Below are positions 1-64,000 of a stretch of DNA of 64,000 bases, in pieces. Each line of letters starts with the position of its first letter. The stretch's first letter is position 1. The notes under the pieces were generated by a model. That model saw only the letters and a list, made by a program, of their open reading frames with translations, did no database searches and was not told where the DNA came from. The position numbers and the translations under genes were made by a program. This DNA is from Brevundimonas sp. (GTDB lineage Bacteria; Pseudomonadota; Alphaproteobacteria; Caulobacterales; Caulobacteraceae): NCBI RefSeq assembly GCF_003248455.1, contig NZ_QFNM01000008.1, forward strand, positions 3,586-67,585, given 5' to 3'.

Positions 1-277
1 TCGGGGCCTTTAGGTTACCGGGAATGCCGCAGGAGAAGTAAGGTCGCTAGGCTCTAGAACTTCTGTTCCACACCGGCTTCGCCGGCCCTACCATCTGACC
101 CGCACATCAGTGATCCGACTTGGCCGTATCCAGCGCGTGTCCGAAGTGCCGGGCCAATGCGAACCCAATGGTGGCGAGCATTTTCAGTGTTCAAAAGCTC
201 CGATGACGGCTGGACGCTATCAGGTTTGCAACCCGTCGCGCCGTCAAAGGGCTATCCTATCAGCCGCAGCGTATCGG

Positions 278-550
278 TCAGCTTTGACGGGGCTTTCTGC
301 CGGCAGCCAGAGGCTTGATAGCGCCGTGACCCTCGGGTGGAACTGTCAGGAAATCACCGGTCGCAACCCCAAGCACGGAAGCGAGTTTGTCGAGCATATC
401 GACGCTGGCGTTACCCAATTCACGCTCAAGTTCGCTGACGTATGCGCGATCAACGCCTGCATCCGCAGCTAGACGTTCCTGCGAAACGCCGCGCTCGGTC
501 CTAAGCCGCCTTAAATTCCATGCGACCAGCGCGCGCCCATTCATGAGCAA
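278..550 (-). CDS. XRE/Cro-C1 family helix-turn-helix transcriptional regulator
   Basis: 90-aa ORF with a typical HTH_XRE core: LRRLRTERGVSQERLAADAGVDRAYVSELERE. Confidence 0.8.
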   Translation of the reverse strand: MLMNGRALVAWNLRRLRTERGVSQERLAADAGVDRAYVSELERELGNASVDMLDKLASVLGVATGDFLTVPPEGHGAIKPLAAGRKPRQS

Positions 551-615
551 TAAGCGCCAGATTCAACCTCCGTTAAACCACGGGGTATAGCCTACAGATT
601 AAATCCAGGAGGCGC

Positions 616-1368
616 TTGGTGGCTCACTCGAAATCGGCATCAATTCTGACGATCGGCGCCTTCATCGCCCTTGCATCGCCAGCCTCCGCCCAAGCGAATC
701 TCCGAGAAGTTTTGGCTACCCGCCCGTCTGAGGCGCAGAGGCAGATGGTCGAGCAGGTCATCAATATCCAGACAGGTGGAGAACGTTCATCGATCTCCGG
801 GCTCTGGGGTTATGCCCTCGGCGACTCCGCGATCCTCTACTGCGGGTTCCGGTCTGATGCAGCCTATCGCACGACGGGCTTCACGATCGTCATGAATGGC
901 GTGGACCGGGACACGGCAGTTTTCAACATGGGGGAGGCTGCGATGCGCGATGTTGGCTGCGCCCGCCCCGGCTATCGAGCGATCACCGGCGCTCTTCTTC
1001 CAAACGATCCGCTCGGTGGTGTGTGGCTCGATCCAGCGCGAGAACGCATCGAAAGCAACGCTTACAGACCTATAGTCTTCCCCATCGCGCAGGCCAATGA
1101 ACCGGACTGCATGGCGGGGCGAGCGCTGGCGTATGAGGCAATGATACTAGGCAACACGTCAGCGCTTGACGGCTTCACGCCAGCGCAGATGAACGACAAA
1201 ACCAAATTGTTTGGCCTATGCTTTCAAGCTTCCGGTCAGGAGTTCACACAAGTCCGGCTCGGCCAGATCGTGGCGGATGCCGACGCGCGGATGGCGCCGT
1301 TCCGGGCTCGCGCCTACCTAGCTCAAGCATCTATCTATCTGAGCCGCCTGCGGGCTGGGGGATACTGA
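616..1368 (+). CDS. Hypothetical secreted protein
   Basis: 250-aa ORF with AGGAGG at 606-611. The start is TTG 616 or GTG 619. N-terminal signal peptide ILTIGAFIALASPASAQA. No recognisable catalytic motif. Confidence 0.6.
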   Translation: MVAHSKSASILTIGAFIALASPASAQANLREVLATRPSEAQRQMVEQVINIQTGGERSSISGLWGYALGDSAILYCGFRSDAAYRTTGFTIVMNGVDRDTAVFNMGEAAMRDVGCARPGYRAITGALLPNDPLGGVWLDPARERIESNAYRPIVFPIAQANEPDCMAGRALAYEAMILGNTSALDGFTPAQMNDKTKLFGLCFQASGQEFTQVRLGQIVADADARMAPFRARAYLAQASIYLSRLRAGGY

Positions 1369-1454
1369 ATGATGCCGCGTTAGGGCGATGAGCTTAGACA
1401 TTTTGCAGAGTTCAGTGATTCACCGAGGCGCCTGGAGTCGGAGATTTCGAGGGA

Positions 1455-1495
1455 TGGGGGCGGGGGGCTTGGGTCCCCCCCCCCGAAATTTTTTC
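1455..1495 (+). terminator. Intrinsic terminator-like hairpin between convergent genes
   Basis: A G-run/C-run hairpin (GGGGGCGGGGGG..CCCCCCCCCC, C10 tract at 1475-1484) is followed by T6 at 1489-1494. Confidence 0.55.
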
Positions 1496-1499
1496 AGCG

Positions 1500-2081
1500 T
1501 CAGTGGGAGGCTGCCTCCACCCGTTGGATCGCTGACCGGCTGACGCCGTATTGCTTCGCCAAGATGCCGAGGGACACGTTCGCTTTACGCTGATTCAGGA
1601 TCTCGGCCTTCTGGTCCTCTGTGAGGGAGGGCTTGCGGCCTAGGGTCTTCCCCTCTGCCTTTGCTCTGCTCAGTCCCGCGCTCGTTCTCTCAATGAGAAG
1701 GTCACGCTCAAACTCTGCCACAGCGGCGATGACCCCCATCGTCATCTTGCCGGCCGCGCTTGTCAGATCAGCTTGTCCAAGGGCGAGGCAGATCACCCGG
1801 ACATTCATCGCAGTGAAGGTTTCGACGGTTGACCGGACGTCCATTGCGTTCCGGCCGAGGCGATCCAGCTTGGTGACCACGACCACGTCACCAGTCTCAA
1901 GCTTGTCCATTAGCTTGACGAAACCCTTTCGTTGAATGGCGGGGACCGAGCCTGACACGGTCTCCTGGACCACGCGCTGAGGCTCGATCGAGAAGCCCGC
2001 GTTTCGGATCTCAAGGACTTGGTTTTCGGTGTTCTGGTCCGCTTTACTGCAACGACAGTAGGCGTATGTGCGCGATGACAT
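1500..2081 (-). CDS. Small serine recombinase (resolvase/invertase family)
   Basis: The N-terminus YAYCRCSKADQ matches the YARVS-type catalytic Ser motif. DRLGRN motif and a C-terminal HTH (GILAKQYGVSRSAIQRV) are present. Start chosen at MSSRTY (2081), which puts the Ser at about position 12; the ORF is open to 2108. Confidence 0.85.
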   Translation of the reverse strand: MSSRTYAYCRCSKADQNTENQVLEIRNAGFSIEPQRVVQETVSGSVPAIQRKGFVKLMDKLETGDVVVVTKLDRLGRNAMDVRSTVETFTAMNVRVICLALGQADLTSAAGKMTMGVIAAVAEFERDLLIERTSAGLSRAKAEGKTLGRKPSLTEDQKAEILNQRKANVSLGILAKQYGVSRSAIQRVEAASH

Positions 2082-2090
2082 GATCGCTCC

Positions 2091-2195
2091 TGTATCGATG
2101 ACGCGCATCGAAATATGGGGTGTATCGAATTTATATCAAGTCATATTTTCAATACAGGCTTGAGGACCGTATCGGAATCCTCCGATTTCGATACG
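2091..2195. promoter_or_regulatory. res-like recombinase binding region (three sub-sites of GTATCGAA-type half sites)
   Basis: Half sites: TGTATCGAT at 2091-2099. TGTATCGAA at 2121-2129 is paired with inverted TTCAATACA at 2148-2156 (36-bp unit). CGTATCGGA at 2168-2176 is paired with inverted TTCGATACG at 2187-2195 (28-bp unit). The region lies immediately upstream of the recombinase gene, as res lies upstream of tnpR in Tn3/gamma-delta. Confidence 0.45.
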
Positions 2196-2290
2196 CAGCG
2201 TGGCATGCCCGCTGGCGGAGGAAAGCCGTCGATCGCAACCCCATCGCTTTGAGTTTTGGTTTCGCGAGCGGGTTGCCATGTTTCCTAAAA

Positions 2291-3151
2291 TCACCACCGC
2301 TCTGGTTCTGGCTCTAGGTAGTCTTGTTCCCATAGTCCAAGGTCGAGCCGGTGGATGACGTCTTCAAAGTCCGTTGGCGTGAGGGTGTTCGCGGTGAACT
2401 GGAGCTCGAACTTGAAGTTCTCATCCTGCTGGTGGCCGTCACCGCGTCGCACGTCGGAGTTTGATCCCCACTGCAAACCTACCGACACAGAGCCCTCGAC
2501 CACAAAGCGGAGACGGTCGGGCGCTTGTTGGTGAACTGCCACATGGTCCACCCAAACGCTTTCGATGGAGTAGTGGCTGGCGATCTCGGCAATGGCGTCG
2601 ATGGTATCAAAAATGAAGGTGTTCAGAGCTTCGTCGTTGACCTCCTCTGCGAGCGCTTCGATCACTTCGCTCCGGGTGGCTTCGGCTGCGTCAATCATCG
2701 CAGCGAAAGCGTCGAACGATGAGCCCACAAGCGCCACCACTTCCGCCTCCTCGCCCACCTGAGTGGTTTCTCGAAAGTGCACACGCTTGCTGAGCTCAGT
2801 CAGCGCTGCTTTCGCTGTCTTAACAGGCTGATCGAGCTCGACTTGAAGCCGCTCAGCCACAAAGGTTGGGTCCAAACCTGCTCTAGCCCAGTAAGCTAGC
2901 CTCTGCGCTTGAGTGGGGCGGTTTTGACCATCCACCAGCTCAAAGCCAGGCGTCGCCATGACAGGCTCGTCTGGGGCAAACGCGTGGAGCGTCATGTAGG
3001 TGACCTCCCTCATAGCTACGGCGAAGAAGTTGCCGCGAAGGGGGCCTTGGGTCTGCGCTGAAGCCAGTGCCTGGTCGAGAGCGAGGCGCGAGAAGTCGTC
3101 CGGAAGGTGCGGCTTGATCTCATTGGCTTTGTGCGTGAGCTTGTCCCACAT
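2291..3151 (-). CDS. Hypothetical acidic protein, third gene of the Shedu-like operon
   Basis: 286-aa ORF. Its ATG lies 2 nt after the stop of the upstream 155-aa gene. No motif I can assign. Confidence 0.6.
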   Translation of the reverse strand: MWDKLTHKANEIKPHLPDDFSRLALDQALASAQTQGPLRGNFFAVAMREVTYMTLHAFAPDEPVMATPGFELVDGQNRPTQAQRLAYWARAGLDPTFVAERLQVELDQPVKTAKAALTELSKRVHFRETTQVGEEAEVVALVGSSFDAFAAMIDAAEATRSEVIEALAEEVNDEALNTFIFDTIDAIAEIASHYSIESVWVDHVAVHQQAPDRLRFVVEGSVSVGLQWGSNSDVRRGDGHQQDENFKFELQFTANTLTPTDFEDVIHRLDLGLWEQDYLEPEPERW

Positions 3152-3153
3152 CG

Positions 3154-3621
3154 CTATCTCGCCAAATCCTGTTTAGCGATGGCGACGATCTTTTGCTGGC
3201 TGCTGGCGATGGCACCATAGCCTTCGTCCAACTCCTCGAACATGCTGTTCCGGCGCTTGTGCAGCTCTCGCCATAGCGCGTCGATTTCATCTGTGACATG
3301 GGGATCAAGCAGCCATGCTTGACCTGCAATGCTGCGTCTCACGTCATCGCGCGCCTTCCGATAGCGCTCCTTTAAGACCGCCTGGCGGTCATCCGGCAAT
3401 TCGTGTCCGCTGATTTCCGCTTCAAAGTGTTCGCCATGCCAATCCAGCATGTCGTGCAAACCTTCGAACACTACGGTGTAGGCGGCGGCTTTCTTCTCCC
3501 ATGAGCGCTCGCGGAAGAACCTCTTGAGCGTGAGGCGCATCGTCAGAGACGCTGCAAGCCAAGCGCCACCCAGCGTGAGGATCGCTTGCACAGCGAGCTG
3601 GATAATCTGCGCTGTGGTCAT
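3154..3621 (-). CDS. Hypothetical single-pass membrane protein, second gene of the Shedu-like operon
   Basis: 155-aa ORF with an N-terminal TM helix (IIQLAVQAILTLGGAWLAASLTM) followed by a charged helical domain. Its start overlaps the upstream stop (ATGA at 3618-3621). Confidence 0.6.
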   Translation of the reverse strand: MTTAQIIQLAVQAILTLGGAWLAASLTMRLTLKRFFRERSWEKKAAAYTVVFEGLHDMLDWHGEHFEAEISGHELPDDRQAVLKERYRKARDDVRRSIAGQAWLLDPHVTDEIDALWRELHKRRNSMFEELDEGYGAIASSQQKIVAIAKQDLAR

Positions 3622-4694
3622 TCAGCTTGCCCACTGAGGTTTGTGACGATGAACCGTGCCCGACAGAGCAGTTCGTCGAACGTGAGGATTTCTGGCGAGC
3701 GCACGTTGCGCCGATAGAGCTCGAAGCAGGCGATCTTATCGTCATTACCCGCCATCTCTGAGGAATTTCCAACGACTAGAAAACTGCGGGGCTCCACTGA
3801 GTAAGCAAGGTCCGCCGTGTCGTTGCCCGCCGTGTCTTTTAGCACTTCTCGAAAGCGGCGGCGGGCGAAGTCGAAAGTGGTCTTCTGCACTTGCGTGACA
3901 GCGTTCGACACCTCGCTGCTTACCCCATAGCAACCGGGACGGTAGGGGTCCGCTGTCTGCCGAAGGAGGGCGGTGCTGTCCTTCTTGATCTCAACAAACA
4001 CGAACTGGCTGACTTGCGCTCGCGTCCTCATCAGCGCATCGGCAGTTTTCCCCGCGCGATCAAACTCGTTCCCTGTGGTCTTTGCCATCAGCGTGTCGGA
4101 CACTTTGCCCAACGCCACGTAGTGGAGCCCGTGCCCAAAAATCCACGGATTGGCTTCGAAGAACGCCTGCCAGTCGAGCTCAGTTTGCCCCTGTCCCATT
4201 CGCCGCTCAAATTCGTCCAGCGCCGCGCGTTTTGCCGCCACCGCGTAGATGTCCTGGTGGAGGTCAGGTGACTCCGCTAGCTGAGCGATTACCTCTCCCG
4301 CCTTGTTGGAGGTCAGGAGACTTGTGAGCGCCGCGAGACTCACGTTCTCCAGCGACACCTTTGTCTTCCGCGCATCGCCGAAATCGAGGGTGGCGATGAT
4401 GCCCAAGAAATCGCGGATTTGCGCCAGTTGGAAGTGGGTGACTTGGACCCGGCTATCCTCCCGCCAACCATAGGTTTTGTGGTGAGTGAGCTTGATGAGC
4501 GCAAAGGTGCCGAAGTCGGACTTGTCCTTCACCCAAAACGCTTTGACCGCCAATTTACAGCGGGACGTTACGTCGATCTCGCCGATGGGCTCTTCGCTTT
4601 CCCCGCAGATCGTCGCGTAGGAACCCTTGGCTCCGGGGTGAACATACAGTTGATCGGGGGTGTAGTTTGCCAAGTATTCCGCGTCGTCACTCAT
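3618..4694 (-). CDS. Shedu-like (DUF4263-type) PD-(D/E)xK nuclease, candidate anti-phage effector
   Basis: 358-aa ORF. The C-terminal half carries WQAFFEANPWIFGHG, then GKTADALM ... FVFVEIKKDS (a D...ExK nuclease core), then QVQKT. The N-terminal ~170 aa has no recognisable motif, consistent with the variable domain usual in Shedu. Confidence 0.65.
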   Translation of the reverse strand: MSDDAEYLANYTPDQLYVHPGAKGSYATICGESEEPIGEIDVTSRCKLAVKAFWVKDKSDFGTFALIKLTHHKTYGWREDSRVQVTHFQLAQIRDFLGIIATLDFGDARKTKVSLENVSLAALTSLLTSNKAGEVIAQLAESPDLHQDIYAVAAKRAALDEFERRMGQGQTELDWQAFFEANPWIFGHGLHYVALGKVSDTLMAKTTGNEFDRAGKTADALMRTRAQVSQFVFVEIKKDSTALLRQTADPYRPGCYGVSSEVSNAVTQVQKTTFDFARRRFREVLKDTAGNDTADLAYSVEPRSFLVVGNSSEMAGNDDKIACFELYRRNVRSPEILTFDELLCRARFIVTNLSGQAE

Positions 4695-5114
4695 GGCGGT
4701 AGCGTATCGCTGTTACCCTCGGCTTGGCTAGCGTCACTCAAGTGCGCTCAGTGGAGTTTTGTCCGCCGCCACGGATGTCCGCCAACCACCCATTGCTGAG
4801 CTTCGACATGTCAGGTTTTGGGCGGGGGGCGTGCCGCGTTGGTGCCGATGCCTGTCTTTAGTCTCGTCTAACCGATCGATTGGGATCGGTGTTGATGCGT
4901 GAGGACGCAGCCTCGATACCCGAGTTGCCCCTCCGCACGGAGGATGCGTTGCGTGAGCACGCGACATTTTGAATGTCGCCCCGAGCGCCACCTTAAATAT
5001 CGCAGTCTAGCGGATTGGGTGACCCTCGTGGGGGCCTCTGGCCTTTCCGCGCCGGACGCCAGTTGGAGTCGGCAGCCTGAGCCGGCGCGGCAATGCGACC
5101 TAAACCAGCTCTGG

Positions 5115-5251
5115 TTCTGCGTTCTGCGTTTCTGCGCGGGTTCAGGGGTAGATTTTCGGCCGAGAGAAGATTTTCAGGAGGATCTGAAAGTTCAGAAAAT
5201 GCCCTAAGACTCTCGACCTAACTCTCACTCGCAGAAACGCAGAAACGCAGA
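5115..5251. repeat. 21-22 bp inverted repeat made of 3+3 TCTGCG(T) iteron-like units flanking a ~93 bp AT-richer core
   Basis: The left arm TTCTGCGTTCTGCGTTTCTGCG (5115-5136) is the reverse complement of the right arm CGCAGAAACGCAGAAACGCAGA (5230-5251), apart from a 1-nt indel. The core contains GATTTTC twice and the palindrome TCTGAAAGTTCAGA. The repeat abuts the stop of the primase-helicase gene. Confidence 0.8.
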
Positions 5252-8200
5252 TTAGGCCGCCAGCGGCAGCATCACGTCGTCGCCCTCGACCGCGCTGGCG
5301 CGGATCACCACCGACGAGACCTTGCCCAAGCCGGGCACGTAGTCGAACGCCGTGCGCTCCTCGCCGTCCGCCCGCCTGTAGGTGATGAGATGGCCACGGG
5401 CACGCAGTTGTCCCGCCAACGCCTTGGGGTTCAACGCGCCGCCGGAGAGCTCTTTTAGCGACGACATAGGCACGACGTAGGCATCCTCACCGAACTTGGT
5501 CAGGTGCGCATCCAGACGCCATGCGTCGGCCTTCCCGAAGCCACCGGAGACATCGTCCGGGACGCGTCCACCTCGGCCCCGCAGAAGGGTCTCGAACAGC
5601 GTTTGGATGGTGACGTCTTCGGAGTTGGCTGGCGTCAGCGACGACTCCTGCGCACGACGCCAGAACTCGGCAATCGTCTCGTCCAGAGACTGGCCGAGAC
5701 CGAGGTCATTGTCCGAGGGGATCAGTCCGGCGGTCTGTGCGATCTTACCGGCGAACCAGAGAAGGGCGGCGATCCGGGCTGCCCGAACCACTGCGGGCGG
5801 CGCGCCGTCACCGGCGATCTCGACGGCCTTGTGCTCCACATCCTGCCAGAACTCATCCCGCTCCCTGTTCAGGCCCTGCGCAATGACGCTGGACACGAAT
5901 GCGAGCCCGGCGTGCCCGGTGTTTTGGAAGGCGGCCTCGATTCCGTCCATCGTCTCGCGGGGAAGCGGGCTCGTCGCCTCGCAGTCGATCTCGACAACGC
6001 GGGCGCCCAGACCAGTGGTGGCGGCGACCCCGGCCGAGCGGATTTTGCCCATGATCTCGTGCTCGCCGGTCAACGTATACATCCCGCGCCATGTCCTCGC
6101 TTTGCGCAAGGATGCGGAGCGCGTCAGACGGTCGTTGCCGGCGTTGCCGGAGCCTTTGTAGATCATGAGTTGGAGCTTTCCACCGTCCACGAGGTTCGTC
6201 TCGTCGAACGCGTAGCCGGCGCCGGTGCCCATGGCGAACCTGGCCTCCACGGCGTTGTCGGTTCCGTTCAGAGGGCCATAGAGGCCCGCACGCGCCTTGG
6301 TGCTTCCCCAGACCGCAGCTTGCAGTTTCGCCGAGGTGGACTTGCCACGGCTCGTCCGGGAGCTCCACGCCACGAAGAAGCTGTCCTGACCGCACATGTC
6401 CACCAAAACGCTGGCGAAGCTGATCAGAGGCGCGACGCGAAACTGAAGGACGTCGGTTCCCCAAGCGGCCGCCGTTGCGGCCGTCCAGCCGTCGAGGGTG
6501 CCGCACTGCTCCTCGCCGGAAGGCATGGACTCATGGGCCATTTCGACCGGACGGTTCACGCCCTTCGGCGTCGATCCCCAGGGGCTCAGGAACAGTCCTT
6601 CGTCACGCCACCCGCCGTGGTCGAAGATGGCGATTGGGCTGCTCGGCGCGATCTCACGGGCCAGCCGGACGCACTGTGCTTCGCCGGCCTCCGTCATCCC
6701 GACGCCGGCTTCCCGGAGCCGCATGCGGAATTCGCCGCCGAAGGCGCTGAAGATGTCCCTCGCCGACACGTCGAACTGCGAGGTGTTTCCATCCTCGTCC
6801 AGCGCGGCGATCCTCAGGCCTCGCTTGCCAGCCTGATCCACATGCTGGGTGCCGGCCACGATCGTCCACGGCGTCCACAAGCGCACTGGGCCGTCGCCCC
6901 GGTCCAGGTAGACCCACGGGCGTCCATCGAACTGCCTCATGCTGAAGTCGCCGTGCGAGGGCGAGGGGAGGGGAAACTGCCCCTGCAAGCGGGTCGCTTC
7001 GGTTGCCGAGATCGGCGCCGTGGCGGGTTCGGCGGAGGGCGTCATTTCCCTCCGGACGCGTTTCTCGATCAGCTTGAAGTCGGCGGCGGCGACCTGAGCC
7101 TGCTGCCGCGCCTCCTTCAGCGCACGAGCCTTCTCCAGTTCCCCGAGGTCTGTGCACAGGATGTTGCGGATCGCGGTCTCCACCATCTCGGTGGAGGCCT
7201 CTCTGGTCAGCGGGATAGGCGGCATCGGTGCGGAGGTCTCGATCAGGGCGTTGAAGTCGTCATCCATCAGCACGGCGGCGGGGAACCACTGCGCGTCTAT
7301 CATCGCCCCCAGGTGGTCGAGGCTGGTGAGATCAGCGCAAGAATGATGCTGGCAGCGGATGGCGAACCTCGACGTTTTGGAGCCGTCCCCAGCATTCATG
7401 GCCAGACAGGCCATATCGTTAGCGTCGCCGGGGTTGCTATGGCGGTGGTCGTGAGGGCACTCGATGACGAGCCCCAAGCCTATGCGATCGCGAACCCGTT
7501 CGGGGGCGAACTCTTCGATCACGTCGGCCATTTGAAAGCCCTCAGCCTTGGCCTTCGCCCAGGACGACAGAACCTTCCCAGCGGTGGTCGTCGGGCTGTT
7601 TGTCGCGCGCAGGCCACCGTTCGGGCCGGAGGGCAGCAGCGTGCGCCAGTCGAGAAGATCGCCACCGACGACGATGGACTCGAACGCCGCACCCGGCGCG
7701 TGGGAGGGCAGGTAAAAGCCGCGAGCGACGTCTTCAGCCGCTCGATCGTGCATCACCGCCAAGATCTCTGACATCGCGCGGGGAAGCGCCGGATATGCAT
7801 TGATGCCGTCACGTTGCAGCGCCCCCTGTTCAGCAAGGACGAAGCGCTCCTTGAACGGGAACAGCACGCGGAACTTCGACACCGGCGAGTGGCTCACGAT
7901 CAGGGTTGGGCCAGCGGTTTCGTCGGCCTTGGCGGTGATCTGTGCGGTCGTCGCCACTTCCTCGACCATTGAGCGCGCGAGGTAGGCCTGGACGAGGCCA
8001 TCAGTGATCTCTTCGGAGCGGCCGTTCGCGATTGCCCATTGAACCAGAGCATCGCAGAGCACTTTCCGGCTGGTGGAGCCGTGACTGTGAGTGGTGTGGA
8101 TCACCGCCATGTGGCCGGATGCGATCACGCGCTCCACGAGGGCGTCCCGACCCACTCCCGAGTCGATGTCTAGGGCGAGGAAACTGAGCGATTTGACGGC

Positions 8201-8425
8201 AGTTGCGCGACGCGGACCTTCCACACAGTCGCCCAAAACAACGGCGTGCCCGTTCTTGTGGGCCATCTCCTTGTGGTCGGTGAACATACGGATGGCGGCG
8301 CCCAGCGTCGTATCGATCGGCTTCCAGCGGGTGCTGTTGACGCCGTTGGCGCGGGTGATGGTGATGGGCATGTTGAGCCGAGGATCGGCTTCGTCGAAGC
8401 CGTTCAGCACCGTGATTTTGGACAT
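5252..8425 (-). CDS. Bifunctional primase-polymerase (AEP-like) / SF3-type helicase replication protein (DUF927-like)
   Basis: 1057-aa ORF. N-terminal acidic motif LALDIDSG and VIHTTHSHG. Cys/His cluster CPHDHRH...CQHHSC. Walker A SSRTSRGKST and Walker B YAFDE. The architecture resembles P4-alpha-like replication proteins of integrative elements. Confidence 0.7.
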   Translation of the reverse strand: MSKITVLNGFDEADPRLNMPITITRANGVNSTRWKPIDTTLGAAIRMFTDHKEMAHKNGHAVVLGDCVEGPRRATAVKSLSFLALDIDSGVGRDALVERVIASGHMAVIHTTHSHGSTSRKVLCDALVQWAIANGRSEEITDGLVQAYLARSMVEEVATTAQITAKADETAGPTLIVSHSPVSKFRVLFPFKERFVLAEQGALQRDGINAYPALPRAMSEILAVMHDRAAEDVARGFYLPSHAPGAAFESIVVGGDLLDWRTLLPSGPNGGLRATNSPTTTAGKVLSSWAKAKAEGFQMADVIEEFAPERVRDRIGLGLVIECPHDHRHSNPGDANDMACLAMNAGDGSKTSRFAIRCQHHSCADLTSLDHLGAMIDAQWFPAAVLMDDDFNALIETSAPMPPIPLTREASTEMVETAIRNILCTDLGELEKARALKEARQQAQVAAADFKLIEKRVRREMTPSAEPATAPISATEATRLQGQFPLPSPSHGDFSMRQFDGRPWVYLDRGDGPVRLWTPWTIVAGTQHVDQAGKRGLRIAALDEDGNTSQFDVSARDIFSAFGGEFRMRLREAGVGMTEAGEAQCVRLAREIAPSSPIAIFDHGGWRDEGLFLSPWGSTPKGVNRPVEMAHESMPSGEEQCGTLDGWTAATAAAWGTDVLQFRVAPLISFASVLVDMCGQDSFFVAWSSRTSRGKSTSAKLQAAVWGSTKARAGLYGPLNGTDNAVEARFAMGTGAGYAFDETNLVDGGKLQLMIYKGSGNAGNDRLTRSASLRKARTWRGMYTLTGEHEIMGKIRSAGVAATTGLGARVVEIDCEATSPLPRETMDGIEAAFQNTGHAGLAFVSSVIAQGLNRERDEFWQDVEHKAVEIAGDGAPPAVVRAARIAALLWFAGKIAQTAGLIPSDNDLGLGQSLDETIAEFWRRAQESSLTPANSEDVTIQTLFETLLRGRGGRVPDDVSGGFGKADAWRLDAHLTKFGEDAYVVPMSSLKELSGGALNPKALAGQLRARGHLITYRRADGEERTAFDYVPGLGKVSSVVIRASAVEGDDVMLPLAA

Positions 8426-8496
8426 GGGGGAGCCTTTTCCGACACCGCTGTCTCAGTGCCGATAATGTTGTAGACGATGGTTGTAGGGGTAGTGGG

Positions 8497-8901
8497 CTAG
8501 AGGCTCAGCAGAGCGTTCGTGACCTTGTCGATGACGAGGTCAAGGATGAGCGCGCCGGCGTGCGGCACTGTTAGGGGAATTATGGTGCCGTCGATCTTCA
8601 CGGCCTTACGGGTGAAGCGCACGGGGATCGCGACGGTCGGAGGAGCTTCTTTCATAACCAGGATCGCGGTGGTGATCCGGTTTTTGCCTTCGTCACGGGT
8701 GATGAACCATTGCGGGTTCGTTTCACGGGCTGCTTCGGCGATCCCATCGACAAAGGCTTGAAATCTTCTCGGCGAAGCGATGGCCGTATGCACAGGCCAG
8801 TCGCCGAGCGGATGGTCGAAGCATCGCTCATCGGCCATAAGGAGAGCAGCAGTTCGGAAGTTTTCGCTAAGCGCGGCGTATTGAGCAGCCTTCTGGGTCA
8901 T
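8497..8901 (-). CDS. Hypothetical protein
   Basis: 134-aa ORF. Its start overlaps the stop of the upstream AlpA-like gene (TGATG). Confidence 0.5.
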   Translation of the reverse strand: MTQKAAQYAALSENFRTAALLMADERCFDHPLGDWPVHTAIASPRRFQAFVDGIAEAARETNPQWFITRDEGKNRITTAILVMKEAPPTVAIPVRFTRKAVKIDGTIIPLTVPHAGALILDLVIDKVTNALLSL

Positions 8902-9092
8902 CAGGCTTCCAACGGGGCCAGTTTTTCAGCGATCCAGTTCTCGACCGCCGCCAGGGACCACAGCGGTTCCGAATAAGCGCTCCAGCGCAGATAGGCTGGA
9001 AACTTTCCTTTCGCGGACATCCGCTCCACTGTGCGGCGCGTCAGGCCGTTCAGACGCCAGGAGAACTTCTCGAAGGGCACCAAGTCGATCAT
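8901..9092 (-). CDS. AlpA/excisionase-family HTH DNA-binding protein
   Basis: 63-aa ORF. LNGLTRRTVERMSAKGKFPAYL ... WSLAAVENWI fits the AlpA/MerR-type excisionase pattern. ATGA overlap with the upstream gene. Confidence 0.6.
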   Translation of the reverse strand: MIDLVPFEKFSWRLNGLTRRTVERMSAKGKFPAYLRWSAYSEPLWSLAAVENWIAEKLAPLEA

Positions 9093-9415
9093 GCCGAGCC
9101 TCCGTTCGAAGCGGCGAGACGGGTCGCGGCTTGTCCATCCCCGACCTTCCCGTGGATGAGACGCGCGGGTTTGGCGTCCAATTCTTTGGTGGGTGCGTGG
9201 AAATAGTAGGGCCGGTCGGTGCGCAGCCGATCCAGCCAGTCTCCAACCTCCTCACCTGACAGCGTTTCGACTTCACCGGCTTTGGTGAAGCGGAAGTAAG
9301 GCAGGGCACGGTTGGTGGCATCGGTCAGTGCCTCGATGCGGAGGCCGGCCCCGCTGGCGGCGACCGCCAGGGCGGCCATGACGGCGTAAAAGATTGCGGG
9401 CGCGGGTGCGCTCAT
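9089..9415 (-). CDS. Hypothetical protein with an N-terminal hydrophobic segment
   Basis: 108-aa ORF, the first gene of the 9415->5252 gene string. Confidence 0.45.
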   Translation of the reverse strand: MSAPAPAIFYAVMAALAVAASGAGLRIEALTDATNRALPYFRFTKAGEVETLSGEEVGDWLDRLRTDRPYYFHAPTKELDAKPARLIHGKVGDGQAATRLAASNGGSA

Positions 9416-9648
9416 CCTGTTGGCTCCAAGGATCGATTTGTATGGGAGTGGGAAGTGTCAGAACGACGAGACATCCTGATCGGTCGAGATTGGCGACACC
9501 GGCCCCGCCGGCATCACTGGATTAACTCGAGTATGGGTCCTGTATGCTTGCGAAAGGCAGCCATGTCAAGAAAAAGGGTTGACCTTTCTTAAAAACTGTG
9601 AGTCGCCCGCTATGGGTGGCTGTCCAGAATCAGGCTGGGCCTACCGAT

Positions 9649-9770
9649 CTAGGCGTTCACGATCATCAGATCGGACAGCCGTGTCGTGTATCTAGCCGAT
9701 CGATTGTTCGCCCGCGTGCTTCACCGAGCCGCGACACGGATGCCGCCGGGTCGGATGTCAAGCTGGCGAA
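9649..9770 (-). pseudogene. Truncated 3'-terminal remnant of a second umuC-like gene
   Basis: The minus-strand translation reads ...RPGGIRVAAR*STRANNRSARYTTRLSDLMIVNA*. The intact UmuC C-terminus reads RPGGLPKVTAWSTRANNRSPRYTTRLSDLMEVRA*. An in-frame TGA replaces the Trp. Similarity fades upstream of ~9770 and another stop follows. Confidence 0.7.
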
Positions 9771-9848
9771 CATGACGGCCAACTGCTCGTCTATGCGGGA
9801 GCGTTCGCAGCCGCTATTCCTGATGGAACAATCTACTGGTGGTTATAG

Positions 9849-11696
9849 ATGGCGAACGACGGCGACAGCGGGCGATATTCTGATCTCTCCCATGCCCAGC
9901 TTGTGTCGCTGCTTGAAAAGCGGGACCGGAACAAGAAGCTAGGGTTGGTTTGGGAGCGCGACGAGATCGAATCGGATCGCGCGCTTGAAGCCGAGTTCGT
10001 GGCCGGGGATTTGATCACAGACCTTTCCGACCCTGCCGACGGTCGTGTCGGCTGGGCGAACATGGTCATTGAGGGCGATAACTTCGACACCCTACGCTGG
10101 CTGCGGATGACGATGAGCGGCCGCATCAAGTGCATCTACGTTGACCCGCCCTACAACACCGGCGCGCGCGACTGGGTCTATAACGACCACTACATCAGCA
10201 AGGACGACCGGTGGCGCCATTCGACCTGGCTTGAGTTTCTCTATCGGCGCTTCTCGCTCGCTCGCGATCTGCTGACCGAGGACGGCGTCATCCTTGTGTC
10301 GATCAACGACGAGAACCGGGCACGTCTCGAACTGATGTTAGACGAAGTGCTGCCGGGAATGCGGATCGGCAGCCTGGCTTGGCGCACTAGATCAGGCGCC
10401 AACGAGGGCAGAGAAGCCTTCTTCTCGGATAACCACGAGCATATTCTCGTTTACGCCAAGCCGGGATTTCGGTTCGGCGGCACGGTGAAATCGCTCAGCA
10501 TGTATGGAAATCCCGACCAAGATCCCCGAGGCGATTGGACCAGCGGCGATCTAACGGTGAACGTCTCCTACACCGACAAGCGCGCCGGTAAGGGCTATTA
10601 CCCACTCTATGATCCGGCGACGGATACCTACTACCCCTGCAACCCAGATGCGGTTTGGCGATACGCCTCGCGGGCAGCCTCGGGCGACAGTGCCCGGATC
10701 AAAACGCGCTTTATGGAAGACTGGATTGCTGACAAGCGGATCGCTTTCCCTCGGGATCAAGTCGTTCGTATCTACGAAACGCCCGACGCGCTCGCCAAAG
10801 CGCTTGAGTCCGGCGACGTTCCCAAAAGCGGCCGATCGCCCTTGTTGCGCGCTGACCTGCCGGACATTAATTTCTGGGTGGGCAAGCGCGTCGGGTTCGG
10901 AACGCCCCGGTTTAAGCGCCTGCTTTCTGAGTTAAAGAGGCCTACTCAGCCCCTTTCGTCCTGGGTCACGCCCAAGAACGAAATCAAAACGAAAGCTGCC
11001 GAAGACAACAGTGTCGTCGCCGGCACTAACGATGAGGCTGCCAAGGCGATCAAAGCGATCTTCGGGGAGAAAGCCTTCAACTACGCCAAACCCCCCTCTT
11101 TGATCCAAGGGTTGCTCGAGCAGGCTACATCTTCTGGCGATATCGTGCTGGATTTCTTCGCCGGAAGCGCGACCACCGCGCAAGCTGTCATGACGCTCAA
11201 TGCGGAAGATGGCGGGGATCGGCGCTTCATTATGGCCTCTTCGACTGAGAGCACCGAGGACGAACCAGAAAAGAACGTGGCGCGGCAAGTCACAGCTGAG
11301 CGGGTTAGGAAACTGAACGCTTCCAATGATGTCGCCTTTGCGAACCTCAACGCGCCTTTCGCTTATGTCCGAATGGCGACCATGGCGTTCGAGGACATCG
11401 ACTACGATCTATCGCCCGCTCAGGCATGGACGGCGCTCGAAGCCTTGCACGACCTACCGTTGACGCCGTTCAGAGACGGCGCTTCGTGGTTCATCCACGA
11501 AGGCGAAGAGGTCGTGCTCATCTTGGTGGACCGGGTGGATGACGCTTTGAAGGTCACGCTGCGTGACCTAGCCTCGCGTCGTGCAAATGCCTTCGTCTAT
11601 GCCTGGGCACCCGGCCAGATCACGGCCGCGATGGGGGACAATGACATCGAGGTTCGGGCAGTGCGGGATACATTGGTAGGGCGCTTCCGCCCATGA
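9849..11696 (+). CDS. mod: Type III restriction-modification DNA methyltransferase (Mod; beta-class N6A/N4C)
   Basis: 615-aa ORF. Motif IV IYVDPPYNTG precedes motif I LDFFAGSATTAQAV. ATGA overlap with the downstream Res gene. Confidence 0.85.
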   Translation: MANDGDSGRYSDLSHAQLVSLLEKRDRNKKLGLVWERDEIESDRALEAEFVAGDLITDLSDPADGRVGWANMVIEGDNFDTLRWLRMTMSGRIKCIYVDPPYNTGARDWVYNDHYISKDDRWRHSTWLEFLYRRFSLARDLLTEDGVILVSINDENRARLELMLDEVLPGMRIGSLAWRTRSGANEGREAFFSDNHEHILVYAKPGFRFGGTVKSLSMYGNPDQDPRGDWTSGDLTVNVSYTDKRAGKGYYPLYDPATDTYYPCNPDAVWRYASRAASGDSARIKTRFMEDWIADKRIAFPRDQVVRIYETPDALAKALESGDVPKSGRSPLLRADLPDINFWVGKRVGFGTPRFKRLLSELKRPTQPLSSWVTPKNEIKTKAAEDNSVVAGTNDEAAKAIKAIFGEKAFNYAKPPSLIQGLLEQATSSGDIVLDFFAGSATTAQAVMTLNAEDGGDRRFIMASSTESTEDEPEKNVARQVTAERVRKLNASNDVAFANLNAPFAYVRMATMAFEDIDYDLSPAQAWTALEALHDLPLTPFRDGASWFIHEGEEVVLILVDRVDDALKVTLRDLASRRANAFVYAWAPGQITAAMGDNDIEVRAVRDTLVGRFRP

Positions 11697-14242
11697 CCGA
11701 CGTGGTCCACGGTCTTGTTGCTTTGGCCGACTATCAACGCGATGCGGTTGCCGCGATCCGCGATTCCATCGTGGCCGCATCGACCTATCAGCACGTCAAT
11801 CCCGGCCTGCGGCAGGAAGTAGCGCGGAGCGTCGGCGCCACGTTGCTTCAGGCGCCCACAGGTTCCGGCAAGACCCTCATGCTCGGCCGGGGGTTGGAAG
11901 CCGTTCGCGGCAAGACGGGGGCGCCATGCGTCTGGTTCTGGTTCGCGCCATTCAGTGGCCTCGTGGCCCAAACTCGGTCTGCCTTGGCTGACCAATGCCC
12001 ATCTCTGCGGCTGCGGGACATCTCTAAGGATCGAAGCGCTCTTATGGCGCGCGATGGCGACGTCTTCGTTCAGACCTGGGCTCTGGTTGCCACCACCCGC
12101 AAGGACGCCCGCAAAGTTCGCACGCGGGGCGAAGATGCGCCGGCCCTGGACGACATGCTGGCGGACCTGCGTGATCGCGGCGTTCGTATCGGCGTGGTGA
12201 TAGACGAGGCTCACCTCAACTTCGGTGCCTCGGCCAAGGCAGCGGCATCCTTCTATCTCGATGTCATGCGCCCCGACTTCACCCTGTTGGCCTCAGCCAC
12301 GCCCAACGACGAGAAGCTGATCGAGTTCGAGACGCGCGCGGGCGTGACGGTGGAGAACCGGATCATCGTTTCGCGTGACCAAGTCGTGAAAGCCGGCCTC
12401 AACAAGGTCGGGCTCACGCTCGGTGTCGTTCGGCTTGAAGGTCAGGACGCAGCCCTCATCGACACCGAGCAGGCCGCGCTGACGGTAGCGTGGCGTAAGC
12501 ACCAAGAGATCAAAGCGCGTCTTGTCGAAAAGGGCATCGCCGTCACGCCGTTGATGCTGGTCCAAGTCGAGGATCAGGGCGACGGAAAGGCCGATCCAGT
12601 GACCCGCGTGCGCGACAAGCTGAAGGATATAGGTATACCGGAATCGGTAATCGCCACGCACACTAGCGGCGAACCGGACCCGGACTTTCATACCCTCGCC
12701 TACGATCCGTCCCGCGAAGTTCTCGTTTTTAAGGTAGCGGTCGCCACCGGATTCGACGCGCCACGGGCGTGGACGCTGGTGTCCGTTCGCCCGACACGGG
12801 GGTCTTCCTTCGGCCTTCAAATCGTCGGCCGGATCATGCGCGTGCATCCGCAAGTGCGACCCATCCACGGCTCGGATACCTTGCTGGATCGCGGATGGGT
12901 CTTTTTGACCGACCCGGAATTACAAGCTGGGCTCGACGCCGCCGCGAACGAGCTGAAGGCGGTCCGCAGCTCGATTGCGACCGTCGCCAGCGAACTCCAG
13001 GTTCTCGAATTTACCAGCGCGGGAACAGCGGCTCTCGAAGCGCGGCGCGCGGCGCTTCCCCACGCTCCTGCGATGCCCCGCGACGAAGCCGACCGGCAGA
13101 TGCGCCTCGACAACCTGATCGCCGGGGGATTTGTCGATCACTCGGTAAAGGGGGCGGCGCCAGATGTTCAAGACAAGATCGTGGTCCAGGCCGAGTGGAC
13201 CCGCTCGCTAGGCTCGACCCCGCTCTTTGGCGACGATCTGCCCGAGCAGCCTCATGGCGGCGAAACCAACCCGACCGTTCCGCCTCGAGCGAAGGTCTAT
13301 CGGGTCCTCGCCGAGCGGGGTGTGCCCGCCCGTCTTCTACGTGAGCGAATACCGGCGCCGGAGCAGTTGGACGGCGAAATTGTGCGCGCAGCCGCCAGGG
13401 CCGTCTTTGCCATGCACGAGACGCCCCTCGACTATCTGCGCAAGACACTGGGCAAGGCTAATGTCAGCTTGCGTGACCTGTTCATCGAGGAGGAGGGGTC
13501 CGAAAGCGTCGTCAACGTGCGCATGTCGGAAACTCGTATCAGCGAGGCGGCCCAGCGCAGTTTCGAGTTCAACGAGGCGATCAGCGCGCGTGCGCTGAAA
13601 CAGGCGTTGATGTCGGAATTTATCCGGGTCTGTAATGACGAAGGAGTGGATGCGACCGACGTCGTTCCCTTGCGCCGAGCGCTCGACCTGTTCGCACTCA
13701 GCCGGCCGAATGCGCTGCCGGATGCGCTAAAACAGGCCATCTCGCCGGTCGTAGAACTGGCGGACGAAATTCCACCGCTGGTCATCTCCGGTGGCGTCGA
13801 GGCTCGCCGGTCGCGGTTAGGTGCCTACGAGGTCTTCCCGACGAACATGAATGAGAACGAGCGCCGGTTCGCCGAACTGCTCGATAGTGATGAAAGCGGC
13901 CAGGTGAAGTGGTGGCTTCGGCTCCAAGAGAACTCGAACTGGGCCGTGACGCTGATGCTGCCGAGCGGCAAACGGTTCTTCCCCGACTTCGCGGTCGGCG
14001 TGGTGGGCCGGCGGAGCCAAGACGCCATTGCGCTCATCGAGACCAAGGATGACGGCGTAACGGGCCGGCTTCACTCGGACGCCAACCGCGAGAAGATCGT
14101 GGCGTCGCATCAGGAATATCGAAACGTCCGCTGGACCTATCAGGGCGAGCGCGGTTGGACCGAGCTTCACTACAACGGCGCCCTTGATCAAATTCAGCCG
14201 TTGCGTCCATTTTCGATCGATCATCTAGCTAAGCTTGCGTAA
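11693..14242 (+). CDS. res: Type III restriction enzyme Res subunit (SF2 helicase + PD-(D/E)xK endonuclease)
   Basis: 849-aa ORF. Walker A LQAPTGSGKT, DEAH box VIDEAH, SAT motif, motif VI QIVGRIMR. C-terminal nuclease core FFPDFAV...ALIETKDD. Confidence 0.85.
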   Translation: MTDVVHGLVALADYQRDAVAAIRDSIVAASTYQHVNPGLRQEVARSVGATLLQAPTGSGKTLMLGRGLEAVRGKTGAPCVWFWFAPFSGLVAQTRSALADQCPSLRLRDISKDRSALMARDGDVFVQTWALVATTRKDARKVRTRGEDAPALDDMLADLRDRGVRIGVVIDEAHLNFGASAKAAASFYLDVMRPDFTLLASATPNDEKLIEFETRAGVTVENRIIVSRDQVVKAGLNKVGLTLGVVRLEGQDAALIDTEQAALTVAWRKHQEIKARLVEKGIAVTPLMLVQVEDQGDGKADPVTRVRDKLKDIGIPESVIATHTSGEPDPDFHTLAYDPSREVLVFKVAVATGFDAPRAWTLVSVRPTRGSSFGLQIVGRIMRVHPQVRPIHGSDTLLDRGWVFLTDPELQAGLDAAANELKAVRSSIATVASELQVLEFTSAGTAALEARRAALPHAPAMPRDEADRQMRLDNLIAGGFVDHSVKGAAPDVQDKIVVQAEWTRSLGSTPLFGDDLPEQPHGGETNPTVPPRAKVYRVLAERGVPARLLRERIPAPEQLDGEIVRAAARAVFAMHETPLDYLRKTLGKANVSLRDLFIEEEGSESVVNVRMSETRISEAAQRSFEFNEAISARALKQALMSEFIRVCNDEGVDATDVVPLRRALDLFALSRPNALPDALKQAISPVVELADEIPPLVISGGVEARRSRLGAYEVFPTNMNENERRFAELLDSDESGQVKWWLRLQENSNWAVTLMLPSGKRFFPDFAVGVVGRRSQDAIALIETKDDGVTGRLHSDANREKIVASHQEYRNVRWTYQGERGWTELHYNGALDQIQPLRPFSIDHLAKLA

Positions 14243-14696
14243 CGGCTGTGCCTGCCAACATGCGAGCGGTCCTGTGCATGAAACCGGAATGCCGACCGGC
14301 GCCGGCCGCGTTCCCCAACTCGGCGGGCTGTCCATCTCTCACCGCGTTCTCGCCCGAAGGGCGGAAGGGGCTGGCTGAGCTTCAGGCGATTTTCTTAAAA
14401 ATCCCACCAGCCCCGGAAAGGGAGACGAGACCGGGCCGACAAGCTGTTGAGCAGACGGTCATCGGTAGCCGAAGAGGGAGGGGGTGATCGCTGACCATCT
14501 GGGGCCTAGCGAGTGAAGCCGGACCATGCCTGACAGATCGGCGGCCCTCAAGAAACGCGACATATGTCATTGGGGGTGTGGAAAATTATTTGGCCAACAG
14601 ATTTGGCTCGGTTAAGCGGCTCTGACCATTGACAGAAAACAACAATCACTAGCCAAAAGTTCGCCTCTAGATTGATGGCTGCGATGTGAGGGCTAA

Positions 14697-14972
14697 ATGA
14701 CTATGGCGATCGATGCTGCGAAAGTGGGTTCGGACCTGCGGGTAGCTTACAACAGCAAGGACAGCGCCCGCGTGCATGAGATTATCCGCCGGGCAGACGC
14801 CGCGATCGAAGCCGCAGGTGTGAGCGCTTCGGTGAAGGCTGGCTACTGGATGTCCGTCCGGCGCGAGTTTAACACCGGTCAACGGCTCGTTGAGAAGCAA
14901 GAAAACAGTGCGCTCATGGCGCTGATGCGTCAGATCGAAGCCGCGTTGGCCGATCGCGCATCGGAGGGCTAA
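14697..14972 (+). CDS. Hypothetical small protein
   Basis: 91-aa ORF, 5 nt upstream of the next ORF. No motif recognised. Confidence 0.4.
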   Translation: MTMAIDAAKVGSDLRVAYNSKDSARVHEIIRRADAAIEAAGVSASVKAGYWMSVRREFNTGQRLVEKQENSALMALMRQIEAALADRASEG

Positions 14973-14977
14973 CCGTC

Positions 14978-15445
14978 ATGCTCGATCCGATGTCGATCGC
15001 TAAGGCGGCAGCAGACGCAGCAGACAGGTCTGCGGCAGCCTCTGTCGTTTCGAGCGGCACCGCTGTGTTGGCGTTGCTTGTTTCTATCGGTGCTGGGTTG
15101 CTGCTTTGGGAACAGTTGAAAAGTGCGCGATGGCTCGCGCTCTTGTCGTTTGAACAAAGCATGCACGATCGCGCTCAGGCGTTTACGGTCATCGCTCAGC
15201 AACTTGCCGGCGGAAGCGCGCCAGCCGGCACTCAGGCAATCTATGATGCAGCGAAAGAAGCCTATTTCAACTCTGTCGATCGATTGGCATCGTCAATTTT
15301 GAACGGCCAGTTTCCTGAGAAGGAGATGAGGCAAGACTACCGGGACTACATCCAGAACATCGTTCGGGCGCACCCCAACGATTTCAACACGGGCACGTCC
15401 TACAGGAAGGTAGTTCGGCTTCATCAGAAGTGGCAAGATCAGTAA
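14978..15445 (+). CDS. Hypothetical single-pass membrane protein
   Basis: 155-aa ORF with one TM helix (AVLALLVSIGAGLLLW) and a helical C-terminal domain. Confidence 0.5.
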   Translation: MLDPMSIAKAAADAADRSAAASVVSSGTAVLALLVSIGAGLLLWEQLKSARWLALLSFEQSMHDRAQAFTVIAQQLAGGSAPAGTQAIYDAAKEAYFNSVDRLASSILNGQFPEKEMRQDYRDYIQNIVRAHPNDFNTGTSYRKVVRLHQKWQDQ

Positions 15446-15454
15446 CCGCTACTG

Positions 15455-16702
15455 CTAGGCTCGAACTTCCATCAGATCGCTCAGCCGGGTGGTGTAGCGC
15501 GGCGATCGGTTGTTGGCCCGCGTGCTCCATGCGGTGACCTTCGGCAGGCCGCCTGGGCGAACCGTCCCGCGTCCGAACCGCGCGTTCAGCGTGTCCAGCG
15601 CGGTCATCAGCTTCTCGGACTTCACCGGATCAACGGTCGGCAGAAGATCGCGAGGCGCCTCGGATGCCAGCACCAGGTCGGGCAGGATCACGCCGGCTTT
15701 TGCGTAGCGCAGCCCAGGCCGCCACATCGATCGGCCGGCGTTGATCGTGTGGCGGATCAGGGCGCGGCTGTCGGCCGTGGGCTCGATTTCGAAGGATCGC
15801 TGGGCGTTGTAGAATGGCTCGGGCGCATGCGGGCTGGTGTGGAAGAAGACCTGAAGCGCAGTTGCCTCCAGCCCGTGCTGGCGGGCCTTCTCGGCGGCTC
15901 GGCTGGAATACGCGGTCAGCGCCTCTCGCATGTCGTCCCAGGTCTCGACGGGACGCCCGAACATCCGGGTCACGCTGATTGTCTTTCGTTGGCCGGGCGC
16001 CAGGGTGAGGGGCATGCACGACACGCCGTTCAGTTCGGCATGGGTGCGCTGGCCTGTGACGGTCATCAGCTTGCGCACCGAGGCGGAGGGCAGGGCGGCG
16101 AACTGGGCAACGGTATGAATGCCGAGGTTGTTCAGTTTGGTTTGGCTGGCGCCGCCGACGCCCCAAATCTCGTCGATCGGCATGTCGTCGAAGGCCTTGC
16201 GCCGCAGGGCGTCGTCGGAGAAGTCAGCCACGCCGCCCAAGGCGGTGGTGGTTTTGGCGTATTTGTTGCCCAGCTTCGCCAGAGTCTTTGTCGGACCGAT
16301 GCCGATGCACGTCGGGATCTTGGTGATCTGCCGGACCTGATCTCGCACCCGGCGGCAGTAATCGACGCGGCCGAAGGCCGTGAGGTCCAGGAACATCTCG
16401 TCGATCGAATAGGGCTCCACGCGCCGGAAGTGGGCGCTCAGCACCTCGAACACCCGGCGGCTCATGTCGCCGTAGAGGGCATAGTTGCTCGATTTTGCGA
16501 TGACGCTGCGGAACTCAGGCCGGCGCTTCGACAGGTGCCAGACCTCGCCCATCTTGATCCCCAGCGCTTTGGCCTCCGGCGATCTGGCGATGGCGCACCC
16601 GTCGTTGTTCGACAGCACGATCACCGGCTTGCCGACCAGGGTCGGGTCGAAGGCCCGCTCGCACGAGACGTAGAAGTTGTTGCCGTCGATCAAACCGAAC
16701 AT
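15455..16702 (-). CDS. umuC: Y-family translesion DNA polymerase, UmuC-like
   Basis: MFGLIDGNNFYVSCERAFDP...VIVLSNNDGCAIARSPEAKALGIKMG is the canonical UmuC N-terminus. Start chosen at this Met (16702), which overlaps the umuD-like stop (ATGA). The ORF is open to 16795. Confidence 0.9.
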   Translation of the reverse strand: MFGLIDGNNFYVSCERAFDPTLVGKPVIVLSNNDGCAIARSPEAKALGIKMGEVWHLSKRRPEFRSVIAKSSNYALYGDMSRRVFEVLSAHFRRVEPYSIDEMFLDLTAFGRVDYCRRVRDQVRQITKIPTCIGIGPTKTLAKLGNKYAKTTTALGGVADFSDDALRRKAFDDMPIDEIWGVGGASQTKLNNLGIHTVAQFAALPSASVRKLMTVTGQRTHAELNGVSCMPLTLAPGQRKTISVTRMFGRPVETWDDMREALTAYSSRAAEKARQHGLEATALQVFFHTSPHAPEPFYNAQRSFEIEPTADSRALIRHTINAGRSMWRPGLRYAKAGVILPDLVLASEAPRDLLPTVDPVKSEKLMTALDTLNARFGRGTVRPGGLPKVTAWSTRANNRSPRYTTRLSDLMEVRA

Positions 16703-17076
16703 CACACGTCGGTCCTGACTAGGGCGGCGATCATGGCCCAAACCTCGGTCTCTTCGGTCATCGGCTGGGCGGGCTGGTTCGCCGGCTCCAGCCACCAGGT
16801 GCCGTCTTTCTCGGTCAGGACGGCCAGGACGACATCGCCGTGAAGGAAGGCGACGCAGACCTTTCCGGTTCGGGGCTCGCCGGCGGTGTTCACGACCAGA
16901 ATGTCGCCCGAATGGATGCCGCGCGACTTCAGTCCGTTACCCTTGACGCGGACGGCGTAACGTTGAGGTCGGCGCAGTTCCAGCAGGTCGGCCAGGTCCG
17001 GCACGGCCTCGACATGATCCTCCGCCGGCGACTGGAAGCCGGTGGTGTCGTCGCCCTGATATGCCCTCACGCCCAT
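16702..17076 (-). CDS. UmuD-like S24-fold protein lacking the Ser/Lys catalytic dyad
   Basis: It aligns with E. coli UmuD from GFPSPAADY (here GFQSPAEDH) onward. GDSM is replaced by GNGL, and TVKKL by VLAVL. Start at MGVRAY (17076) is preferred; the ORF is open to 17142. Confidence 0.75.
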   Translation of the reverse strand: MGVRAYQGDDTTGFQSPAEDHVEAVPDLADLLELRRPQRYAVRVKGNGLKSRGIHSGDILVVNTAGEPRTGKVCVAFLHGDVVLAVLTEKDGTWWLEPANQPAQPMTEETEVWAMIAALVRTDV

Positions 17077-17090
17077 CCGTCCAGCGATGA

Positions 17091-17105
17091 GCACAAAAAG
17101 AGAAC
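17091..17105. promoter_or_regulatory. Possible degenerate alphaproteobacterial LexA (SOS) box upstream of the umuD-like gene
   Basis: GCAC-N7-GAAC (GCACAAAAAGAGAAC) has one mismatch to GAAC-N7-GAAC. It lies 15-29 nt upstream of the preferred start. Confidence 0.3.
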
Positions 17106-17171
17106 ATGGCAAGCGGACATGCAAACGACCCCCGTTATGCACAGGGGCCGCTCGTCCGGCTTTGACGTGGG

Positions 17172-17729
17172 TCAGATTGCGGGTAACTGCTGCCCGCAGG
17201 CCTGGTAAACGCTTGCTATGGCGCGCGCGGCACCTACGCCAGAAAACGTGACCGTATCAACAGGTGCTGCTCCATCGACCCCGGCGATGCGCAGGGCTAT
17301 CCGGTTGGCGCGCCTGGCTTGAGCTACAAAGGCGGCGACTTCATCAGGATGGAAAAGCCCTACGACCGATGATGTGGTTACCCAATGCGGCGTGGTGGGC
17401 TCAGCGCTATCGAAGCGTTGGATGACCGTAGTTTTGCTGCGGGTCATGCCGCGAGGCGTGGCAAGGGAAACATACACTTCGCGAGTGGCATAGTCGCATT
17501 TCACCATCAGCATGTAGCGCGAGTTGCCGTGCAATCGGCCGGAGTTTAAGGCCTCTTCACCGCTGATACTTCGGGTGATTTCCTCCCGGCTTTCAATCGA
17601 TGCGGCACCGCGACGTGCATCAGTTATTGGATCGACCGCCGAGCGAAAAGACCAAGTGGACGTTTGTGCATTGGACGCACCCGCCGACATTGTAAGTGCC
17701 AAAGCCGCAGTGGCGATTAGTCGAAGCAT
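17172..17729 (-). CDS. Hypothetical secreted protein
   Basis: 185-aa ORF with the signal peptide MLRLIATAALALTMSAGASNAQ. Confidence 0.6.
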   Translation of the reverse strand: MLRLIATAALALTMSAGASNAQTSTWSFRSAVDPITDARRGAASIESREEITRSISGEEALNSGRLHGNSRYMLMVKCDYATREVYVSLATPRGMTRSKTTVIQRFDSAEPTTPHWVTTSSVVGLFHPDEVAAFVAQARRANRIALRIAGVDGAAPVDTVTFSGVGAARAIASVYQACGQQLPAI

Positions 17730-17801
17730 CTAAGAGGTCTCTCCCGTGGGGCGTCGAAAGGACAGCAGTGCTATGGCCGCGTCAATATATGTTCTCGCGG
17801 C

Positions 17802-18332
17802 TTAGGCCGCTTCGAGAGCACGCGCGTCTACCGTCATCCGGCCGGCGAACAGACCGCTCATCATGATTTCAGCGCGGCCCTCGGCGGTGGCGGCGGACAG
17901 CAGACGGCCGATTTGGTCCTTGAAGGCGCCGCTGATCACGCGGACCTCGGCGCCCTCCACCAGCGGTCGGTTCTTCGGCGTGAAGTAGAACTCGCCGGCG
18001 TTCTCACGTGACCTGAGTTCATCGACGAAGTTCCATGCCGTGCCATTGACTGTCTTGGACCGGATCGGATGCGCTGCACCGCCTGGCGAGCGGATGATCC
18101 CGCGCACGGACTTCGAACGCAGCGTGTCGAAGATCGATCGGGTTTGGGTGCCGACGAACAGGAAGCCGGGCAGTAGGGGATGCTGAACGACGACTTTGCC
18201 TTTCCTGGTCCGCCGAAGGCGGGTCTCTTGTGGAAGGTAGGCTTCGAGCCCGTCCATCGCTTGAATGTCGGCGAGGGCGGCGAGTTCGCCTCGGGGCGTC
18301 GTTTGAACGACGAACCAGTTGGTGCTGTTCAC
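17802..18332 (-). CDS. NusG-family paralogue (NGN + KOW), candidate element-specific antiterminator
   Basis: 176-aa ORF. WFVVQTTPRGE...PLLPGFLFVG is NGN-domain-like. GAEVRVISGAFKDQIGRL is KOW-like. Confidence 0.75.
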   Translation of the reverse strand: MNSTNWFVVQTTPRGELAALADIQAMDGLEAYLPQETRLRRTRKGKVVVQHPLLPGFLFVGTQTRSIFDTLRSKSVRGIIRSPGGAAHPIRSKTVNGTAWNFVDELRSRENAGEFYFTPKNRPLVEGAEVRVISGAFKDQIGRLLSAATAEGRAEIMMSGLFAGRMTVDARALEAA

Positions 18333-18529
18333 GGTGGATTCTCCACGCCGCAGCGCCAGCGTATGACGCGCGGCGGCTCGACATGGAGCGCATTTCGGCG
18401 GCCAGATCGAGAGGGCGATTAGGTTGTGAGGGAAGCCCTAGACCTATCGAAAAACCATTGAATTGTCAGGAAATGCGACATGGCGGCCGAGCCCCAGAAC
18501 TCTTTGAAACCCGGCCGTCAGCGCGGTGG

Positions 18530-19018
18530 TTAGGCGAAGATCGCGTCCACGGCGGCTTGGTCGAGATCGAACGGTCTACCCATTTGGTCCCAAGCTTCAA
18601 GCATTCGACGATAGCGTGAAAGGGCACCACTCCCATGGGAGTTCTTGGAAGGGGCGGACTCAGAGAAGTTGCCTTGGACATCCAAGACGAAGACCGAGAA
18701 GCCATAATGCGGCTCGTGGTTGCCGTCGAAGCCGGCGAACTTCGCGTAGCCCTTGGATGGCAAGGTGATGCCGCTCTGCTCGGCGTGGTGGAGGGCACGG
18801 TAGAGCGACAGAACGTCGAGGACTTCGGCAGTGACTTCTGGGTCAATGCCCTCTTCGTTGATCCCATTTATGAGGTCGGGATAATAGACTTCGTATCCGC
18901 CTTCGACGATCTGAATTTTCTCGTCGTATTGTTCGGCAGTGAGATCGCCCACCTCCAGTTCCTTCATGATCTGGAGCTGGTTGCGGAGAGCGAGGCGTTC
19001 AGCGAGCGTTAGTTTCAT
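18530..19018 (-). CDS. YfbU-family (UPF0304) protein
   Basis: 162-aa ORF, colinear with E. coli YfbU: M.LT.AERL.L.NQ, GY, MY/LY.ALH, F.GFD, Y.RML..W. Confidence 0.75.
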   Translation of the reverse strand: MKLTLAERLALRNQLQIMKELEVGDLTAEQYDEKIQIVEGGYEVYYPDLINGINEEGIDPEVTAEVLDVLSLYRALHHAEQSGITLPSKGYAKFAGFDGNHEPHYGFSVFVLDVQGNFSESAPSKNSHGSGALSRYRRMLEAWDQMGRPFDLDQAAVDAIFA

Positions 19019-19093
19019 GTGGCGTTTCCTTCACCGGACCTAACGCCGGCGCGGTGACAGACCACAAAACGGGCGGTTGCGTAAGGCGCAGTC

Positions 19094-19717
19094 GTGACGC
19101 GGTGTGCGATGGATCGACAGGGCGTGAACCTATGCCTTAGATGGCGGATGGTTTCGTTTCGTCAGCAGCTTTTCGTCGTCGCATACACTGTGGCCCTCGT
19201 CGCCTTGCCGCTCGGGCTTTGGTTTCGCCCTGAGGTCAAAGACATGCCTGCCTGGGTCCAGGCTGTGGGCTCGATTGCTGCAATCCTAGCGGCGATCTGG
19301 ATCGCTCAGTGGCAGGCCGGTCGCGAACGGCGCGACAGGTTGGAAGATCGGCGCGAACTTCGAAAGGCAGTCGCCGGACTGGCCCGTAGGATGGCCAACA
19401 TCATCGCTGATCATGCGGAAACCCTTGTCACCAACCCTGAGTATGCAACCTACGAAGGTCTCAGTTGGGCCGATTTGTTGCTGATCGATGCAGCGCTCGA
19501 ACGATTTGAACCCAGCGAGTTGGTATCGGCCGACGGTGTGCTTGCGATGGAGCGACTACGCCGAGATGCCAAGCATCTTAAGCATTGGGAGAAGATCGTC
19601 AGCGAAGTGACACGAGGGACCGATCAATATGACTACGACGTTGACGAAGCCATCTACCGGTGGCGCGATCGAGTTGAAGAAAGCGCCGCTGTTCTCGAAG
19701 GGCTTGCCCAGGCCTAG
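19094..19717 (+). CDS. Hypothetical membrane protein (two TM helices + helical cytoplasmic domain)
   Basis: 207-aa ORF. The real start may be MVSFRQQ at 19148. TM segments are LFVVAYTVALVALPLGLWF and AVGSIAAILAAIWIAQW. Confidence 0.5.
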   Translation: MTRCAMDRQGVNLCLRWRMVSFRQQLFVVAYTVALVALPLGLWFRPEVKDMPAWVQAVGSIAAILAAIWIAQWQAGRERRDRLEDRRELRKAVAGLARRMANIIADHAETLVTNPEYATYEGLSWADLLLIDAALERFEPSELVSADGVLAMERLRRDAKHLKHWEKIVSEVTRGTDQYDYDVDEAIYRWRDRVEESAAVLEGLAQA

Positions 19718-19764
19718 CCGAGTGAACCGTATCGCTATTGCAGGTGTAGGCACGAACATAGGCG

Positions 19765-20319
19765 GTGGATTTTGGCTCCAAAACGTGGACGCAATCGATG
19801 ACCAATGACTGGCAGGAAGAAGCCTTCGCCAAATACGTCGAGCAACAAAAACGTCTCGACGCCCTTCAGCGACAGAGGCTCGCCGAACGAGGAGAGGTTT
19901 TAATCGAACTCGTCGGATCGGACGATGACGGCGCGCCGAGTGACCCGCAGTTCCAAGCGGAGCTTTCCCCCATGGCGGATACGTTGGGGGCTAACGGGGT
20001 CTCGTATTCGCAGACGATGATGACGTTCGACGCAGCCGATGGCTTGGGTCATTCGCTGCCAGAGTTCACGGTGCTTTTGAAGACCTTAGGCGCCCCCGCG
20101 ATCGCCGCTGTGGCGGGGGTGGCTGGCACGTGGGTCGGCGGACGGTTGGGTCGGAAGGTTCGCCTGAAGATTGGTGATTTGGAAGCAGAGGGACGGTCGA
20201 TTGAAGAGGTCCAGGCTCTGCTGATCCTAGCTACGGACTATGCTGCGGAGAAGGCAGCGGAGAAGGCAGCGGAGAAGGGTGAGGTAGCTGAAACATCGTC
20301 GAAAGAGACGGAAAAATAG
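19765..20319 (+). CDS. Hypothetical protein with a Gly/Ala-rich hydrophobic helix and a C-terminal AEKAA repeat
   Basis: 184-aa ORF. APAIAAVAGVAGTWVGGRLGRKVRLKIGDLEAEGRSIEEVQALL, followed by an AEKAAEKAAEKGE tail. Confidence 0.5.
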   Translation: MDFGSKTWTQSMTNDWQEEAFAKYVEQQKRLDALQRQRLAERGEVLIELVGSDDDGAPSDPQFQAELSPMADTLGANGVSYSQTMMTFDAADGLGHSLPEFTVLLKTLGAPAIAAVAGVAGTWVGGRLGRKVRLKIGDLEAEGRSIEEVQALLILATDYAAEKAAEKAAEKGEVAETSSKETEK

Positions 20320-20422
20320 GCTACATACAAACTGCACACATTTGACACGCGGGCAGCCAAATAATTCAATAAAAACAACGCCAGAAATTGGCGTGTAGGC
20401 GGCCCGTCGCCGCCTACCAAAC

Positions 20423-20462
20423 AAAAAGGCCGCCGGATCGCTCCGGCGGCCTTCGTTTTTGG
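20423..20462. terminator. Bidirectional intrinsic terminator at the island/core junction
   Basis: AAAAAGGCCGCCGGA-TCGC-TCCGGCGGCCTTCGTTTTT: an 11-bp GC stem with an A-tract on one side and a T-tract on the other, between convergent genes. Confidence 0.8.
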
Positions 20463-20477
20463 CGCTCTGGTCGCCGG

Positions 20478-23400
20478 TCAGAAGCGGAAGCTGGCCCGCA
20501 GCAGCAGCGAGTAGCGGACATAATCCTCAAGCAATTCGGCGTCGCCGGTCAGAGACAGCATCCCCAACTCGTTGCCGAAGTTCAGGCGGAAGCCCAGGAT
20601 CGGCCCGCCCCCTTCGATGGCGTCCGGCGACAGGATGAAGTCCGGGCCGCCGCTGGCGAAACGGGCGATGGTCTCGCCCGCGTCCACCGAGATGTTCTGG
20701 CGATAGCCGACGCGCAGTTCGGGTCGGATCCAGCCGTTGCGGCCGAAGCCGTAGCCGATGTTCATCGCCGCCACAGCCGAGAAGATGTGGCTGTCGCGCG
20801 AATCGATGTCCAGATCGAAGCCGTCGCCGCCGCCGCTCTCGCTGCGCGAACCTTCCGACAGATGGAAGTATTCGCCGTACAGTTCGGGGCGAATGTTGAG
20901 CCGGCCGAAGTTGCGCTCGTACGAGGCGCCGCCCGCCACCGCGGCGGTCCAGCCGTGCCAGTCGGACTTGTTGTTCAGATAGACGCCGCTGGCGACCAGG
21001 GAGCGGTCGGCGTTGAAGCTGGCGTAGCCGCCCGCCGCGCGGGCCCAGGTTGTCCAGTACTGCCCCTGGGCCCGCCAGTAGAGGCCCAGTTCCAAAAGGT
21101 TGGCGGACAGGACCTCTTCGGCCTCGGCCTCCGGGTCCTTGATGTCGGACGAGGTGAAGGCGGCCGAAATGCCGATAGCGCCCAGGCCCGTGCCCTTTTC
21201 CACGCCGCCCGCGACGCCGAAGCCTTCCGAGCGGAAGCCGTAGGAATCGGTCTTGTCCTTGTCGGCGTAGAAGTTGATCTCCTGCACCCAGGCGCTGGTC
21301 TCGCCTGGGGCGGCGACGGCGTTGCGGCCGGTCAGGGCGCGGGTCACGGCGTCGACGCCGGCCGCCAGCGACATCAGCGGTCCCCCCGAATGGTCGGGCA
21401 GCATCTGCTCGTAGGCGTCGATGAAGCCGTCGCGCGTCGTCTGCGACAGGAACAGGTTGCGCACCGTCTCATTGTCGCCCAGGGCGGCGTAGACGGCGTC
21501 GTAGGCCGAGGCTTCGACGGGGATCAGATCGGCTTCGGCGGCCGAGCGGCGGCGCGCGTCGATATAGACGGTGTTGGCCGCCTGATCGACGCCGCCTTCG
21601 ACCACATAGAGATAGGGGGAGCTGCCGCTGAGCAGGCTCTGGTCGATCTGGCCGACATTCAGCGAACCGGCGGTGATGATGTCGAACCGCTCGGGCCCCT
21701 CCAGCAGCGAGGCGAAGCGCACGCCCAGGGTCGAGCCGGTCGCCAGGGTGGCCGCGCCGCTGACGTTGAATCCGCCCGAGGCGCTGGTGGCCGGGTCAAG
21801 AGTGACCAGCAGCGTGCCTTCTGCCCCCACGTTCAGGCTGGTGACGCCGACCACGCCGGTCTGGGTCGCGTTCAGCGTGCCCTTGCCGATGTTGATGTCC
21901 AGCAGGCCGTCGGCGTTCTTGATAGCGCCGGTGACGACCGCTCCGCCGCTGATGTTCAGCTTGTCCGCCCCGGCGCCGAAATCGATGTCGCCATTCACGA
22001 CGCCGTTCTCGATGTCGAGCGTATCGGCGCCCGAGCCCAGCTTGACGGCGCCGACGATGGCCGGCTCGCTTGCGTCTGGAACGCCGTCCTTGTCGGTGTC
22101 GGTCGCCGTGCTGTCCGAGGCCGCCGGTATGCCGTACTGACGCAGGGTCACGCCTGAGGTGTTGGCCGACAGGTCGATGGCCGTGACCGTGCCGTCCACG
22201 GCCGTCGCGTCGGTGCTGGTGGGCGTCAGGGAGCCGACAATGGACCCGGCGTTGTTCAGCTGGTTCAACGTCCCCGACTGATCGCGGATGACGACGGCCG
22301 AGCCGTGGTCGCCGCCGAAGGACGCCACCAGATTGCCGGTGTTGGTCAGGGAGCCGACATTGGCTCCGGCGCCGATCAGGATGCCGGTCGCGCTCTGGGT
22401 CTGGCCGCCCGAGGCCACGGCCTGGATGGCCCCCGAGTTGACGATGGCGGGGGCGGTGACGCCCGATCCGATCCAAAGGCCGGTGGCGTTGGCGTCAACG
22501 GCGGTGGAGGACACGCCGCCCTCGTTGCGCACGCCGCCGACGACGTTGACGGCCTGGCCGCCTGCGACGCCGAGTTGAACCGCACGGGATTCGACGCCGG
22601 AATAGAGGCCTGACGCCGTGATCGAGCCGCGGTTGATCAGGCCATAGGCCGCATCGCCCGAGCCCACGGCGCCCAGGGTCACGGCCTGGGTGGTCGATCC
22701 GACCAGCAGGGCCGGCGCGCCGCCCAGCGAGGTGATCGAGGCGGCCGTCTCGCTGGCGTCGGGGATGCCGTCGCCGTCCCGGTCGGAGTCGTCGCGGTTC
22801 TTGACGCCGTCGCCGTCGTCGTCCTCGTCGCCGTTCTTGACGCCATCGCCGTCGTCGTCGCCGTCGATGCCGGCGGCCGAATAGGCCAGGGCTTTATCGA
22901 ACAGGACGCCGCCCGCCACATTGGCGCCCACGCGGACCGCCGGTCCGCCCTGAAGCAGGTCGTCGTCGGCGTCCAACTCGTCCAGGAACAGGGTCGTGGC
23001 GTTGTCGTAGGAGCCCGTGGCGGGGCGCGCCGGCGGCGGGGTGGTGTAGCGATAACCGGTGGCGACCACCGACGAATGGATTTTCAGCGCGCCGCCCACG
23101 TCGCCTTCGATGGAGACGCCGCTCGCATTGGCGCCCAGGGCCGAGATGGTGCCGGCCAGATCGACGTTTCCGGTGATCGGACCCGTCGTGCGAATGGCCG
23201 CAGCGTTGTCGCCGGTGGCGCGGATCGTGCCCAGGCTCTGCAACTTGCCGTTCAGGCCCGTCTCGACCGCCAGGCCGTAGGAGTTGGCGCCCTCGACCGT
23301 GATCGCGCCGGTGCTTTCGACCAGGACGTCGCCGGTGAAGGGCGAGGGGCCCGCGACGCGTACGCCGTACCGCCCCGTGCCGGTCGCGAACGGACCGTCC

Positions 23401-23780
23401 AGGTCGCCGTCGCCGTCGGTATCCTTGACGTCGGCCGTTTCCTGGGCGTCGTTGACGGTGATCGAGCCGCCGACGATGACCGATCCCGTATTGCCGCCGT
23501 TGACCAGCAGGCCGGTCGAGCCGTCGGCCGACTTGTCCATCGTGATCGAACCGCCGCTGTCCAGATCCACCGTGTGGTTGGAGTCCAGCGTCACGGCGGC
23601 GCCCGAGGCCACGGCGACGCTGCCGCCGCTGGCGATGCGGATGTTGTCCGGGCCCGTGCCGGTCGCGTTCGACGTCTGGATCGGGGTCGTGCGGGCGGTT
23701 GAGACGACGATCTCGGCCTGAGACCCGGTGGCGACCATCAGAGGGGCGATCGCCACGGCGGTCGCGAGCAGAATACGCAT
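20478..23780 (-). CDS. Autotransporter outer-membrane protein (passenger with acidic Ca-binding-like repeats + C-terminal beta-barrel)
   Basis: Start at MRILLATAVAIAPLMVATGSQA (signal peptide). Gly/Thr/Ala-rich beta-helix-like passenger. DGDGVKNxD / DxDGDG repeats. C-terminal barrel with alternating aromatics ending ...LLRASFRF. Confidence 0.85.
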   Translation of the reverse strand: MRILLATAVAIAPLMVATGSQAEIVVSTARTTPIQTSNATGTGPDNIRIASGGSVAVASGAAVTLDSNHTVDLDSGGSITMDKSADGSTGLLVNGGNTGSVIVGGSITVNDAQETADVKDTDGDGDLDGPFATGTGRYGVRVAGPSPFTGDVLVESTGAITVEGANSYGLAVETGLNGKLQSLGTIRATGDNAAAIRTTGPITGNVDLAGTISALGANASGVSIEGDVGGALKIHSSVVATGYRYTTPPPARPATGSYDNATTLFLDELDADDDLLQGGPAVRVGANVAGGVLFDKALAYSAAGIDGDDDGDGVKNGDEDDDGDGVKNRDDSDRDGDGIPDASETAASITSLGGAPALLVGSTTQAVTLGAVGSGDAAYGLINRGSITASGLYSGVESRAVQLGVAGGQAVNVVGGVRNEGGVSSTAVDANATGLWIGSGVTAPAIVNSGAIQAVASGGQTQSATGILIGAGANVGSLTNTGNLVASFGGDHGSAVVIRDQSGTLNQLNNAGSIVGSLTPTSTDATAVDGTVTAIDLSANTSGVTLRQYGIPAASDSTATDTDKDGVPDASEPAIVGAVKLGSGADTLDIENGVVNGDIDFGAGADKLNISGGAVVTGAIKNADGLLDINIGKGTLNATQTGVVGVTSLNVGAEGTLLVTLDPATSASGGFNVSGAATLATGSTLGVRFASLLEGPERFDIITAGSLNVGQIDQSLLSGSSPYLYVVEGGVDQAANTVYIDARRRSAAEADLIPVEASAYDAVYAALGDNETVRNLFLSQTTRDGFIDAYEQMLPDHSGGPLMSLAAGVDAVTRALTGRNAVAAPGETSAWVQEINFYADKDKTDSYGFRSEGFGVAGGVEKGTGLGAIGISAAFTSSDIKDPEAEAEEVLSANLLELGLYWRAQGQYWTTWARAAGGYASFNADRSLVASGVYLNNKSDWHGWTAAVAGGASYERNFGRLNIRPELYGEYFHLSEGSRSESGGGDGFDLDIDSRDSHIFSAVAAMNIGYGFGRNGWIRPELRVGYRQNISVDAGETIARFASGGPDFILSPDAIEGGGPILGFRLNFGNELGMLSLTGDAELLEDYVRYSLLLRASFRF

Positions 23781-24092
23781 TCGGTAGAAACCCCTGGTGG
23801 TCACGCACAACGGTACAGGCGACCCCTTAGCAGGGTCCGCGCCAGCCTTCCTCAAGTTTATCGAATTTGAGGCGAATGCAAGGCCGCGGGAGCCGACGGG
23901 CCCGTCTATGACGCGACTGGCGTTCTGCGAAACGCAAGCTTTACGGCGAATACGGAGGGATTTGGCCCGGCCGCTCTTGAGCTTTGCCACGACCGGGTTT
24001 ACGGGCGTCGCACGGTCTTGCGCCGCGTCCACAACGACGCATCCAACGAACCCCTCCGGCGTTCGACAGCCCAGACCAGACGAGAACGCCCC

Positions 24093-25343
24093 ATGAGCAT
24101 GACCGACCTCGACGTCCAGGAAAGCGAACTCCGACTGATTCCGGGGCTGGACGTGGAAGTCGCCGATACGCTGCGGGCGCTGAAAGCCGCGGCGATGGAC
24201 GAGCGGCCGCGCCTGGTGGACACCACCATGCTGTTCGCGCCCCGTTCGGGCGGGGTGAAACGGTATCTCCTCTCCAAGAAGGCCTGGATCGAGGCCAACC
24301 GGCCGGGCGTCAGCCATTCGCTGATCGTGCCCGGCGCGCGGCACAAGGCCGGGGCCGACGGCGTCGTGCGATTGCGCGCGACCAAGCTGCCGTTCGGCGA
24401 CGGTTATCGCTGGCCCACCTCCGTCAAGCGCTGGAGCGCCTGGGTCGCGGCCATGAAGCCGTCGATCATCGAGGCCGGCGACCCCTATACGCCGGGGCAG
24501 GGCGCCTTGGAGGCCGGCCAGAGGGTGGGATGCCCCGTCGTCGGCTTCTGCCATTCGGACCCGGCGGGCCTGGCCGCCCTGCACTTCGGCGAATGGGCCA
24601 AGAAGCCGGTCGAGAAACGCTGGGCGCGCCTGTTTTCGCAATTCGACCGCGTCGTGTCGCCCAGCCGCTTCATCGCGCGGCGGCTGGAAGAGGCGGGCGT
24701 CGACAATATCGTGATCCGGCCCCTGGGCGTGGAGATCGACACCTTCCGGCCCGAGCGCCGCGACCGACAATGGCTGCTGGACCGGCTGGGTCTGGACCAG
24801 GACGCGCGCCTGTTGTGTTTCGCCGGGCGCCCGGCCAAGGAGAAGAACGTCGACGTGCTGATCGAGGCGGTCCAGAAGCTGGGTGCGCCCTATCACCTGG
24901 TGCTGGTCGGCGCCGGGTCGGGCATGCCGGACGAGGACCGGGTGATCTCCCTGCCTTACGAGACCGATCCCCGCGCCGTGGCCAAGATCATCGCCAGCTG
25001 CGACGCCTTCGTCCACGCCAACGACAAGGAGCCGTTCGGCCTGATCGTACTGGAGGCCATGGCCTGCGGCCGGCCGGTCGTGGGCGTCAACGCCGGCGGC
25101 GTGGCGGAGACGGTGGACGAGACGGTCGGCCAGCTGGCGGCGCGGGCCGAGGCGGCGGACTACGCCGAGGCGGTCCAGGCCCTGTTCGCGCGCGACATCG
25201 AAGCCATCGGCCGGGCGGCGCGCGAGAAGGCCGTCAGCCAGTTCGCCTGGACCCGGGTGTTCGAGGATCTGTGCAATGTCTATGGCGAATTGACGGGCGA
25301 GGCCGCCTTCATGAGCGCCGACGCGGAACTGCATCTGCACTGA
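24093..25343 (+). CDS. GT-B fold glycosyltransferase (family 4-like)
   Basis: APRSGGVKRYL N-terminal motif and EPFGLIVLEAMACGRPVV (E-x7-E region). Start chosen at MSMTD; the ORF is open from 24018. Confidence 0.8.
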   Translation: MSMTDLDVQESELRLIPGLDVEVADTLRALKAAAMDERPRLVDTTMLFAPRSGGVKRYLLSKKAWIEANRPGVSHSLIVPGARHKAGADGVVRLRATKLPFGDGYRWPTSVKRWSAWVAAMKPSIIEAGDPYTPGQGALEAGQRVGCPVVGFCHSDPAGLAALHFGEWAKKPVEKRWARLFSQFDRVVSPSRFIARRLEEAGVDNIVIRPLGVEIDTFRPERRDRQWLLDRLGLDQDARLLCFAGRPAKEKNVDVLIEAVQKLGAPYHLVLVGAGSGMPDEDRVISLPYETDPRAVAKIIASCDAFVHANDKEPFGLIVLEAMACGRPVVGVNAGGVAETVDETVGQLAARAEAADYAEAVQALFARDIEAIGRAAREKAVSQFAWTRVFEDLCNVYGELTGEAAFMSADAELHLH

Positions 25344-25416
25344 GCGCGGGCGGCCAGGCATGCGCCGCCCGAGCCGGCGGGCGCGCCACTTCTTCTAGCG
25401 ATGTCTGGAAAAGAAG

Positions 25417-25493
25417 TGGCGCGAGTGACGGGGCTCGAACCCGCGACCTCCGGCGTGACAGGCCGGCACTCTAACCAACTGAGCTACACCCGC
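25417..25493 (-). tRNA. tRNA-Asp (GTC), copy 1, CCA encoded
   Basis: The reverse complement folds as a cloverleaf: acceptor GCGGGTG/CACTCGC, anticodon loop CTGTCAC, T-arm GGTTCGAGCC. 77 nt. Confidence 0.95.
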
Positions 25494-25575
25494 GTACCTG
25501 CGACGAAACTTTTGAGCTGTTTCGAAAGCCTTGTGGGAAGGCGGCGTGCGCCACTCTTTCTATTCCTAGAGAGAG

Positions 25576-25652
25576 TGGCGCGAGTGACGGGGCTCGAACC
25601 CGCGACCTCCGGCGTGACAGGCCGGCACTCTAACCAACTGAGCTACACCCGC
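25576..25652 (-). tRNA. tRNA-Asp (GTC), copy 2, identical sequence
   Basis: An identical 77-nt sequence sits 82 nt upstream of copy 1. Confidence 0.95.
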
Positions 25653-25748
25653 GTTTCCCGGCCGAAGCAGCTGTGCGCCCCGGCGAGGGGCGTCGTTTAG
25701 GCGGCCCGACCCAGCGCGTCAAGCGACCTTTTCGGAGAAACGCGCCGC

Positions 25749-27380
25749 TCAACGCGACGGCGCTGTGGACGGGCCGACGATCGCCGCCTGGGGCGGGCTG
25801 TGCGGCCCGGCGACGCCGCCTGCGGCAGGCTCCTGCGCGGCGACGGCGGGGGCGGGCGGATCGTAGTGAACCCCCACGCCCGGTCCCAACGGCAGGTCGA
25901 AGGCGACCCAGGCGGCCACCATCGCCAGGCCGGCGACCAGGAACGCCCCGGCATAGGGCAGCATGGTCGCCATCAGCGATCCCAGGCCGAATCGCGGGTC
26001 CCACCGCTGGGCGAAGGTCAGGATCAGCGGGAAATAGCTCATCAGCGGCGTGGCGATGTTGGTGACGGAATCGCCCATCCGATAGGCGGCGGTCGTCATC
26101 TCGGGCGAAATCCCCAGCAGCATGAACATCGGCACCACGATCGGCGCCAGGGCCGACCATTTGGCCGAGGCCGAGCCGATGAACAGATCGAAGAAGCAGG
26201 AGACGAAGACCACGCAGATCAGGAGCAGCGGGGCGGGGAGGGCGATGCTCTTCAGTCCCGCCGCCGCGTTCACCGCCAGGATCGGTCCCAGGCCCGACCA
26301 GTTGAACATGGCCACGAAATGGGCGGCGAAGAAGGCCAGCACGATATAGGGCGCCAGCTGGGCGACGCCGTCGCGCATCATGGCCACCAGATCGCGGTGC
26401 GACTTGATCGCGCCCGACCCCGCCCCATAGGCCCCGCCCGCAACGAAGAAGGTGACGGCGAAGAAGGCGACCAATGAGCGATAAAGCGGATTGAAGCGCT
26501 GCTCCGGGTCGGCCTCGGGGTCCACGAACGGAGAGCCGGGCAGGAAGGTGATCAGGGTCCAGAGCGCGAGCATGCCCAGCACCGCCAGGGCGGCGAAGCC
26601 CAGGCCGCGCTTCTCGGCCGATGTCAGGGGCTGTCTCTCGCTGGCGGCGGGCGCGGCCACGCCCTCTGCAGGCTTCCAGACGCCCAGGCGCGGCTCGATG
26701 ACCCGGTCGGTCAGAAACCAGACGATGGGGGTGAAGACGAAGACGACGCCGACGATGAAGAACCAGTTGCCGGCGATGTTGACCGAATAGGACGGGTCGA
26801 TAAGGCGGGCCGCGGGCTCGGTGATGCCCAGGATCAGGGCGTCGCTGGCCCCCGGAAACAGATTGCCGGCATATCCGCCGGAAACGGCGGCGAAGCCGGC
26901 CGCCAGGCCGGCCAGCGGATGACGCCCGGCCGCGGCGAAGATCACCGCCGCCAGCGGAATGACCACGACATAGGAGGCGTCCGATGCGTGATGCGACACC
27001 ATCCCGGTGATCACCACGATCGGCGTCAGTATGGCGCGCGGCGCATTCAGCAGGGCGCCGCGGATGGCGGTGGCGAACAGGCCGGTGCGCTCGGCGACTG
27101 AGGCGCCGTAGATGATGGTGATGACGATCCCCAGCGGCGGAAAGTCGGCCAGGGTGCGCGGCATGCCGATGATCAGCCGCTCAAGATTCTCGCCCGACAG
27201 CAGGCTTTGCGCCGCCAGACGGTCGCCCGTCACGGGATTGACGGCCGACCAGCCCAGGCCCGCCCCAACCATGCTGAGCACGATCAACCCGCCGATCAGC
27301 CAGAGAAACAGGAAGACCGGATCGGGCAGGCGATTGCCGATCCGTTCCACGGCGTTCAAGGCGCGGCTGGCGACGCTCAT
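25749..27380 (-). CDS. AbgT-family transporter
   Basis: 543-aa polytopic membrane protein. The N-terminus VERIGNRLPDPVFLF is typical of AbgT/MtrF. Confidence 0.8.
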   Translation of the reverse strand: MSVASRALNAVERIGNRLPDPVFLFLWLIGGLIVLSMVGAGLGWSAVNPVTGDRLAAQSLLSGENLERLIIGMPRTLADFPPLGIVITIIYGASVAERTGLFATAIRGALLNAPRAILTPIVVITGMVSHHASDASYVVVIPLAAVIFAAAGRHPLAGLAAGFAAVSGGYAGNLFPGASDALILGITEPAARLIDPSYSVNIAGNWFFIVGVVFVFTPIVWFLTDRVIEPRLGVWKPAEGVAAPAASERQPLTSAEKRGLGFAALAVLGMLALWTLITFLPGSPFVDPEADPEQRFNPLYRSLVAFFAVTFFVAGGAYGAGSGAIKSHRDLVAMMRDGVAQLAPYIVLAFFAAHFVAMFNWSGLGPILAVNAAAGLKSIALPAPLLLICVVFVSCFFDLFIGSASAKWSALAPIVVPMFMLLGISPEMTTAAYRMGDSVTNIATPLMSYFPLILTFAQRWDPRFGLGSLMATMLPYAGAFLVAGLAMVAAWVAFDLPLGPGVGVHYDPPAPAVAAQEPAAGGVAGPHSPPQAAIVGPSTAPSR

Positions 27381-27585
27381 TCGGATGACTTTCGGTTACG
27401 CGGGAGAAGCCGCCATAGGGCTTCGGCGGCGCATGAGGCGCAAGCATCGGGCCTGCGACATATGGCGCACGAAGTTGCGATCCATTCTCAATGAAAACCC
27501 AATGCGCGCAGGGGTTTGAACGGCGACGTTGTTGGGTCTAAGAAGCGCCGAATCCCGCCTCTCCCCGGCGGACGAGGTTCTTCGA

Positions 27586-27963
27586 ATGAACGCATTTCTT
27601 CTAGAATATCTGCCCGTGCTGGTGTTCGCCGGCGTCGCGGCCGTGGTCGGCATTCTCTTCATCGTCCTGCCGCTGTTGCTGGCGCCGAAGAACCCCGATT
27701 CCGAAAAGCTCTCGGCCTATGAGTGCGGCTTCAACGCCTTCGACGATGCGCGGATGAAGTTCGACATCCGCTTCTATCTGGTGTCGATCCTGTTCATCAT
27801 CTTCGACCTGGAAGTGGCCTTCCTGTTCCCTTGGGCGGTGTCGATGTTCGATCTGTCGCACGCTGGAATGGTGTTCGCCTTCTGGTCGATGATGGTCTTT
27901 TTGGGCGTGCTGACCATCGGCTTCATCTACGAATGGAAGAAGGGAGCCCTGGAATGGGAGTAG
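27586..27963 (+). CDS. nuoA: NADH-quinone oxidoreductase subunit A
   Basis: [12 protein letters not shown]...YECGF...[12 protein letters not shown]. Start chosen at the internal Met. Confidence 0.9.
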
Positions 27964-28562
27964 TCGCCGCTTCCAAGCCTGCGGGCCTGGTCTCCGCCTC
28001 GGGCGCGCCGCTGGTTGCGGCTGGCGCCGGCGCGCGTTCGACCGTCGAGGGCTACGACCCCAAGGTCCACGACAAATTCTTCGAGGCCGTGAACATGGAG
28101 TTGGGCGAGCGGGGCTATCTGGTCGCCGCCGCCGACGACGTCATTAACTGGGCCCGCACCGGCTCCCTGATGTGGATGACCTTCGGCCTGGCCTGCTGCG
28201 CCGTCGAGATGATCCAGATGTCGATGCCGCGTTTCGACGTCGAACGCTTCGGCATGGCGCCGCGCGCCAGCCCGCGCCAGTCGGACCTGATGATCGTCGC
28301 CGGCACCCTGACCAACAAGATGGCCCCCGCCATCCGCAAGGTCTACGACCAGATGCCCGATCCGCGCTACGTCGTGTCGATGGGCAGCTGCGCCAACGGC
28401 GGCGGCTACTATCACTATAGTTACAGCGTCGTGCGCGGCTGCGACCGGGTCGTGCCGGTGGACGTCTATGTGCCCGGCTGCCCGCCGACGGCCGAGGCGC
28501 TGCTGTACGGCCTGCTGCAGCTTCAGAAGAAGATCCGTCGCACGGGGACGATCGACCGATGA
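27954..28562 (+). CDS. nuoB: NADH-quinone oxidoreductase subunit B
   Basis: [19 protein letters not shown] and PGCPP motifs. Confidence 0.93.
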
Positions 28563-29203
28563 CCTCCCTTGCTGTCCAGGCCCGACAGGAGGCCTTTCTG
28601 ACGCCGCTGGGCGCCGAGATGGTCGGCGCGCTTTCGGGCGAAGGCTGGGGCGTCGAGGCCCAGGTGGCCTATGGCGAACTGACCCTGGTCGCGCCGCGCG
28701 AGCGGATCGTCGAGGTGATGACCGCCCTGCGCGACCAATTCGGCTTCCAGCAGTTGCTGGACCTCTGCGGGGCCGACTACCCGGATCGCAAGGAGCGGTT
28801 CGAGGTGGTCTATCATCTGCTGTCGCTGACCCGGAACGCGCGCCTGCGCGTCAAGGTGTCGACCGACGAGGTTCAGCCCGTGCCGTCGATCATCGCCGTC
28901 TATCCGGCCGCAAACTGGTTCGAACGCGAAGCCTACGACATGTTCGGCATGCTGTTCTCGGGACACCCCGACCTGCGCCGCCTGCTGACGGACTATGGTT
29001 TCGAGGGGCATCCGCTCCGCAAGGACTTCCCCATGACGGGCTATGTCGAGGTCCGCTACGACGAGGAACAGCGCCGCGTGGTCTATGAGCCGGTCAAGCT
29101 GACGCAGGAGTTCCGCACGTTCGACTTCCTGTCGCCGTGGGAAGGCGCCGACTATCCCGCGCCGGTCCTGCCGGGCGACGAAAAGGCGGGAGGCCAGGCG
29201 TGA
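28559..29203 (+). CDS. nuoC: NADH-quinone oxidoreductase subunit C
   Basis: 214 aa; [13 protein letters not shown] motif. Confidence 0.93.
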
Positions 29204-30468
29204 TGGCCGATACGACCCATACCCTGCCGCCGCTCGGCGTCGATGTGTTCGAGGACGACCTGGACACCCGCACCGCCCATGCGCGCGAGATGGAAGACCG
29301 CAAGTTCACCATCAACTTCGGCCCGCAGCACCCGGCGGCGCACGGCGTGTTGCGCCTGGTGCTGGAGTTGGACGGCGAGATCGTCGAGCGCGTCGATCCG
29401 CACATCGGCCTGCTGCACCGCGGCACCGAAAAGCTGATGGAGGCCCGCACCTACCTTCAGAACGTACCGTACCTTGATCGTCTGGACTATGTCTCGCCGA
29501 TGAACCAGGAGCACGCCTTCTGCCTGGCCGTCGAGAAGCTGCTGGGCGTCGAGGTTCCGTACCGGGCGCAGCTGATCCGCGTCCTCTATTCGGAAATCGG
29601 CCGCATCCTGTCGCACATGCTGAACGTGACGACCCAGGCCATGGACGTCGGCGCCCTGACGCCGCCGCTCTGGGGCTTCGAGGAACGCGAAAAGCTGATG
29701 GTGTTCTACGAGCGCGCCTGCGGCGCCCGTCTGCACGCCAACTACTTCCGTCCGGGCGGCGTCCACCAGGACCTGCCGATGGACCTGATCGACGACATCG
29801 GCCGCTGGTGCCAGGAGTTCCCGCCGGCGCTGAAGGACATCGAAAGCCTGGTCACGGAAAACCGCATCTTCAAGCAGCGCAACGTCGATATCGGCGTGGT
29901 GTCGAAGGAGAACGCCCTGGCCTGGGGCTTCACCGGCGTCATGCTACGCGGCTCGGACATCGCCTGGGACCTGCGCAAGTCGCAGCCTTACGAATGTTAC
30001 GCCGACCTGGACTTCGACGTGGTCGTCGGCAAGAACGGCGATTGCTGGGACCGCTATCTGGTCCGCATCGAAGAGATGAAGCAGTCGACGCGGATCATGG
30101 AGCAGTGCATCCACAAGCTGCGCAACTGCCCTGGCGAGCCGGTCCTGGTCGAGAACAACAAGATCGTTCCGCCGCGCCGTGGCGAGATGAAGCGGTCGAT
30201 GGAATCGCTGATCCATCACTTCAAACTCTACACCGAAGGCTTCTCGACGCCCGAGGGCGAAGTCTATGCCTCGGTCGAGGCGCCCAAGGGCGAGTTCGGC
30301 GTCTATCTGGTGTCGGACGGGACCAACAAACCCTATCGCGTGAAGATTTCGGCGCCGGGCTTCCGCTCGCTGCAGGCGATGGACTGGATGAACCGCGGCC
30401 ACCAGTTGGCGGACGTGTCCGCCATCCTCGGCTCGCTCGACATCGTTTTCGGAGAAGTGGACCGATGA
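29203..30468 (+). CDS. nuoD: NADH-quinone oxidoreductase subunit D
   Basis: [14 protein letters not shown]...[12 protein letters not shown]. Its start overlaps the nuoC stop. Confidence 0.93.
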
Positions 30469-31142
30469 GCGTTCGTCGTCTCGCCAAGGATCAGCCTGAC
30501 TCGTTCGCCTTTTCGGCGGACACGATGGCCAAGGCCGAATGGTGGATCAAGAAATACCCGGAAAGCCGCCGTCAGTCGGCGGTGATCCCGATCCTGTGGC
30601 TGGTGCAGAAGCAGGAAGGTTGGGTGTCGGAGCCCGCCATCCGCGCCGTCGGCGACCTGTTGGGCATGGCCTACATCCGGGTGCTGGAAGTCGCGACCTT
30701 CTACACCATGTTCATGCTGGAGCCGGTCGGCAAGACCGCGCTGATCCAGGTGTGCGGCACCACGCCCTGCATGCTGCGCGGCGCCAACGAGCTGATGCGC
30801 GTCTGCAAGGAGAAGATCGGTCCCAAGGATCATCTTTCCGCCGACGGCCGCTTCACCTGGCAGGAAGTCGAGTGCCTGGGCGCTTGTTCGAACGCCCCGA
30901 TGGCCCAGATCAACGACTACTATTTCGAGGACCTGACGCCCGAGAGCATCGGCCGGATCATCGACGACTTCGCCGCCGGCAAGTCGCCAGAGCGGGGCTC
31001 CTACGCCGGGCGCACCAATGCGGCGCCGGCAGGCGGGGCCAAGACCCTGCTGGACCCGAAACTGTACGACGGTTCGGCCGCCGCGCCGATAGCCAAGCTT
31101 CCCAACAGCGATCCGGCCCCGGCCGAGAAGGCGCCCGCCTGA
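30465..31142 (+). CDS. nuoE: NADH-quinone oxidoreductase subunit E
   Basis: ATGA overlap with nuo[12 protein letters not shown]...[11 protein letters not shown] 2Fe-2S motif. Confidence 0.92.
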
Positions 31143-31405
31143 TGCCCGCGCCCGATCTGAACACCGAGGCGGGGCGCGCGGCCTATCGCAAGGAACTGCG
31201 CGGCGTCGGGCGCCCGTTGCGGGCAGGCGGGCTGGCGATGGTGGTCGGCGCGGCCGTGCTGATCCTGATCTCGCGTCAGGGCACGGTGGGCGCCTGGGCG
31301 GTCAACGTCTCCTACTTCATGCTCGCGGCCGGCTGGGCGATGGTCATCGCCGCCATCTGGATGCGCACCCGCCACCACAAGCGCCGTCTGGCGGAAGGAC
31401 TCTGA
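31142..31405 (+). CDS. Small membrane protein interspersed in the nuo operon
   Basis: 87-aa ORF with two hydrophobic helices. Its start overlaps the nuoE stop. High GC3. Confidence 0.55.
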
Positions 31406-31410
31406 GGGCC

Positions 31411-32724
31411 ATGGTCGGCATTCTCGAAGACAAGGACCGGATCTTCACCAACCTGTACGGCTTCCACGACTGGACGCTGGACGGGGCGAGGAACCGCGGC
31501 GCCTGGAACGCCACCAAGGACATGCTGGACCTTGGCCGCGACTGGATCATCAACAACGTCAAGGCCTCGGGTCTGCGCGGCCGGGGCGGCGCCGGCTTCT
31601 CGACCGGCCTGAAGTGGTCGTTCATGCCCAAGGAGGTGAAGGATCGCCCTCACTACCTGGTCGTCAACGCCGACGAATCCGAACCCGCGACCTGCAAAGA
31701 CCGGGAGATCATGCGCCACGATCCGCATCTGCTGATCGAGGGCTGCCTGATCGCCAGCTTCGCGATGCAGGCCCATGCCTGCTACATCTATCTGCGCGGC
31801 GAATACGTGCTGGAGCGCGAGCGGATGGAAGCCGCCGTCAAGCAGGCCTACGAGGCCCGGCTGATCGGCAAGGACAACGTCCACGGCTGGGACTTCGACG
31901 TCTATATCCACCACGGCGGCGGCGCCTATATCTGCGGTGAAGAGACGGCGCTTCTGGAGTCCCTGGAAGGCAAGAAGGGCCAGCCGCGCCTGAAGCCGCC
32001 GTTCCCGGCCGGCGCGGGCCTGTACGGCTGCCCGACCACGGTGAACAACGTCGAGTCGATCGCGGTCGTGGGCACGATCCTGCGTCGCGGCGCCGACTGG
32101 TTCGCCAGCTTCGGCCGTCCGAACAACACCGGCACCAAGCTGATGTCCCTGTCGGGGCACGTGAACACGCCCTGCGTGGTGGAGGAGACCATGTCGATCC
32201 CCCTGCGTCAGCTGATCGAAGATCACGGCGGCGGCGTACGCGGCGGCTGGGGCAATCTGAAGGCCATCATTCCCGGCGGCGCGTCCTGCCCGGTCATCAC
32301 GCGCGAACAGGCCGAGACGGTCCTGATGGACTTCGACTCCATGCGCGAGGTCCGCTCGTCGCTGGGCACGGCCGGCGTGACCGTCATGGACGAATCCACC
32401 GACATCGTGAAGGCGATCGCCCGCATCAGCTACTTCTTCAAGCACGAGAGCTGCGGCCAGTGCACGCCGTGCCGCGAAGGCACCGGCTGGATGTGGCGCG
32501 TGCTGGAGCGGATGGCCGTGGGCGAGGCCGATCCATCGGAAATCGATCTGCTGCTGGACGTCGCCGGCCAGGTCGAGGGCCACACCATCTGCGCCCTGGG
32601 CGACGCCGCCGCCTGGCCCGTTCAGGGCCTGATCCGTCACTTCCGTCACGAGATCGAAGACCGGATCGCCAACTATCGCAGCCGCCGCGCGAACTTCGCC
32701 GGCCACGCCATCGCCGCGGAGTAG
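31411..32724 (+). CDS. nuoF: NADH-quinone oxidoreductase subunit F
   Basis: [25 protein letters not shown]. Confidence 0.95.
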
Positions 32725-32726
32725 GG

Positions 32727-33218
32727 ATGCGCCTTTCGCCCGCCATCGTGATCGGAGCCTTCGCTCTCGCCGCCTGCGGCGAGCGTGAAACTGCGCCCAC
32801 GCCCGCGGAAAAGGGTTCGGCCGAGGTCGCGACGTCGAACGCGGTTCAGGCGGCGCCCGAGGTTCTGGCCGCCGGCGAACTGCGCCGCGTGTGCCAGGCC
32901 GGTCTGGCCCGGATTCATGGCCAGGAGCCGGGGGCCATAACGGTCGAGAGCGTTCAGAACGGCGTGGTTCGTGCGTCCTGGCGCGCGCCGGTCGACGGCG
33001 GGCGGATGCGCGCCGACTGCCGCGTGGACAACGATCTGATCGTATGGAAGCCGCTCGATCTGCCCGATGAAACGCTCGTTCGCTGGATGAACCAGTCGGG
33101 CGACCCGGTGATCCGCTACGTCCTGGACGGCGACACGATCACCATCACACAGACGCTCCCTGACGGGACGACGGACCGCGCCGATCTGGCCGTTCCCGCT
33201 GAAGAAGAGGCCCGCTGA
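32727..33218 (+). CDS. Putative lipoprotein interspersed in the nuo operon
   Basis: 163-aa ORF with the lipobox FALAAC after a short signal peptide. Confidence 0.55.
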   Translation: MRLSPAIVIGAFALAACGERETAPTPAEKGSAEVATSNAVQAAPEVLAAGELRRVCQAGLARIHGQEPGAITVESVQNGVVRASWRAPVDGGRMRADCRVDNDLIVWKPLDLPDETLVRWMNQSGDPVIRYVLDGDTITITQTLPDGTTDRADLAVPAEEEAR

Positions 33219-35263
33219 TGCCAGTCGCCAAGGTCAACGGCGTCGAAACCGAGTTCGAGCCCGGCATGACCGTGCTCCAGGTCGCCGAACGCGCGGGGCA
33301 GGAAATCCCGCGTTTCTGCTACCACGAACGCCTGTCCATCGCCGGCAACTGCCGCATGTGCCTGGTCGAAGTGAAGCCTGGACCGCCAAAGCCCCAGGCC
33401 TCGTGCGCCCTGCCGGCCGCCGACGGCCAGGAAATCTTCACCGACACGCCGATGGTCAGGAAGGCCCGCGAAGGGGTGATGGAATTCCTGCTCATCAACC
33501 ACCCGCTGGACTGCCCGATCTGCGACCAGGGCGGCGAGTGCGACCTGCAGGACCAGTCGGTCGGCTACGGCCGCGACGGTTCGCGCTATTCGGAGAACAA
33601 GCGCGCGGTCGAAGAAAAGAACATGGGTCCGACGGTCAAGACCTTCATGACCCGCTGCATCCAATGCACGCGCTGCGTCCGGTTCATCACCGAGGTCGCC
33701 GGCGTGCCGGACATCGGCATGATCTCGCGCGGCGAGGACGCCGAGATCACGACCTATCTGGAAAAGAACATCGACTCGGAACTGTCGGGCAACGTCAACG
33801 ACCTGTGCCCGGTCGGCGCCCTGACGCACCGTCCGTGGCAGTACCACTATCGTCCGTGGGAACTGAAGAAGACCGAGACCATCGACGTCATGGACGCCCT
33901 GGGCTCGAACATCCGCGCCGACTATCGCGGGTCCGAAGTCATGCGCGTGCTGCCGCGCGTGAACGAGGGGATCAACGAGGAGTGGCTGTCGGACAAGAGC
34001 CGCTATGTCGTCGACGGCCTGACCGCGCGCCGCCTGGACCGGCCGTGGATCCGCGAGAACGGCCGCCTGCGCGCCGCAACCTGGAACGAGGCGCTGGACG
34101 CCGTCGCCGCCAAGATCAAGGCTGCGCCGGCCGACCGTATCGGCGCGATCGCGGGCGACCTGCAGGACGCCGAGTCGATGAAGGCGGCGCTGGACCTGTT
34201 CCGCGCCCTGGGCTCGAACAACACCGATTGCCGCCAGGACGGCGCCGCCTTGGGTTACGGCCCGCGCGAGGGCTGGCTGTTCAACTCCGGCCTCGAAGGC
34301 ATTGAGAAGGCTGACGCCGTCCTGATCGTCGGCGCCAATCCGCGCACCGAGGCGCCATTGCTGAACGCCCGTCTGCGCAAGGCCTGGCTGAAGGGCGGGA
34401 TGGAAATCGGCGTCATCGGCGAACAGGCCGATCTGACGTTCGACTACGTCTATCTGGGCGCCGGTTCGCAGACCCTGGCCAAGCTGCCCAAGTCGGCGTT
34501 GGACTTCCTGACCAAGGCCGAGCGTCCGGCGATCGTCGTCGGCGCCGGCGCGCTGGGCGGTGAGGGCGGCTCGGCCGTCCTGAACGCCCTGGGCGCCCTG
34601 GCCAGGAAGGTCGGCGTCGTGACCGACGGCTGGAACGGCTTCAACGTCCTGCATCACGCCGCGGCTCGCGTGGGCGGTCTGGACATGGGCTTCGTGCCGG
34701 CGGACGGCGGCCTCACGGTCTCTGAGATGCTGAAGCCCGATGCGCTGGACGTTCTGTTCCTGCTGGGCGCGGACGAAGTCGATCCGACCGGTTCGAACGC
34801 CTTCCGCGTCTATCTGGGCAGCCATGGCGACCGCGGCGCGCACGGCGCCGACGTCATCCTGCCGGGCGCGGCCTACACCGAGAAGTCGGGGCTTTACGTC
34901 AACACCGAAGGCCGTGTGCAGATGGCCGAACGGGTCGTCTTCCCCAAGGGCGAGGCCAAGGAAGACTGGGCCGTCATCCGGGCCCTGTCGGCCCGGGTCG
35001 ATCGGACGCTGCCTTACGACACCCTGGAGCAGCTGCGCGCCAAGCTGATGGGCGACCATCCGACGTTCGGCCGGATCGACTATCTGCCGGCGCCGACGAT
35101 GTTCGATGTGGCGTCGCTGGGCGTCGAGGGCGACCTGGGCGACCGCGCCTTCGTCTCGGTCGTGGCCGACCCCTATCTTTCCAACCCGATCGCGCGCGCC
35201 AGCGCGACGATGGCCGAGCTGTCCGCCCTGCGGACCCAGCCGGTCGCAATGGCGGCGGAGTAA
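33218..35263 (+). CDS. nuoG: NADH-quinone oxidoreductase subunit G
   Basis: 681 aa; CYHERLSIAGNCRMCLV, HPLDCPICDQGGEC. Confidence 0.95.
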   Translation: MPVAKVNGVETEFEPGMTVLQVAERAGQEIPRFCYHERLSIAGNCRMCLVEVKPGPPKPQASCALPAADGQEIFTDTPMVRKAREGVMEFLLINHPLDCPICDQGGECDLQDQSVGYGRDGSRYSENKRAVEEKNMGPTVKTFMTRCIQCTRCVRFITEVAGVPDIGMISRGEDAEITTYLEKNIDSELSGNVNDLCPVGALTHRPWQYHYRPWELKKTETIDVMDALGSNIRADYRGSEVMRVLPRVNEGINEEWLSDKSRYVVDGLTARRLDRPWIRENGRLRAATWNEALDAVAAKIKAAPADRIGAIAGDLQDAESMKAALDLFRALGSNNTDCRQDGAALGYGPREGWLFNSGLEGIEKADAVLIVGANPRTEAPLLNARLRKAWLKGGMEIGVIGEQADLTFDYVYLGAGSQTLAKLPKSALDFLTKAERPAIVVGAGALGGEGGSAVLNALGALARKVGVVTDGWNGFNVLHHAAARVGGLDMGFVPADGGLTVSEMLKPDALDVLFLLGADEVDPTGSNAFRVYLGSHGDRGAHGADVILPGAAYTEKSGLYVNTEGRVQMAERVVFPKGEAKEDWAVIRALSARVDRTLPYDTLEQLRAKLMGDHPTFGRIDYLPAPTMFDVASLGVEGDLGDRAFVSVVADPYLSNPIARASATMAELSALRTQPVAMAAE

Positions 35264-35266
35264 GCC

Positions 35267-36340
35267 ATGGACCCCGTTTCCTTCTGGGCCACGCCGCTGG
35301 GCTGGACGCTGATCACGGTCGGTCAGGTCCTGCTGATCACGGTCGGCGTGCTGATCGCCGTCGCCTTCCTGCTGCTGGCCGACCGCAAGGTCTGGGCCGG
35401 CGTGCAGATGCGCAAGGGGCCGAACGTTGTCGGTCCCTTCGGCCTGCTTCAGTCCTTTGCGGACATGATCAAGTTCGTGCTGAAGGAGGTCGTGATCCCG
35501 GCCGGTGCGGACAAGGCGGTCTTCATCATCGCCCCGATCATCACCGTCATCCTGGCCTTCATGGCGTGGGCGGTCATTCCGTTCGCCCCCGGCTGGGTGG
35601 TGTCGGACCTGAACGTCGGCATCCTGTATATCTTCGCGGTGTCGTCGCTCGGCGTTTACGGCATCATCATGGGCGGCTGGGCTTCGAACTCGAAGTATCC
35701 GTTCCTGGGATCGCTGCGTTCGGCGGCGCAGATGGTGTCGTATGAAGTCTCGCTGGGCCTGATCATCATCAATGTGATCCTGCTGGCCGGCACCATGAAC
35801 CTGTCGGCCATCGTCGACAGTCAGAAGGGGATGTTCTGGAACTGGTACGGGTTCGGCGGCGGCGCCGACACCTGGCCGCTGGTCGTGATCCTGTTCCCGA
35901 TGTCGATCATCTTCTTCATCTCGGCCCTGGCCGAGACCAACCGCCCGCCGTTCGACCTGCCCGAGGCCGAGTCCGAACTGGTCGCCGGCTATCAGGTCGA
36001 ATACAGCTCGACGCCGTATCTGCTGTTCATGATGGGCGAATACGTCAACATCGTCTTCATGTCGGCGATGATCAGCCTGCTGTTCTTCGGGGGCTGGAAT
36101 CCCGGCGTGCCGCAGGCCTGGATGGATGGGCTGCCGGCCTGGATCGCCTATACGGTCTATCTGCTGACCTTCATGGCCAAGACGGTCTTCTGGTTCGTCA
36201 TGATCTCGATGGTGAAGGCCTTCGTGCCGCGCTATCGCTATGACCAGCTGATGCGTCTGGGGTGGAAGATCTTCCTGCCGACGTCGCTGGTCGCGGTCGT
36301 CATCGTCTCGGCCTGGCGCGTGTTCGTGGTGGGGTCGTGA
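35267..36340 (+). CDS. nuoH: NADH-quinone oxidoreductase subunit H
   Basis: 357 aa; [37 protein letters not shown]. Confidence 0.95.
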
Positions 36341-36374
36341 TGGTCGCGCCGAAGACGCCTGCTCTCAAGGATAA

Positions 36375-36872
36375 GTGCTGATGTTCACCCGTATCGTCCA
36401 GGCGACCAAGGGCGCGATGATGCTGGACGTCATCGGCGCCATCGGCCTGTCGCTGAAATATATGGCGCGGCCCAAGATGACCGTGAACTATCCGTTCGAG
36501 CGCAATCCGCAGTCGCCGCGCTTCCGGGGCGAGCACGCGCTGCGCCGCTATGCGAACGGCGAGGAACGCTGCATCGCCTGCAAGCTGTGCGAAGCCATCT
36601 GCCCGGCCCAGGCCATCACCATCGAGGCCGAACCGCGCGCCGACGGCAGCCGCCGCACGACCCGCTACGACATCGACATGGTCAAATGCATCTACTGCGG
36701 CCTGTGCCAGGAGGCCTGCCCGGTGGACGCCATCGTGGAGGGGCCGAACTCCGAATTCGCCGTCGAGACGCGCGAGGAGCTGCTCTACGACAAGCAACGC
36801 CTGCTCGACAACGGCGACCGCTGGGAACGGCAGATCGCCAAGAATCTGGAACTCGACGCGCCTTACCGCTAA
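36375..36872 (+). CDS. nuoI: NADH-quinone oxidoreductase subunit I
   Basis: Two 4Fe-4S motifs: [12 protein letters not shown] and [12 protein letters not shown]. The start is GTG 36375 or ATG 36381. Confidence 0.93.
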
Positions 36873-36944
36873 GGCGCATCTCGCAAAACAGGTCGCCGAT
36901 TCCGAAAGGGGTCGCGGCCGAGACGAAAGGGGCTTCGTCCCGAC

Positions 36945-37571
36945 ATGCTGCAAGGCATAGCCTTCTATCTGCTGGCTGCGGTCGCCACGGTTTCCGGCCT
37001 TCTGGTCGTGACCGCGCGCAACCCCGTGCACAGCGTGCTCTGGCTGATCCTGGCCTTCTTCTCCTCGGCCGGCCTGTTCGTGCTGCTGGGGGCCGAGTTC
37101 CTGGCGATGCTGCTGGTCGTCGTCTATGTGGGCGCGGTCGCGGTGCTGTTCCTGTTCGTCGTCATGATGCTGGACGTGGACTTCGTGAAGCTGCGCGAAG
37201 GCTATGCGCGCTATCTGCCGCTGGGGGCCGTGATCGCCGCCGTGCTGCTGGCCGAGATGATCATCGTGTCGGTCGCCGTGGTGCAGGGCGGGGCGGCGGC
37301 GGGCCTGCCGGCGCCGGGCGCGCCGGACGCCAGCGTCACCAATGTCGAGGCCATCGGTCGCGTGCTCTACACCGACTACGTCTATTTCTTCCAGGCGGCC
37401 GGGATCGTGCTGCTGATCGCCATGATCGGCGCCATCACCCTGACGCTTCGCCACAAGCCGCATATCAAGCGCCAGAACCCGGGCGATCAGGTGAACCGCG
37501 ACCGTCTCAAGTCGGTCGAGATCAAGCCCGCCGCCACGGGCGAAGGCGTCAGCGCCGAGGAGCTTCTGTGA
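36945..37571 (+). CDS. nuoJ: NADH-quinone oxidoreductase subunit J
   Basis: 208-aa membrane protein at the conserved operon position. Confidence 0.9.
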
Positions 37572-37876
37572 TGATCGGTCTGACCCATTATCTGACGGTC
37601 GCCGCGATCCTGTTCACCATCGGGGTGTTCGGCATTTTCGTGAACCGCAAGAACGTCATCATCATCCTGATGTCGATCGAGCTGATCCTCTTGGCCGTGA
37701 ACATCAACTTCGTCGCCTTCTCGACCTATCTGAACGAGATCAGCGGACAGATCATGGCGATGTTCGTCCTGACCGTCGCCGCCGCCGAGGCCGCCGTCGG
37801 CCTGGCGATCCTGGTGACCTTCTTCCGCAACCGCGGCGACATCGCCGTCGACGACGCCTCCGTGATGAAGGGCTGA
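37571..37876 (+). CDS. nuoK: NADH-quinone oxidoreductase subunit K
   Basis: 101 aa; [11 protein letters not shown]...[11 protein letters not shown]. Its start overlaps the nuoJ stop. Confidence 0.92.
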
Positions 37877-37878
37877 GC

Positions 37879-39996
37879 GTGAACTTCCACACCCTTATCA
37901 TCCTGGGGATATTCGCCCCGCTGCTGGGCGCGGCCATCGCCGGCTTCTTCGGACGCCGGATCGGCAATATCCCGTCGCAGGCCATTACCACCGGCCTGCT
38001 GTTCTTCTCGTGCGCCGTGGCCTGGACGGTGTTCGGCCAATGGACTTGGGGCCATCTGGAGCCCTTCACCATCCGCCTGGCGCCCTTCATCAATGTGGGC
38101 GACTTCCAGTCGGCCTGGTCGATCCGCATCGACGCCCTGTCGGCGACCATGCTGATCGTGGTGACGAGCGTGTCGTCGCTGGTTCACCTGTATTCCTGGG
38201 GCTACATGGCCGAGGACGACAGCCGGCCGCGCTTCTTCGCCTATCTGTCCTTGTTCACCTTCATGATGCTGGCGCTGGTGACGGCCGCCGACTTCATGCA
38301 GATCTTCTTCGGCTGGGAAGGGGTGGGGCTGGCGTCCTATCTGCTGATCGGTTTCTGGTTCAAGAAGCCGACGGCCAGCGCCGCCGCCATCAAGGCCTTC
38401 GTCGTCAACCGTGTAGGCGACTTCGGCTTCATCCTGGGGATCATGACGATCTTCTGGATGTACGGCACCATCAACTTCGCCGAGCTGTTCCCGCTGATCG
38501 CGACCAAGGCCGGTACAACGTGGGAGTTCCTGGGCGTCCAGTGGTCCGCGCTGGATTTGGCCGGATTCCTGCTGTTCATCGGCGCAATGGGCAAGTCGGC
38601 CCAGTTCTTCCTGCACACCTGGCTGCCGGACGCGATGGAAGGTCCGACGCCGGTGTCGGCGCTGATCCACGCGGCGACCATGGTCACGGCCGGCGTCTAT
38701 ATGGTCTGCCTGTTGTCGCCGATCTATGAGTATGCGCCGGGCGCCTCGCAGATCATCGCCATCATCGGCGCGATCACGGCCCTGTTCGCCGCCACGGTCG
38801 GCCTGACGCAGAACGACATCAAGCGGGTGATCGCCTATTCGACCTGTTCGCAGCTGGGCTATATGTTCTTTGCGGCGGGCGTCGGCGCCTATCAGGCCGC
38901 CATGTTCCACCTGTTCACCCACGCCTTCTTCAAGGCCCTGTTGTTCCTAGGCGCCGGTTCGGTGATTCACGGGATGCATCACGAGCAGGACATGCGCAAG
39001 ATGGGCGGCCTGTGGAAGCTGCTGCCCGTCACCTATGCGGTGATGACCATCGGCACCATCGCCATCACCGGTCTGGGCATCCCCGGCGTCGGCGGCTTCG
39101 CCGGCTTCTATTCGAAGGATTCGATCATCGAGAGCGCCTACGCCTCGGCCGCCGGCGGCCACAGCGCAGTGGGCCTGTTCGCCTTCTTCGTCGGCATCAT
39201 CGCCGCCGGCCTGACCGCCTACTATTCGTGGCGTCTGGTCTTCATGACCTTCCACAACAAGCCGGTGTGGAAGGAAGAGGGGGCGCATCACGCCGACGAT
39301 CACGCCACGGACGCGCAGTTGGAAACCCACTCCGAGCCGCTGCCCGACGCCGACGATCACGGCCATGCGGTCGCCCATGCCGCGCATGACGATCACGCCC
39401 ACGACGATCACGGCCATCATGGCCCGCTGCATCCGCACGAAAGCCCGCCGGTCATGCTGATCCCGCTGATCCTGCTGTCGGTCGGGGCGGTCGCCGCAGG
39501 CTTCGTCTTCGCGCCGCACTTCATCGGCCACCACGAACACGAGTTCTGGCGCGGGGCCATCTTCACCGGCGAGCACAACCACGTCCTGCACGAAAGCCAC
39601 TCGGTCCCGACCTGGGTGAAGTGGTCGCCGCTGATCCTGACGCTGATCGGCACGGCCTTCGCCTACTGGATCTATGTCGCCCGTGAAGGCATGGGCGCAC
39701 GGATGGCGGCGCGCGACGGCGTCATCTACCGCTTCCTCTACAACAAGTGGTATTTCGACGAGTTGTACGACTTCGTGTTCGTGCGCGGCTTGCGCGCCAT
39801 AGGGAACTTCTTCTGGAAGATCTGCGACGTGAAGATCATCGACGGGCTGGGGCCGAACGGCGCCGCCTGGGTCTCGCTGAAATCCGCCGCTCGACTGGCC
39901 AAGATCCAGTCCGGCTATGTCTATCACTACGCCTTCGTGATGCTGCTGGGGGTCGCCGGTCTGCTCACCTTCGCCATCCTCGCGTGGGGAGCCTGA
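37879..39996 (+). CDS. nuoL: NADH-quinone oxidoreductase subunit L
   Basis: 705-aa antiporter-like subunit. [15 protein letters not shown], with a His/Asp-rich insertion. Confidence 0.93.
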
Positions 39997-40000
39997 TCTC

Positions 40001-41485
40001 GTGCCCTACATTCTGAGCCTCGTTACATTCCTGCCCCTGGTCGGGGCCCTGGCGATCTTCTTCGCCCGGCTGACGTCCAAGACTGCGGACGCCGCCGCGC
40101 CGGCCGCGCGCTGGATCGCGCTGATCACCACTCTGGTCGTGCTGGCGGTCTCGGTCGTGCTGGTCGCCGGCTTCGATCCGGCGAACACCGGCTATCAGTT
40201 CGTGGAACTGGTCCCCTGGTTCGCGGGCGCCAGCTATCACCTGGGCGTCGACGGGATTTCGGTCCTGTTCGTGCTGCTGACCGCCTTCCTGATGCCGATC
40301 TGCATCCTGGCCAGCTGGAAGTCGGTCGAGACGCGCGTCGTCGAATATATGATCGCCTTCCTGGTGCTGGAGACGCTGGTCATCGGGGTGTTCACCGCGC
40401 TGGACCTGTTCCTGTTCTACATCTTCTTCGAAGGCACCCTGGTCCCGATGTTCCTGATCATCGGCATCTGGGGCGGTCAGAACCGGATCTACGCGGCCTA
40501 CAAATTCTTCCTCTACACCCTGCTGGGGTCGGTGCTGATGCTGCTGGCCATGCTGTGGATGGCGCACGAAGCCGGCACCACCAGCATTCCCGAACTGAAG
40601 CGCTTCGCCTTCGACCCGGCCGTCCAGCCGATCCTCTGGCTGGCCTTCTTCGCCTCGTTTGCGGTCAAGATGCCGATGTGGCCGGTTCACACCTGGCTGC
40701 CCGATGCCCACGTCCAGGCGCCGACGGCCGGTTCCGTCATCCTGGCCGGCATTCTGCTGAAACTGGGCGGCTACGGCTTCATCCTGTTCAACGTGCCGAT
40801 GTTCCCGCAGGCGTCGGAGATGTTCCGCCCGCTGGTCTTCACCCTGTCGGTGATCGCCATCGTCTATACGTCGCTGGTCGCCTGGCGTCAGACGGACATC
40901 AAGAAGCTGATCGCCTATTCGTCCGTGGCCCACATGGGCTTCGTCACCCTGGGCATCTTCTCGGGCAACGACATCGGCATGCAGGGCGCCATCTTCCAGA
41001 TGATCAGTCACGGCCTGATTTCGGGCGCGCTGTTCCTGTGCGTCGGCGTCGTCTACGACCGGATGCACACCCGCGAGATCGCCTTCTACGGCGGCCTGAC
41101 GTCCAGGATGCCGTGGTACGCCGCCATCTTCCTGATGTTCACCATGGCCAACGTCGGTCTGCCGGGCACCTCGGGCTTCATCGGCGAAGTGCTGACCATG
41201 ACCGGCGCCTATCACGCCTCGACCTGGGCGGCGCTGGTGGCGGCGTCGGGCGTGATCTTCTCGGCGGTCTATGCGCTGACCCTCTATCGGGCGGTCATGT
41301 TCGGCGAGATCACCAATCCGAAGCTGGAAACCATAGCCGACATCGACAAGCGCGAACTGCTGCTGTTCGTGCCGCTGATCGTCGGGACCCTCTGGCTGGG
41401 GGTCCATCCGGCCTCCGTCCTCGATTACACCGGGCCTGCCGTCGAGGCCCTGACCAGCGCCTATCGCGCCGCGATCGGCGGGTGA
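40001..41485 (+). CDS. nuoM: NADH-quinone oxidoreductase subunit M
   Basis: 494-aa antiporter-like subunit; [17 protein letters not shown]. Confidence 0.93.
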
Positions 41486-41494
41486 GACTTAAAG

Positions 41495-42937
41495 ATGCCT
41501 GATCTGTCCTCCGCCCTGCATCTCGCCGCCTCGGAAGTCACCCTCGCGGTCGGCGCCCTGGTCCTGCTGATGGTCGGCGCCTTCGTCGGCGACAAGAGCG
41601 CTCGCCTGGTGTCCATCCTATCGGTCCTGCTGCTGATCGCCGCCGCCGTTGTCGCCATCGTCGGCCCGTGGGGCGTGGCCTTCAACGGCGCCTATGTCGC
41701 CGATCCGCTGGCCATCTACGCCAAGAGCCTGATCTATCTGTCGGCCGCCGTCGCGGTCGTGCTGGGCGACGGTTGGATGGCGCGCACGCGCATCGCCAAG
41801 TTCGAATATCCGGTCCTGATCGTGCTGGCCTCGGCCGGCATGGGCATGATGGCGTCCTCGGGCGACCTGATCTCCATGTATGTCGGGATCGAGCTGCATT
41901 CGTTGGCCCTCTATGTCCTGGCCGCCTTCCACCGCAACGACGTCAAAGCGTCCGAAGCGGGTCTGAAGTATTTCGTCCTGGGCGCCCTGTCGTCGGGCCT
42001 GCTGCTGTACGGCGCCAGCCTGATCTACGGCTTCGCCGGTTCGATGCGGTTCGAGGACATCGCCGCCGTCGCCGCCGACAATCCCGGCCCGGGCCTGGTC
42101 TTCGGCCTGGTCTTCCTGATCTGCGGCCTGGCGTTCAAGGTTTCCGCCGCGCCGTTCCACATGTGGACGCCCGATGTCTACGAAGGCGCGCCGACGCCGG
42201 TCGTGGCCCTGTTCGCCACGGCGCCCAAGGTGGCGGCCATGGTGCTGATCGCCCGCGCGCTGGAAGCCGGTTTCGGCGACGCCCACGCCCAATGGTCGCA
42301 GGTCCTGATCGCCATTTCGGTGATCAGCTTCGTCGTCGGCGCCTTCGGCGGCCTGGCGCAGAAGGACATCCAGCGTCTGCTGGCCTATTCGTCGATCGCC
42401 AACATCGGTTATGCCCTGCTGGGCATTGCGGCGGGAACGGCCGAGGGGCTGCAGGCCATGCTGATGTTCATGACGCTCTACGTCATCGACCAGCTCGGCT
42501 TCTTCGCCATTCTGCTCAGCCTGTCCAAATCGGGCCGGCCGATCCGGCGCATCGCCGATCTGGCCGGTCTGAAGAAGGACCGTCCGCTGACGGCTGTCGC
42601 CCTGACGGCGCTATCGCTGTCGGTGCTGGGAATGCCGCCATTCTCGGGCTTCTGGGGCAAATACTATGTGTTCGGCGCCGCCGCCGATGCGGGCCTGTGG
42701 CCGGTCGCCGCCGCCGGTCTTGTCGCCTCGGTCGTCGCGGCCTTCTACTATCTGCGGATCATCAAGCTGATGTGGTTCGATGCGCCGGTCGACGACATCG
42801 CCACCGACAAGGCCCCGGCCGAGGCCCGGTGGGTCGGCTGGGCCTGCGCCGCCTTCGCCTTCCCGTTGGTGATCGTCGGTCTGACCTGGCTGGAGCCCCT
42901 GACCAAGGCCGCGAGCGCCGGCTTCGGAAACGGGTAG
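41495..42937 (+). CDS. nuoN: NADH-quinone oxidoreductase subunit N
   Basis: 480-aa antiporter-like subunit; APFHMWTPDVYEGAPTP. Confidence 0.93.
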   Translation: MPDLSSALHLAASEVTLAVGALVLLMVGAFVGDKSARLVSILSVLLLIAAAVVAIVGPWGVAFNGAYVADPLAIYAKSLIYLSAAVAVVLGDGWMARTRIAKFEYPVLIVLASAGMGMMASSGDLISMYVGIELHSLALYVLAAFHRNDVKASEAGLKYFVLGALSSGLLLYGASLIYGFAGSMRFEDIAAVAADNPGPGLVFGLVFLICGLAFKVSAAPFHMWTPDVYEGAPTPVVALFATAPKVAAMVLIARALEAGFGDAHAQWSQVLIAISVISFVVGAFGGLAQKDIQRLLAYSSIANIGYALLGIAAGTAEGLQAMLMFMTLYVIDQLGFFAILLSLSKSGRPIRRIADLAGLKKDRPLTAVALTALSLSVLGMPPFSGFWGKYYVFGAAADAGLWPVAAAGLVASVVAAFYYLRIIKLMWFDAPVDDIATDKAPAEARWVGWACAAFAFPLVIVGLTWLEPLTKAASAGFGNG

Positions 42938-42941
42938 GGCG

Positions 42942-43691
42942 TTGACGCCCGCTCCCCTGGTCATCCTCGAGGAGATCGACTCGACCAACGCCGAGGCGCG
43001 CCGCCTGGCCGAGGCCGGGGAAGCCGGGCCGCGCTGGATCGTGGCCCGCCGCCAGACCGCCGGTCGCGGGCGGCGTGGCCGCAAATGGGAGACGGAGCAG
43101 GGCAACCTGGCCGCCACCCTGCTGGTCACGACGCCGCGTTCGGCGGCGGAGGCCGCCCAGGCCACCTTCGTCGCGGCCCTGGCCGTCGCCGATCTGCTGG
43201 ACGTTTTCGTCTCGCCCGCCCTGGTGACGATCAAATGGCCCAACGACGTCCTGCTGGACGGAGTCAAGGCGTCGGGCATACTGGTTGAGTCCGGGCGGCA
43301 TGGGAACGGCGACCTGTGGCTGGCCATCGGAATCGGCGTGAACCTGGCCCATGCGCCGGAAGGCACCGAACGGGGCGCGACCTCGGTCGCCGACCGCCTG
43401 CGCGCCGATCTGACCTATGTTCCCCCCATCGAGGCCGCCGCCGAGATCCTGGCCGAGACCTTCGCCGTCTGGTGGGGCCGCTGGCAGACCTTGGGCTTCG
43501 AGCCGGTGCTGGACGCCTGGACCAGCCGTCTGGTCGGTCTGAACGGCCCCTGCACGGCGCGCCTGGACAATGAGACGATCGAGGGCCTGGCCGAAGGGGT
43601 GGAGCCGGACGGCGCCCTGCGTCTGCGTCTGGCCGACGGTTCAGTGCGGCTGATTTCCGCCGGCGACGTCTTCTTCGGGAAGACCGTCTGA
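42942..43691 (+). CDS. birA: Biotin--[acetyl-CoA-carboxylase] ligase
   Basis: [16 protein letters not shown] motif. No N-terminal HTH. TTG start. Confidence 0.85.
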
Positions 43692-44467
43692 TGCTTCTGG
43701 CCATCGAGCAGGGCAATACCAATACGCTGTTCGCCGTTCACGACGGGCGCGACTGGATCGCCCAATGGCGCGCCGCGACGGAGGCCAGCCGCACGGCCGA
43801 TGAATACGCCGTCTGGCTGAACCAGCTGATGGTGATGAAGGGCTTGCGGGTCGCGGACCTGACCGGATGCATCATCTCCAGCGTGGTGCCGCAGTCGATC
43901 TTCAACCTGCGCAACCTCGCGCGTCGCTATCTGAACATCGAGCCCCTGGTGATCGGTGAGAACGTCGAGCTGGGCATCGACGTGCGCATCGCCAAGCCCA
44001 GCGAGGCGGGGGCCGACCGGCTGGTCAACGCCATCGGCGCCAAGCTGGTCTATCCCGGCGACCTGATCGTGATCGACAGCGGCACGGCGACCACCTTCGA
44101 CATCGTCGCCGACGACGGCGCCTTCGAGGGCGGGTTGATCGCGCCCGGCATCAATCTGTCGCTCCAGGCCCTGCACGAGGCGGCGGCCAAACTGCCGCGC
44201 ATCGCCATTCAGCGGCCCGAGCATGTGATCGGACGCGGCACGGTCGAGGCCATGGAATCCGGCGTCTTCTGGGGCTATGTTTCGCTGATCGAAGGCCTGG
44301 TCGGGCGCATCAAGGCCGAATGGGGCAGGCCCATGACGGTCATCGGCACCGGCGGCGTCGCCAGCCTGTTCGAAGGCGCGACCGACAGCATCGACCACTT
44401 CGATTCCGACCTGACTATCCGCGGCCTCCTCGCAATCTGGCGTCGCAACGCCCATCTGACTGACTGA
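43691..44467 (+). CDS. coaX: Type III pantothenate kinase
   Basis: [12 protein letters not shown]...DSGTATTFD. Confidence 0.9.
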
Positions 44468-46141
44468 ATGAAAAAGCAAAACCAAGACGAACTCGTTTTC
44501 CTGCCGCTGGGCGGCTCGGACGAGGTCGGTATGAACCTGAACGCCTATGGCTTTGGCCCGGAGGCGAACCGTGAGTGGGTGGTCGTCGATGTCGGCGTCA
44601 CCTTCGGCGACCTGTCGACGCCGGGCGTGGACGTCATCGTGCCCGATCCCACCTATCTGCAGGGCGAGACGATCAAGGGCATCGTCCTGACCCACGCGCA
44701 TGAAGATCACATCGGCGCGCTGGGCTGGCTGTGGCCGCGCATAAAGGCCCCGGTCTATGCGACGCCTTTCACCGCCTATCTGATCCGCGACAAGCTGCGC
44801 GAGCGCGGCATCCTGGACGAGGTCGAACTGATCGAGGTTCCGCTGGGCGGCACGGTCGATATCGGACCGTTCGGCGTCACCTTCGTCAACATGACCCACT
44901 CGATCGCCGAGCCCAGCGGCCTGGCCATCGACACGCCGCTGGGCCTCGTGTTCCACACCGGCGACTGGAAGATCGACGACCAGCCCGTCATCGGCCGGCA
45001 GACCGACGCCCCCGCCATCCGCGCCCTGGGCGACGAGGGCGTGCTGGCCATGGTCTGCGATTCCACCAATGTCTTCGTGCCGGGCGTCGCCGGGTCCGAG
45101 GGCGATGTCGCCGTGGCCCTGTCCAAGCTGATCTCGACCCTGAAGGGCCGCGTCGCCGTTGGCTGTTTCGCGTCGAACGTCGCGCGCATGGACAGCGTCA
45201 TCCGCGCGGCCGAGGCCTGCGGCCGTCGCGTGGCCCTGGCCGGGCGGTCGATGCACCGGATCACGGCCGCAGCCAAGCACGTCGGCATGTTGCAGGACGT
45301 CAAACCCTTCCTGTCCGATGAGGAGGCCCGCGTCTGGCCCGCCGACCAGATCCTGTATCTGTGCACGGGCAGCCAGGGCGAGGCGAGGGCCGCGCTGTCG
45401 CGCGTCGCCGACGGGACGCACCCGACGGTCAAGCTGGGCCTGGGCGATCACTGCATCTTCTCGTCGCGCCAGATTCCGGGCAACGAACTGGCCATCGGCA
45501 ATCTGCAGGACCGCCTCGCGGACAGGGGCGTGCGCCTTTACACCGAGAAGGACCATCCCGGCATCCACGTTTCGGGCCACCCCTGCCGGGACGAACTGAA
45601 GCAGATGTACGAATGGGCGCGGCCGCAGATCGCGGTGCCGACCCACGGGGTGCGTCGCTTCCTGCTGGAACACGCCAACCTGGCCAAGGAGGTCGGGGTC
45701 CAGGAGACCGTCACGCCGCGCAACGGCGACATGGTTCGCCTGGCGCCGGGACCGGCCCAGATCGTGGACGAGGTTCCCAACGGTCGCCTCTATGTCGATG
45801 GCGGGATGCTGGTCACGGAGCAGGGCGAGGCGCTGAAGGAGCGTCGCCACGCCTCCACCAACGGCGTGCTGATCGTCAGCTTCGCTTTGGACAAGCGCGG
45901 GCGCATCGTCAGCGACATCGACATCCGCAGCGTCGGCCTGCCCGGCGACCTGCAAAAGCCGCTGGGCGACGTTCTGGACGACCTGGCCGAGCGGGTCGAG
46001 CAGGTGGTCAAGGGCCTGAAGGGCGAAGCGCTGGAAGACGAGATGGTCATCGAACAGGCCATTGCGCGCGTGCTGAAAAAGGCCAGCCAGCAGGTCTGGG
46101 ATCGCCGCCCCATCGTCGAGACGGTCGTCCTGCGCGTCTGA
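44468..46141 (+). CDS. rnj: Ribonuclease J (metallo-beta-lactamase/beta-CASP)
   Basis: THAHEDHIGAL, with beta-CASP and a C-terminal domain. 557 aa. Confidence 0.88.
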   Translation: MKKQNQDELVFLPLGGSDEVGMNLNAYGFGPEANREWVVVDVGVTFGDLSTPGVDVIVPDPTYLQGETIKGIVLTHAHEDHIGALGWLWPRIKAPVYATPFTAYLIRDKLRERGILDEVELIEVPLGGTVDIGPFGVTFVNMTHSIAEPSGLAIDTPLGLVFHTGDWKIDDQPVIGRQTDAPAIRALGDEGVLAMVCDSTNVFVPGVAGSEGDVAVALSKLISTLKGRVAVGCFASNVARMDSVIRAAEACGRRVALAGRSMHRITAAAKHVGMLQDVKPFLSDEEARVWPADQILYLCTGSQGEARAALSRVADGTHPTVKLGLGDHCIFSSRQIPGNELAIGNLQDRLADRGVRLYTEKDHPGIHVSGHPCRDELKQMYEWARPQIAVPTHGVRRFLLEHANLAKEVGVQETVTPRNGDMVRLAPGPAQIVDEVPNGRLYVDGGMLVTEQGEALKERRHASTNGVLIVSFALDKRGRIVSDIDIRSVGLPGDLQKPLGDVLDDLAERVEQVVKGLKGEALEDEMVIEQAIARVLKKASQQVWDRRPIVETVVLRV

Positions 46142-46165
46142 TGCAACCTTGACCGTTCGGGCGCA

Positions 46166-47104
46166 TTGTCTGCGCTCGAACCCTTGGGGCGCCCGATGTG
46201 GAACAAGCCGAACCGCGCGGACCGTGTGTTGGATCGGGTTCGCCATGCCCGCCATCCGCTGCATGGCTGGCGGCGCTGGGCGGTGATCGCGGGGCAGGGC
46301 CTGGCGGGATTCGTCGTGCTGTTCGCCCTGGTCAATCTGACGCTCAGCCTGTCGACCTTTCGCGGCGAAGACCCGTTCACCCGCACGGTGCACGAATTGC
46401 GCGTGCTGTGGTTCAGCCCGCCGCCCGGCCAGCCGATGCCGCCGGGCGCCTTTCCGACCGTCTATGGCCGCGATCTGGGGCCGGCGCCCGACACCGCCGC
46501 CATCCATGCCTTTCTGGAGCGCGAGGCCGAGGACGGCGTCTTCCTGCTGGACCATGTGATGGTCGATCGGGTCCTGAAGCTGAACGGCCGGGTCGACGCC
46601 CGCAGCCTGCCGGTCGGCGTCTATGTCGGCGCCCACGCCCTGGGGCCCGACGGTCTGCCTTTCGTGCCGGTGACGAAGTTCCTAGCGCACTATCTTCTGT
46701 TTCCGCGCCACGCCTATATTCTGGTCGTGCCCGAGCAGGGGCCGGCCATCGCCTTTTCGGCCAGCCAGAACGCCAAGTTCGGCATCGACATCCATCCCGA
46801 CCGCCTGTCCGCCGAAGTCGCGCCCTTCACGCCGGAAGCCTACGACTTTCCCAGTTCGGGCGAGGCGCTGCACGAAATGACGCGCATCACCGACGATCCC
46901 GCGCGGGTCGCCGGCGCGGTCGGGGCGCTGAAAGGAGCGCAGGCGCGGCTGGAGAAGGAAGGCCTGACCTATGGCCTGCTGGCGCCCAACTCCAATACGG
47001 CGGTCGGTTGCGTGCTCCAGGGATCGGGCGCCATCACCGAGCAGGCGCGGTCGTCCATCCTGCTGGCCCTGCGCGCGCCGGGCTTCGGCGCCCGATGCGA
47101 TTAG
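46166..47104 (+). CDS. Hypothetical membrane-anchored protein
   Basis: 312-aa ORF with one N-terminal TM helix (VIAGQGLAGFVVLFALVNLTL). High GC3. The start is uncertain (46166 or MWNK at 46196). Confidence 0.55.
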   Translation: MSALEPLGRPMWNKPNRADRVLDRVRHARHPLHGWRRWAVIAGQGLAGFVVLFALVNLTLSLSTFRGEDPFTRTVHELRVLWFSPPPGQPMPPGAFPTVYGRDLGPAPDTAAIHAFLEREAEDGVFLLDHVMVDRVLKLNGRVDARSLPVGVYVGAHALGPDGLPFVPVTKFLAHYLLFPRHAYILVVPEQGPAIAFSASQNAKFGIDIHPDRLSAEVAPFTPEAYDFPSSGEALHEMTRITDDPARVAGAVGALKGAQARLEKEGLTYGLLAPNSNTAVGCVLQGSGAITEQARSSILLALRAPGFGARCD

Positions 47105-47229
47105 CGGTCGCGACAAGGTCGCCGGTTCGGCTATAGGCGGGGCTGTGGCTGCATACCCGCCTGCTGCGTCCGACTGGCGCGACGGCCAGGGCTTGTCGGT
47201 CTTCTGTCGGCAATCTTGCGAGGTCCGTC

Positions 47230-47496
47230 ATGCCTATCGGCCCCCTGACCATGATCGGCATCTACATCATCGTCTGGTGGACGGTGCTGTTCGCGGTTTT
47301 GCCGCTCGGCACGGCGCACGAAACGCACGAGCCGCCGACCGACGGCGCCCAATGGGGAGCGCCCGCGACGCCCAATTTGAAAAAGAAGTTCCTGACCACC
47401 ACCTGGGTCGCCGCCATCGTCTGGGCCTTCGTCATGGTGCTGATCTTCACCGGCTGGCTGCCGCTGCCCGACTTCTCCAGCGCCCCGGCGGTCTAA
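47230..47496 (+). CDS. Small membrane protein (DUF1467-like)
   Basis: 88 aa with two TM helices; IYIIVWWTVLFAVLPLG. Confidence 0.6.
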   Translation: MPIGPLTMIGIYIIVWWTVLFAVLPLGTAHETHEPPTDGAQWGAPATPNLKKKFLTTTWVAAIVWAFVMVLIFTGWLPLPDFSSAPAV

Positions 47497-47574
47497 ACCG
47501 CGCAACCGGCCTAGCTTTCGCCCCGGTCCAGCGGCTAAAGCCTTGGTTCGTCTCTACGCCTAGGATTCAAGACC

Positions 47575-48891
47575 ATGCGCTTGTCGCGCTATTTTCTGCC
47601 CACGCTGAAGGAAGCCCCGTCGGACGCCCAGATCGTGTCGCACCAGCTGATGCTGCGCGCCGGGATGATCAAGCAGGAGGCCGCCGGCATCTACGCCTGG
47701 CTGCCGCTGGGTCTGAAGGTGCTGCGCAAGATCGAGCAGATCGTACGTGAAGAGCAGATGCGGGCCGGCGCCGTCGAACTGCTGATGCCGACCCTTCAAC
47801 TGGCCGATCTGTGGCGGGAGTCGGGACGGTACGACGCCTATGGCCCCGAAATGCTGCGCATTACCGACCGGCACGAGCGCGAACTGCTGTACGGCCCCAC
47901 CAACGAGGAGATGATCACCGACATCTTCCGGGCCTATGTGAAGTCATACAAATCCCTGCCGCTGAACCTGTTTCATATCCAGTGGAAGTTCCGCGACGAG
48001 CGCCGCCCGCGTTTCGGCGTCATGCGCGGCCGCGAATTCCTGATGAAGGACGCCTATTCCTTCGACCTGGATGAGGCTTCGGCCCGTGTCGCCTACAATC
48101 GGATGTTTACGGCCTATCTGAACACCTTCGCCCGCATCGGCTTGAAGGCCGTGCCGATGCGCGCCGACACCGGCCCCATCGGCGGCGACCTGAGCCACGA
48201 GTTCATCGTCCTGGCCGAAACCGGCGAGAGCGAGGTCTTCTGCGACCGCAAACTCGTCGAGATGCCCGCGCCCGGCGACGATTTCAGCCCGGAAGCCGTG
48301 CAGGCCGTCTTCGACGAACGCACCGCCCTCTACGCCGCCACCGAAGAGATGCACGACCCGGCCCGGTTCGAGGCCGAGACAGCGGAGGGCGACCGCCTGT
48401 CGGCGCGCGGCATCGAGGTCGGGCACATCTTCTATTTCGGCACGAAATACTCCGCCCCGATGAAGGCCAAGGTCGCAGGGCCGGATGGCCAGGACGCCGA
48501 GGTCCATATGGGCAGCTATGGCGTGGGCGTCTCGCGCCTGCTGGGCGCCATCATCGAGGCCAGCCATGACGACGGCGGCATCATCTGGCCGGACGCCGTA
48601 GCTCCGTTCGACGTGGTCGTGATCAATCTGCGCGCCAATGACGAAGCCGTCTCTGCCGCATGCGAGGACGCCGTCGCCCAGCTGGAGAAGCTCGGCAAGG
48701 ACGTGCTGTACGACGACACAGACGAGCGTCCGGGCGGCAAGTTCGCCACCGCCGATCTGATCGGCGTGCCGTGGCAACTGACCATCGGTCCCAAGGGACT
48801 GGCGGACGGCGTGGTCGAGCTGAAGCGTCGCGCTACCGGCGAGAAGGTTTCCGTGCCGCTCGCAGAAGCTATCGAAAGGCTGACCGCTTGA
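47575..48891 (+). CDS. proS: Proline--tRNA ligase (short form without an editing insertion)
   Basis: 438 aa; class II motifs [32 protein letters not shown]. Confidence 0.93.
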
Positions 48892-50166
48892 GCCTGCCGT
48901 CCCGTCCGTCCGGCGCCTTCTCCGCCTGGGAGATCGGCCTGGCCCTTCGCTATCTGCGCGCCAAGCGCAAGGAGGGCGGCGTCGCCACCATCGCCGTCAT
49001 CAGCTTCATCGGCATCATGCTGGCCGTCGCCGTGCTGATCAGCGTGATGAGCATCATGTCCGGTTTTCGTTCGGAACTGCTCAGCCGGATGCTGGCCTTC
49101 AACGGTCATATGTATGTGCAGGGTCCGGTTTTGACATCGCCGGACCGAGACGCGGTCCTGAAGAAGATCGAGGCGATACCGGGCGTCTACAGCGTCAACC
49201 CCCTGAACGAAGCTCAAAGCCTGATCCGCGTAGGCAACTTCACGACGGGTGTGATGGTCAAGGGTATCCGCCCACAGGATCTGGCCAAAACGCAGTACGT
49301 TTTTGACAGCCTGTCGCCCCAGGAGCGCGCTAGCTTCGGTCAGGGTGCGTATGGCGGCGACCGGGTGTTGATCGGCGCCGCTTTGGCGAACTCATTGGGG
49401 CTGCGTGTTGGCGACGCCATCACCGTCTATTCGCCCACCGGCGCCGACAGCGCCTTCGGCAACCTCGGCGGATTGGAAAAGACCTATTTCGTGGGCGGAT
49501 TGTTCCGTTCGGGAGCGGCCGATTACGACCGTGCCTTCATGTTCATGCCCTTGGAGCAGCAGCAGCTCTTCTTCGGCAAGGAAGGCGTCTGGGACGCCAT
49601 CGAGATCAAGGTCGACGATCCCGATCAGGTCGGCGCCCTGACCCCCGCCATCCGCGACGCGGCCGGCCCCGGCTCGGTCGTCAGCGACTGGCGCGAGCGC
49701 CTGGCCGCCTTCTACGGCGCGCTGAAGGTCGAGCGGGTGGCCATGAGCATCATTCTGGGTCTGGTCGTCGCCATCGCCGCCATGAACATCATTTCCGGCA
49801 TCGTCATGCTTGTGAAGAACAAGGGGCGGGATATCGCCATCCTGCGGACCATCGGCGCCAGCCCGTCGGCCATCCTGCGCGTCTTCTTCATGGCCGGCGC
49901 CATGATCGGGGTCGCGGGCACCCTGGCGGGCCTGCTGCTGGGTCTGCTGTTCTGCTGGAACATCGGCTCGATCCAGCATTTCCTGGAATGGGCGTTGCAG
50001 ACCAAGCTGTTCGATTCCGACGTCTATATGCTGGACGCCATTCCCGCGCTGGTGGACCCGATGGACGTGACCTGGGTGGCTTTCTGGTCGCTGCTGATGA
50101 GTTGTATCGCCAGTCTGCCGCCGTCATGGACCGCGTCGCGGATCGATCCCGTTGAGGCGCTCCGGT

Positions 50167-50174
<8 letters not shown>
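48888..50174 (+). CDS. lolE: Lipoprotein-releasing system permease LolC/E family
   Basis: [18 protein letters not shown]...[14 protein letters not shown] start overlapping the proS stop is inferred. Confidence 0.8.
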
Positions 50175-50871
<697 letters not shown>

Positions 50872-50914
50872 TCTGCGGATAGCGGTCGTCCCCAGCGTGG
50901 CGTCCTGTCCTGGC

Positions 50915-51469
50915 TCAGGAATAGGTCGGCGACAGCAGATCGATTTCAGGCGTCGGGTCTGCGTCGCCTCCAGCCTTTTCTTCGAACGGCGACCAGGTCT
51001 CGGCCAAGGCCGCAACTGAACCGATGACGCCGGCGTCGGCCTCGGCTTGGCGCAATGCGGTCCAGGACAAAAAGGCCAGCAGCCGCGCGCCATCGCATGG
51101 CTGGCGTTGCATCGCCGTCTCCAGCCACGCCGTTTCTGCGGGCCGGAGCAAAGGCGAAACCAGCCCCGGCGTCGAGAACAGCCGGCGCTCGGTCGATGCT
51201 TTCCTCCATAGAAGGGAGGTCAGGACGTGCGGCGCCTCCGTGATGACGTCCTGGAACCGCGCGACGGCGGCGGGCGCGCCTTCGACGCCGCAAAGGCCGC
51301 CGCCGCCGCTGAAGATCAAGGCGCCGGATAGACCGCCCCGGCGCGCCTTGGCGGAAACGAAACGGCGGATATCCGGCCACGCCGGAGCTTCGGCGTCATG
51401 CTGCAACACGATCACGGCCGCTTCCTGGCTCGCGGCCGGAGAGGCGGGGCAGTGGGATCGCGACGTCAT
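50915..51469 (-). CDS. Hypothetical protein (possible degenerate BLUF-like fold)
   Basis: 184-aa ORF with high GC3. GLSGALIFSGGGGLCGVEGAPAAVARFQDVI resembles the BLUF core GITG.L.YSGG.F.Q.LEG but lacks the conserved Tyr and Gln. Confidence 0.5.
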   Translation of the reverse strand: MTSRSHCPASPAASQEAAVIVLQHDAEAPAWPDIRRFVSAKARRGGLSGALIFSGGGGLCGVEGAPAAVARFQDVITEAPHVLTSLLWRKASTERRLFSTPGLVSPLLRPAETAWLETAMQRQPCDGARLLAFLSWTALRQAEADAGVIGSVAALAETWSPFEEKAGGDADPTPEIDLLSPTYS

Positions 51470-51535
51470 CCGTCATCGCTTAACCGAGCCTAAAATCTGT
51501 TCAACTGCGTGTGACTACGAGGTTCCTCGACGGCA

Positions 51536-52246
51536 TTGGCGCTGTATTCTGGCGATATGCGAACGACGACGAACGCCATGACGGATTCCATGGCGCCAAA
51601 AGACAAGCGCCCCGAAACGGACGCCGACCCGGCCTTCGCTCCAAACAGCCAGGGTGACTCCCGTTTCGAAATCGTCGTGATCGACGACGACGCGCTGATC
51701 CTTGAGGTGACGCTGCTGACTTTCCGCGAGGCCGGGTATTCGGCTGTGGGATTCAGCGATCCGCTGGACGCCCTGATGTGGGCGTCCGACGCCGATCCGA
51801 CGCTGATCGTTGTCGATCTGAAGCTGCCGGGGATCGAGGGACTGGACCTGGTCAGCGCCTTCTGCGCCTTCGGCCGTCATGCGGTGATCTTGGTCAGCGC
51901 CTACGTCGATGTGCTGACGACCGTGGACGCCATGCGGCTTGGAGTCGACAACGTTCTAACCAAGCCCGCCCCGCCCGAGCGTCTCTTGACGGCCGCGGCG
52001 CATGCGTTGGACGCGCTGTCGCGCGCGCCGCGACAGGATCAAATGACCTTCACCCGTCGGGAGCGTCAGGTGGCGGAGTTCATCGTGGCCGGTCGCACCA
52101 CGAAACAGATCGCCCAGGCCCTGGCGCTCAGTCCCCGCACGGTGGAGTTCTTTCGCGCCAGCCTTTTGCGCAAAACCCAGTCCCCCAACTCCGCCGCCCT
52201 GGCCTCGGCCCTGACGCGGCTGGGCTTCGTCGCCACCGACGCTTGA
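51536..52246 (+). CDS. Response regulator, REC + LuxR/FixJ-type HTH
   Basis: VVIDDDA...LIVVDLKLPG...LTKP (REC) and FTRRERQVAEFIVAGRTTKQIAQALALSPRTVEFFR (LuxR HTH). The start is uncertain. Confidence 0.85.
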   Translation: MALYSGDMRTTTNAMTDSMAPKDKRPETDADPAFAPNSQGDSRFEIVVIDDDALILEVTLLTFREAGYSAVGFSDPLDALMWASDADPTLIVVDLKLPGIEGLDLVSAFCAFGRHAVILVSAYVDVLTTVDAMRLGVDNVLTKPAPPERLLTAAAHALDALSRAPRQDQMTFTRRERQVAEFIVAGRTTKQIAQALALSPRTVEFFRASLLRKTQSPNSAALASALTRLGFVATDA

Positions 52247-52249
52247 CGA

Positions 52250-52282
52250 GAACGCATAGAGAACATAGAACAGACGGAGAAC
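52250..52282. promoter_or_regulatory. Two tandem perfect alphaproteobacterial SOS (LexA) boxes overlapping a candidate promoter
   Basis: GAACgcatagaGAACataGAACagacggaGAAC contains two GAAC-N7-GAAC units (52250-52264 and 52268-52282). TTGACGA at 52243-52249 and TAGAAC at 52266-52271 resemble Caulobacter sigma-73 -35/-10 elements. Confidence 0.65.
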
Positions 52283-52303
52283 AGTTGCGAGGTCGGAAAA
52301 GCC

Positions 52304-52399
52304 ATGCCGCGTTTGGTGAGGGATATGTTGTCGCTGGCTTGCTGCGGCGGCTTCGTCTGGATGGTGTGGAGCCTGGCCTTCAGCGTCGCCTCCGCCTGA
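52304..52399 (+). CDS. 31-codon hydrophobic peptide, SidA-like SOS-inducible small membrane protein candidate
   Basis: [31 protein letters not shown]. 28 of 31 codons end in G/C. GAGG lies 10-14 nt upstream of the ATG. The ORF starts 21 nt downstream of the SOS boxes and is not in the >=60 aa ORF track. Confidence 0.5.
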
Positions 52400-52562
52400 C
52401 GGCGGGGCGACCTCTCAGCTGAAGGCGCTCCTTCTGGATTCCTTCTGGATATCGTCCCCGGCTGGGGACGAACGCGCCTCGCATATGGCCCGCGACGTTC
52501 GGTCGGTGCAGGATGGGGCGCGGGCCTTGCGTCCAGCAAGCGGAGATCCAGTGAACCAGTCG

Positions 52563-56014
<3,452 letters not shown>

Positions 56015-56015
<1 letters not shown>

Positions 56016-56506
56016 TGGTCGGCGGTCTTCTGGCGTTCGCCCTATTTCTGTCTCCGCCGCAGATCGACCCTGCAGCGGCGCAATCCGTCCCAACCCAAGG
56101 CGCCGCCATGTCTCACGCTATCGGAACCTTCGACGTTCAGATCACGCCCATCGCCGCGGAGGCGGACGCGTCTGCCGAGGCGCACGGTCGACTGCGGATC
56201 GCCAAGACCTTTCACGGCGACATCGAAGGAGTCGGTGTGGGCGAGATGCTTGCCGTCCGAGACGGTTCGTCGGGCGCCTATGTGGCCATGGAGCGCGTGA
56301 CAGGGACGATAGACGGTCGAAGCGGCGGCTTCTCGCTCGTTCATCGCGGGATCATGGACGCCGGTGCGCAGACATTGCTGATCACCATCGTTCCCGGGTC
56401 GGGCAGCGGGGACCTGATAGGCGTAAGCGGCGTCTTTCATCTGACCTTAGCTGATGGCGAGCACCGCTACGACCTTGAATACAGCCTGCCCGACACCGCG
56501 CCATGA
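56015..56506 (+). CDS. DUF3224-like protein
   Basis: 163-aa ORF whose start overlaps the dnaE stop. An alternative start is MSHAIG at 56108. The GTFDV...GEM...G.F.L.H pattern is my recollection of DUF3224. Confidence 0.55.
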
Positions 56507-56590
56507 GCGCCGGTTAAAGGCTAAGCTTATGAATTCACGGAACCTCACAGGCGCGTGATGAGTTTGGTCAGTCCATAGGGAGACTGTTCC

Positions 56591-57187
56591 ATGAAATATC
56601 TCGCCATCGCCAGCGTCGCCTCGCTGGCCCTTCTCGCAGCCTGCAACCAGGGCGGCGACAGCGCCGGTCAGAACGCCAACGAAGCGGTCAACGCCACGCA
56701 GGACGCCACCTCCGGGGTCGTCGGCCAGACTTCGGCCATGACCATGGGCGCCAACACCGTCGAAGGTTTCGTCACCGGCCTGGGCGTCAGCAATATGTAT
56801 GAGCTGGAAGCGGCCAAGATCGCCGCCGCCAAATCGACCAACGCCGACGTCAAGGCCCTCGCCGCGATGATCACCAAGGACCACACCGCAGCCGGCGAAA
56901 AGCTGGGAACGGCCGTCGCAGCCGCTGGTCCGAACGTGACCATACCGACCGCCTTGGACCAGCGTCGCCAGGGGCTGATCGACAATCTGAACGCCGCCAC
57001 GCCCGGCGATTTCGACAAGGTCTATCTGAACCAGCAGGTCGCGGCGCATAACGAGGCCCTGACCCTGCTGAACGGTTTCGCAGGCAATACGGACGCGCCG
57101 GCCCTGTCGACCTTGGCCCGCGAACTGATCGCCCCGGTGACGATGCACCGCGATCGCGCTCAGGCGCTGCTGGATGCGATGAAATAG
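56591..57187 (+). CDS. DUF4142-family lipoprotein
   Basis: Lipobox LLAAC. Two repeats of the YELEAAKIAAAKS...KDH / LNQQVAAHNEAL pattern. Confidence 0.7.
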   Translation: MKYLAIASVASLALLAACNQGGDSAGQNANEAVNATQDATSGVVGQTSAMTMGANTVEGFVTGLGVSNMYELEAAKIAAAKSTNADVKALAAMITKDHTAAGEKLGTAVAAAGPNVTIPTALDQRRQGLIDNLNAATPGDFDKVYLNQQVAAHNEALTLLNGFAGNTDAPALSTLARELIAPVTMHRDRAQALLDAMK

Positions 57188-57213
57188 TCGCGTCTTGACA
57201 ACGTGAAGCGGAA

Positions 57214-57241
57214 GGCGGTCTCGGAAGAGGCCGCCTTTTTG
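57214..57241 (+). terminator. Intrinsic terminator
   Basis: GGCGGTCTC-GGAA-GAGGCCGCC followed by TTTTT. Confidence 0.8.
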
Positions 57242-57426
57242 CTGTCGCCCATGCCGCGATCGTGGGGCGGCGCTTGCTATTGCGGCTTATCCCGCCTACA
57301 TGGCCCCCGCATTTCGCAACGCGGGTGAGGCGCGATTCGGGGAGAAATCCCGATTCGCACCATTCCGAGGGTCGCCAGACCTTTAATCCCCCGCGCCACG
57401 TCGATCGGAAAAAGGACTGAACGATC

Positions 57427-58371
57427 ATGGCTCTGCCAGAATTCTCCATGCGCACCCTGCTGGAAGCGGGCGCCCACTTCGGCCACCAGACGCACCGCTG
57501 GAACCCGAAGATGGACCGCTACATCTTCGGCTCGCGCTCGAATATCCATATCATCGACCTGTCGCAGACGATGCCGCTGTTCCACCAAGCCCTGGTGGCG
57601 GTGCGCGACGTCGCCGCCAAGGGCGGCCGCGTCCTGTTCGTCGGCACCAAGCGTCAGGCCTCGGAGCCGGTGGCCGAAGCCGCAAAGCGCTGCGCCCAAT
57701 ACTACATGAACAACCGTTGGCTGGGCGGTACGCTGACCAACTGGCGCACCGTTTCGGGTTCCATCGCCCGCCTGCGTGAACTGGAAGGCATCCTGGAGAA
57801 CGGCGGCGAAGGTCGCGTCAAGAAGGAACTGCTGACCCTGCAGCGCGAGAAGGACAAGCTGGAGCTGTCGCTGGGCGGCATCAAGGACATGGGTTCCATC
57901 CCTGACATCATGTTCGTGATCGACACCAACAAAGAAGCGATCGCGATCCAGGAAGCCCGCAAGCTGAACATCCCGATCATCGCCATCCTGGACACCAATT
58001 CGGACCCCGACGGCATCACCTATCCGGTTCCGGGCAACGACGACGCCGCCCGCGCCATCCAGACCTACTGCGACTTGATCGCCGATGCGGTTCTGGATGG
58101 TCTGGCCGCCGGCGCCTCGGCCTCCGGCATCGATCTGGGCGCTTCGGAAGCTCCGGTCGAGCCGATGTTGCGCGAAGCCTCGGCTCCGGTCGCCGCTGAA
58201 GCCGCTCCGGTCGCCGCTGAAGCCGCTCCGGCCGGCACGGAAGGCGCCGCCGCCGAACTGGAAGCCGCCGCTCAACCGGCCCCCTCCGAACCGGCTGGGG
58301 CCGACGAAGCCGCCCAGGCCGCCACTTCGGAAGCCAACGACGCGGTCGAGACCGAGAAGGCCACGGGCTGA
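57427..58371 (+). CDS. rpsB: 30S ribosomal protein S2 with an Ala/Glu/Pro-rich C-terminal extension
   Basis: [19 protein letters not shown]...[11 protein letters not shown]. 314 aa, compared with ~240 aa for the typical protein. Confidence 0.95.
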
Positions 58372-58476
58372 TCGCCCGGCGGTCTTCATAGAGAGGGCCG
58401 TGCATAGAACCGACACACGGCCGGGCCATACAGGTCCGGCCGTTCCGCATACGATACATCCCCCAAGGAGAAGAAC

Positions 58477-59418
58477 ATGGCCGAGATCACTGCCGCCCTC
58501 GTGAAGGAACTTCGCGAGCGTTCGGGCGTCGGCATGATGGACTGCAAGAAGGCGCTGGTTGAGAACAACGGCGACATCGACGCCGCCATCGACTGGCTGC
58601 GCGCCAAGGGTCTGTCCAAGGCCGCCAAGAAGGCCGATCGCGTCGCCGCCGAAGGCCTGGTCGCCGTGGCGTCCAAGGAAGACGGCAAGGGCGAAGTCGC
58701 CGCCGCCATCGAGTTCAATGCGGAAACCGACTTCGTCGCCCGCAACGAACTGTTCCAGAACGCCGCCAAGCAATTCGCCCAGCTGGGCCTCGAGCACCAC
58801 ACGGTGGAGTCCCTGCACGGCGCCGAGCTGGAATCCGGCAAGACGGTCCAGGACGAAGTGACCAACATGATCGCCACCATCGGCGAGAACATGCAACTGC
58901 GCCGCGCCGCCCGCCTGTCGGTGTCGGAAGGCGTCGTCTCGACCTACGTCCACAACGCGGTTTCGCCCGGCGTCGGCCGCATCGGCGTGCTGGTCGCCCT
59001 GGAAGGCGAGGGGGACAAGACCGCCTTGCGCGAACTGGGCCGCAAGATCGCCATGCACGTCGCCGCGACCGCGCCGCTGTCGCTGAACACCGACGACCTG
59101 GACCCGGCCGCCATCGAGAAGGAACGCACCGTCCTGACCGAAAAGGCCAAGGAGGAAGGGCGCCCTGAAGCCATGATCGCCAAGATCGTCGAAGGCCAGA
59201 TCAACAAGTTCCAGAAGGACGTCGTGCTGTCCAAGCAGCCGTTCGTCATGGACCCGGACGTGACCATCGAACAGCTGGTCGCCAACTCGGCCAAGGAACT
59301 GGGCTCCTCGAACCTGCACCTGGCCGGCTTCGTCCGCCTGGCGCTGGGCGAAGGCGTCGAAAAGGTCGAAGGCCCCGACTTCGCGTCGGAAGTCGCCTCG
59401 ATGATGGGCGGCGCCTAA
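58477..59418 (+). CDS. tsf: Elongation factor Ts
   Basis: [19 protein letters not shown]. Confidence 0.95.
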
Positions 59419-59545
59419 GCGTCCACCCCCTCATTCGTGAGGGTTTTGTATCAGAAGGGCGCGTTCGGCTTTGATGGCCGGCGCGCCCTTCGTCTATAAG
59501 AAGCCGCCTGATTCAAGGGCGCAGCAGCAAACGGACCCTCCGCCC

Positions 59546-60280
59546 ATGCCCGACGCTCCCTCGAACTTCCGCTACAAGCGCGTCCTGCTGAAGGTCTCGG
59601 GCGAGGTGCTGATGGGCGATCAGACGTTCGGTCTGGACATGAAGACGGTCGATACCGTCGCCAAGGCCGTCGCCGACGTCGCGGCCGAAGGGGTCGAGAT
59701 CTGCCTGGTCATCGGCGGCGGCAACATCTTCCGCGGCCTGTCCAAGGCGGCGGCGGGGATGGAGCGCGCCCAGGCCGACTATATGGGCATGCTGGCCACC
59801 ATCATGAACGCCCTGGCCATGCAGTCGGCGCTGGAGAAGATCGGCGTCTCGACCCGCGTGCAGAGCGCCATTCCGATGGCCGCCATCGCCGAACCCTACA
59901 TCCGCCGCCGCGCCCTGCGTCACCTGGAAAAGGGCCGGGTGGTGATCTTCGCCGCCGGCGTCGGCGCGCCGTTCTTCACGACCGACTCAGGCGCCGCCCT
60001 GCGCGCCGCCGAAATGGGCTGCGACGCCTTGCTGAAGGGCACCAGCGTCGACGGCGTCTATACCGCCGATCCCAAGAAGGATCCGACCGCGACCCGCTAC
60101 GACACCCTGACCTATCAGGATGTGCTGGCCAAGGATCTGCGCGTCATGGACGCCTCGGCCATCGCCATGATGCGCGATACCGGCATCCCCATCGTGGTCT
60201 TCTCGATCCGGGACGACAATTCGCTGCGCCGAACCCTGACCGGCGAAGGCACGTTCACGGTCATTCGGGACGCCGCATAA
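59546..60280 (+). CDS. pyrH: UMP kinase
   Basis: [11 protein letters not shown]...[10 protein letters not shown]. Start chosen at MPDAPS. Confidence 0.92.
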
Positions 60281-60322
60281 GGCGTCCGAGCGACCAGGAA
60301 AAAACGAAGAGAGACCAAGAGC

Positions 60323-60880
60323 ATGGCGAAACCCGACCTCAAGACCTACCGCGACCGGATGGACCGCTCCGTCGCCGCCCTGAAGGAAGAGTTCAGCGGC
60401 CTGCGCACCGGACGCGCCAACGCCGGACTGCTGGAGCCTGTCCGCGTCGAGGCTTATGGCTCGGCCTCGCCCCTGACCGCCGTCGCCGCCATCAGCGTGC
60501 CCGAACCGCGCATGATCAGCGTCAATGTCTGGGACAAGGGCATGGTCGGCGCCGTGGAAAAGGCGATCCGCAACGCCAACCTGGGCCTGAACCCCATCGT
60601 CGACGGCCAGACGCTGCGCATCCCCGTGCCGCCGTTGACCGAGGAACGCCGCAAGGATCTGGTCAAGCTGGCCGGCAAATACGCCGAGCAGCAGAAGATT
60701 TCCGTACGCAACGTGCGTCGCGACGCCAACGACGATCTCAAGAAGGCCGAGAAGGCGGGCGAGATCAGCCAGGACGAACAGAAGAAGATGGAGACCGAGG
60801 TCCAGAAGGACACGGACGCGGCCATCAAGCGCATCGACGAGGCCTTGAAGACCAAGGAACAAGAGATCATGCAGGTCTGA
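60323..60880 (+). CDS. frr: Ribosome recycling factor
   Basis: 185 aa; [12 protein letters not shown]...[14 protein letters not shown]. Confidence 0.95.
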
Positions 60881-60917
60881 GGCGAAACGGCTTGGGCCTG
60901 AAGGGATCGCACGACAG

Positions 60918-61691
60918 ATGACGGCAGACCGCGTCGCGCCTCCCGGCCAACGCCCGGAAGACCTGCGTTCCGAGGGGCCGCGTCATGTCGCCATCATCAT
61001 GGACGGCAACGGGCGCTGGGCCAAGGCGCGGGGCCTGCCGCGCGCGCTCGGCCACCGCGAGGGGGTTCAGGCGCTGAAGCGTACGATCCAGGCGGCGCCG
61101 GATCTGGGCATCCGGTGCCTGACCGTGTTCGGCTTCTCCACCGAGAACTGGAGCCGGCCCGAGGACGAGGTTTCGGACCTGATGGGTCTGGTGCGAACCT
61201 ATGTGGCCAGCGACCTGACGCGGCTGGAAAAGGCGGGCGTGCGTCTGCGCATCCTGGGGCGCCGTGAAGGCCTGCCCGCCGACATCGCCGACATCATCGA
61301 CAAGGCCGAGGCGAAGACGGCGCACAACGAGCGGTTCCTGCTTCAGGTCGCCTTCAACTATGGCGGCCGAGCAGACCTGGTGGACGCCGCGCGTCGGCAC
61401 ATGGCGCGCCTGGCGTCCGGCGAGACGACCGAGCCCCTGACCGAACAGACCTTCGAGGCCGGTCTGGCTACGGCGGGATCGCCGCCCCTGGACCTGATCG
61501 TGCGGACGTCGGGCGAACAACGGCTGTCGAACTTCCTGTTGTGGGAGGCGGCCTACGCCGAACTGGTGTTTCAAGACATTCTATGGCCGGACTACGGTCC
61601 CAAGGCCCTGGCCGAGGCGGTCGCCGCCTATGGCCGTCGCGAGCGTCGCTATGGCGGCCGCGAGGCCGAACCGATGCGTGAAACAGCCTGA
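60918..61691 (+). CDS. uppS: Undecaprenyl diphosphate synthase
   Basis: [13 protein letters not shown]...FSTENWSRP...RLSNFLLWE. Confidence 0.93.
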
Positions 61692-62509
61692 TGGCGGTCA
61701 AGGGACGCGACATCGCCCTACGCGCCGCTTCCGCCGTCGTCCTGGCGCCGGCCGCCGTGGCCGCGACCTGGGCCGGGGGCGTCTGGTTTCTGGGCCTCAT
61801 GGTGGCGGCCAGCGTGGTCCTGGCGTTCGAATGGGCGGCGATGAGCGCGCCGCACGCCAGGCGCGTCATGGGCGGCGCCGTCAGCTTCGGCGTCGTCGCG
61901 GCCGTGGTCAGCGCACATTTCGGCGTCATGTCGGTGGCCTTCATCATGCTGGTCTTCGGAGCCGCAGCCGCCGGCGTCTACGCGCGCAGCCGGGGGCAGG
62001 AGGCGTTGGACGCCGCCTATGGGGTTCTCTATCTAGGTTGGCCCTCGGTTCTGTTGATCTGGTTGCGCGGCGTGGACAGCCCGGTTGGCCTGCACTGGAC
62101 CGTGCTGGTCTTCGCCGTGGCCTGGTCGGCGGACATCCTGGCCTATCTGGCGGGATCGACCTTCGGCGGCCCGAAGCTGTGGCCGCGCTTTTCGCCCAAC
62201 AAGACCTGGTCCGGCTTCATCGGCGGCATTCTGGCCGGGGCGGTCGCGGGCGCCGTGATGACCGCCTGGGTCGATATGGGCGCTCTGACCGTGGTGTGGG
62301 GCGCCATTCTGGGCTTGGCGGCGGCCTTGGCGACCATGGCGGGCGACCTGTGGGAGTCGGCGCTGAAGCGACGGTTTGGCGTCAAGGACGCGGGCAACAC
62401 CATCCCCGGACATGGCGGGCTGCTGGACCGGGTGGACGGGTTGATGTTCGCCGTCGTCGTGGTGGCGGCCGGGCGTCTGATGGTCCTGATGCTGGAGCAG
62501 GGCGCGTGA
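61691..62509 (+). CDS. cdsA: Phosphatidate cytidylyltransferase
   Basis: SPNKTWSG...[27 protein letters not shown]. Confidence 0.92.
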
Positions 62510-63702
62510 TCCGTCGCCGCGTCACGGTGCTGGGCGCGACCGGATCGGTCGGCTCCTCGACCCTGGACCTGATGGCCCGGGCCGAGGCGTCGGGCGCGGG
62601 CGGTTTCGAGGTCGAGGCCCTGACCGGCGGGGCCAACATCGCCAAACTGGCCGAACAGGCCCGGCGCTGGAAGCCACGATTGGCCGTCACCGCCGATCCG
62701 GCGCGGTTGGAAGACTTGCGGGCGGCCCTGGCCGGGACCGGCGTCGCGGCGGCCGCCGGGGAGGCGGCTGTCGTGGAAGCCGCCACCCGACCCGCCGACT
62801 GGATCATGGCCTCGATCGTCGGCGCCGCGGGGCTGAAGTCGGCCTGGGCGGCGGCGGGGACGGGCGCGACCCTGGCTCTGGCCAATAAAGAAAGCCTGGT
62901 CTGCTGCGGCCCCGCCCTGATCGAACGAGTCGGACGAGCAGGCGGGCGACTGATCCCGGTCGATTCCGAACATTCGGCCATCTTCCAGGTGTTTCCGGCC
63001 GAGGCGCCGGAACGGGTGGCGAAACTGGTGCTGACGGCTTCGGGCGGCCCTTTCCGCCAGACCCCGCGCGAGCGGATGGTCGCGATCACGCCCGAACAGG
63101 CCGTGGCCCACCCGAATTGGAGCATGGGCGCCAAGATTTCGGTCGACAGCGCCACCATGGCCAACAAGGGCCTGGAGATGATCGAGGCGGCCTATCTGTT
63201 CGCCATGCCTCAAGAGCGGATCGAGGTGGTGGTCCACCCCGAATCTATCATCCACAGCCTTGTGGAATATGTGGACGGATCGACCCTGGCGCAGATGGGG
63301 CCGCCGGATATGCGCACCCCCATCGCCTGCGCCCTGGCCTGGCCCGACCGGATCGCCTGGCCGGCGCCGAAGCTGAACCTGGCCGCGCTGGGCCGGCTGA
63401 CGTTCGAGGCGCCCGATCTGACGCGGTTCCCGGCTCTCGATCTGGCGCGCCAGGCGCTGAGGGCTGGGGGCGCGGCGCCCGCCGTGTTCAACGCCGCGAA
63501 CGAGGTCGCGGCCTTCGCCTTCCTTGACCGAAAGCTGGCGTTTCTCAATATTGCCGCAGTCGTCGCCGAAACCCTTGAGCGTGCGACGAAAGCGGGGATG
63601 GTTTTCGGCTCTGGAGACGCCTGCGGCGCGGCCCTGACGGTCGACGCCGAGGCGCGTCGAATGGCCGGATCCGTCATCGCCGGCCTTGCCAACGCGGCCT
63701 GA
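62506..63702 (+). CDS. dxr: 1-deoxy-D-xylulose 5-phosphate reductoisomerase
   Basis: [16 protein letters not shown]...LANKESLV...[14 protein letters not shown] start overlapping the cdsA stop. Confidence 0.92.
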
Positions 63703-63729
63703 GGACAGGCCAGGGGAGACGATTTTCGA

Positions 63730-64000
63730 ATGCTGGGCGTCATGGGTCAGATCCTGATCTCCATCGCCTCGTTCCTGCTGGTGCTGACCTTCATCGTCAC
63801 CATCCACGAACTGGGTCATTTTCTGGTCGCGCGCGCGTTCGGCGTGAAGGTGGATCGCTTCGCGGTCGGCTTCGGCAAGGCTGTGTTCAGGCGGACGGAT
63901 CGCCACGGAATCGAATGGCGGCTGGGATGGCTGCCCCTGGGCGGCTATGTGAAGTTCTCTGGCGACCTGGACGCGTCCAGCGTGCCCGATCAGGCCGGGC
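63730..64000 (+). CDS. rseP: RIP zinc metalloprotease RseP (N-terminal part; continues beyond the window)
   Basis: VTIHELGHFLVARAFGV (HExxH) ...LGGYVKF. Confidence 0.88.
   Translation, partial: MLGVMGQILISIASFLLVLTFIVTIHELGHFLVARAFGVKVDRFAVGFGKAVFRRTDRHGIEWRLGWLPLGGYVKFSGDLDASSVPDQAG

Follow-up and report, generated by a model that had tools for sequence, protein, structure and literature searches.

A lineage-specific three-gene variant of the Shedu defence system on a Brevundimonas mobile element

The stretch of DNA analysed here (the window) comprises 64,000 nucleotides of contig NZ_QFNM01000008.1 from a Brevundimonas sp. (assembly GCF_003248455.1). Three adjacent genes on its minus strand form a compact cassette, headed by a nuclease gene of the Shedu type, and the features to which we refer below are these:

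1500..2108, minus strand: serine recombinase/resolvase, downstream of the cassette (PF00239, E=4e-35)
2291..3151, minus strand: gene 3, a PF18165+PF18166 protein of 286 aa (open reading frame; Pfam and PADLOC matches)
3152..3153, minus strand: 2-nt spacer between genes 2 and 3, TAG-cg-ATG (read from the sequence)
3154..3621, minus strand: gene 2, a membrane-anchored protein of 155 aa (open reading frame; AF2 model)
3618..3621, minus strand: ATGA stop/start overlap of genes 1 and 2 (read from the sequence, gaATGAcc)
3618..4694, minus strand: gene 1, a Shedu/SduA nuclease of 358 aa (open reading frame; family matches)
4695..4799, minus strand: conserved leader, mobile together with the cassette (shared by the window and locus L095)
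5252..8425, minus strand: DUF927 primase/helicase-type replication protein of 1057 aa (PF06048, E=1.9e-22)

The first-pass annotation had reported the ATGA overlap at 3618-3621 and the 2-nt spacer, and both can be read in the sequence. It had also placed the genes between a replication module and a recombinase, and the DUF927 gene and the serine recombinase do flank them; the cassette is cargo of a Brevundimonas integrative mobile element. A non-coding leader of 557 nt lies upstream of the Shedu gene, and the ~105 nt of it that are conserved presumably hold the promoter and the RBS. On the coding strand, a scan for promoter- and terminator-like sites found none within the cassette, which is weak evidence, and located a promoter-like site of the resolvase's own at 2139-2112. 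The Rfam scan of positions 1-10000 gave no match, and none of the three cassette proteins had a match in NCBIfam. Comparison with related cassettes gave dN/dS values of 0.03-0.05 for Shedu, 0.09-0.23 for gene 2 and 0.08-0.15 for gene 3; the three open reading frames are therefore real genes under purifying selection and not chance frames.

The product of gene 1 had been proposed to be a DUF4263/Shedu nuclease, and the profile searches, which returned both Pfam and PADLOC SduA matches, agree. Pfam SduA_C (PF14082) matched residues 170-343 with E=1.4e-28 and 100.5 bits (cut-off 27), covering profile positions 2-159 of 159, and 17 PADLOC SduA models matched as well, the best being PDLC00394 (E=3.3e-86, residues 42-354). 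The motifs quoted earlier are all present: WQAFFEANPWIFG at aa 175-187, D219 in GKTADALM, FVFVEIKK at 231-238 (with E235 and K237) and VTQVQKT at 266-272. An alignment of the protein to the B. cereus SduA structure 8ti8 (E=6.6e-10) preserves IEIK/VEIK and AVTQV and places D219, E235, K237 and Q268 on GKLVDFL, IEIK and AVTQV; the protein was also alignable to the solved E. coli SduA structure. The PD-(D/E)XK catalytic constellation (D219, E235-x-K237) and the glutamine Q268 are intact, and a sensor-type N-terminal region of ~170 residues precedes the nuclease core. Judged by these matches, the gene 1 product is a true Shedu/SduA nuclease and falls into a known subtype. It shares domain, subtype model and the D...ExK and Q residues with the single-gene Shedu system and, as reported for many Shedu genes, a mobile element carries it close to an R-M system (bioRxiv 10.1101/2023.08.10.552793). 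Unlike single-gene Shedu, it is the first of three translationally coupled genes. The Shedu neighbourhood census in the same report lists R-M, BREX, transposons and prophages, and names neither of the two partners found here. Seen from the Shedu side the partners are rare: gene 2 accompanies only 1 of 49 metagenomic relatives and gene 3 none of the 49, and an A. vitis relative (71% identity) stands alone.

Gene 2 encodes a protein whose single hydrophobic helix lies at the N-terminus (Kyte-Doolittle maximum 1.7 at residue 6), as expected from its earlier description as a single-pass membrane protein. Its AF2 model (pLDDT 81; helices 3-71, 77-100, 107-120 and 127-154) suggests a four-helix bundle behind a transmembrane anchor at about residues 6-28, and the basic cluster RLTLKRFFRERSWEKK after the hydrophobic helix predicts that the bundle is cytoplasmic. 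Pfam, NCBIfam and PADLOC offered no family assignment, and the fold matches to the model were generic helical bundles, none of them at E<=1e-3 and none an enzymatic fold. A PADLOC match to typeIV_DinG, at E=0.011 only, was taken as chance; phrog_17948 matched with E=5e-7. Using a word-indexed search we recovered a close subfamily of 14 clusters, and an exhaustive profile search widened this to a superfamily of 1,202 representatives at E<=1e-3, by which the idea of a tiny orphan family was partly rejected. An alignment of 66 superfamily sequences contained no stretch conserved enough to be back-translated for a viral scan, and tblastn of two remote members against plasmids found no match.

The surroundings of gene 2 bear on a first alternative, in which the operon is simply a stack of independent fitness or defence genes: Shedu, a small superinfection-exclusion-type membrane protein and a PF18165/PF18166 system of one gene would share a promoter, with no physical or functional interplay. 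Remote superfamily members do occur without Shedu in phages and plasmids, one of them in a moron-like slot in the head module of a Salmonella phage-plasmid. In the same direction, the Shedu clade has further members with unrelated genes downstream, some resembling nucleases (189 aa in L094, 259 aa in L104), and the element of the window also bears a Type III R-M-like pair, so defence genes cluster there anyway. The close subfamily, however, was found only behind Shedu: in six of six independent contexts (the window, L095, L093, L094, L158 and L157) it lies directly 3' of the nuclease gene, either overlapping it by 4 nt or separated from it by no more than 66 nt, and mostly with overlapping stop and start codons. 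The ATGA overlap itself is also kept in L095-98 and L158, and before what is left of gene 2 in L086.

The product of gene 3 had been described as an acidic orphan without motif. It is acidic (pI 4.55) and has no cysteines, but the rest of that description has to be replaced: pP_pnuc_1 (PF18165) matched residues 15-142 with E=2e-20 and 73.1 bits (gathering score 26.3), pP_pnuc_2 (PF18166) matched residues 157-267 with E=9.5e-27 and 94 bits (gathering score 25), and the PADLOC model Aga_Nuclease (PDLC02413) matched over its full length (E=5.5e-70, positions 2-265 of 267). Gene 3 is a full-length PF18165/PF18166 protein, with both domains in order and no others. The family has at least 203 clusters, whose members likewise consist solely of these two domains; the 120 listed are 261-332 aa long. 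Gene 3 also matched phrog_29508 (E=4e-41); despite this, tblastn against a phage collection returned no match.

The name of the family promises a nuclease that associates with PIWI proteins, and we found neither a nuclease fold in the model nor a PIWI neighbour in the loci sampled. In the confident AF2 model of gene 3 (pLDDT 88.6, pTM 0.79) a helical N-terminal part is followed by a 50-residue helix and a four-stranded antiparallel sheet, and we saw no PD-(D/E)XK or RNase H core. Foldseek of the model against PDB and BFVD gave nothing at E<=1e-3 and no nuclease fold; the best TM-scores, ~0.2, were to NTF2/ARC6-like domains, and the family profile had no match among the sequences of solved structures in the PDB. 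In the family alignment an invariant loop, LQWGSNSD-VRRGDG (residues 226-239), sits on the sheet, H125, H193 and D233 are invariant, and D188 and D270 nearly so; these five residues could form a new active site. As for context, no PIWI or DinG neighbour was found in 80 genomic loci, which were retrieved by the motifs LQWGSNSD and D-E-L-A-x-H, so that divergent pAgo-linked members may be missed. The families that recur among the first neighbours (142) and second neighbours (139) in the 80 genomes likewise do not include PIWI, nor was it present in eight well-annotated contexts, and no PIWI gene flanks the window cassette, where the neighbours of gene 3 are Shedu, the transmembrane protein and the resolvase. 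Because the 80 loci hold no PIWI or DinG neighbour and the model no nuclease fold, the name 'pPIWI-associating nuclease' fits gene 3 poorly as far as gene context and a predicted structure can tell; an Argonaute gene, too, is absent both from the window cassette and from all 80 loci.

Two known systems that the label brings to mind were compared with gene 3 and set aside. BPAN (long-B pAgo with bAgaN), a link suggested by the PADLOC label 'Aga', likewise combines a defence effector with a separate sensor protein; its nuclease EcbAgaN is a RecB-like protein of 390 aa with a helical N-terminal part and a PD-(D/E)XK domain carrying a D-EVK motif (PMC10620215, PMC13535254). Gene 3 was rejected as a bAgaN of long-B pAgo on length, motif, fold and conserved residues, with no match to PDB sequences and no pAgo. 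The pPIWI-RE triad is also a three-gene operon with overlapping termini and a predicted role in defence, in which a nuclease composed of a helical domain, a Zn-ribbon and an REase domain is followed by DinG and PIWI-RE in strict order (PMC3702460). Gene 3 was rejected as the REase of such a triad: it lacks a Zn-ribbon, cysteines and an REase fold, and has neither DinG nor PIWI beside it.

Across the 80 genomes and on 21 plasmids, members of the gene 3 family are free-standing or have variable neighbours, and in well-called contexts they are monocistronic or next to unrelated genes. They are widespread in mobile elements and defence islands. BLAST clustering of neighbours in the 80 genomes revealed no recurrent partner, only antisense shadow ORFs and families present in at most 8 loci; in a Pfam census of the first and second neighbours (281 ORFs) nothing recurred more than 6 times, and phmmer detected neither the window Shedu nor the 155-aa protein beside distant gene 3 homologues. 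Even at 65% identity, gene 3 occurs without Shedu (L088-92 and L006). The family at large probably works without Shedu, and the absence of a recurrent partner in the neighbour ORFs adds to the case for an operon that is merely stacked. Pairing with Shedu is confined to the closest gene 3 clade. The refutation test set in the first-pass annotation, which asked whether homologues of the two downstream genes are linked to Shedu genes elsewhere, does not refute its proposal: the close gene 2 subfamily and the closest gene 3 clade are so linked, and the gene 3 family at large is not.

Within this closest clade (64-94% identity) gene 3 is linked to Shedu in three arrangements. The window and L095 have Shedu, gene 2 and gene 3. 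In L086, Shedu is followed by a 20-codon in-frame remnant of gene 2 and then by gene 3, and the deletion has preserved both coupling junctions, the remnant frame ending in TAG-cc-ATG. In L087, Shedu overlaps gene 3 directly by a re-created TTGA. These junctions, remade or spared after the loss of the intervening gene, speak against a stack of unrelated genes, and so does the way in which the genes travel. The window and L095 are homologous from 4799 to 2309 with 92% identity and sharp edges, in different genomic backgrounds; because the homology begins ~105 nt upstream of Shedu and goes no further than gene 3, cassette and leader move as one block between unrelated backgrounds. Shedu and gene 3 lose identity to the window in parallel (95.5/94, 92.7/78.5 and 72/64%). 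An NJ tree without support values groups every Shedu that has a partner into a single subclade, and each of the two partners is present on either side of the deepest split within it. When the window is compared with L095, dS is 0.55 for Shedu and ~0.19 for genes 2 and 3, and therefore the cassette is itself mosaic; its most divergent part is the N-terminal half of Shedu (77-90% against 94-97% nucleotide identity). On balance, a stack without interplay seems to us a possible but rather unlikely account.

The same series of variants also addresses the opposite view, that of an obligate system in which sensor, membrane component and second effector are all needed for defence. Tight coupling, joint mobility and purifying selection on all three genes are what such a machine would display. 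Nevertheless, gene 3 is missing from L093, L094, L158 and L157, which keep Shedu and gene 2, and gene 2 is missing from L086 and L087; in each of them Shedu is intact and conserved, and in addition close Shedu relatives are solitary and gene 3 occurs elsewhere without Shedu. Gene 2 and gene 3 are thus individually dispensable and have been lost independently while Shedu persisted. Since each partner was lost in this way and the remainder stayed under purifying selection, they would be modulators rather than obligatory subunits, and we regard an obligate three-part machine as highly unlikely. Of the earlier proposal that the three genes act together, coupling and joint travel stand, and obligate joint action does not. 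On the explanation that we favour, Shedu would be the autonomous core of the cassette.

That Shedu can depend on a partner is known from KELShedu, an experimentally validated two-gene Shedu consisting of KELA and KELB (PMC12577705), and with it the statement that canonical Shedu is a single-gene system, made in the first-pass annotation, is no longer strictly true. KELA, a 12.6-kDa soluble dsDNA-binding protein encoded upstream with a 3-bp spacer, is indispensable there and attaches to the nuclease at the latter's N-terminal domain (PMC12577705). KELShedu thus sets the example of a Shedu that needs a small partner on its N-terminal domain; no other relevant case emerged when the literature was searched for membrane or accessory partners of Shedu. 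Both systems pair a Shedu nuclease with a small, tightly linked gene. With KELA compared by its description, the window partners differ in lying downstream, in being a membrane-anchored protein and a 286-aa PF18165/PF18166 protein, and in both being naturally dispensable.

Dispensability also weighs on the idea that one or both partners restrain a toxic Shedu in uninfected cells in the manner of an antitoxin or immunity protein, for instance by sequestering it at the membrane, and have no role in sensing or killing. Over-expression of Shedu is reported to be toxic (cited in PMC12577705); translation of the partners follows that of Shedu, with the stoichiometry fixed by the coupling, and gene 2 has no enzymatic fold, all of which would suit a restraining function. 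A co-evolved inhibitor should, however, be indispensable, and both partners have been lost repeatedly, while most of this Shedu clade lives without one. We consider this quite improbable.

We therefore favour, with a probability of about 55%, a known Shedu core to which two coupled accessories acting as modulators have been added in one alphaproteobacterial subclade. By analogy with the structures and biochemistry of the B. cereus and E. coli SduA proteins, Shedu would be the PD-(D/E)XK DNase, its N-terminal domain sensing invading DNA. Both downstream genes would have been acquired in that subclade. Gene 2 may bind Shedu and position or gate it at the site of foreign DNA entry, the inner membrane, and gene 3 may be a separable second defence or regulatory module, co-expressed with Shedu through the coupling. 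The data show what the genes are, that they are coupled and move together, how often they are linked and that either partner can be dispensed with; we infer every physical interaction and both partner functions. On this scheme the membrane-tethered or membrane-sensing Shedu suggested earlier is plausible.

A bolder version, improbable in our judgement, is that PF18165/PF18166 proteins are portable sensors or adaptors with a new fold and no nuclease activity that plug into varied effectors, and that gene 2 is a DNA-entry sensor licensing Shedu at the inner membrane, the two together making a membrane-coupled, multi-input Shedu system. The effectors would be Shedu here, Argonautes in the loci from which the family took its name, and, on pAtK224b of A. 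tumefaciens, an REase together with a caspase-family protease. If true, such a system would be unlike any characterised one.

Shedu is a common single-gene defence system, and how its nuclease is silenced and triggered is still debated. The cassette described here is a lineage-specific three-gene variant of this system, usually described as a single gene. Nature has provided a series of it, in which Shedu stands by itself, is paired with either gene 2 or gene 3, or is followed by the two of them; it includes one clean in-frame deletion of gene 2, and it is a ready-made genetic dissection for asking whether accessory proteins affect the localisation, range or toxicity of Shedu. PF18165/PF18166 proteins are called Argonaute-associated nucleases by annotation pipelines, a designation borne out by neither context nor predicted fold, and the misleading name matters for reading PADLOC or InterPro output. 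The analysis also brings to light a large and so far uncharacterised superfamily whose members, carried by phages and plasmids, are small helical-bundle proteins with a membrane anchor.

The cassette consists of three co-directional ORFs, which lie between a DUF927 replication gene and a serine recombinase gene, as the first-pass annotation had placed it:

4694..3618, minus strand, gene 1, 358-aa ORF (Shedu)
3621..3154, minus strand, gene 2, 155-aa ORF (TM gene)
3151..2291, minus strand, gene 3, 286-aa ORF

The stop codon of gene 1 overlaps the start codon of gene 2 (gaATGAcc), and two bases separate the gene 2 stop from the gene 3 start (TAG-cg-ATG). The three genes are real. In comparisons with related cassettes, gene 1 had a dN/dS of 0.03-0.05, gene 2 one of 0.09-0.23 and gene 3 one of 0.08-0.15; three metagenome assemblies carry the same element, and a Brevundimonas MAG is the source of the annotated gene-3 protein.

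Judged by its sequence, gene 1 is a Shedu, as was first proposed. It scored 100.5 bits against Pfam SduA_C (cut-off 27), matched 17 PADLOC SduA models and aligned to the B. cereus SduA structure 8ti8 (E=6.6e-10) with the D, ExK and Q positions kept; the motifs originally quoted for it are present (WQAFFEANPWIFG at 175-187, D219, E235-I-K237, Q268), and its plasmid relatives are annotated in RefSeq as "Shedu immune nuclease family protein". Since the best PADLOC model (E=3.3e-86) spans residues 42-354, the N-terminal region is also found in a known Shedu subtype. In KELShedu, a Shedu does depend on a small partner, which binds the N-terminal domain (PMC12577705). The associations listed in a published census of Shedu neighbourhoods are R-M, BREX, transposons and prophages, with neither gene 2 nor gene 3 among them (bioRxiv 10.1101/2023.08.10.552793), and we found no literature that gives Shedu a membrane or PF18165/6 partner. 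Therefore, we regard the locus as a Shedu variant with two added genes, not as a new kind of system.

Gene 2 matched no named family in any library searched. Its model (pLDDT 81) has an N-terminal hydrophobic helix running into a four-helix bundle, for which the fold matches were generic bundles only; a basic cluster follows the helix, which would place the bundle in the cytoplasm. A word-indexed search returned 14 clusters of close relatives, and in each of the six independent contexts inspected the gene of this close subfamily lay directly 3' of Shedu, bearing out the proposed linkage. An exhaustive profile search uncovered a superfamily of 1,202 representatives at E≤1e-3 (412 at E≤1e-10) with no annotation anywhere; nearly all of the 150 listed were 150-190 aa long and matched over their full length, and 118 of 149 sampled had the N-terminal hydrophobic segment. 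The remote members, from Vibrio and Photobacterium plasmids, a Salmonella phage-plasmid and four IMG/VR contigs, had no Shedu or gene-3 homologue nearby. The one in the Salmonella phage-plasmid pCFSAN000929 (L163:3986-4495) occupies a moron-like slot in a phage head module, between the genes for the minor head protein and a DUF2213 protein, and L153, L164 and L159-L162 carry solitary small genes of the superfamily in phage or plasmid DNA.

The cassette genes were found in several combinations.

Arrangements in the window and in loci from other genomes, plasmids and metagenomes (L-numbers)
Window; L095-98 (another Brevundimonas background): Shedu, TM gene, gene 3
L093, L158, L157: Shedu and TM gene, nothing more
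L094: Shedu, TM gene, unrelated 189-aa Holliday-junction-resolvase-like nuclease gene
L086: Shedu, 20-codon TM gene remnant, gene 3
L087: Shedu and gene 3, directly overlapping by TTGA
L088-92, L006: gene 3 (65% identity) and a 124-aa gene, without Shedu
A. vitis: Shedu relative alone (71% identity)

In L086 the TM gene has lost about 135 codons by an in-frame deletion, but its first six codons remain, and so do both junctions (ATGA overlap, TAG-NN-ATG). Among 49 metagenomic Shedu relatives, gene 2 was present in one and gene 3 in none. The first-pass annotation had the three proteins acting together; as an obligate three-part machine this is very improbable, because natural variants have lost partners. 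Slightly less remote, but still improbable, is a purely inhibitory, antitoxin-like role of the partners, which is hard to reconcile with the repeated loss of both. We favour, at a probability of about 0.55, a Shedu core modulated by two optional partners, a reading in which we infer the interactions and the partner functions: gene 2 would anchor or gate Shedu, and Shedu only, at the membrane, and gene 3 would be a separable module co-expressed with Shedu by coupling.

Other features of these loci were also recorded. In the window Shedu clade differing nuclease-like genes lie 3' of Shedu: the L094 protein (6510-7079) has a Holliday-junction-resolvase/endonuclease PHROG match and a D...EVK motif, and a 259-aa protein in L104 (5140-5919) a weak CoiA nuclease-domain match. 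The L088-L092 and L006 pair adjoins a divergently oriented gene for an 820-aa protein that has AAA-type matches and starts with an HSDR_N nuclease-like region; this arrangement is conserved among these metagenome contigs and a Phenylobacterium MAG. In the marine contig L093, Shedu (4930-5999) is frameshifted near its 3' end, with the last 30 residues still encoded in another frame, upstream of an intact TM gene; either the assembly is wrong here or Shedu is an early pseudogene.

The main rival is that independent genes are simply stacked in one operon. Gene 3 and the gene 2 superfamily are habitually free-standing, as this would predict; however, the gene 2 subfamily is linked exclusively to Shedu, the L086 deletion preserves the junctions and the cassette moves as a block, so that we consider stacking possible but rather unlikely. 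Homology between the window and L095 runs from window position 4799 to 2309 and ends there; since it stops at both ends, the mobile unit is exactly the three genes plus a leader of about 105 nt. Shedu and gene 3 diverge from the window in step (identity 95.5/94, 92.7/78.5 and 72/64%). A neighbour-joining tree (without support values) puts all partner-bearing Shedus in one subclade, and each of the two branches at its deepest split has both partners; this fits a three-gene ancestor from which genes were lost repeatedly. The most divergent part of the cassette is the N-terminal half of Shedu: between window 2291-4694 and L095:4928-7316, most of the part encoding the N-terminal two-thirds of Shedu is 77-90% identical in nucleotides, against 94-97% for the stretch that starts at the Shedu 3' end and includes the 155-aa gene. 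This step, together with a synonymous divergence of 0.55 for Shedu versus 0.18-0.19 for genes 2 and 3, hints at recombination, or quicker sensor-domain turnover, within the cassette.

Gene 3, initially taken for an orphan, matched PF18165 and PF18166 ("predicted pPIWI-associating nuclease") and, over its full length, PADLOC Aga_Nuclease (E=5.5e-70). The family comprises at least 203 clusters in Proteobacteria, Bacteroidota and Cyanobacteria, and the 120 members listed have 261-332 aa and the PF18165 and PF18166 domains only, with no fusions. In 80 genomic loci, retrieved via two family motifs, which may miss divergent pAgo-linked members, there was no homologue of the window Shedu or 155-aa protein beside the family gene and no recurring neighbour family by BLAST clustering. 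In a Pfam census of 142 first and 139 second neighbours, PIWI, DinG and SduA_C were absent among the recurrent families, the commonest domains being XRE-type HTH (6/139). Where the annotation is good, the gene either is monocistronic or follows small uncharacterised genes, in surroundings rich in integrase, resolvase, methylase or toxin genes. On the A. tumefaciens plasmid pAtK224b (L156:2298-6402), a restriction endonuclease gene, a 190-aa gene, a PF18165/6 homologue and a caspase-family gene are co-directional, the last two overlapping by 4 nt, and beside the run lie a toxin-antitoxin pair (AbiE) and a UvrD/ATPase pair that resembles Gabija. The family may partner with various effector enzymes.

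The AlphaFold model of gene 3, a confident one (pLDDT 88.6, pTM 0.79), combines a helical domain with a 50-residue helix and an antiparallel sheet of four long strands. Foldseek against PDB and BFVD gave no match at E≤1e-3 and no nuclease fold, and by sequence the family profile matched no solved structure. This sets the protein apart from the RecB-like bAgaN found in long-B pAgo systems (PMC13535254, PMC10620215). Gene 3 also differs from the pPIWI-RE triad nuclease, a Zn-ribbon-REase (PMC3702460). The family name is doubtful. The loop LQWGSNSD-VRRGDG, H125, H193 and D233 are invariant and D188 and D270 near-invariant; strand topology would put these residues together at one end of the sheet, where they could form a new catalytic or ligand-binding site.

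The window has further features:

5122-5136 / 5230-5244 (also 5238-5251), perfect 15-nt inverted repeat TTCTGCGTTTCTGCG / CGCAGAAACGCAGAA
9849-11696, plus strand, N6_N4 DNA methylase gene (E=1e-32)
11693-14242, plus strand, ResIII/DEAD helicase-type gene, 849 aa, 4-nt overlap with the methylase gene
15455-16795, minus strand, UmuC/ImpB-type translesion polymerase gene (IMS, IMS_C, DUF4113), inside the element
25417-25493 and 25576-25652, two tRNA-Asp genes

The repeat arms, 93 nt apart and made of tandem GCGTTTCT units, lie just past the DUF927 gene stop, 430-550 nt 5' of the Shedu start and outside the 105-nt leader that travels with the cassette; they could be an operator, iterons or the element origin, and the region had no Rfam match (window 1-10000 searched). 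Given a GC step near 21 kb (about 0.59-0.62 to 0.68-0.70) and the two tRNA-Asp genes, window ~20000-25700 is probably the element's right-hand boundary or attachment region. A 4.9-kb ORF there (25361..20478, 1627 aa) matched nothing in Pfam and, in such GC-rich DNA, may be a shadow ORF. The methylase and helicase-type genes, on the same element and about 5 kb away from the cassette, are probably a Type III restriction-modification pair, in line with the reported co-location of Shedu and R-M.

A Shedu on a mobile element, or accessory genes as such, will not surprise a specialist. What is useful and testable is the natural deletion series, the Shedu-exclusive membrane partner and the evidence that the widely propagated annotation "Argonaute-associated nuclease" is supported by neither the context nor the fold of the gene-3 family.
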